Positions 1 to 37,519 are shown, counted from the stretch's first letter. The stretch is DNA of 37,519 nt from Octopus bimaculoides (GCF_001194135.2 NC_068998.1:12106510-12144028), one strand, 5' to 3'. Numbers and translations are program-made. Notes: generated by a model not told the origin, from the letters alone.

Positions 1-215
1 CATATGTATGCCCCCCGCACGCACACACATACACACGCTGTATAGCATTTCTTTTAGTAAAGAAGCAGCTGTATTACTAATACTTCATAGGTTAAAGTTT
101 GAAACTTACTGGCGCAACAGAGTTCAGTTTTTTACATTTTGGTAAGGAAATTCTAAAACTGTTTTTGTCTGCCGTTTGCCCTGAATTGTTAGGATGAAAT
201 ATACCTAAAGTACAG

Positions 216-246
<31 letters not shown>

Positions 247-453
247 AAATTGATGATCTTTTCCTAATTAGCATAAATGAATGGAATGTTTGTAGTTCTT
301 TACAAAACTCTAGTATTATGAGAGTAAAATTATGAATGAGAAAACAAATAATGACTGGCCTCAGCCACAACTAACTTGCAGCCAAAGAAACAGCCCTTGG
401 TCACTCTCAGCCACTTGATCACTTTCAGGTGAAGTGCAAAAGTATGGAATGCT

Positions 454-454
<1 letters not shown>

Positions 455-513
<59 letters not shown>

Positions 514-562
514 TAGATAGACAAGCAAACAGATCGATATATAGACAGATAGACAGACAGAT
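455..562. repeat. (GATA)n/(GACA)n compound tetranucleotide microsatellite
   Basis: Directly visible. Confidence 0.95.
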
Positions 563-569
563 ACAACAG

Positions 570-690
570 GTCTTTTTTCAGTTTCCATCTGCCAAATCTA
601 CTCATAAGGCTTTGGTTCACCCATGACTATAGTAGGACCCTAGAACCATGTGGTGGGGAATCAAACTTCTTACCACACAGCCACACCTTT
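570..690 (-). mobile_element. SINE family A, partial 5' part
   Basis: ttcttaccacacagcc head plus tttcagtttccatctgccaaatc segment. Confidence 0.65.
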
Positions 691-819
691 ACTTTTTTTT
701 TCATTTTTTGCTGGTTCCAGTCACTGAACTGCAGCCATGTTAGAATACCTAAAAAATGATAAAGGACAAAAATCTGCCTGTGTCGACCTGAAGAAGCTTT
801 CTCTACATTGACGTCGTTC

Positions 820-1110
820 ATCATCGTTTAACGTCCGCTTTCCATGCTAGCATGGGTTGGACGATTTGACTGAGGACTGGTGAAACCGGATGGCAACACC
901 AGGCTCCAATTTGATTTGGCAGAGTTTCTACAGCTGGATGCCCTTCCTAACGCCAACCACTCAGAGAGTGTAGTGGGTGCTTTTACGTGTCACCTGCACG
1001 AAGGCCAGTCAGGCGGTACTGGCAACGGCCATGCTCAAAGTGGTGTATTTTATGTGCCACCCGCACAAGAGCCAGTCCAGGGGCACTGGCAACGATCTCG
1101 CTTGAAAGGC
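820..1110 (-). mobile_element. RTE-tail SINE/LINE 3' end with (GAT)n-type tail
   Basis: catcatcgtttaacgtccgctttccatgctagcatgggttggacg...ggatgcccttcctaacgccaacc; a near-identical core recurs at 7363-7560. Confidence 0.7.
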
Positions 1111-1951
1111 AATGATCTCGCTCGGACGTAAAGGAACAAAATCAAATACCACAAAATATTTCGTCTGATGCTCTACTGGCTCTGTCATCCATCACCCTCA
1201 GTTGATAGAAGTATGATAACTATAAGCACTATAAGCACAGAGGTTTATATACATACCTTTTTCATTTTGAATCATTTGAGAAATCCCAACTTGTTCATAC
1301 ACTGCACGGCATGTTTGACTCAGAGCAAGGGTTGAACTAAAATTAAAAGGGTTATAATAGAAGACAACTGCCATGTAGTTCGAAAGTGTACTTCTTCACC
1401 ACACAGCCATATTTGCAACTACAAATTTCAAATTTGTAAAAATATAAAGTTTTTAATAAACTGAAATCAGAGTAGGAAAAAAGTCTGAAGTTTAAATTCA
1501 AACTAAAATTGAAATTCGGAAAAAAAAATGTTTTAAATTGATAAATAAAATTATCTGCTTGAATGCAGATTTCAGGATTTTTTTTTATATCTTAACCAAA
1601 TTTATAGAAGTTTACATTTCAATTTCAGATTCTAAATTTTGTTTTTAGTTTCTTTCCATTTTCCTAATTTTAGTTTATGTAAACATCTCACTTTTATCCA
1701 TTTAATATTTCTCAAAAAAAAATTTGATAAAAAAACTCAAACAAGAATTTCCATCTTTATTTTGAAGTTTAAATTGATAAGTCAACAAGTAAAAATCAAA
1801 ACTTCCATTAATTTTATAGTTTCCATTAAAATCAACACCAAAATTTCACTTTTTATCATTAAAACTAGTGATAGATCTTCATGATGGTTAGTTTCAGTAT
1901 AATACTTGACAAGGCGTTATATTGCATTTGCTAATCCAACTTTCACTTCAG

Positions 1952-2200
1952 ACCACATCAATCACATCCCTGCCCTTTGTACACACCACCCGTCGCTACT
2001 ACCGATCAAACAGTCCAGTGCAGTCCTCGGATCTGGCCAACCAGTCCGCTTACGCGCAGTGGTGTTCCGCGCCGTCATCAGCGCGTTCTCTGATGTCCCA
2101 GAGAAGACGACCGAACCTGATCACTTAGAGGAAGTAAAAGTCATAAGAAGCATATGACTACTGGCAGAATCCACCAGCATACAAAATAAAGATAAATAAA
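1952..2200 (+). other. Candidate terminal coding exon of an unidentified gene
   Basis: GC/CpG-rich island. Branch-like CTAAT 1931-1935 and ctttcacttcag acceptor; open frames to TAG 2126-2128 (phase 0) or TGA 2155-2157 (phase 1); AATAAA at 2185 and 2195. No protein family recognised. Confidence 0.4.
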
Positions 2201-2267
2201 ATATCTATGAAACACCTATGTAAATCTCTGCTGTCTCCCTTTGATTTCTCACCTGTCATTTTTATCC

Positions 2268-2690
2268 TTAACTCTTTAGCATTCAGATTCCTCTGCCAAA
2301 TGTAATGCTTATTTATTTACATTGTTTTGAATTAATTATGTATTATCTCATAGCTTCAAGATTTTGATGATGTCATCTGTGAAAAATGATACATTGGACA
2401 ATTTAATACCCAAAAGACAGGATCAACAAAACTTATTACCTTTGATCATAGACCTGCTCGATGAGGGCTGACCTAAGGTTAACCCTTTTGTTGCCATATT
2501 TCTGTTGAGATGCTCTGTGCTTCTTTCAATTAATTTTAAATATAACAAAGTTTTTAGGAATCATTAAGTTTATCATTTTTTAATATTCATTAAGTTATCA
2601 TTAAGCTAGTGTTAGGAACATAAATTGTGACTACGGTTTGGTAGAAGATTTTAATTCAGAACATTTGAAAACAAGACATTTGTACTACAG
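2268..2690. mobile_element. Non-autonomous DNA-element family beginning TTAA-C(C/T)CTTTAGCATTCAGA (piggyBac-like end); other copies at about 9641-9780 and 11141-11300
   Basis: Three similar copies of ttaaccctttagcattcagat...aaatgtaatgctta...tagctttgagattt in the window; TTAA-CCC start. Confidence 0.6.
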
Positions 2691-3411
2691 AGCATGGGAA
2701 ACAGACATTAAATGATGATGGTGATGATGATGAACTTTACCCTTGTAGACAATGAAAGTGTATCTGCTGTAAAGTCAACAATATGGATATCACATGATCA
2801 GGATTTCCATGACAAACAAAAATGTTTTTTATATAAGAATAAATACCGTAGATGTAAATTAATGGCAAAGTAAAAGTGGTGACAATAATAAAATACATAC
2901 TGTATGCCCTTTACTGCATCGCCAAATCTTTTTTGTTGTTTCCAAAATGCAACTGTTGAATGACCTGCAGAATAATAACAATTATTATACAACGAAACTG
3001 TAAGATTGATTCCTTAGTCATTCTATGTTATTTTAAGTTTACCAACTTCATCATTTTGTTACATTTCATAAACCAATGTTTCTTACAACAGTTATCCTCC
3101 AAGAATAACTCAGACTAGTACAAGAAACCATCCAAATTGACCTAACACACTCTTTTCTTCCATCACTGAAGCAATTTTTCTTCTATAGAAATTTAATATC
3201 TTTCTTGAAAAGATGACAAGTTCATATTCTTAAAACACCCAGATCATAGGCTTCACATCTGTCATTTGCACTGAATAATTCAATCAGGGAACAAAATATA
3301 TTATACTTTTTGCTGCAGTTCATTTGTTTGAAAAATAAATACCTCTCTGGCTACCCACCCCCCACCTCCCCAAAAAACCCCACCCTAAATTCCTATAGAT
3401 ATCTTTTACCA

Positions 3412-3800
3412 TTTATCTTTCACTTGTTTCAGTCATTAGACGCTGACAATGCTGGGGCATCGTCTTGAAGAGTTTCTTAGTGGAACAAATCAACCCCAGT
3501 ATTTATTTCTTAAAGTCTGGTACTTATTCTAACAACCTATTTTGCCAAACCGCTGAGTTACAGGGACATACACAAACCAATTCCAGTTGTTAAATGGTGG
3601 TGGGGGATAAACATAGACATAAACACACACACACACACACACACACAACAGGCCTCTTCAGTTTCTGTCTACCAAATTCACTCACAAAGTTTTGGACAGT
3701 CCACTGCTATAGTAGAAGATACTTGCCCAAGGTGCCGTGCAGTGGGACTGAACTCAGATAGGTTTGTGTGATAAGAAGCAAATTTCATATCACACAAACC
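3412..3800 (-). mobile_element. SINE family A (tRNA-like head, CCTTGGGCAAGT core, internal (CA)n, TGAAACAAGT tail)
   Basis: Reverse complement matches the copies at 19436-19740 and 36525-36900. Confidence 0.85.
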
Positions 3801-4617
3801 TTTCCAACACAAATGTGAACAAAAATAGAAGTAACTTCAGAATATAGATTCTTCTCGGTGGTATTCATTACATTGGTTCTTCGACTTAAGGATAACAACC
3901 AGGAAACTAGTTATCATTTATAATTTATGGTAAAAAGAACTAATTCTTCGTTTATTCACTCCAAAAGATATATAAAGTTAAAAATTCTCTGCAACATTCA
4001 TGAAATAAAGCAACAGAAAATATTTTCTAAACCATAATGCAAGATATGTAAGAAAACAATGGAATTTTCATTTAAATATAATATTACTTACATTCTAATG
4101 AATCTGTTTCCAAGGCTTTCCTGTTATTAAAACTATTTCCTCGATTCATTACTAAATCAACTGGGTCTCTTTGAATTTGTTCTAGGAAAAAGAGCATTTC
4201 AACAAATACAGAACCATAAAACAACTTCTGACAAAAACATTTAGCTACACCTTGCTCACTATCTAAACAGGATATGTAATCAATACTTATAAAATAAACA
4301 CTGCCTGTCTGTTTGGAGAACTAATCATTTAACATTCTCTTCCTTTGTCTTATGAGTGAAGTAGGAGTCAGAGAAATAAAATCTAATTATCGTATTTCAA
4401 TAAGATATAGGGAAGTTCTTTTTCTTTTCTTTTTTTTTTTATTGAAGTTGATATGTCTTGTTTCCTCAAGACTCACTTTCTAAACTCCATACTTAATACC
4501 GTCTCCCAATCCTATTTGCCATAAAACTGCATTTAGTACCAGTTACCTCTCCTATCAAATGTCTGCTTTCCAACCACTAACCTGCACTTGAACAGCAACA
4601 ACAATGTAACCGCCTTA

Positions 4618-4801
4618 CCATGTTTGATGGCATAAAAGACGGACAGGAGTACCAATCGCACCCCAATTTCAGCAGTGCATATTCAGGGAAAACGTTTTTA
4701 GGGCATTAAAGCATATGGAAGTTCCAACTTCGAATATAGGACCCCGGGTGATTTCTTGGAAAAATTTGTTTCAAATGCTTCTTGTATACCATCAAATATA
4801 G
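4618..4801. mobile_element. Tc1/pogo(Tigger)-type MITE
   Basis: About 24-bp imperfect TIRs (ccatgtttgatggcataaaagacg vs reverse complement of the right end, ctatatttgatggtatacaagaag); TA on the left flank. Confidence 0.65.
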
Positions 4802-5037
4802 TTGTTATTCAGTGGTGTACAGAAGATTTTGGGTGCACTTTTCTGTCTGCCCACCTGCATGTCCCCCACACTATGCCACTACATTTAATGGGCCAACCCT
4901 AGGTATGCTTACACAGGTTCTCTGTACAGTTCCTTTTTTTATCCAACTAATAAACAAACTTCAAAGATCTTGTAGCTGTTGAAAAGCTTCAAACAATACA
5001 GCTTGAGCAAATACATATATATATATATATATATATA

Positions 5038-5686
5038 NNNNNNNNNNNNNNNNNNNNNNNNNNNNNNNNNNNNNNNNNNNNNNNNNNNNNNNNNNNNNNN
5101 NNNNNNNNNNNNNNNNNNNNNNNNNNNNNNNNNNNNNNNNNNNNNNNNNNNNNNNNNNNNNNNNNNNNNNNNNNNNNNNNNNNNNNNNNNNNNNNNNNNN
5201 NNNNNNNNNNNNNNNNNNNNNNNNNNNNNNNNNNNNNNNNNNNNNNNNNNNNNNNNNNNNNNNNNNNNNNNNNNNNNNNNNNNNNNNNNNNNNNNNNNNN
5301 NNNNNNNNNNNNNNNNNNNNNNNNNNNNNNNNNNNNNNNNNNNNNNNNNNNNNNNNNNNNNNNNNNNNNNNNNNNNNNNNNNNNNNNNNNNNNNNNNNNN
5401 NNNNNNNNNNNNNNNNNNNNNNNNNNNNNNNNNNNNNNNNNNNNNNNNNNNNNNNNNNNNNNNNNNNNNNNNNNNNNNNNNNNNNNNNNNNNNNNNNNNN
5501 NNNNNNNNNNNNNNNNNNNNNNNNNNNNNNNNNNNNNNNNNNNNNNNNNNNNNNNNNNNNNNNNNNNNNNNNNNNNNNNNNNNNNNNNNNNNNNNNNNNN
5601 NNNNNNNNNNNNNNNNNNNNNNNNNNNNNNNNNNNNNNNNNNNNNNNNNNNNNNNNNNNNNNNNNNNNNNNNNNNNNNNNNNNNNA
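5038..5686. other. Assembly gap (others: 6656-6999, 8780-9161, 11424-12152, 24445-24573, 26273-26523, 28321-28400, 32185-32634)
   Basis: N runs, most flanked by (TA)n, (TG)n or (TC)n. Confidence 1.
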
Positions 5687-5734
5687 TTTTGATTAAAAAA
5701 CATATATAAAATCAAATTGCTTATAAAAAGTATT

Positions 5735-5810
5735 TGCTGTCCACGGACCCCCTGTCTTGTCCTTGCGAACCCCCTGTGGTCCGCGGACCACAGTTTGAAA
5801 ACCCCTGCTT
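5735..5810 (-). mobile_element. hAT/Charlie-like terminus
   Basis: Reverse complement reads CAGGGGTTTTCAAACTGTGGTCCGCGGACC, a typical hAT-Charlie end. Confidence 0.6.
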
Positions 5811-6519
5811 TAACAGATGTTGTGACAGACAGACAGATAGAGATCCGCTTCTTCTTTTACAATATAAGATTGTAAAAACACAAAAAAATTACATTTCCTT
5901 CTAATTAAACAGTATACAGAGAGACCAGAAATATGCAGCATTATCAGTAAGTTCCAGTAATAGGTCGTGGAGGTTAACATGTTAAATGATGATGATGAAG
6001 ATGACGTAGATCACTGATGTTTGCAAAAAACTTACGGCTGATATAAAGTTGCTGCTGCCTTTGATCTGCATTTCTTTGGAACCAGTTACATAGTGCTTGG
6101 GAATCGGCCATTGGTTGTTGCAATGATCTAGTGCTGTCAAGAGATGACAAATCTGGGCTGCTTATAACATCTTCACATTTGGGGACAGGAAAATTCTGGA
6201 ATTCAAAAAAGTAGGTGAATTTATTTAAACATTGAATTCCTTATCTTTATCCAAATAGTCTTGAATACGAACCTTGATGTAGCCAATGTGTTATGCTTTT
6301 CATACAAAAAGTGGATGAGTTAATTCCCCATAGAAATGGTCAGAATTATTTGCTATTTATAGCTGTACAGAATTTTATGTCAGTAAATTTTTATTTCATC
6401 CAAACAGAACAAAACTATCTCAGAGATTTAATTGCAGAATAATTTTTACACTGCAAAACAAAGATGCATCACATGGCAGTACAATTTCACCCGACTATGT
6501 TGGTTGGCAGACTGATGCC

Positions 6520-6615
6520 TGAGGGTCACATCAAGTGGCTTCTAACAGTGGAAGCCTGAACTACAATGGGTTTGTTGCACAGAAAACGTTTCCAGTTACT
6601 TTTGGGTGCCCCCTC

Positions 6616-6618
<3 letters not shown>
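6520..6618 (-). mobile_element. Mariner-like terminal fragment inserted at TA
   Basis: Reverse complement TA-CGAGGGGGCACCCAAAAGTAACTGGAA abutting a (TA)n tract. Confidence 0.55.
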
Positions 6619-6655
<37 letters not shown>

Positions 6656-7031
6656 NNNNNNNNNNNNNNNNNNNNNNNNNNNNNNNNNNNNNNNNNNNNN
6701 NNNNNNNNNNNNNNNNNNNNNNNNNNNNNNNNNNNNNNNNNNNNNNNNNNNNNNNNNNNNNNNNNNNNNNNNNNNNNNNNNNNNNNNNNNNNNNNNNNNN
6801 NNNNNNNNNNNNNNNNNNNNNNNNNNNNNNNNNNNNNNNNNNNNNNNNNNNNNNNNNNNNNNNNNNNNNNNNNNNNNNNNNNNNNNNNNNNNNNNNNNNN
6901 NNNNNNNNNNNNNNNNNNNNNNNNNNNNNNNNNNNNNNNNNNNNNNNNNNNNNNNNNNNNNNNNNNNNNNNNNNNNNNNNNNNNNNNNNNNNNNNNNNNT
7001 ATATATATGTGTGTGTGTGTGTATATATATA

Positions 7032-7071
<40 letters not shown>

Positions 7072-7362
7072 CATACATATATGCATATATACATTTTTTT
7101 TTCTATTTTTATATATATATATCAAACAGGTAGATTATATAATTTTACAAAATTTTAATAAACGAATAAATAATTATTGTATTTATAATATTAATAAGGT
7201 TCTTACATTTTTAATAGCTATGGTACAGAAATCTTCATAAGTTCCAGCTATAGAGTGTGGTATTAACCGGCCAATATCATCAAACTCTGGACCTGAAACA
7301 ATGAAACAAATTGATATCAACTTAGATATGGGCAATCAAGCAGCACCTGACACTTAACTGTA

Positions 7363-7560
7363 TCATCATCATCATCATCATCATCATTGTTTAACATCCG
7401 TTTTTCCATGCTGACATGGGTTGGATGGTTTGATAAGCCAGCAAGAGAACCGTCCAGGCACTAATTGTCTCTTTTGGCATGGTTCCTATGGCTGGATGCC
7501 CTTCCTAATGCCAACCACTTTATAGAGTGTGCTGGGTGCTTTACATGGCACTAGCAGTGG
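7363..7560 (-). mobile_element. Second copy of the RTE-tail SINE with (CAT)n tail
   Basis: (cat)n followed by tttaacatccgtttttccatgctgacatgggttgg...ggatgcccttcctaatgccaacc, matching 820-1110. Confidence 0.7.
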
Positions 7561-7582
7561 ATGAAAATAAATACATTGACAG

Positions 7583-7628
7583 CTATGGACACATTGACAG
7601 CTATGGACACATTGACAGAATATGGAAT
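7583..7628. repeat. 18-bp tandem duplication (acattgacagctatggac, about 2.5 units)
   Basis: Directly visible at the start of the RTE endonuclease remnant. Confidence 0.8.
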
Positions 7629-8330
7629 GCATGCATTCTCTTGCATGAAGATGAAGCAATGAGACCTCAAGAGAACAACCCTTATAGCAAGAAAATTGGC
7701 TCACTGCAGAATTGACATTGCTGTTCTTGATGAGTCATGACTTTTCAATGACAAGTTGATATATGAACTGGAAGAAGGTGACATATTGTTTTGGAAGAGG
7801 GATGACAAAGACTAGAATATTCAGGATATGACACATGACTTGGATTTATCATTTAGAATAGCCTACTTCAAAAGCTGCCTGATATCTCTGTTAGCATAAA
7901 TGAGTGCTTGATGAATCTTCGATTCCCTACCTCTTCCATTTAGCACACTACCATTATCAGTGTCTGTGTTCCAACCCTCACCAACTCTGAGTTTTGAAAA
8001 AAGGGTTCTCTGAGTACCTTGACTCTATTGTGAATTCTACCCTTGCAAATGATAAGTTTATGGTATTTGGCAATTTCATTGCAAGAGAGGGAAGTAACTA
8101 CAAGGGCTGGGAAGGTGTGATGTGTACACACAGGAAGAAGGCCATGCGTGCAACTTGACCATCACCAACATGCTCTTCCAGATGACCAACAAATACAATG
8201 CAACATGAATGCATCCCAGATCTAAGGAGTCACATCTCACAAAATCTGTTAGCATTTGTAGTCAAGATGTTTATGACGTTTGGATTACCTTTGTATGTTC
8301 CCTCGTATAGTGATTGGTGCTTCTGTTCTT
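7600..8330 (+). mobile_element. Decayed RTE-clade LINE, APE endonuclease region
   Basis: Frameshifted remnants WNACILL..RP, TIISVCVPTLTNS, DKFMVFGNFIAR, LTITNMLFQ and (W)MHPRSK follow the RTE/BovB endonuclease motif order. Confidence 0.7.
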
Positions 8331-8487
8331 AACTGCTTAACTAGTGACTGCAATGAACCTATTGTTTGCTATTCAGGACAGTCGTTATAGGCAGGCAAAA
8401 ATGAATAAGAGTTTGAAATATAAGAGCTAGATGAAATTAGATCTAATCAACAAATGAGCCCCAACAATACTCCCAAACCACTAACAA

Positions 8488-8670
8488 CTCCTACTCCAGT
8501 GGCATAGCTAGAGCATATTTCATCCGGGGCAGCCCTCCAGTTTGCCATTCCCATCTCTCATGGGCTCCAAAGCCTAAACAAGACTACACAGCAGATCTAA
8601 AAGTGTCATCTTTATAAAAGCATTGCCTAGAGCAGACTGCCTTCACCCCCCCCCTCTAGTTACGCTTGAG
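8488..8670. mobile_element. hAT-type MITE related to 24168-24361
   Basis: cagtggcatagctagag...cggggcagccc...cccccctctagttacgc. Confidence 0.5.
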
Positions 8671-9161
8671 CCCTAGAAGCACACCGTCAATACACCCTGA
8701 ACGCCATCCCTCCATTTATGTGTTGAGTCACTAAAAATGAATGACATTATTATTATTATTGTTGTTGTGATCATCCTCCNNNNNNNNNNNNNNNNNNNNN
8801 NNNNNNNNNNNNNNNNNNNNNNNNNNNNNNNNNNNNNNNNNNNNNNNNNNNNNNNNNNNNNNNNNNNNNNNNNNNNNNNNNNNNNNNNNNNNNNNNNNNN
8901 NNNNNNNNNNNNNNNNNNNNNNNNNNNNNNNNNNNNNNNNNNNNNNNNNNNNNNNNNNNNNNNNNNNNNNNNNNNNNNNNNNNNNNNNNNNNNNNNNNNN
9001 NNNNNNNNNNNNNNNNNNNNNNNNNNNNNNNNNNNNNNNNNNNNNNNNNNNNNNNNNNNNNNNNNNNNNNNNNNNNNNNNNNNNNNNNNNNNNNNNNNNN
9101 NNNNNNNNNNNNNNNNNNNNNNNNNNNNNNNNNNNNNNNNNNNNNNNNNNNNNNNNNNNNN

Positions 9162-9385
9162 TGTATGTGTGTTTGTGTGTCTGTGTTTGTCCCCCCACCA
9201 TCGCTTGATAACCGATGCTGGTGTGTTTACATCCCCGTAACTTAGCGGTTCGGCAAAAAGAGACCGATAGAATAAGTACTAGGCTTACAAAGAACAAGTC
9301 CTGAGGTCGATTTTCTTGACTAAAGGCGGTGCTCCAGCATGGCCGCAGTCAAATGACTGAAACAAGTAAAAGAGTAAAAGAGATA
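9162..9385 (+). mobile_element. SINE family A, 3' half
   Basis: gtttgtccccccaccatcgcttgataacc...aaggcggtgctccagcatggccgcagtcaaatgactgaaacaagtaaaagag. Confidence 0.85.
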
Positions 9386-10406
9386 TATATATATATATAT
9401 ACAGATATATATATATAAGGCAGTAGCTATGAATACATGAGGATTTTCACTAAGAACAAAGTTCCATTATCTGAAAAAATTATTTAAAAAATAACATACC
9501 ATGAATAAAGTTGTCAGACTTGATATGAGCATCTGGAGCGGCAATTTTAGTTACCACAGACCTAAAGTAATGAAACATCAAATAATTTATAAATTAAGAG
9601 GATATTTATGGAAAAGGAAAAAAAGAAATTATAAACTTATTTAACCCTTTAGCATTCAGATTTCTCTGTGAAATGTAATGCTTATTTTTTCACTTGGTTT
9701 GAACTGTTTTGAATTAGTCATGTAGCTTTGAGTCTTGTAGCTTTGAGATTTCAATGATGTGATGGCCCAGTAGAGTAACATAGGAACCAAAGGGGGTTCA
9801 TAGGAAAGCAAATAGTTAAGTACCACCATTCTAAAGCATAAATATTTTGAGTTCTAACAAATGTTTATTGACCATCACAATGCCTAAGTGAAATCCTAAA
9901 ATAAAAGCATTCCCATATTTGGTTTCATGCCACCAGTTTACAAGTTCAAAGATACTTAGCGGTAGTCAAATCAACTATATCCCTTGCCTATAGAAAGTCA
10001 CTGGGTACCATCACATTAACTAAATTCATACATCACTTAAAATGCAACATACTAATTAATATACTTCAAAGAAATTCTAATTGCTACTTCTAATGCAAAT
10101 ATCATTTATTTCAATACTAAGTGGTAAGCAGGGTTATTAATTAATGTAACTAATGTAGTATGAAATATGATTAAATATTTGCCTGATAACCAAATAGTTA
10201 TTATATAAAAAAAGAGGTTTGTTATTTTTATTTTTACTACAACTGCTAGTGTTCCAGCGATTTTCTAAGCTCTTAGTTTTCTGTCATGTGAAGCAAAAGC
10301 ACTCAAGTTATTATAGCTCAAACCTCATTTGAACCTGCAGAATTCAAAGTTGTTACATGCAATGAAAATCCGCTTATGAGACGTTCTAAACTTTGCTAGT
10401 ATCAAT

Positions 10407-11005
10407 CTTTCATTTAGGTAGTAAGATAACGTTCTCAGGCGGCACCGACGAAGATATTAAGATGAGAATAAGCAAGGCAAGGACCACTTTCCACCTGTTA
10501 AAAAAAGTATGGAGCGCAAGTGTAATTTCAATAAAGAACAAAATAAGAATTTTTAACACTAACGTAAAAACGGTGTTATTGTGTGGGGCTGAGACATGGA
10601 GAACAACAGTTAAGTCAAATAAGCAAATACAATCATTCATCAACAGGTGCTTGTGTAGTATACTTAAAATCAGATGGCCCGAGCGCATAAACAATATGGA
10701 GCTATGGCAAAGAACGAATCAAGTTTCGATTAGGGAGTAAATATTTAAGAAAAAGTGGAAGTGGATTGGAAACACAATTAGAAAGGACACACTAAATGTA
10801 GCGAAAAGTGCTTTACAGTGGAATACGGATGGATATAGAAAGAGGGGTAGGCCTAAGAACTCGTGGCGTTGATCAACACAAAAGGAACTAGAGAAAGGGG
10901 GACATTCATGGCAGAGTATAAGTACAGAAGCGAGAAATTATGCGACATGGAATTCAATTATAAGTGGCCTTTACTCCACATTGGAGGACTAAAGGCAAGA
11001 AGAGA
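10407..11005 (+). mobile_element. 5'-truncated RTE-clade LINE, C-terminal RT region and 3' end
   Basis: LGSKIT..GGTDEDIKMRISKARTTF, KIRIFNTNVKTVLLCGAETW, LKIRWPERINNMELW, KWKWIG, RKRGRPKNSWR; contains in-frame stops. Confidence 0.9.
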
Positions 11006-11389
11006 CATGCAATGAAACATTCATACAGCACTGACACTCTGTCGCTTATGATAAGTGTTTTGGTCAATCCAATCAGCAGAACAGCCCACTCACGAAATTA
11101 ACATGCAAGTGGCTGTGTACTCCACAGACACATGTACCTTTAACCCTTTAGCATTCAGATTACTCTGTCAAATATAAATATTTATCTATTCATATTGTTT
11201 GGAATTTATCATGCACTATCTTGTAGCTTAGAGATTTCAATGGTGTGATTGTTTAATTTTAGAATGACATTGTAGGGGTGAGGTGAAAGGTCAGATCTGG
11301 GTAGCAGAACCTTGGAAGTAGTAATTACCCAAACAAGGGGTACTCCGTTAGTACTAACTTCCTATACCTTTATTGTTGGATCTTACCTT

Positions 11390-11423
<34 letters not shown>

Positions 11424-12494
11424 NNNNNNNNNNNNNNNNNNNNNNNNNNNNNNNNNNNNNNNNNNNNNNNNNNNNNNNNNNNNNNNNNNNNNNNNNNNNN
11501 NNNNNNNNNNNNNNNNNNNNNNNNNNNNNNNNNNNNNNNNNNNNNNNNNNNNNNNNNNNNNNNNNNNNNNNNNNNNNNNNNNNNNNNNNNNNNNNNNNNN
11601 NNNNNNNNNNNNNNNNNNNNNNNNNNNNNNNNNNNNNNNNNNNNNNNNNNNNNNNNNNNNNNNNNNNNNNNNNNNNNNNNNNNNNNNNNNNNNNNNNNNN
11701 NNNNNNNNNNNNNNNNNNNNNNNNNNNNNNNNNNNNNNNNNNNNNNNNNNNNNNNNNNNNNNNNNNNNNNNNNNNNNNNNNNNNNNNNNNNNNNNNNNNN
11801 NNNNNNNNNNNNNNNNNNNNNNNNNNNNNNNNNNNNNNNNNNNNNNNNNNNNNNNNNNNNNNNNNNNNNNNNNNNNNNNNNNNNNNNNNNNNNNNNNNNN
11901 NNNNNNNNNNNNNNNNNNNNNNNNNNNNNNNNNNNNNNNNNNNNNNNNNNNNNNNNNNNNNNNNNNNNNNNNNNNNNNNNNNNNNNNNNNNNNNNNNNNN
12001 NNNNNNNNNNNNNNNNNNNNNNNNNNNNNNNNNNNNNNNNNNNNNNNNNNNNNNNNNNNNNNNNNNNNNNNNNNNNNNNNNNNNNNNNNNNNNNNNNNNN
12101 NNNNNNNNNNNNNNNNNNNNNNNNNNNNNNNNNNNNNNNNNNNNNNNNNNNNTGTGTGTGTGTGTGTACACAAAACATTCATCATTGATTAGGGCTCGTG
12201 AATGAAATAATTGAATACTTGCTGTTTTTGTTTTTTCTTCTTAACTTCCGCCAAGATTTTCTTCTTCACAAGAACTTGCCTAGATTTTACTGTTCTTACC
12301 GTCATGCTTGGTGGCTGGAGACAAATACATAGAAACTCAGATAAGTAGGCAGAAAAATCAGAAAACAAACAAAATAAAAAAAAGAAAAGAAAAGTAAAAC
12401 AGTCATCACTTCTTTTGAATAATAACCTTAGCAATAAAGAACAGAAATTTTAGTGAGCCAGATCTGAAGAATTATTATAAAAGAATGCAGGTGC

Positions 12495-12850
12495 AAGACT
12501 GGCTGTGTGGTAAAATGTTTGCTTCCCTGCCACATGGTTTTGGGCTCAGTTCCACTGCAGGGCACCTTGGGTGAATGTCTTTTCCTATAGCCCTAGGCCA
12601 ACTAAAGCCTTGTGATTGATCTGGTAAAGAGAAATTGAAAGAAGCCCTTCATGTTTGTGTGTGTGTGTGTGTGTGTGCGTGCGTGCGTGCATGTGCGTGC
12701 ACATGCGCAAATGTGTTTATGTGTGTGTGTGTGTGTATGTGTGTATTATGTGTGTGTGTGTGTATTATGTGTGTGTGTATGTGTGTATGTGTATATGTAT
12801 GTGTGTGTATGTATCTGTGTATGTATGTATGCATGCATGCATGCATGTAT
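12495..12850 (+). mobile_element. SINE family A 5' half followed by a long (TG)n/(TATG)n microsatellite
   Basis: ggctgtgtggtaaaatgtttgcttcc...ggcaccttggg...gaaagaagccc, then a TG repeat. Confidence 0.8.
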
Positions 12851-13084
12851 AACGTCAACACAGCAATTTGGCTCGGCTGAAAGAAACGAATAACAATAAA
12901 ACAGGACGAACGAAAGTTTCCTTTCAAAACAATAGAACCGAAGTTGTTGTACCTGTAAAATGACTTCAGAAAGTCCAGTAGTCATTGACTCAGTGTAGAT
13001 AGAAAAAAAATGAATTAAAATTAGACTAACATAAAATAAATATCCTCGACAATCAGAATGGTTTTATGTCTATATTAGTTGCTG

Positions 13085-13135
13085 ATCACCATGGTAACGT
13101 CATAAATAGAGATATTCATCTCACTTCTCGCGAGA
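13085..13135. promoter_or_regulatory. RFX X-box, CRE half-site and TCTCGCGAGA palindrome cluster
   Basis: ATCACCATGGTAAC 13085-13098 (12/14 match to GTTACCATGGTAAC); ACGTCA about 13097-13102; TCTCGCGAGA 13126-13135. Confidence 0.5.
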
Positions 13136-13307
13136 TTACGATATATATATACATATATTTTACTTATTGTTTATTTATTATTTATTTTATTCTACGCGGA
13201 AGAGGTTTTCTCGTAAATTCCTTCTGCGGCGGCGGTAGCAGCGGAGATAATGGTGATGATAGTGGAGGAAGCTTCTCCCCTCAACCCCATCGTTTTAATT
13301 TTACACG

Positions 13308-13620
13308 GCTGGTGTGGTAAGAAGTTCGCTTCCCAGTTCAGTCCCATCGCGTGGCATATTAGGCAAGTGTCTTTTGCTACAGCCCCGGGTCGACAAAAGT
13401 TTTACAAATGAATTTGGTAGTTGAAAACTAAAAGAAACGGGTCGTATACGTGTGTGTGTGTGTATATATATGTATGTATGTGTGCAGGTCTGCATGTATA
13501 AGTGTATCTTCCACCCGCAACTCCCGCTTGACACCGGTGCTGGTTTGTTTACGTCCTGTAACAGTTCGGCAAAAAGAAACTGATAGAATAAGCTGAGAAA
13601 AAAATTGTTTTTCGCTGCTG
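13308..13620 (+). mobile_element. SINE family A copy truncating Tx1 ORF1
   Basis: ggctggtgtggtaagaagttcgcttccc...cggcaaaaagaaactgatagaataag. Confidence 0.75.
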
Positions 13621-16200
13621 CAGAGGTACCACTTTGGTCATCGCCCGTCCACAGCAACGTGCAACCTTGTGCCGTCTGGCAAATTTATGGAGTCGGGTAT
13701 GGCATTTATGCTTTCTTGTTCAATTTGAACGAGAAGCTGCTTACCCATACCCGACCAGTTTTGACCGTGCAATTTATGCACTTCTAGAATTGGGGCATTG
13801 TCCTTTATGTCTAAGAGGACAGCTGCCACTTGCCAGCATATATTGAGTTCGAGTGGCACTTGCTCTATTTTAAATTTTGTAACGCGCCGACCAAGGTATG
13901 TCGGCACGAGCAGCAAATCCTCAGTTTTTAGGGGGTACTGTGGAATGTTGCTTTGCGTCCTTTTCTGTTGGGAAGCGAACTTCTAGTGCCGAATCGCTTC
14001 CTCTTTAGAGCTATCTCCAACTGCTGTGGAGATGCCCCTTCTACATTTTTGTGTTTCACGTTGAAAATTTTATATATGATGGTCTTTTTATTTGTCTCAT
14101 TTATTAGTTGTTGTAGAGTGTTAAGGAAGACATAGTTTCCATTCTTCCTTAACAACTCCTTAGCATTCTTTATATCGTCCATTTGTGACATCGATTTCCT
14201 CCGAGCTTTGCGTTGCTGCGGATGCGAAACCGTTACAATTGATCTTGTTGTTGTTGCTTGTGTTGGTCTTTGTGGTGTTGCTGGTGTTCGATCTCACTGA
14301 TAGACATCTTGTTCCTTCTCTCTTCCCCCCTCTCCGGTGTAGGAGCAATAGTGGTGGTGAGAGCAGGGAAATGCACATTTGAAAGGCGGTCCAAAGAACA
14401 GCCTTCATTTTCTTCTGTTGCGCTGCACGAGGTAGAACGCTGTTTCATTTTTTCTTCGTTGCCTTTTAAGGCGCGAATTGGGCATAGTGTGTTTACATTT
14501 CACGTTTGACTTCTGTTGTCATCCGTCTGCAGAGGGTGTGGTGTACAAAGAAGGGAACAGCCTACGGTTCTCTTCAGACATTTTTCTCAAAATCTACGAG
14601 TTTCAAAAACAAAATTCAAATTTTAAGATGAGATATTCGCCGTTAAAAGGGGAAAATTCCGCCTAAACGATTAGCCCAGTCGGCTTGGCTACACAGAAAT
14701 TCAAAAATATCAAAGAGTTTAACAAAATTTACAATGAAAATTGGGTAAAAACTTACAGCTTTCGAAAACACGTCCACCCGTTTTGAAACCAATCGCAGCA
14801 CTCCGCCTCGTTCACCGAGAGTTGCAGCAAGACGTCCAGGTACACACTGAAGTCTGTGTCGTTGTCCGTCCCACCACACGTCCCGAACAGCCGAGCAAAG
14901 TGCTGCTGAAAGGCCGCACACATCTGCTTCGGATCGAACACCTCACGCCCATTCTGGTTCACCAAAGACCGAATGGTCGCCCTGTTGCCACGCGGACCCA
15001 TCTAGCGGCCTTAGTCCACTCCCCGCTTATCGAACGTGCCTTAGCTCTGACAAAGCAGCCTTCGTGTCTGGCGTCGAAGTGTTGGTCGAAAGCCAACCTG
15101 GCCGCCAACGCGTCGGTTGCGATGCCTGTCCTAAGAGCCTCGTCTAGCTTTCTAACTAAATCCCGTTGTTTTCTTTCGTTCTACAGCTAGAACCTTACTA
15201 AACCTAATTGATTCTGCTCTAGTTGCCCTCTTGAGAGCAAACCACCAATTATTGTTGATGATTGACCCCCGTCAAAGCCCGCTTAACTAATAAACTAGTC
15301 CGGTCTCTCTAAGCTTTGCACGCCGTTAACGACGCGTTTAGTTTCCAGTAACCGGGACCCTGTCTATGGAGCCAATCCAAGTCGACCATACAAATCACGA
15401 ATTTGTGGATCTTTGTAGCTGACTATGTGGAATTGTGGACACTATGCTCTCCGCATACGCTGGCCTTCAGAAAACTCTAAGTACGAACTAGACGACCCGA
15501 TGCGATTAGACCAAGTCGGCACATTCGGGTTGTCTAGTTGATATCCGTCAGACAGTTGCAAGCGTCAGACCAGGTTGATGAGGCTTTTGCACACCCTCTC
15601 CTATCAGATGCTCCCACGCCCTCCCAGTTAAAGGCGGTCGGCGGGGCAATCTTCACTATGGATTCAGCTGATAGTAGGATCAGTCCTACACACGACAGTA
15701 GCTGTTCGACATAAACCCACAGGTTAGCAATACTCAGACAGTGGAGGAGTGCGTACAGAACAGTTTCGTTGCCCTGAGCGCACCTCAGGCAGGCCCGGCT
15801 CACAGCACTTCCGTGCGTTAGAGTTTATCCCGCACAAGCAGCACCCCTCGGTAGCACTGCCAGGCGAGGGACTTTTGGAAGTTATCCATGGGCCCTGGTC
15901 CAAAAGTCCTGCCAAATAGACTGCTCAGTTGGTCATCGTTGACACCCAGATTTTCTCCAAGAACATCGTTGCACTTTTCCTGCAATAACCCTCTATAGAA
16001 CCCAAGAGTGATACTACTTCTGCTACCAATCGCATTGCCTGCCTGGAAGCACATTATCTGTTTAAGACTGGGGAGTGTGATCTGAGACAGATTTGGCCTA
16101 TATTTCCAGCAGGACGAGCGACTGTGCTGAAGTTTCCTTGTTGAACTGCCTATACGTTGACGCCCTTTTACTTGTCAGGCGGACACTGCAGAAGACATTT
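13620..16200 (-). mobile_element. Tx1/L1-clade LINE composite: ORF2 C-terminus (16200-15620), endonuclease C-half plus linker (15620-14805), 5'UTR plus ORF1 (14805-13620)
   Basis: LAWQCYRGVLLVRDKL and CLRC..GNETVLYALLHC (C-terminal zinc-finger region); PTWSNRIGSSSSYL, HKFVICMVDL and GPGYWKLNASL (endonuclease); ATIRSLV..NGREV.DPKQMCAAFQQHFARLF (linker); IPDSINLPDGTRLHVAVDGR*PKWYLC (ORF1, broken zinc knuckle). Many stops and frameshifts; RT core absent. Confidence 0.85.
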
Positions 16201-16699
16201 TATTCCTTATAAGGTGCGGTCTGAGTTACTTACGGAGAATGTGCTAGATGGTGAAGGAACGATTTAGTAATAAAAAAGAAAAAAAAAATTCTTATAACGA
16301 TAGAGGAAGACTTACTTTGTAGGAAAATCCCAATCATTAATAGGTCTTTTCGCATTAAAAAAAAGGTATTCCATCTATATATTGTCCGGTGGCTTAAGAC
16401 GTGTTGAGGGAATTTGGTTGCTATCTTTAGCAATATGAATGATCACGTAGAGGCTTCTCTGCTGTACTATCCATTACTTAGTTTACTGTAAATATTTTTT
16501 TTTTATCGAAATGTGAAGACAATACGTCAACCGTTTCAATTCTACAAATAATCCAAAAGAAAAATGTTCGGTTCACAAATTGTTCATTTACGTCTAAGTC
16601 TCAAGCTAGATCTCTGTCGTCAAACAACCTTCAGTGACCACCAATATAGATCATAATTCCAGAACTACCCAGATAACTGGTATCGAAATATCAAGTCTA

Positions 16700-16930
16700 A
16701 TTCATTTCTTTATTGCCCACAGGCGGCTAAACAGAGAGGACAAACAAGGACAGACGAAAGGATTAAGTCAATTACAACGACCTCAGTGCGCAACTGGTAC
16801 TTAATTGACCCCGAAAGGATGAGAAGCAAGGTCCAACTCGACGAAATTTGAACTCAGAACGTAACGGCAGACGAAATACCGTTAAGCATTTCGCTCGGCG
16901 TGCTACCCATTCTGCCAGATCACCGCCCAC
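16700..16930 (-). mobile_element. SINE family B (tRNA-derived: GGCGAGCTGGCAGAA head, GTTCAAATT B-box, TTGCCTTTCATCCTTTCGGGGTCGATAA core)
   Basis: Nearly collinear with 26840-27077. Confidence 0.85.
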
Positions 16931-17229
16931 CTTCAAGTTTAATCGCTCCGGCCTTTCTACAGCGAAAGAAACCTCAAGTAAGTAGACCGCTTACATTCCA
17001 CCCTCCTCACACGATATGTTCAGATTAATCTAGAAGATGTGCTATCCAGCACTTGCCGTAATTGATTAATTAAATTAAAATGAAATCTTCCTTTAATATT
17101 TCAATTCTACCGTCAAGTACGATGCGAAATCAAAAGAGAAAGTGTTAAACTAAAAATACACGTCAAATTCAACCACTCCACGTTTCTGATTTTCTAGATA
17201 GAATGACCTACATTGCAGACTATTTTGCT

Positions 17230-17720
17230 TCGCTTCATGCACTTGCTTGATGAAACTGGGGTCATTCCCGGTTAGTGGTCCCAGAGACATCATGCGTAGA
17301 GCCAATCAGGTCGACCAGTGCTCTCCATCGTCGGCGGTGTCGTGGCAGCCCTTGTGCATCCTCCAAGGTGACGTTGAGACTCCGGAGATCTACCCCAATC
17401 CCGTCCAGCCATTTTGTGCGGGGCCTGCCACGAGGCTTCCTCCAGTCCGCAGTTGTTACATCGGATGAGAATAAAGGCCTGGTAGAATGATCTGGCGGGA
17501 GACAGGAAGCGTCCGTACCAGCGCATGCGACGTATCGCTATATGAACTGCAAGTTGATGTGTGCGCGTATGCAGTTCTTTGGAGACCAGATGGAACAATC
17601 AGATGTTCCCAGGGTTCTGCTATCAGAGCCGTCGATCGTCTTTGCCAAGGTCTTCGAGGAAGGTCACGTTTCTGCTCCATAGAGAAGAATGGAGAGGGCC
17701 GATGCGTAGCTTCGTCGTTC
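17230..17720 (-). mobile_element. Decayed RTE-clade LINE 3' end
   Basis: KELHTRTHQLAVHIAIRRMRWYG...QA followed by a G.R..GR-like region, typical of the RTE ORF2 tail. Confidence 0.7.
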
Positions 17721-17990
17721 GGGAGACAGAGCAGTTGGATTTCATTAGTTTAAAATCACAAAAGGAAGGGCAGTATCCATTATACTGAACACGTCTTGCC
17801 AAGTTAAAGCCCAAGTCGATGTTTTGGTGTAAATGGTACGTAATTTGTCAATTCCAAGGAGTAGAATACCAGTACTGATTTAAGTAAATCCTAAGCACAG
17901 TTTCAGTTATTTCAAAATTTAAAAGTTCAATGATTTGATATAATTGAAAGACTTGATGTCCTGAAAATTTGAACAGTCGACGTGTGTATA

Positions 17991-18023
17991 AAAAAAAAAA
18001 ATTTAAAAAAAAAAAAAAAAAAA
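17991..18023. repeat. Poly(A) run (poly(U) on the CPEB1 strand)
   Basis: aaaaaaaaaaatttaaaaaaaaaaaaaaaaaaa. Confidence 0.95.
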
Positions 18024-18158
18024 GTAGTTATACAGAGCAAGATTAAAATTTCCGAAGTAAAACTATTGGAGCATTTTAATGTCCGCAAACAGAACAGAAA
18101 ATGCAAATTTCACAAATGTCAGCTACAAAAAAGATAAACGCCAATTAAGTTTCATGAC

Positions 18159-18894
18159 TTTATTCAGAAAGTTTGTAATGAATACAATAGTGGAAATATT
18201 AGTAACAAAAAGATCCTTACAGCAAAGCGACATTTACCTGAACTAACAGCAAACCAAAATGAGTTAAAAATTACCAGCTTAAAATTTTCTTTCGTATCTA
18301 GTAAAAAATTTTTAGAAACTAGCGTTTGTACGACAGTCGACAAGCCTCGATTAATCGACCTGTGACCTGCCATAAAAATATCTGCAGCTATATTGGAATG
18401 AGACATGCTGGTAAAACTAACAAGTAAAATTTTTATTTCTTTTCTAAAATAAAGATAGTTAAAGAACGCTGGACGATATCGCCAGGGTGAGTTAGTAGAA
18501 ATTTTAAAACGATCGAACACAAAAATAAAACTAGTGAAAAATAAAACAGTGGAAATGACAAAGTTTTTCAGGTTTGTGATTAAGCATTTCTCCATATTCC
18601 AAACAAAACAATACCCTCACTGAGCGTAATCTCGAGAATCCATTGGGCTTTTAAATTAACCGAAGTTACTAACTGCTTCAAAATTCCTCAACAGAAAATT
18701 ATGAATCAACGACCAGTTAAAAAGCTGCATTTTAATGCAGTATATACTCGGAATTCCGAGAAGTCACTTTCCTTCAATGTGGTTCTTTGGAATTCCAGAA
18801 ATCACTGCAAAACAAAAAATACGTTTTATTACGTAATTCCAAAAATAAGAACATACACACACACATACACAAAGACAGTTGGGACTTACCAAGG
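18159..18894 (-). other. Probable CPEB1 3'UTR with candidate AATAAA signals at 18825-18830, 18432-18437 and 18159-18164
   Basis: U-rich sequence directly after the stop codon; hexamers read on the minus strand; the true 3' end is unknown. Confidence 0.5.
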
Positions 18895-19086
18895 TCAGAT
18901 ACCATTCCCTGGTTTACTGTTTCTTGTGAGTGGCTTATGGTGAAGTAAGTATTCTGAATTGTGCTGTATATACCAACATTTACGACAGAAGTAACGAAAG
19001 CACTGCAGATCACGACAAAAATACGGCCCCGTTTGATTCATACAGAGAGTACAAGGAGAGTCTTCTAGATATGGATCTATTTGAAC
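18895..19086 (-). CDS. CPEB1: CPEB1 coding exon 11, ZZ zinc finger and stop
   Basis: ttatag|GTT CAA ATA GAT CCA TAT...GGT ATC TGA; [63 protein letters not shown]. Confidence 0.97.
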
Positions 19087-22000
19087 CTATAATATATAAA
19101 CGATTTCTTCAATTATTTAGAGAAAATCATTTTTGATAATGAAGGATTTTTTAAAGTTAAAAAAAATGTACCTTTTTGACAAATTTAGGAGTTTTGATTT
19201 CCACAAATGCTGCTTGGACAGCTTTCATGAAACTTCTACGGGTACTAAATGTCACGCGTCCCGATCCTTGAGGAAAAAAATCAAATTGAGAATTACTTCA
19301 AAATCTATTGTATTCAAACGTATGTATTCGTATTGAATCAGAGGAAACAAACTCATATACAAGTTGATATATTTTAAATGATTGCTTATAGTCCTAGTAG
19401 ATTACGCTTGGTTCAAGCAAATCCAATTCACATATAAGGCTGTGTGGAAAGAAATTTGCTTCCCAACCACATGGTTCCGAGCTCAATGCCACTGCATGGC
19501 ACCTTTGGCAAGTGTCTATAGCCTCTGGCTGACCAAACCCTTATGAGGGGATTTGGTAAACGGAAACTGAAAGAAGCCCGTATTACGTAAGTGAGTGCGA
19601 CCACTGCTCGACAATTAGTGTGTTTACGCCTTAACTTAACGGTACGGCAGAAAAACTGAATAAGTACTGGGGTATATTCGTTCGACTAAACTTCTTCGAG
19701 GCGGTGCCCCAGCCTGATCGCCATCTGAGTGAAACGAGAGACATTAACTTGGTCGATGCAGACTATCACTATTCCTCACACACGAGCAATAGATGCCTAA
19801 TGTAGCCGTTAAGTTTAGCTCTGGTCAAGCAGGACTGATCAAAACGTTCCAGACGAGAGTGACGTGTCTGTGGCTTCAAGACATAAGTCCTGGAGCAGCA
19901 GATGTTTTAAGAGAAATATGGAGATTTGGCTACTATTTCCAGCAGATCAAGTTAATATAGTGCTGAGGAGCCCTTACCACGCGAGTACACTTCCACCTGC
20001 ATTAGAATTTGAAGCCACGTTCTGATGAAGTCTTACGACTGAGGAAATGTTTAAGGTTTCATACGTTAATCATTAAAGTTTCATTTTTCTCAGCGTACAT
20101 TCTACCTACGGCATTTTCTTACGCACTCGCAATCTCAACCTAGATAAGAACGAAAAAAAATGGTTTTCTATCCTTGGCATAGGTTTCTCGTTACCTCTGA
20201 TTATGTTGAGCAAATAACAGCATAAAAACGTCCGAAAACCGCTAATATTAAAGCAATAACGTATATTCTTGAAATTAAAAAGGTGTTGCAAACTTCTGCA
20301 TCAATAATCAAAGGAATAACAACCAATCTGCCACTAATTCAATCACGTTTTAAAATTGGGGAATCCCAAGTCACTACAGATAATTAACATTTTGATTTTA
20401 AAAATTTGTGAGGACAAATTGGTATTTGTCGCAGATACCTTTCGTTACACAATATATACCTCGATGGTTTCTATGAAAATATTTGAGCATAAGCTTACCT
20501 ATAGGGTATTTGTGTTTATCAGTGTCAATACCAGCGTATACCACATTTTCAAACAAATCGCTCATGACATTCGAAAGAGCTTCGGCTGTCAACATCCCAT
20601 GCAGCGCCCCAACGAACACCGTCTTGGTAGAGTCCAGTCTTTGTGATGGTTGCTTTACAAAATTACTATCGCTCAACACCCACGGTATCACTTGAACCTA
20701 TAATAAAAATAATTTTTTTGGACAGTGGATCTAAGCACACAAAGCTATAAATAGCATGTAAATATCTAGTTGAAAATCCCTTTCGGATAGAAAAAGGAGT
20801 GGAAGACTTCCCGTGACGCAGGAAGCTACATCTATCCCAAGGTAAAATGACGACACGAGATGTGGGTTCGAGTTCCATGGTAAGCCTACTTTTCAAAAAA
20901 GGTTTCTCAACCCAGTATTTACATACTTAAAGCAGCGAGCTGACAAAATTGTGAGCGGTATTTCGTCAGTTCAAATGCAGTCGGGGGTTGACATTGCCTT
21001 TCATCCTTTCGGGTTGATAAAATAATTATCAATTGAGCTTTGAAGTCGATGTAATCTACTTCCAATCCTGGTGCCAAAATTTGAAACCAATATTTATATG
21101 CTCTTTATATTATGCGCGCTGCGGGATCCGCCGTTCCAAAAATAATTTGCTCTCGAAAGTCTAAATTGTTATAACGTGAAGGGAAAAAGTGTATGCACAC
21201 AAACAAAAATGGTTAAAAATAGGTGTACAGCTGGCAGAATTAATGAGGATTTCGAACAGGCCAAAGGGTACTACTTAAATACAGAGGTCCCGACATATCT
21301 ACGTAACCCTAAAACTAAGGAGTGTGCATTGTAACAACATCGTTACGTCGATGCACCGGGACCTCTAAGCAGTGCCGACTAAAGTATAATACCGACCAAT
21401 TGGAAAAAAAAAATAGAATACTTAAGTAGGCTCATAACTACTGTCTCTACCCTGTATTTTGGATTAAAGATCGTTTAGTTTCTAAACATTTAATATTTTT
21501 CATGTAAAAAAAATCCTTTGACACAAGTGATGGTCTGCTTAGGCAAACAGAAAGACCAAAAAGCTTGTTAAGAGTATAAGTTATTTTGCTATTAAACGAA
21601 AGTTTCGTCGAAAGACCTTCAGAAAAGTTACTTACAGAAAGTTAAAATGATGTCACTTATCAAATTTTGAAAAGTTCGTAAATAAATTACCTCTTTTGAT
21701 CGAATTCTTCTACTGGAAATCTTGTAATAATACTCGTTGCCGTTGGTGTAATCTTGGGTGCATGCTTGCAGTAAACCGCGAATCGATTTCTCCGTTTCGT
21801 ACAACAAGTAAACGTAGCCTAAAATACAAATGGCGTCATCATACAGGTAATCTGAAGGAAAACAATACATTCGCAGAAACCAGTTTTCGCTAATTGCAAA
21901 ACAATGGAGCTAAAGTTTAACTCACCGTCTTTGCCGGGCCATTCAATTTTCATTCCACCAAACTTGTTAAATGTAGCTTGGAGGCCGGCTAGAATGAGAA

Positions 22001-23382
22001 AATCCAGGACCGTTTACATAAAATTTACTTTATTTTTAAACTAAAAAAAATACGACAGTAAAACTTAAACTGATTACCTTCAGTAATATCCCATGGTACA
22101 CCACCCAAAAATACTTTACAGGAATAGGAAGGATTTTTATTATTTCTAGGTGGTAGTTGACCTCTCCAGGTGCAGCTGGCTTCACAGACAGCTGTGTAAA
22201 ACAAAAAAAAAAAGAAAATTCATCTCGATTCAGGAGGGGTTTTTTTCGGTTGGGGTGGAGGAGATTTTACAATCATTTTTCAGGGATATTGGTCTTCAAT
22301 GATAATGAGTGACTAACCTGCTGCATTTTTATGTAGCTTGGCCGCCCGATCAACGGCGAGTGGGTCTGGTCTGTAATACAAAGGATTCACAGCCCATCTT
22401 CTGTCGGTCAAAATGTCCATAGATGTCGAAGGTAAGAGGGCCGTAGCATTTGCTACAGCCGATGATACTGCTAGTTGGCTAGGATGAGGTAATGGCAAGG
22501 TGTCAGCTTCATATTGGTTATTAGAGCCAACATTAAGAGAGTTCTGAAAAATTTTAGCCAAAATGTCATTCGTCTAGCAATAATGATTCATTCTATCTGC
22601 TCGAAAAAATGCGATAAAATTTAAATACATTGGTATTTACCATTAATTCTACCAGGGTGGAAGTGTCAATGCTATCAGGGTAGAGAGACTTCTCGTAGTC
22701 AGAACGTATCGGTTGTAAAAGAGACTTGGAGTTTTGGTTATAGAAAATTCCCTCCACTGGAGACCGACATTCAGAGAAAGGGCTTAAAGGCGAAAGCGAG
22801 CCATAGTCGCTGAAAGAAAAAGAACACCACAAAAATATAGAGAGCATTAAATCCTATTGATCGGTTGTACGATAACTTTGGAAGTTAAAATATAAGAGTA
22901 ACCTGGAAGAATTGTGTGACGAATCTGCACGCATGCTTTGGTATCGTTCTGGTGTATAATCTGTAAGAAATTTCAAAAGGTTGTGTTAGTTTTCAGTTTT
23001 ATTGAAAAAATAAGAATAAAAGTTTATAAAAAATTAAATAAAATCGACAAGAAAGAAATTTACACGAAGTGCTGCTGCCTGACTGCGAAGTACTAAACGG
23101 ATAATATGTGTTTGAAGGACTTGAAGGAGAAACTCTTGATGAGAAAGAGTAAGGGTCGGCAGAATCTGAAAATATAAAGACCACGTTTGTTGAGTTTTAC
23201 GCGAATTGAAAAATCTTTTTTTTTTTTTTTTTGCAACAACAATTTGAAATAATACCTCGAAATTGTTCTGTTGGCATCGTACCAGAAGTTAGGGTCGTCA
23301 AATCTAAAGTATTGTCCAATAAAGAGTTGATTCTTTGCATGATTTCGTAATTACAGCCGTTATTGAAACTGTCTGGGTCCAT
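18895..23382 (-). CDS. CPEB1: CPEB1-class cytoplasmic polyadenylation element-binding protein, complete 11-exon CDS (500 aa)
   Basis: Manual splicing of exons 23382-23256, 23165-23064, 22960-22903, 22809-22641, 22573-22318, 22191-22078, 21988-21926, 21818-21691, 20697-20499, 19266-19172 and 19086-18895 gives 1503 nt in one open frame, with GT-AG at every junction. Motifs typical of the CPEB1/Orb subfamily: [11 protein letters not shown] (N-terminal), [72 protein letters not shown] and the ZZ finger CxxC...[16 protein letters not shown]....HHKP. An in-frame TAA lies upstream of the ATG at 23382. Confidence 0.95.
19172..19266 (-). CDS. CPEB1: CPEB1 coding exon 10 ([32 protein letters not shown])
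   Basis: ttcctcaag|GA TCG...AAA AAG|GTACAT, 95 nt; absent from the ORF track. Confidence 0.97.
19436..19740 (+). mobile_element. SINE family A in CPEB1 intron 9 (antisense to the gene)
   Basis: ggctgtgtggaaagaaatttgcttcccaaccacatggttcc...aggcggtgccccagc. Confidence 0.85.
20499..20697 (-). CDS. CPEB1: CPEB1 coding exon 9 (VQVIPW...RRM2...DTDKHKYPI)
   Basis: ttatag|GTT CAA...ATA G|GTAAGC, 199 nt. Confidence 0.98.
20940..21065 (+). mobile_element. SINE family B fragment in CPEB1 intron 8
   Basis: gcggtatttcgtcagttcaaat...ttgcctttcatcctttcgggttgataaa. Confidence 0.7.
21282..21367. mobile_element. About 85-bp Tc1/mariner-type MITE in CPEB1 intron 8
   Basis: TIRs agaggtcccgacatatctacgtaa / reverse complement agaggtcccggtgcatcgacgtaa (19/24 match). 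Confidence 0.65.
21691..21818 (-). CDS. CPEB1: CPEB1 coding exon 8 ([20 protein letters not shown]...SSRRIRSKE)
   Basis: attttag|GC TAC...AAA GAG|GTAATT, 128 nt. Confidence 0.96.
21926..21988 (-). CDS. CPEB1: CPEB1 coding exon 7 ([22 protein letters not shown])
   Basis: cattctag|CC...GAC G|GTGAGT, 63 nt. Confidence 0.96.
22078..22191 (-). CDS. CPEB1: CPEB1 coding exon 6 ([16 protein letters not shown]...[13 protein letters not shown])
   Basis: ttacacag|CT...GAA G|GTAATC, 114 nt; start of RRM1. Confidence 0.97.
22318..22573 (-). CDS. CPEB1: CPEB1 coding exon 5 (...[16 protein letters not shown])
   Basis: ttgctag|ACG...GCA G|GTTAGT, 256 nt; the end resembles the CPEB1 pre-RRM 'ARLHRQAAA' segment. 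Confidence 0.9.
22641..22809 (-). CDS. CPEB1: CPEB1 coding exon 4
   Basis: ctttcag|C GAC TAT...TTA ATG|GTAAAT, 169 nt, phase 2-0. Confidence 0.85.
22903..22960 (-). CDS. CPEB1: CPEB1 coding exon 3 ([20 protein letters not shown])
   Basis: ttcttacag|AT...TCCAG|GTTACT, 58 nt, phase 1-2; required to join exons 2 and 4 in frame. Confidence 0.7.
23064..23165 (-). CDS. CPEB1: CPEB1 coding exon 2 (Ser/Pro-rich)
   Basis: tttcag|AT...TCGT|GTAAAT, 102 nt, phase 1-1. Confidence 0.8.
23256..23382 (-). CDS. CPEB1: CPEB1 coding exon 1 ([28 protein letters not shown]...QFR)
   Basis: ATG at 23382-23380; donor G|GTATT; strong acceptor (T-run..ttgcag) at 23426-23427 opens 43 nt of 5'UTR; contains the conserved RIN.(I/L)LDN.LD motif. 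Confidence 0.85.
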
Positions 23383-23896
23383 GTTTTGGCTTGTTTGTCT
23401 GTTTTATGTTAACACTTGGAGATGTCTGCAATTAAACAGATATAAAAAAAAAAAAAAAAGCTAGTCCCAGAAAGAAAAAAAAAACAGATTTTAATAACAG
23501 ATTTCAAAGATGTCAACATAAACGAGATTACTCCAATGTTATAAAAGTATAAGCTACACGCTTTTATACATTTTAAAATGCCAAAATTCATTATCTAAGC
23601 AAAAGAGTAATATTTACAGTAAATTCTGCCCGCGAATAAAATCAGTCCCGTTGTTTTCACCGTCGTCAACCACTCTAGGTATTTTATTATTACTCATTAC
23701 AAATTTATTTATGAGTATAAGACAGTGAGAATCAAGCTAATTTGCATAAACTACATGCTTTGCAAAACTGTTTCATATACTTTGTAGCTTGCTAGCAACA
23801 GCAGCTCTGAACTTCTGAAACCGTTTTAGCTATGGCTGTTGCAAGAATACTGTTATAGTTTCGAATCGAGTTACTGTCTGAGACGCTGCTTCTCTT

Positions 23897-23928
<32 letters not shown>

Positions 23929-24111
23929 CAGGTGGACATACAGGCCCTATATTCCGAGAAACCAAATATTTGTTTGTTTGTTTTTTCCATGTTACAGATA
24001 TAAAACCCTTTACCTTTCGCGGCAATAGTGATGGTTTCACTTAAATTCGAAACAGATTTCTGGGGTTCAGTGAAGAAAAGGCTAAATTTTTTTTACGCTT
24101 TGCAATCATCT

Positions 24112-24410
24112 GGTTTCGGGTCCACTCCCACTGCGTGGCACCTTCGACAAGTATCTTCTGCTACAGCCACTAGCGTAACAAAGGGGTATGATAGGGGGGT
24201 CCGCCCCGGGCGGCACTTTTAAAGGGGCGGCACTTTTAAAGAGACGGCATTTTTCATCCTGTTGTAGGTTATTGCTGTAGGCAATATGTGTCTTTTGTGG
24301 GGTCCGTGGGCGACAAACGGAAAGGCCGTCCCGGGCAGCACACACTCTAGCTACGCTAGTGGCTATAGTCTTCGGTTGACCAATGCCTTGTTAGTGAATT
24401 TCGAATGATT
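24112..24410 (+). mobile_element. SINE family A fragment interrupted by a hAT-type MITE
   Basis: cccactgcgtggcaccttcgacaagtatcttctgctacagc | insert | gctatagtcttcggttgaccaatgccttg. Confidence 0.75.
24168..24361. mobile_element. 194-bp hAT-type MITE
   Basis: Perfect 10-bp TIR CACTAGCGTA...TACGCTAGTG; 8-bp TSD GCTACAGC/GCTATAGT (6/8 match); internal GGCGGCACTTTTAAAG duplication. Confidence 0.85.
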
Positions 24411-24834
24411 TCAAAAATTATTTTGAAATTATAAGCAGAAATAANNNNNNNNNNNNNNNNNNNNNNNNNNNNNNNNNNNNNNNNNNNNNNNNNNNNNNNN
24501 NNNNNNNNNNNNNNNNNNNNNNNNNNNNNNNNNNNNNNNNNNNNNNNNNNNNNNNNNNNNNNNNNNNNNNNNNCCCCACTTCATCATACTCCTCCCTCTC
24601 TTACGCAACTTGCCGTGATTTTTTAATTTTGACCTTTTACGAACATTCTTTCAGAAGTGTTTTAAACATCGGGGATGTCCATCACACAAAAATGCGATCC
24701 ATTTTTGCCTCTCCAACACCTCCACTGTTTCGAAAGATGTATCAAGCTGTAACTTGTCAAGATATATGGTTTAAGGTTTTATGGTTATATTTTAGAGTTA
24801 TGGTTTAAGGTTAAATAATAAAAAATGGACGTCC

Positions 24835-25240
24835 ATTACGTTGAACGAAATGCTAAGCGGTATTTCGCCCGTCACTACGTTCTGGGTTCAAATTCCGCCG
24901 AGGTCGACTTTGTCTTTCGTCCTTTCGGGATCGATAAATTAAGTACCGGTTGAGTATTGGGATCGATGTAATCTACTTAACCCCTCCCCAAAAATTTCAG
25001 GCCTTATGCCTTTATTATTATTAAGGCGGTGAGCTGGCAGAATCGCTAGCACACCGGGTAAAATGCTTAGCGGCATTTCGTCGGCTTGCACGTTTTGAGT
25101 TCAACTTCTGTCGAGGTCCACTTTGCCTTTCATCCTTTCAGGGTCGGTAAATTAAATACCAGTGAAACATTGGAGTGGATGTAATCGACTAGTTCCCTCC
25201 CTCAAAATTTCAGCTTTGTGCCGATAGTAGAAAGGATTTT
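24835..25240 (+). mobile_element. Two tandem SINE family B copies
   Basis: 24835-25010 (headless) and 25022-25240 (aaggcggtgagctggcagaatcgctagc...). Confidence 0.85.
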
Positions 25241-25764
25241 TCTGTTTTTCATTTTTTTTTTTTTTAGGCGGGGAGATATATATAGAAATAGTCTTGCATA
25301 CCCCTCCATTTCGATCACTCACCTGAAATCCAACGTGGGTCGGTCTCAGGCGAGTTGATATCAAAAGGATGGCGAACAGACAACACCGCAGTGACCCGCC
25401 TACAGCCATCCCTGACATACAAGATCCCATAACAGAGAAATTTAATTCCAATATTGCCCTTTATCAAATCTCTTTATATTCATAAAAAAATAGACATTAT
25501 TCGGTTTGTAAAGTCGAGCAACGTGTGATCAGTTGTTCCTCATATTCCGAAGTGAAGTCGATCACAAATGACTACTGAATTGATAGCGTAAACGGCTACT
25601 CGTTCGACAACTGCGATCAACGAGCTGACGAGAGACTCTCAACTGGGTTGCTCCACCTGCTAGAAATAGTAGCCAAACTCCTCCAAATTACATCCTGTTA
25701 TCTTTTAAGAATGGATATATTGGGGGACGGGGGTGGGGGGAATTGAAGTATCCCAGGGTTATAC

Positions 25765-25980
25765 AATGCTTTTCTTCTTTTTCTCTGTACTTGTTTCAGT
25801 CATTGAACTGTGGCACCGCTTGGAGGGATTTTAGTCGAAAATCGACCCCCAGTACTTATTTTAAAGTGTGGTACTTATTCTATAAGCCATCTTAGCGAGT
25901 TGCTACATGACAGGAAAGTAAACAAACCAACACCAGTTGTCATGATGTGTGGTGGGGAGGAGACAAATACACACACAAAG

Positions 25981-26013
<33 letters not shown>

Positions 26014-26160
26014 ATGGGCTTCCACACAGTTTCCGTCTACCAAATTCACTCACAAGACATCGGTCGGCCAGAGGCTATAGTAGGAGACACTTGCTCAAGA
26101 TGCCTTGCCGTGGGATTGAACCCGATACCATATGACTGTAAAGCGAACTTCTTAACCACA
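25765..26160 (-). mobile_element. SINE family A
   Basis: tacttgtttcagtcattg...cttcttaaccacag, reverse complement of the family A consensus seen elsewhere in the window. Confidence 0.85.
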
Positions 26161-26523
26161 GCTGGAGAAAAAAAAAGTGGACTAATTCTGGCTGGAATGC
26201 TTTAACCATTGATCTGTTCCATCAATACTAACCTCAACCTAAACAACTACTACTACTACAATAAAAACAATCNNNNNNNNNNNNNNNNNNNNNNNNNNNN
26301 NNNNNNNNNNNNNNNNNNNNNNNNNNNNNNNNNNNNNNNNNNNNNNNNNNNNNNNNNNNNNNNNNNNNNNNNNNNNNNNNNNNNNNNNNNNNNNNNNNNN
26401 NNNNNNNNNNNNNNNNNNNNNNNNNNNNNNNNNNNNNNNNNNNNNNNNNNNNNNNNNNNNNNNNNNNNNNNNNNNNNNNNNNNNNNNNNNNNNNNNNNNN
26501 NNNNNNNNNNNNNNNNNNNNNNN

Positions 26524-27077
26524 AGCAAAGTTGGTCTCGGCAGAATTTGAACTCAGAACGTAGATACGGACGAAATATCGCTACGCATTTTTCCCGGCGT
26601 GCAAACAATTCTGCTAGCTTGCCGCCTTAATAATAATTATAATCCTTTCTACGAAAGGCACAAGGCATGACATTTTGGTGGGAAGGGACTAGCTGATTAT
26701 ATCGATCCCAGTGTTTCATTGGTATTTAACTTATCGACCCTGAAAGGATGAAAGGCAAAGTCGACCACGGCGGAATTTGAACTCAGAACGTAACGACTGA
26801 CGAAATACCGGCTCAGCATTTTGTCCGGTGTACTAACGATTCTTATTTCTTTACTGCCCACAAGGGGCTAAACATGGAGGGGACAAACAAGGACAGACAA
26901 AGGGATTAAGTCGATTACATTGACTCCAGCGCGTAACTGGTACTTAATTCATCGACCCCGAAAGGATTAAAGGCAAAGTCGACCTCGGCGGAATTCGAAC
27001 TCAGAACGTAACGGCAGACGAAATACCGCTAAGCATTTCGCTCGGCGTGCTAACGATTCTGCCAGCTCGCCGCCTTT
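26524..27077 (-). mobile_element. Three tandem SINE family B copies
   Basis: Repeated aaagtcgacctcggcggaatttgaactcagaacg...tgccagctcgccgcc at 26524-26630, 26640-26830 and 26840-27077. Confidence 0.9.
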
Positions 27078-28019
27078 ACTACAATAATAATAACAATAAT
27101 CAGCGAATGCGGGAAAGGCCATTTTGTCGACGCGAGTAGGTGATCATGACCAGTCCTTAACGAACGTTAGATGCACTTAGCATGAACGGTCATGTCCTGT
27201 TATTTTTTGATGATGTCAACTATGCGCAATTTGTCATTGCCTTTGTGATATCTTATGACACATGTTGATTTTTATAGAAGTCAATTTTTTTCCAGGAACC
27301 AAATGTGCAATAATATTTTTTTTTTCTTGGAATAGTGAAACATAAATAACACAAAAGCATTTATTTATTTTTATATGATTACTTCTTTTAGTTTAAGTGC
27401 ATGACTGACTTACTCCCAGTTTATTACTAATGCATATTTCATGAAACCCGAGGTAAATGAAGGCAAAGTTGATGACAATATGATTGGTGCTTACAAACTA
27501 AAAGGATGAAAGTAAATATTCTAACTGCAAGAGATGTTCCATATGTTCTGAATTCGATATTCTTAATGACGTGATAGGAGGAAAGAATTGTTTTTTGTTT
27601 TGTTTTAATTTCATTTTTATTTATTTTTCGGCAAATACTTTTATTTACCATCAAAATTCCCATTAACTTCAATAATACATTTTCCAAATCGATTGCACAA
27701 CTGCTTTAATTGCTTAATGTCATGTAAATAGAGCTGTTTTGTCCTGTTTAACTTACCTCTGTTCAGTAGCCGAATGCGGTTCTTCATCACAAGATAATTA
27801 TCCGCCTTTCAAATTGGTGCTTCAAATTTGGAAATAAGTGAAAATCACATGAGACAAGGCTTGGTGACTCGGTTGTTGTTATTGTTCTTGGAAGCGATGT
27901 ATATAGCTTTTCAAAGTTACATTTACGTATAGCATCATTTAATACGAGAGCCGTGTAAGTTAGAACATTGTTGTGAAGAAGTGGGGTACTCGGTCTTTAT
28001 TTAATCTCACAGAAAATAT

Positions 28020-28250
28020 TGGTTTCGAATTTCGGCACAAGACCAGCCAGTTTGTATGAGGGAGGGCAAGTCGATGACAGCAAACACCCCTACCTCCCCA
28101 AGTACTCAACTGGTACTTATTTTATCAACCCCGAAATGATGAAAAGCAAAGTCGACCTCGGTGGAATTTGAACACAGAACGTAAAATCGGACGAAATGCC
28201 GCTAAGCATTTTGCCTGGCGTGCTAACGTTTCTGCCAGCTCGCCGCCGTA
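28020..28250 (-). mobile_element. SINE family B
   Basis: aaagtcgacctcggtggaatttgaac...tctgccagctcgccgcc. Confidence 0.85.
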
Positions 28251-28283
28251 ATCTCACGGCAAAATATTTTTTAAAGTATTCTT

Positions 28284-28320
<37 letters not shown>

Positions 28321-28400
28321 NNNNNNNNNNNNNNNNNNNNNNNNNNNNNNNNNNNNNNNNNNNNNNNNNNNNNNNNNNNNNNNNNNNNNNNNNNNNNNNN

Positions 28401-28434
<34 letters not shown>

Positions 28435-28435
28435 T

Positions 28436-28478
<43 letters not shown>

Positions 28479-28669
28479 TGTTTGTAGGTATGTGTGTGTG
28501 TGTGTGTACATATATGTATGTATATAATATGTTTATGTATATGAGGGTCAAAGACTTTTCTCAGGCCTTAGACTCATAAGGCCAGTTTCACATTTTTGTC
28601 TGCTGATTGAAGTAGAGCAACATGAGATGAAGTGTTTTGTACAAATTGTGCGTAGGTTGTTTGAATATA

Positions 28670-29620
28670 TTTCTCCAAGTCTACTGCCAAACAAATGGTG
28701 TTATAACTGATAAACAGGCAGGAGGAAAAAAAGGAGTTTGGGGCTATGCTGATCAGCTCCTCCTTCTCAAAACTGTCTTTAAGGAAACCGAGCAACATCG
28801 CCGTTATCTCTTAACGATATGGCTAGACTACAAGAAGGTGTTCGACTCTGTGCCTTACTCATGGGTGATAGAATCACTACACCTTGCCAAAGCACCAGCT
28901 GCTGTAGTGAATTCCATTGAAAGTCTAACGACAACACAGTCCGCACAGTTATCATTGACAACTACTAAAGCAACACCTATTGTTGCAAACAAAATTAAGC
29001 TATCAACAGGCATGTTCCAAGGTGATAATTTATCTGCAACGTTGTTTGTACTGGCAGTGAATCCCTTGTCAGCCCGGTTAACAAAATGACAAGGCGACAT
29101 GCTGGGAGATGCAGGCAGGAATAAAATTAATGTCACCCACACATTTTTGTTGATGACTAAAGTTATATTCTGGTAATATAAACAACATAAAGAGACAAAT
29201 AGAACTAATTACAACATTCTCACGAGACATAGGAATGCAGTTTGGGCAAGATAAGTGCTCATGGATGGTAGTCAACCGAGGAAAGATTGTCGACCAGATA
29301 GAGAACATGTACATCAATGAATTGTCTATCTCTTCTATCTCCGATGAAGAAAACTACAAGTATCTCGGAATCGATGAGAATGTTGCATGCGTTGGTGTTG
29401 TGACTAAAGCCAGAATAACAAAAGAATGTTTCTGTAGACTCTGGAAAATACGGAACTCAGAGTCGTCTGCATTTAATAAGACCATATCTCACAATGGTTT
29501 TGCAGTGCCAGTGCTAGTATCAACATTTAGGATATTGGACTGGACACTCGACATGATACGCAGCCTGGACAACAAAACTGGAGGGCTACTAACCACCACT
29601 GGCAACTTCCACAAATTTAA
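28670..29620 (+). mobile_element. R4/Dong-like non-LTR retrotransposon RT fragment (pseudogenised)
   Basis: KQAGGKKGVWG.ADQLL, WLDYKKVFDSVPYSW, GMFQGDNLSATLFVLAVNPLS, degraded MDD motif near 29150, FGQDKC, YKYLG; frameshifted. Clade assignment is from motif memory. Confidence 0.8.
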
Positions 29621-30641
29621 CTCTTCACTTCTAGGTGAATTTACAAATACTATTACCCATTTATAAGGCAATAAGAAAAAATGTTAAATATAAAAAAACT
29701 ACTGTGCAGGCACTCTGAGAATACAGCTGTCTCATGCGTATTGGTTCCGGTAGGGAGGCAACTTGGAGGCTTCTCCGGGCGGGACACACTCCAGTTACGC
29801 CCAGGTCTGTCTTAGCAGTACTATAGGCCCTCAAGCAAATTAAGAATCTGGGCCCTATAATAATTTATTTATTAACAGCAAGTCACAGCATACATAGACC
29901 AGAATTACGATCCTGGGACCAGCTGGACCCCTGGGCAACTGCCCAATGTACCCATGTCTTAAGACGACACTGGCTACGTCACTGAAGTGTATGAGATATA
30001 ACCTGTTTGGATAAGCGGTAGCACTTCCAGGTTTTAATGTCTCACAGGTTTCTTCAGGTAAGAGACTACAGCTAAGGATTCCGAATGAATATTCTTCGTG
30101 CTGACTCCGGATGTAAGCCCTAACGGCCACACCATGCATTATCAGCGTTGAAAGACATTAATTAATAATCATACTGAACAATATTACACAAAGTTTTATA
30201 GCTAACGAGATATGTGGAGCACCCGTCATCGTTCACGACGAAGTGCAAGTTGTAGTCGATAGGCAATAATGAGAATGAGAAATCGAAACCATCTAACTTA
30301 ACTCGGTTTGCAAGAAAATACACCCTATTTCTAAAGTGCTCTAAGGTATATACAAAGATATTTTATAGCTAGACACGAAACCTGATATATTTTAAGGGGG
30401 AACAAACGAAGGAATTGCAACGAAGAGAGATTATCCTAAATGGGAATCAAACTCTTCTTGCGAACACGACACACCGCAAGTTTAATGTGCCTTAGTTCTT
30501 ATGTAGATATGCAGACTGTCAAGGAAAAGTATATATCGATTCATTCGACTGTTTTATTTCTGGAACTTATTTGAATAGATTCTGAAAATTTTGACTCTTT
30601 TACTCCAAAGGGAACATTGTTACGTCAAAATGGTGCCCTTG

Positions 30642-30850
30642 CAAGGCGGTGAGCTGGCAGAAACGTTAGCACGCCGGGCGAAATGTTTAGCGGTATTTCG
30701 TCTGTCTTTATGTTCTGAGTTCAAATTCTGCCGAAGTCGACTTTGCCTTTCATCCTTTCGATAAATTAAGTACCATTTGCGTACTGGGGTCGATCTAATT
30801 GACTGGTCCCCTCCCCCAAAATTTCGGGCCTTGTGCCTAGAATAGAAAGA
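30642..30850 (+). mobile_element. SINE family B, full length
   Basis: caaggcggtgagctggcagaaacgttagcacgccgggcg...gagttcaaattc...ccttgtgcctagaatagaaaga; A-box-like and B-box-like motifs present. Confidence 0.9.
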
Positions 30851-31867
30851 AAGCTGGTACCCTTGCTACCCAATGTGTTAAGGGTCACGCTGCACACACA
30901 CTGAATGACTGAGAGTCTGGAATGATCTTCTCATCTTCCGAACTCGGAAATATTCAGCTATCAAGGAAGACTGTCAGTTTTTGTTGTTTTTTTTTTGGGG
31001 GGGGGGCACAAATTCTTGATATATCTTAGAGAAATATTGATTTTAATCAATTTTATCTCAACTGGAATATAGCAGATACAGTTTTTAACGCCAATTGTCA
31101 ATGAATAATTTCTTTTTACCCACCCATGTTTTCCGGGTAGTTTTTTCTTTTTTTTTTTTACATCTGTTTGAAGTCCAAAACAGGAAATTGGTTATAAAAT
31201 ATCATCTGTAAATAATAATTATTTACAGATGACCTCGACTGAAAAAAGGATGATGACAAATATTGATTCAGTATACAAGGATATACACTTACTTTCCTGT
31301 TCAGGAACTTCTGATTAAAACAAAGCGACTTAAAAGTATCTGGCCTGCAATCTATCACCAGATTATGGAGATGTGCTGTTAGCTGTCACTAGAGACCCCA
31401 CGATCTGTGGAACCATTAATTCTTGAAGACATAATTACGGTAAATTAGAAATCTAATTTTCTTTTCACACTTTGTTTTCTTATTAAATCAAATTGATGAA
31501 TTATTTATTGTTGTTAGTACTGTTGTTGTTGTTGTTTGTTATTATTATTATTATTATTATTATACTGTGAGTTCAAATATCGTTGGCGTGGTCTTTGTCT
31601 ATAATCCGTTTCGGGGCCGATAAAATAATACCAAATGAGCATTAGTGTCGTGTAACTGACCAACCAGCTTCCCTTTAAAATATTTGCTTTGGGCCTAAAT
31701 CAGACATAGACACAAGACATAAGGATACACACACACACACACACATTCTTTTATTCTTTATTCTTGTAAAGAGCGGAAGAAATGCCGCTAATAAAGTAAT
31801 GTTATAACTGTAATCAATTATCAATTAAACACTAATATCGTTATCGATAACATATTTTATGTTATAT

Positions 31868-32140
31868 TCTTTTTCTCTTTTACTTGTTTCAGTCATTTGA
31901 CTGTGGCCATGCTGGAGCACCGCCTTTAGTCGAGCAAATCGACTCCAGGACTTATTCTTTGGAAGCCTAGTACTTATTCTAGCGGTCTATTTTGCCGAAC
32001 CGCTAATTTACGGGGACGTAAACACACCACCATCGGTTGTCAAGCGATGTTTGGGGACAAACACAGACACACAAACATATATACGACGGGCTTCTTTCAG
32101 TTTCCATCTACCGAATCCACTCACAAGGCTTTGGTCGGCC
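31868..32140 (-). mobile_element. SINE family A
   Basis: tttacttgtttcagtcatttgactgtggccatgctggagcaccgcctttagtcgag...cacaaggctttggtcggcc. Confidence 0.9.
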
Positions 32141-32634
32141 TGCATCGATATGTGCTAATGAACTGGACAGAACACTTTGCCAAANNNNNNNNNNNNNNNN
32201 NNNNNNNNNNNNNNNNNNNNNNNNNNNNNNNNNNNNNNNNNNNNNNNNNNNNNNNNNNNNNNNNNNNNNNNNNNNNNNNNNNNNNNNNNNNNNNNNNNNN
32301 NNNNNNNNNNNNNNNNNNNNNNNNNNNNNNNNNNNNNNNNNNNNNNNNNNNNNNNNNNNNNNNNNNNNNNNNNNNNNNNNNNNNNNNNNNNNNNNNNNNN
32401 NNNNNNNNNNNNNNNNNNNNNNNNNNNNNNNNNNNNNNNNNNNNNNNNNNNNNNNNNNNNNNNNNNNNNNNNNNNNNNNNNNNNNNNNNNNNNNNNNNNN
32501 NNNNNNNNNNNNNNNNNNNNNNNNNNNNNNNNNNNNNNNNNNNNNNNNNNNNNNNNNNNNNNNNNNNNNNNNNNNNNNNNNNNNNNNNNNNNNNNNNNNN
32601 NNNNNNNNNNNNNNNNNNNNNNNNNNNNNNNNNN

Positions 32635-32695
32635 GTGGTAGCTGTGGAGAATATCCTCAATGAAAATGGTTCTCCTCCTGCTCTTATCCTTGCTG
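32635..32695 (+). CDS. SatP-like gene, partial exon (VVAVENILNENGSPPALILA)
   Basis: Starts at the gap edge; donor GCT G|GTAAGT (phase 1) matches the phase-1 acceptor at 33701. Confidence 0.7.
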
Positions 32696-35600
32696 GTAAG
32701 TTTTTATGTCTTGGCTTGTTTGTTGGGAGTAATAAAGTTATAAGCAAAAGAGATGATATTGTTTTTGAAAGGTTTCTGGTCAATAGAGAATTTCACAGCT
32801 TATATATATTCTGTGGTGTAGTAATTTGTGATAAATGGAAGCAGTCGAAGCATTAAGAACAGAAAAAAAACGTTTGATTTGGTTCGCAAACGATGTTGAC
32901 GACGTTAAGAAGATGATGGTGGCGACAGAGATGGAGGTCCTGAATGCTGCTGGACCAAGTGCTGATGAATCTCCATGTGGCTGCTGTTATGTCGTCGCTT
33001 GGACTGGCTGTGTGCTTTGTGGTCAGTGGCTAGACCTCAAAAGGTCTGGAACCGAAAGACATCGACTCGATGTGTCGCTGAAGTTTTATAGCGTGCAGTC
33101 AGCTCACCGGAAGTTTAGAAGAGACTGTCTCACGTGACCTTATCTGAAGGCTGCGATTAGTTGGGTTGCATCTTGGCGCGCAATAGAGCAAGAGACAAAT
33201 TGCACCAATATCAACCAATCAGAGTAGTGGACAACAGGGTCCAAAAGGGCGGCCGATGGCTAGCTGTTATCTACTACGTCCGTATTTATGTATATATAAC
33301 AGAGAGAGAGAGAGGAATTTCCCTTAATTCGTACGCTACAAAATAAATATATGATATATTCTACATAATTTTCAAGTGTCTCTCCGTTTCAATGGTTAAA
33401 AGCCTCGTTAAACTATTTTCAAGTCTTATTGCCACATGTCTTTGACAAAATATTTTACTCAACCCACACTACATCAGTGGAATTCATAGAATCGATATCA
33501 GTGGCATTTCAATATGAGATTGACTTGAGCTAGGAATCAAATCCACGTGTACAAATTCTTGGTCGAAAAGCACACACGAAAGTGAGAGATGATATATTCA
33601 TGATAATTTAATGAGAGAACATGGTGTGCTAAAATTTCAGTAACACTTCGATTTATTCATTCCGTGTGACGTAATTAATATTTATTCTTTTATGTTGTAG
33701 GTGTCCATCTCATTGTTATTGGAGGATTTCTGCAATTACTCGCCGGATTTATGTCTTATCGACGTAACGATCACTTGACAGGATCTGCTTTCATTGTCTT
33801 TGCCTCTCTTTGGACAATTCAGGGTATCAACCACATAATGATGACTTCATTGCCACAAACAGCAATGCAATACGGAGTTCTACCCGGAATGATTGGCTTC
33901 ATGGCTCTGTCTGTCGTACTCAGCATGTGTGCAGCAACAGTAAACTATATCATGCCTCCAGTTCTGGTTGCTATCATGATAGCTTTAATTTTCGAGGGCG
34001 TCGGTTTATTTTTCCTCTGGGGCAGGCGTGTAGCTGCTGCATTCGAAATCATTATTGCTTTATCTGGAATTTACGGCGTTGTTGTAATGACACTGAAAGG
34101 AGTAAGTCAAAGATATATTTTACCTGGTTTCGGAAATGCTCCTTACGACGTGCTTCTAGTTCGAACCAAAGCACCGAAATCGAAACAAAACGAAAAAAAG
34201 AAAAACACAAAATATGCTGAACCAATGGGGATGGGGTTTATCGGTAATGTGGTTCCTGCCACAGTGTTCGCCTTTTATCATTTTGGTTTCTTCACCGATT
34301 TTCGTCCAGCAATTCCAATGTTCTTAAATAGTTTATTTTGCCACCTATGCGCCAGTTATTATTCGTTTCTACGCCAAGACTTCTTCAATGCAATTCTATA
34401 CATCATTTATACAGTATTCTGGACATCAAAAGGCATTACTGAACTTCTGATAACGATGGATTTCGCTGGTATAGAAACACTTCGCACTAATTTCTATGGA
34501 CAGTGGGCTCTGTTAGTAATTATGCTGATCTTGTTGGTGTGTTCCATGTGCCAGACTAAAATCCTTTATTTATACAACTTACTCTTCACTTTACTGATTG
34601 TTCTTTCTCTTGATCACATACCGATACCCGTTTACAACTTCACATTCGGAGTTCCTTGCTGTTTAATTGCCATTTTTAGTCTTTTTATGTCTACCTCTTA
34701 TCTGATTAACTCGATCGCCGAAAAAACTGTCCTCTACGTTGGTGCAGAAGTCTGTGACGTTGAAAAGCTGCGTCGTCTTTTCGAGAGACTAACAGCTTGC
34801 ACAAGGTTTGTACTGCTTTATAATTGGAACTTGAAGATTAAAACTAATGACTAAATTATTGAATTATCGATCGGCTGACTAACATTTTTCGTATTCTTTT
34901 CAGGAGTGTTGGTGCCAAAGTAAAGTATTATGATGAAAGTCTTGCTCCCGGCGAGGTTGTCGAAACACTTTGCTTTCTTGGCAACAGTATCTCGTGCATA
35001 TGCATTTCTTCCTTAGAGATTACACACGGCACTGAATGCTTACCATGGTTACTCGTCACTGGAGTGGCCCTTTTGCTCTACGTTGCCAGATGTTCATATA
35101 CTTGTGGAAGTTTATCAAAAACTTATATGCTATTCGTGCACACATTTTATTGGATTTGCTGGTCAATATTTTTAATAAATCGTACGTATGTTCATTATTC
35201 TTTATTGCTCTCTCACTTTGCGTATAAGACCTCAACTCGTAATAACATCTGATTGGCGACTTTTGTGATTTGTGTATATATGTGTGTAATGCATGTGTTT
35301 AACGTAGACAAAGAGGCAAAACTCAGGTATACATTTTTATATGATTTTCATGTATTTCTGTTATATTATCTTTGTAGCATCTTTGGCTTTTGTTCTCCGA
35401 CCAGCATCTCTCGCTGTAATCACTCTACATACTCTGGGTATGTTCTTCGTTATGTCATTCCATAAGATATGGATCCCATTTACTCTGTTCTTTGAACTCA
35501 ACATGATAGCTTTCGTGATCAGATGCTTTGCTGTTAACCAGCCATGGATGAACTTCGTCACAGCTTTACTAGCAGGTAAGTTTGTTGGTGGGACGATCCT

Positions 35601-36252
35601 AGAGCGAGGTAGCAAGGTGATAGGACTGGAACTAGGGGGAGATGGGTGTACGGTGAGGACATTTTTGTTGTTGCTGTTTAGTCCCGATTAACTCTTGATG
35701 CAGTGAACTTATGATGGAAAGCATTTGACCAGCGAATGCCCTGTCTTTTTGTATATCAGGGACTACATTTGATCAACATGCAGAATAATTTGTAAAAATA
35801 AGTGATGGTAAACTGTGTCAGAATTGATGATAATGAAATCCCATAATTTCGTCAGCCCAAGTACCTAACTATACTATATATTCTAATGATATCATGAGTA
35901 TTTCGGATATAGCAGCTGAGGTACGCCGTTGCGGTACATTTTTCACTGGTGTTTATTTTCTACCCAACAATGAAAATCAGTGAAAATCCACCTGAAAGCA
36001 TTTGAGATTCGATGCGTAGAGTTCCTATGTTCGTTTAGGTCACATATGTAGTCGTGAAGTTGTGAATAGCTTTTTTCCCTCTCTCATTTCTTCACGTGTC
36101 CTGACGATAGGGTCCTGACTCCGAAATTTCTAACTGCAATGTAAAAGTTCAGCAGTTGTTTTAACTTCACTTTTGTATTTCATTTCCAGTTGTTTCGACC
36201 TTAACGGTATTTTATCTAATTTTATTTTAAAATATCTTCATTAAAAGTGCAG

Positions 36253-36318
<66 letters not shown>

Positions 36319-37112
36319 TGTGGGTGAAAAGTATAAATGTTGGCCCAAAAAGCGAAATTATTGTGCTTTACGTGCAAAGTTCCTTGAGATATCAGTTCAA
36401 CACCGATCCCTTTTCATTCTTGCCGTCAGAAATGCAGTGAATGAATGATTAGAATGTTGTAATCCTATAACCAACGACGCTATTATTCAATCTTGGCATA
36501 GAAAAATAAATAGATATAGGCGTAAGCGTGTCTGTGGAGTAATAAGTTTACTTCCTAACCACATGCTTTCGGGTTCAGTCCCTCAGCATTGCACATTGAG
36601 CCAGGGTCATCTGTTATAACCCCGGGCTGACTAAAGTCTCGTGAGTGGATTTGGTAAATAGAAACTGAAAGAAGCCCGTCATACGCGAGGGTGTTTGTGT
36701 CTGTACCCCACCACCGCTAGACAACCGGTGTTGGTTTGTTTACGTCCTCGTAACTTAGCGATTCGGCATTAGGAACTGATAGAATAAGTACCCGGCTTTA
36801 AAACCAAAAATGAAAGTGCTGCAGTCGATTCGTTTGACTAAAACCCTTCAAGGTGGTGCTCCAGCATAGCCGCAGTTCAGTAACTGAAACAAGTGAAAGA
36901 TGTAGATAGATAAGATATATCCAGAGGAGGAAAATTGTTGTAAACATTAATAATGTACGTTTGTAATACATATAAATACATCGGGCTATATCTGTTTTAT
37001 TTAAGGAATTGTCTCACTCTATGGAACCTTTGCTGGGATGACAAATGGAACATTACAAGGTCATCTTGTACCTTTGGGAGATCCTATATTAAAAGTAAGG
37101 ATTGCGTTATGA
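32635..37112 (+). CDS. Multi-pass membrane protein with three tandem GPR1/FUN34/YaaH (SatP/Ady2-like) repeats; 5' end hidden in a gap
   Basis: Exons <32635-32695, 33701-34805, 34904-35181, 35378-35575 and 37006-37094 (or read-through to TGA 37110-37112) splice in frame, giving at least about 577 aa. Repeat 1 IGGFLQLLAGFMSYRRNDHLTGSAFIVFASLW aligns by eye with E. coli SatP [32 protein letters not shown]. Each repeat ends in a SatP-like 'Y...(N)...xxLP.G' segment (IYGVVVMTLKGVSQRYILPGFG; LFMSTSYLINSIAEKTVLYVG; LYGTFAGMTNGTLQGHLVPLG). Confidence 0.85.
33084..33323 (-). promoter_or_regulatory. Promoter-like motif cluster inside an intron of the SatP-like gene
   Basis: TATAAAA on the minus strand 33084-33090; ACCGGAAGT 33106-33114; TCACGTGAC 33130-33138; TTGGCGCGCAA 33173-33183; CCAAT 33205 and 33215; GGGCGG 33247-33252; GGAATTTCCC 33314-33323. 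Confidence 0.5.
33701..34805 (+). CDS. SatP-like gene, large exon (most of repeat 1 and all of repeat 2)
   Basis: tatgttgtag|GT GTC CAT...ACA AG|GTTTGT, 1105 nt; contains ORF 33751-34854 of the track. Confidence 0.92.
34904..35181 (+). CDS. SatP-like gene exon (repeat 3, first half)
   Basis: Branch point GACTAAC at about 34877-34883; ttttcag|G AGT...AAT C|GTACGT, 278 nt, phase 2-1. Confidence 0.85.
35378..35575 (+). CDS. SatP-like gene exon (repeat 3, middle)
   Basis: tctttgtag|CA TCT...GCA G|GTAAGT, 198 nt, hydrophobic. Confidence 0.85.
36255..36317. repeat. (TG)n microsatellite
   Basis: Directly visible. Confidence 0.98.
36525..36900 (+). mobile_element. SINE family A in an intron of the SatP-like gene
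   Basis: cttcctaaccacatgctttcgggttcagtcc...ggtggtgctccagcatagccgcag...tgaaacaagtgaaaga. Confidence 0.85.
37006..37112 (+). CDS. SatP-like gene exon (GIVSLYGTFAGMTNGTLQGHLVPLGDPILK[VRIAL*])
   Basis: ttttatttaag|GA ATT; completes repeat 3. It ends either at donor AAA|GTAAGG (37094) or at TGA 37110-37112. Confidence 0.8.
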
Positions 37113-37488
37113 TCTTTTTATTTTTCTTCAAGCCAATGATTTTCAAACAGTGCTCCGCGAAAATTGAGCCTGCTTGCTTGCTTCCAGTAGGTTCCGTTGA
37201 ACCTTGTGATGTGCGACCTTTTTGTAATCATTGAGTTTGAATAGTTTAATAAAACATTTTGTTATTATTTGAAGAAAAAAAATATTTAAAATAATCTTTT
37301 CTTTTTATACTATACACGAAGTGTATCGTGATAGCTTTATTTGCTCGAAGGAACGGTGCATGTAAAGAAAAATGTTTTGCAAGTCACTGACTTTTAACAC
37401 GAAACCAAAACAAACACAGAATAGAATTTACATTTCAATGATTAAGAAATATATTTTCCACGAAGGAACTGAAGATATTTAAGTTTCA

Positions 37489-37519
<31 letters not shown>

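What the first reader, a model, noticed from the sequence alone, without database searches (positions are those of the whole stretch)
32635..37112. Intron-containing animal gene with three fused SatP/Ady2 (GPR1/FUN34/YaaH) channel repeats
Seen in sequence: five exons splice in frame into at least about 577 aa with three homologous hydrophobic units of roughly 170-190 aa. Repeat 1 is closest to SatP. Repeat 2 starts KYAEPMGMGFIGN where the family has NPAPLGL. Repeat 3 is the most diverged (VVETLCFLGN). Established: bacterial SatP and fungal Ady2/Ato are single 6-TM-unit proteins, SatP assembles as a hexamer, and the family is linked to acetate/monocarboxylate flux, with ammonium export proposed for the yeast Ato proteins. 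The family is studied almost only in microbes. Inference: a 3-in-1 chain could dimerise into a pseudo-hexamer with three non-equivalent pores (different substrates, or regulatory non-conducting repeats). That would be an uncharacterised animal carboxylate/ammonium transport system. Spliceosomal introns and SINE insertions argue against contamination. One 1.1-kb exon covering almost two repeats may hint at a retro- or HGT-derived origin.
Basis: partly seen in the sequence, partly recalled or inferred. Interest (0 to 1): 0.75.

Follow-up and report, generated by a model that had tools for sequence, protein, structure and literature searches.

The report
Octopus triple acetate-channel–YrdC fusion gene
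This is the front three-quarters of a real, expressed octopus gene for a membrane protein made of three fused copies of a microbial-type acetate channel followed by a YrdC enzyme domain; this animal protein family was first described in 2025-26 and its function is still untested.

Summary
RNA contigs confirm all four splice junctions, and the exons read in frame into 577 aa made of three homologous six-helix units.

Each unit's orthologue profile hits only SatP in the PDB (E 2e-6, 9e-11, 8e-6). The AlphaFold model matches SatP (TM 0.76-0.79). The octopus sequence alone gets no Pfam PF01184 hit.

Corrections:
- The coding sequence does not stop at 37112. The exon ends at 37094 and is spliced on to a C-terminal Sua5/YrdC domain beyond the window.
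- Only 104 nt of mRNA lie in the gap, so no further repeat is hidden upstream.
- The 1.1-kb exon is ancestral. Three intron positions and phases are shared with scallop, amphioxus and elephant shark, which argues against recent HGT or a retrogene.

The architecture and the dimer-to-pseudo-hexamer idea were already published for vertebrates (Ghasemi et al., bioRxiv 2025; iScience 2026). This gene is the mollusc orthologue, about 853 aa.

New here:
- The YrdC fusion is widespread in molluscs.
- The channel's Phe constriction residue is Asn, Asp or Ser in every unit of 95 orthologues.
- NPAPLGL is replaced by (Y)AEPxxLG.

Function is unknown. The most likely reading is small-anion or carboxylate pores coupled to a cytosolic adenylate-forming domain.

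The parts
31360..31439 (+). 5'UTR exon (at least this much), followed by donor GT at 31440
   Evidence: The 3544-nt RNA contig of run X1 that carries the coding exons also maps here. Sequence ...ATTACG|GTAAAT. A second run has a contig over 31229-31409.
32185..32634 (+). Assembly gap hiding 104 nt of mRNA. This should hold the start codon and about 32 codons: the N-terminus, the YAEPGALGL motif and TM1 of unit 1.
   Evidence: Transcript contig positions 3339-3442 lie between the pieces at 31439 and 32635. Argonauta orthologue P0003 has 32 aa (METPKQENEAFAAILYAEPGALGLIANIMAAI) before VVAVENIL.
32635..32695 (+). 3' end of first coding exon (VVAVENILNENGSPPALILAG; loop between TM1 and TM2 of unit 1). 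Phase-1 intron follows.
   Evidence: Joint 32695|33701 in RNA contigs of X1 and X12. The intron position and phase are shared with scallop, amphioxus and elephant shark.
32931..33023 (+). First coding exon of the database models (MEVLNAAGPS...CVLCG). Probably a prediction artefact inside intron 1.
   Evidence: P0001 and P0002 start here. No RNA contig joins it to 33701. The area is covered by short, mismatched, high-depth contigs typical of a repeat.
33701..34805 (+). 1105-nt exon: TM2-TM6 of unit 1, the K-rich cytosolic linker, and the whole of unit 2 (unit 2 starts at 34198, KKNTKYAEPMGMGF).
   Evidence: ORF, RNA contigs, 99.7% tblastn match to P0001, profile hits to SatP.
34904..35181 (+). 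Exon: linker helix between units 2 and 3, plus TM1-TM3 of unit 3 (unit 3 from about 34932). The RefSeq model uses an internal donor at 34986 that skips 65 aa.
   Evidence: Joints 34805|34904 and 35181|35378 in X1 and X2. The full exon is conserved in Haliotis and others. The short form appears only in P0002 and P0003.
35378..35575 (+). Exon: TM4-TM5 and the start of TM6 of unit 3. Contains the near-invariant Glu (FFELN) next to the L131-equivalent position.
   Evidence: RNA contigs; conservation counts.
37006..37094 (+). Exon: end of TM6 of unit 3 (...LVPLGDPILK). The phase-0 intron at 37095 marks the boundary to the YrdC linker and domain, which lies beyond the window.
   Evidence: RNA contigs of X1, X2 and X12 cover 37004-37095 and then continue with CTAGCCAACCACCGGTTAGATTAACCAAGT, which reads ASQPPVRLTK. 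The intron is conserved in all four species compared.
36540..36880 (.). SINE-like dispersed repeat inside the last intron. Related copies lie at 31868-32142, 3513-3753, 9256-9381 and 25910-26121.
   Evidence: the repeat finder families D12, D13, D15, D16 and I5. Extreme RNA-contig depth over 31875-32142.

Best explanation
Identity (near certain). The window holds the 5' part of the Octopus bimaculoides-type orthologue (LOC106868648) of a bilaterian gene. The gene encodes about 853 aa: three tandem six-helix units homologous to the AceTr/SatP/Ato acetate channel (18 TM helices), then a cytosolic C-terminal Sua5/TsaC/YrdC-like domain.

Mechanism (inferred).
- Each unit keeps the SatP fold and forms its own narrow pore.
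- By analogy with the SatP homohexamer, two chains pair into a six-unit ring with three kinds of pore.
- The pores are no longer classical acetate pores. The hydrophobic Phe of the F-L-Y constriction is replaced by Asn, Asp or Ser in every unit. The NPAPLGL Asn is an invariant Glu. Unit 3 has a conserved Glu at the constriction.
- Both termini of a six-TM SatP unit are cytoplasmic, so the YrdC domain sits in the cytosol under the ring.
- That domain keeps the PTDTVY, KxR and SxN nucleotide/substrate-binding motifs of threonylcarbamoyl-AMP synthases.

Most likely it binds ATP and adenylates a small carboxyl or carbamate compound (bicarbonate plus an amine, or a short carboxylate) whose passage through the membrane units it is coupled to.
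For: Gene and splicing.

Orthologues:
- 312 hits. P0001 is 100% identical. Molluscs, amphioxus and vertebrates have proteins of about 860 aa, many with precomputed PF01184+PF01300.
- Three intron positions and phases are shared across octopus, Pecten, Branchiostoma and Callorhinchus.

Homology of each unit to SatP:
- Profile against PDB hits only 5ZUG/5YS3: 2e-6, 9e-11, 8e-6.
- PF01184 hits in orthologue units; NCBIfam acetate uptake transporter in Haliotis.
- The R2 profile reaches 180-300-aa PF01184 proteins.

Fold:
- AF2 pLDDT 85-86, pTM 0.78-0.80, 6+6+6 helices plus an alpha/beta domain.
- Foldseek: SatP is the only membrane match at probability 1.00 (TMt 0.76-0.79); Sua5/TsaC/HypF match the C-terminal domain.

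YrdC motifs: alignment to P. abyssi Sua5, E 1.6e-17. The KxR/SxN tetrad and the bicarbonate, threonine and ATP substrates are described in PMC6004061.

Pore residues.

An independent 3x fusion in a metagenomic protein fits a half-hexamer chain being a viable design.

The published dimer hypothesis and enzyme-coupling idea.
Against: - No transport, oligomer or enzyme data exist for any member.
- I could not inspect model coordinates or run a multimer prediction, so the half-ring geometry and the dimer are untested here.
- The octopus units alone do not reach Pfam significance.
- The defining NPAPLGL and FLY motifs are lost, so the units may not conduct at all.
- The YrdC domain scores below NCBIfam's equivalog cut-off (111.9 vs 123.2 bits), so it need not make TC-AMP.
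- The YrdC part is outside the window and is inferred from RNA loose ends and identical database proteins.
Confidence: 0.55

Rival explanations
1. Channel with a regulatory YrdC domain. The three SatP-like units conduct a small ion or metabolite. The YrdC-like domain has lost catalysis and serves as a cytosolic ligand sensor (ATP, threonine or a nucleotide) that gates the pores.
For: The YrdC domain falls below the TsaC/Sua5 equivalog cut-offs. Animals keep a separate canonical YRDC (annotation names). Family-specific conserved cysteines (PICICxSN, ASCK) differ from Sua5.
Against: All catalytic-site motifs (PTDTVY, KxR, SxN, STVV) are invariant or nearly so across 67-68 orthologues. That is the pattern expected of an active site, although a pure binding site could also conserve them.
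Confidence: 0.2
2. Membrane-anchored enzyme. The 18-TM region no longer transports anything. It only tethers a TC-AMP synthase-like enzyme to a particular membrane, or oligomerises it.
For: The family-defining pore motifs are lost. Phe of FLY is absent in 95/95 sequences in all units and NPAPLGL is altered. Unit 3 is barely recognisable by Pfam.
Against: An anchor would not need 18 helices with 40 invariant positions. Many of these are polar residues inside the membrane units: H23, Q32, R41, D44, H45, E119, K153, R158 in unit 1, and the near-invariant E521 in unit 3. The substitutions at the constriction are themselves conserved (Asn 91/91 in unit 1), which points to a selected, altered pore and not to decay.
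Confidence: 0.15
3. A stand-alone roughly 577-aa three-repeat SatP-like carboxylate/ammonium channel ending at 37112, possibly of retrogene or recent HGT origin, with perhaps more repeats upstream.
For: In-frame stop at 37110-37112 if the donor at 37095 is ignored. A large 1.1-kb exon.
Against: RNA contigs from three runs splice at 37094 into YrdC-linker sequence. Only 104 nt of mRNA lie in the gap. The large exon and its flanking introns are conserved across Bilateria.
Confidence: 0.03
4. Artefact: contamination, a pseudogene or an assembly chimera.
For: The window has eight N gaps. Database gene models for this locus are inconsistent with each other.
Against: GT-AG introns, host SINE-like repeats in introns, a spliced 3.5-kb transcript in several runs, an intact frame, and 75-83% identical orthologues in Argonauta and others.
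Confidence: 0.01

Closest known systems
Vertebrate 'ATO' proteins with three Gpr1/Fun34/YaaH domains fused to Sua5/YciO/YrdC (Ghasemi et al., bioRxiv 2025, 10.1101/2025.05.26.656167; iScience 2026, PMC13316224). Example: zebrafish si:ch211-153b23.3.
   Same: Same architecture, same order of units, about 30-33% identity over the full length, and three shared intron positions. This is orthology. The pseudo-hexamer-by-dimerisation idea applies equally.
   Different: The paper describes the fusion as vertebrate, says the YrdC domain is absent from the protostome clade, and suggests HGT for protostome sequences nested among vertebrates. Here the fused gene is found in cephalopods, gastropods, bivalves and a chiton (a paralogue), often as two adjacent paralogues. 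Its intron structure argues for vertical descent. A platypus member also exists, although the paper says 'except mammals'.
Bacterial SatP (YaaH), PDB 5ZUG / 5YS3: hexameric succinate-acetate channel
   Same: Each octopus unit is a six-helix bundle homologous to SatP over nearly its whole length. The model superposes with TM 0.76-0.79 and rmsd 3.1 A. The Trp of the SYGxFW motif is invariant in all three units.
   Different: SatP is a single 188-aa unit. Here three units share one chain with an enzyme domain. NPAPLGL becomes (Y)AEPxxLG. The F17/Y72/L131 constriction becomes N/F/I, N/Y/L and N/H/L in the octopus. Identity is only about 16-17%.
Fungal Ato1/Ady2, Gpr1, AcpA (AceTr family, PF01184)
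   Same: Same superfamily. Hetero-oligomers of non-identical Ato paralogues have been proposed in yeast and Candida. Functionally, that is what a three-different-units chain would hard-wire.
   Different: The fungal proteins have a single unit, keep NPAPLGL and FLY, have long N-terminal tails and lack an enzyme fusion.
TsaC/Sua5/YRDC threonylcarbamoyl-AMP synthases, and the YrdC-like domains of HypF and TobZ
   Same: The C-terminal domain has the YrdC fold (Foldseek E 3e-10 to Sua5, 2.5e-5 to HypF) and the KxR/SxN tetrad.
   Different: It is tethered to an 18-TM region and has no SUA5 or Kae1-like partner domain. It scores below the equivalog cut-offs and has family-specific conserved cysteines. 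A role in tRNA t6A synthesis is doubtful.
Metagenomic triple-PF01184 protein P0185/P0238 (JGI 3300081534)
   Same: Three AceTr units in one chain (PF01184 x3, E 4e-64).
   Different: Its three units are near-identical to each other and show no one-to-one correspondence with animal units 1-3. It has no YrdC domain and no introns, and sits on a gene-dense contig of ORFans. This is an independent, recent triplication.

Membership tests
AceTr / GPR1-FUN34-YaaH (Pfam PF01184) | The protein itself matches the family HMM | tested here: not met
   hmmscan of the 582-aa model and of each octopus unit at E<=10 gave no PF01184 hit. Unit 1 is N-terminally truncated by the gap, which costs it the motif region.
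AceTr / GPR1-FUN34-YaaH (Pfam PF01184) | Homology of each unit to bona fide members at profile level | tested here: met
   Orthologue profiles hit only SatP in the PDB: R1 2.2e-6, R2 9.2e-11, R3 8.3e-6. PF01184 is found in 19/22 R1, 5/23 R2 and 1/22 (E 0.37) R3 orthologue units. The R2 profile retrieves PF01184 proteins from 1.84e9 representatives.
AceTr / GPR1-FUN34-YaaH (Pfam PF01184) | Six-transmembrane-helix unit with the SatP fold | tested here: met
   AF2 models (pLDDT 85.1 and 86.4) show 6+6+6 helices in the complete Haliotis orthologue. The octopus model shows 5+6+6 because its database N-terminus is wrong. Foldseek matches SatP with TMt 0.76-0.79 at probability 1.00. Foldseek reports one alignment per target, so a per-unit superposition was not obtained.
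AceTr / GPR1-FUN34-YaaH (Pfam PF01184) | NPAPLGL(M/F) signature at the start of TM1 | tested here: not met
   Unit 1 (orthologues; hidden in the gap in octopus) reads EPGALGLIAN. Unit 2 reads EPMGMGFIGN. Unit 3 has no alignable motif (VVETLCFLGN). Glu replaces Asn in 92/92 (R1) and 95/95 (R2); the Pro is kept.
AceTr / GPR1-FUN34-YaaH (Pfam PF01184) | F-L-Y hydrophobic constriction (SatP F17, L131, Y72) | tested here: not met
   F17 position: Asn 91/91 (R1); Asn, Asp or Ser (R2); Asn or Ser (R3). Y72 position: Phe/Tyr (R1); Tyr in molluscs and His in chordates (R2); His in octopus, Leu in other molluscs and Tyr in chordates (R3). L131 position: Ile/Leu/Met/Val, variable.
AceTr / GPR1-FUN34-YaaH (Pfam PF01184) | SY[F]GxFW motif in TM3 | tested here: inconclusive
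   Only the Trp is kept: 95/95, 95/95 and 93/94. The rest of the motif reads VFASLW, IYTVFW and VHTFYW.
AceTr / GPR1-FUN34-YaaH (Pfam PF01184) | Hexameric ring; transport of acetate, lactate or succinate | not testable with these tools
   No multimer prediction, no model coordinates and no experiment were available.
Bilaterian 3xAceTr-YrdC fusion ('vertebrate ATO', PMC13316224) | Three consecutive six-helix AceTr domains in one chain | tested here: met
   hhalign between units; models.
Bilaterian 3xAceTr-YrdC fusion ('vertebrate ATO', PMC13316224) | C-terminal Sua5/YciO/YrdC domain on the same polypeptide | tested here: met
   The domain is outside the window. RNA contigs splice exon 37006-37094 to ASQPPVRLTK. 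The 100%-identical P0001 and the RefSeq P0002 carry PF01300. Sua5 matches: E 1.6e-17 by sequence and 3e-10 by fold.
Bilaterian 3xAceTr-YrdC fusion ('vertebrate ATO', PMC13316224) | Orthology: full-length collinear similarity and shared gene structure | tested here: met
   96-100% query coverage at 30-53% identity to mollusc, amphioxus and vertebrate proteins of about 860 aa. Three introns of identical position and phase in four phyla or classes.
TsaC/Sua5 threonylcarbamoyl-AMP synthase | YrdC fold with the KxR/SxN tetrad | tested here: met
   KERP and SSANPSG align to KGRP and PSANISG of P. abyssi Sua5. Fold match. The tetrad is defined in PMC6004061.
TsaC/Sua5 threonylcarbamoyl-AMP synthase | Score above the curated equivalog cut-off (TIGR00057) | tested here: not met
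   111.9 bits (octopus P0002) and 98.2 bits (Haliotis) against a cut-off of 123.2.
TsaC/Sua5 threonylcarbamoyl-AMP synthase | Makes TC-AMP and supports tRNA t6A | not testable with these tools
   Needs an enzyme assay or complementation of sua5/tsaC mutants.

The most novel reading that the evidence does not exclude
The protein is a hard-wired 'conduct-and-activate' machine. In this reading a pseudo-hexameric ring of three different SatP-derived pores delivers a small anion (bicarbonate, or a short mono- or dicarboxylate) directly to a membrane-docked YrdC-type enzyme. That enzyme converts it into an acyl- or carbamoyl-adenylate. This would be a form of vectorial metabolite activation not described in animals. 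It would be ancestral to Bilateria and lost in therian mammals. In zebrafish the paralogues are co-induced with irg1l and noxo1a on infection and stress, so it may be tied to epithelial stress or innate-immune carboxylate metabolism.
Probability: 0.2. Interest if true: 0.8.

Novelty: new member of a known kind. Interest (0 to 1): 0.4.

Why it matters
AceTr channels were long thought to be absent from animals. This gene shows that a triplicated, enzyme-fused version was already present in the protostome-deuterostome ancestor and is kept in molluscs, amphioxus and non-therian vertebrates, yet nobody knows what it carries or makes.

The mollusc data add three things to the published vertebrate description:
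- The YrdC fusion is not vertebrate-specific, and it is inherited vertically.
- The classical acetate-pore signature is systematically replaced by polar residues, so the substrate is probably not simply acetate.
- Current RefSeq models for cephalopods are wrong at the 5' end and skip 65 aa of unit 3.

The result is a well-defined target for transport, enzymology and cryo-EM work. It does not open a new category.

Tried and rejected
- Single-sequence searches failed. Pfam on the spliced model and on each unit gave nothing relevant at E<=10. phmmer against the PDB gave only chance hits. Profiles of orthologues were needed.
I used the database protein P0001 (wrong first exon) and the complete Haliotis orthologue instead.
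It was split into three stretches.
The octopus TM1/YAEP motif of unit 1 is therefore inferred from Argonauta.
- Raw-read runs X23 and X24 gave no reads on the exons at the 6% sampled.
- A Kyte-Doolittle helix count was too noisy to use.
- tRNA and Rfam scans of the window found nothing.
- A search with the mollusc paralogue P0166 returned only 8 proteins, so it did not extend the taxon range. Presence or absence in annelids, arthropods, echinoderms and cnidarians remains open.
- Rejected: extra repeats in the gap; a stop at 37112; the RefSeq first exon at 32931-33023; the RefSeq short donor at 34986; retrogene or recent HGT origin; correspondence between the metagenomic triple-AceTr protein and the animal units.

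Full report
**What is in the sequence**

On the + strand, five open segments join through GT-AG introns into one frame: 32635-32695, 33701-34805, 34904-35181, 35378-35575 and 37006-37094. The joined frame gives 577 codons.

Assembled RNA contigs from three public runs of the same organism carry these joints exactly: 32695|33701, 34805|34904 and 35181|35378. Matching loose ends show 35575|37006 as well.

One contig of 3544 nt contains all of these exons.
- It also maps to 31360-31439, an exon followed by a GT donor.
- It leaves just 104 nt unaccounted for between that exon and 32635, so those 104 nt lie in the N gap 32185-32634.
- In the Argonauta orthologue, 32 residues (METPKQENEAFAAILYAEPGALGLIANIMAAI) precede VVAVENIL.
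- The gap therefore hides the start codon, the signature motif and TM1 of unit 1. It does not hide a further repeat.

All three runs leave the genome at 37094/5 and continue with CTAGCCAACCACCGGTTAGATTAACCAAGT, which reads ASQPPVRLTK. That is the sequence that follows ...DPILK in the database proteins.

**Which gene it is**

A search of 5.8 billion proteins with the spliced model gave 312 hits.
- One 791-aa protein is 100% identical over the shared exons.
- Octopus bimaculoides LOC106868648 and Argonauta hians LOC115219664 are hits.
- Proteins of about 860 aa follow from gastropods, bivalves, amphioxus, cartilaginous and bony fishes, amphibians, birds and platypus, at 30-53% identity over 96-100% of the query.
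- Many of these carry precomputed Pfam PF01184 (Gpr1_Fun34_YaaH) plus PF01300 (Sua5_yciO_yrdC).

The octopus database models differ from the RNA evidence in two ways.
- They start at an exon inside my intron 1 (32931-33023). No contig joins this exon to 33701, and it lies in repeat-like, mismatched, high-depth sequence.
- RefSeq uses an internal donor at 34986 that deletes 65 aa (TM1-TM2 of unit 3). The RNA contigs and the other molluscs keep these residues.

Adding 32 + 577 + 244 residues gives a true protein of about 853 aa.

**Are the three units SatP-like?**

Neither the model nor any single octopus unit hits PF01184, even at E<=10, and phmmer against the PDB finds nothing.

With alignments of 22-23 orthologues per unit the picture is clear.
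- Each profile hits only SatP among 177,635 PDB sequences: 5ZUG/5YS3 at E 2.2e-6 for unit 1, 9.2e-11 for unit 2 and 8.3e-6 for unit 3. The match covers nearly the whole 188-aa channel for units 1 and 2, and TM2-TM6 for unit 3.
- The units are homologous to each other: hhalign E 1e-12, 6e-8 and 2.5e-13.
- Single orthologue units hit PF01184 in 19/22 cases (unit 1), 5/23 (unit 2) and 1/22 weakly (unit 3).
- The unit-2 profile was run against 1.84 billion cluster representatives. It finds the animal family first, then a tail of 180-300-aa proteins. The four of those I checked are PF01184 members at 1e-17 to 1e-34.
- AlphaFold2 models of the octopus protein (pLDDT 85.1, pTM 0.78) and of the complete Haliotis orthologue (86.4, 0.80) show 6+6+6 transmembrane helices, a short linker helix and a C-terminal alpha/beta domain.
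- In Foldseek against the PDB, the only membrane proteins matched at probability 1.00 are SatP chains (TM-score on target 0.76-0.79, rmsd 3.1 A). The C-terminal domain matches Sua5/TsaC, and more weakly the YrdC-like domain of HypF.

**How it differs from classical AceTr channels**

The family is defined by NPAPLGL(M/F) at TM1, the F-L-Y hydrophobic constriction and SY[F]GxFW in TM3. Counts below come from 95 orthologues.
- The motif Asn is always Glu in units 1 and 2, giving (Y)(A/S)EPxxLG. Unit 3 has no recognisable motif.
- The constriction Phe is never kept. It is Asn in 91/91 unit 1; Asn in molluscs and Asp in chordates in unit 2; Asn or Ser in unit 3.
- The Tyr position is Phe (unit 1), Tyr or His (unit 2) and His, Leu or Tyr (unit 3).
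- Only the Trp of the TM3 motif is invariant in all three units.
- Unit 3 has a nearly invariant Glu next to the L131-equivalent position.
- Unit 1 is the most constrained (29 invariant columns in the per-unit alignments), then unit 2 (15) and unit 3 (3).

These are conserved replacements, not decay. I read them as three selected but altered and non-equivalent pores, and I would not assume acetate specificity.

**The missing quarter**

The C-terminal 244 aa lie outside the window.
- They align to Pyrococcus abyssi Sua5 at E 1.6e-17 and keep PTDTVY, KxR (KERP), SxN (SSANPSG) and STVV.
- The KxR/SxN tetrad and the substrates (L-threonine, bicarbonate/CO2, ATP) are described in PMC6004061.
- The domain scores below NCBIfam's equivalog cut-off for TC-AMP synthase: 111.9 against 123.2 bits.
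- It carries family-specific conserved cysteines.

SatP's two termini are cytoplasmic; this comes from my own knowledge of the SatP structures and was not tested here. An 18-helix chain would therefore put this domain in the cytosol. The K/R-rich inter-unit linker (8 K/R in 30 residues) is consistent with that.

**Evolution**

I recovered the genomic loci of the scallop, amphioxus and elephant-shark orthologues and solved their exon structures exactly.
- Three introns of the octopus gene are shared by all four species, at the same alignment column and in the same phase...AG|VHL (phase 1), the middle of unit 3 (phase 1), and the unit 3/YrdC-linker boundary (phase 0).
- Scallop shares all five octopus introns: four at the same alignment column and the R2-R3 linker intron within three columns, in the same phase. 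Its exon sizes also match: about 1089, 279, 200 and 92 nt against 1105, 278, 198 and 89 nt.
- The large exon is present everywhere and is longer in chordates (1.40-1.47 kb).

This speaks for vertical descent of the already triplicated and fused gene from the protostome-deuterostome ancestor.

A second, more divergent YrdC-fused paralogue exists in molluscs (Argonauta, Candidula, scallops, a chiton) and in fishes (si:ch211-153b23.4). In scallops it lies next to the orthologue.

**Literature**

Ghasemi et al. (bioRxiv May 2025; iScience June 2026, PMC13316224) already report the following:
- an Ato-related family in vertebrates with three six-helix domains and a C-terminal Sua5/YciO/YrdC fusion;
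- an AlphaFold-SatP superposition (TM 0.82);
- the hypothesis that two protomers form a SatP-like six-domain ring;
- the ideas that the enzyme domain makes a carbamoyl-AMP-like product or couples import to assimilation.

They state that the fusion is absent from the protostome clade and that the family is absent from mammals. My hits include many molluscs with the fusion, and a platypus protein.

No functional study exists. Zebrafish paralogues appear only in RNA-seq lists, co-induced with irg1l and noxo1a on infection or nanoparticle stress. I treat that as a lead and nothing more.

**Verdict**

The feature is a new (mollusc) member of a recently described, functionally unknown family.

The identity of the gene is near certain. 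The channel-plus-adenylating-enzyme mechanism is an inference, at roughly even odds.

Noticed in passing
window 20398-22850, minus strand: Exon-like ORFs of an RNA-binding protein gene. ORF 21628-21870 hits Pfam RRM_7 (PF16367, E 1e-11). From memory, ORF 20398-20691 ([15 protein letters not shown]...[12 protein letters not shown]) resembles the second RRM of CPEB2-4-type proteins. It is probably the neighbouring gene, in the opposite orientation.
   Followed up: partly
window 32931-33341 (inside intron 1): Database models (P0001, P0002) take 32931-33023 as the first coding exon. RNA contigs here are short, mismatched and very deep, and none joins this exon to 33701. It looks like a transcribed repeat, so the RefSeq N-terminus is probably wrong because the true first exon sits in the assembly gap.
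   Followed up: partly
window 34986/34987: RefSeq models for Octopus bimaculoides and Argonauta hians use an internal GT donor here. This deletes 65 aa (TM1-TM2 of unit 3). The RNA contigs of two runs show only the full exon to 35181. A rare isoform cannot be excluded from contigs.
   Followed up: partly
window 31868-32142, 36540-36880, 3513-3753, 9256-9381, 25910-26121: Copies of a dispersed SINE-like element, in both orientations. RNA-contig word depth over 31875-31941 reaches about 290,000, so it is one of the most abundant repeat transcripts in these libraries. ARAGORN and Rfam find no tRNA or known RNA family in the window.
   Followed up: partly
window 28637-29666 (+) and 10393-10740 (+): Retroelement fragments: RVT_1 reverse transcriptase (E 3e-8) and a DUF6451 match (E 3e-14).
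   Followed up: no
L004 5001-6953 (JGI metagenome 3300081534): An intron-less 650-aa protein made of three nearly identical PF01184 units, without YrdC. It sits on a gene-dense contig of ORFans plus two methyltransferases, possibly a giant virus or a compact microbial eukaryote. This is an independent triplication of the AceTr unit, which suggests that a three-in-one (half-hexamer) chain is a recurrent solution.
   Followed up: partly
L003 1-447 (Pecten maximus); also Mizuhopecten LOC110456033/034: A second, divergent 898-902-aa YrdC-fused paralogue lies head-to-head about 550 bp upstream of the scallop orthologue. Argonauta's paralogue (P0157, 1163 aa) is on the same contig as its orthologue, and the zebrafish paralogues share one BAC name. 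Adjacent paralogue pairs may be ancient.
   Followed up: partly
P0097 (Ornithorhynchus anatinus LOC103171094, 872 aa): A platypus orthologue exists, although the published survey says the family occurs in every major vertebrate lineage except mammals. The loss may be confined to therians.
   Followed up: no
literature: PMC6980646, PMC11140123: Zebrafish si:ch211-153b23.3/.4/.5 are listed next to irg1l, noxo1a and epidermal keratins among genes induced by Shigella infection, and as hub genes with irg1l after nanoparticle exposure. This hints at an epithelial stress or innate-immune context.
   Followed up: no
window 5038-5685, 6656-6999, 8780-9161, 11424-12152, 24445-24573, 26273-26523, 28321-28400, 32185-32634: Eight N gaps, mostly flanked by (TA)n/(TG)n microsatellites. 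The window comes from a draft assembly, and repeat finder output is dominated by N-run artefacts.
   Followed up: no
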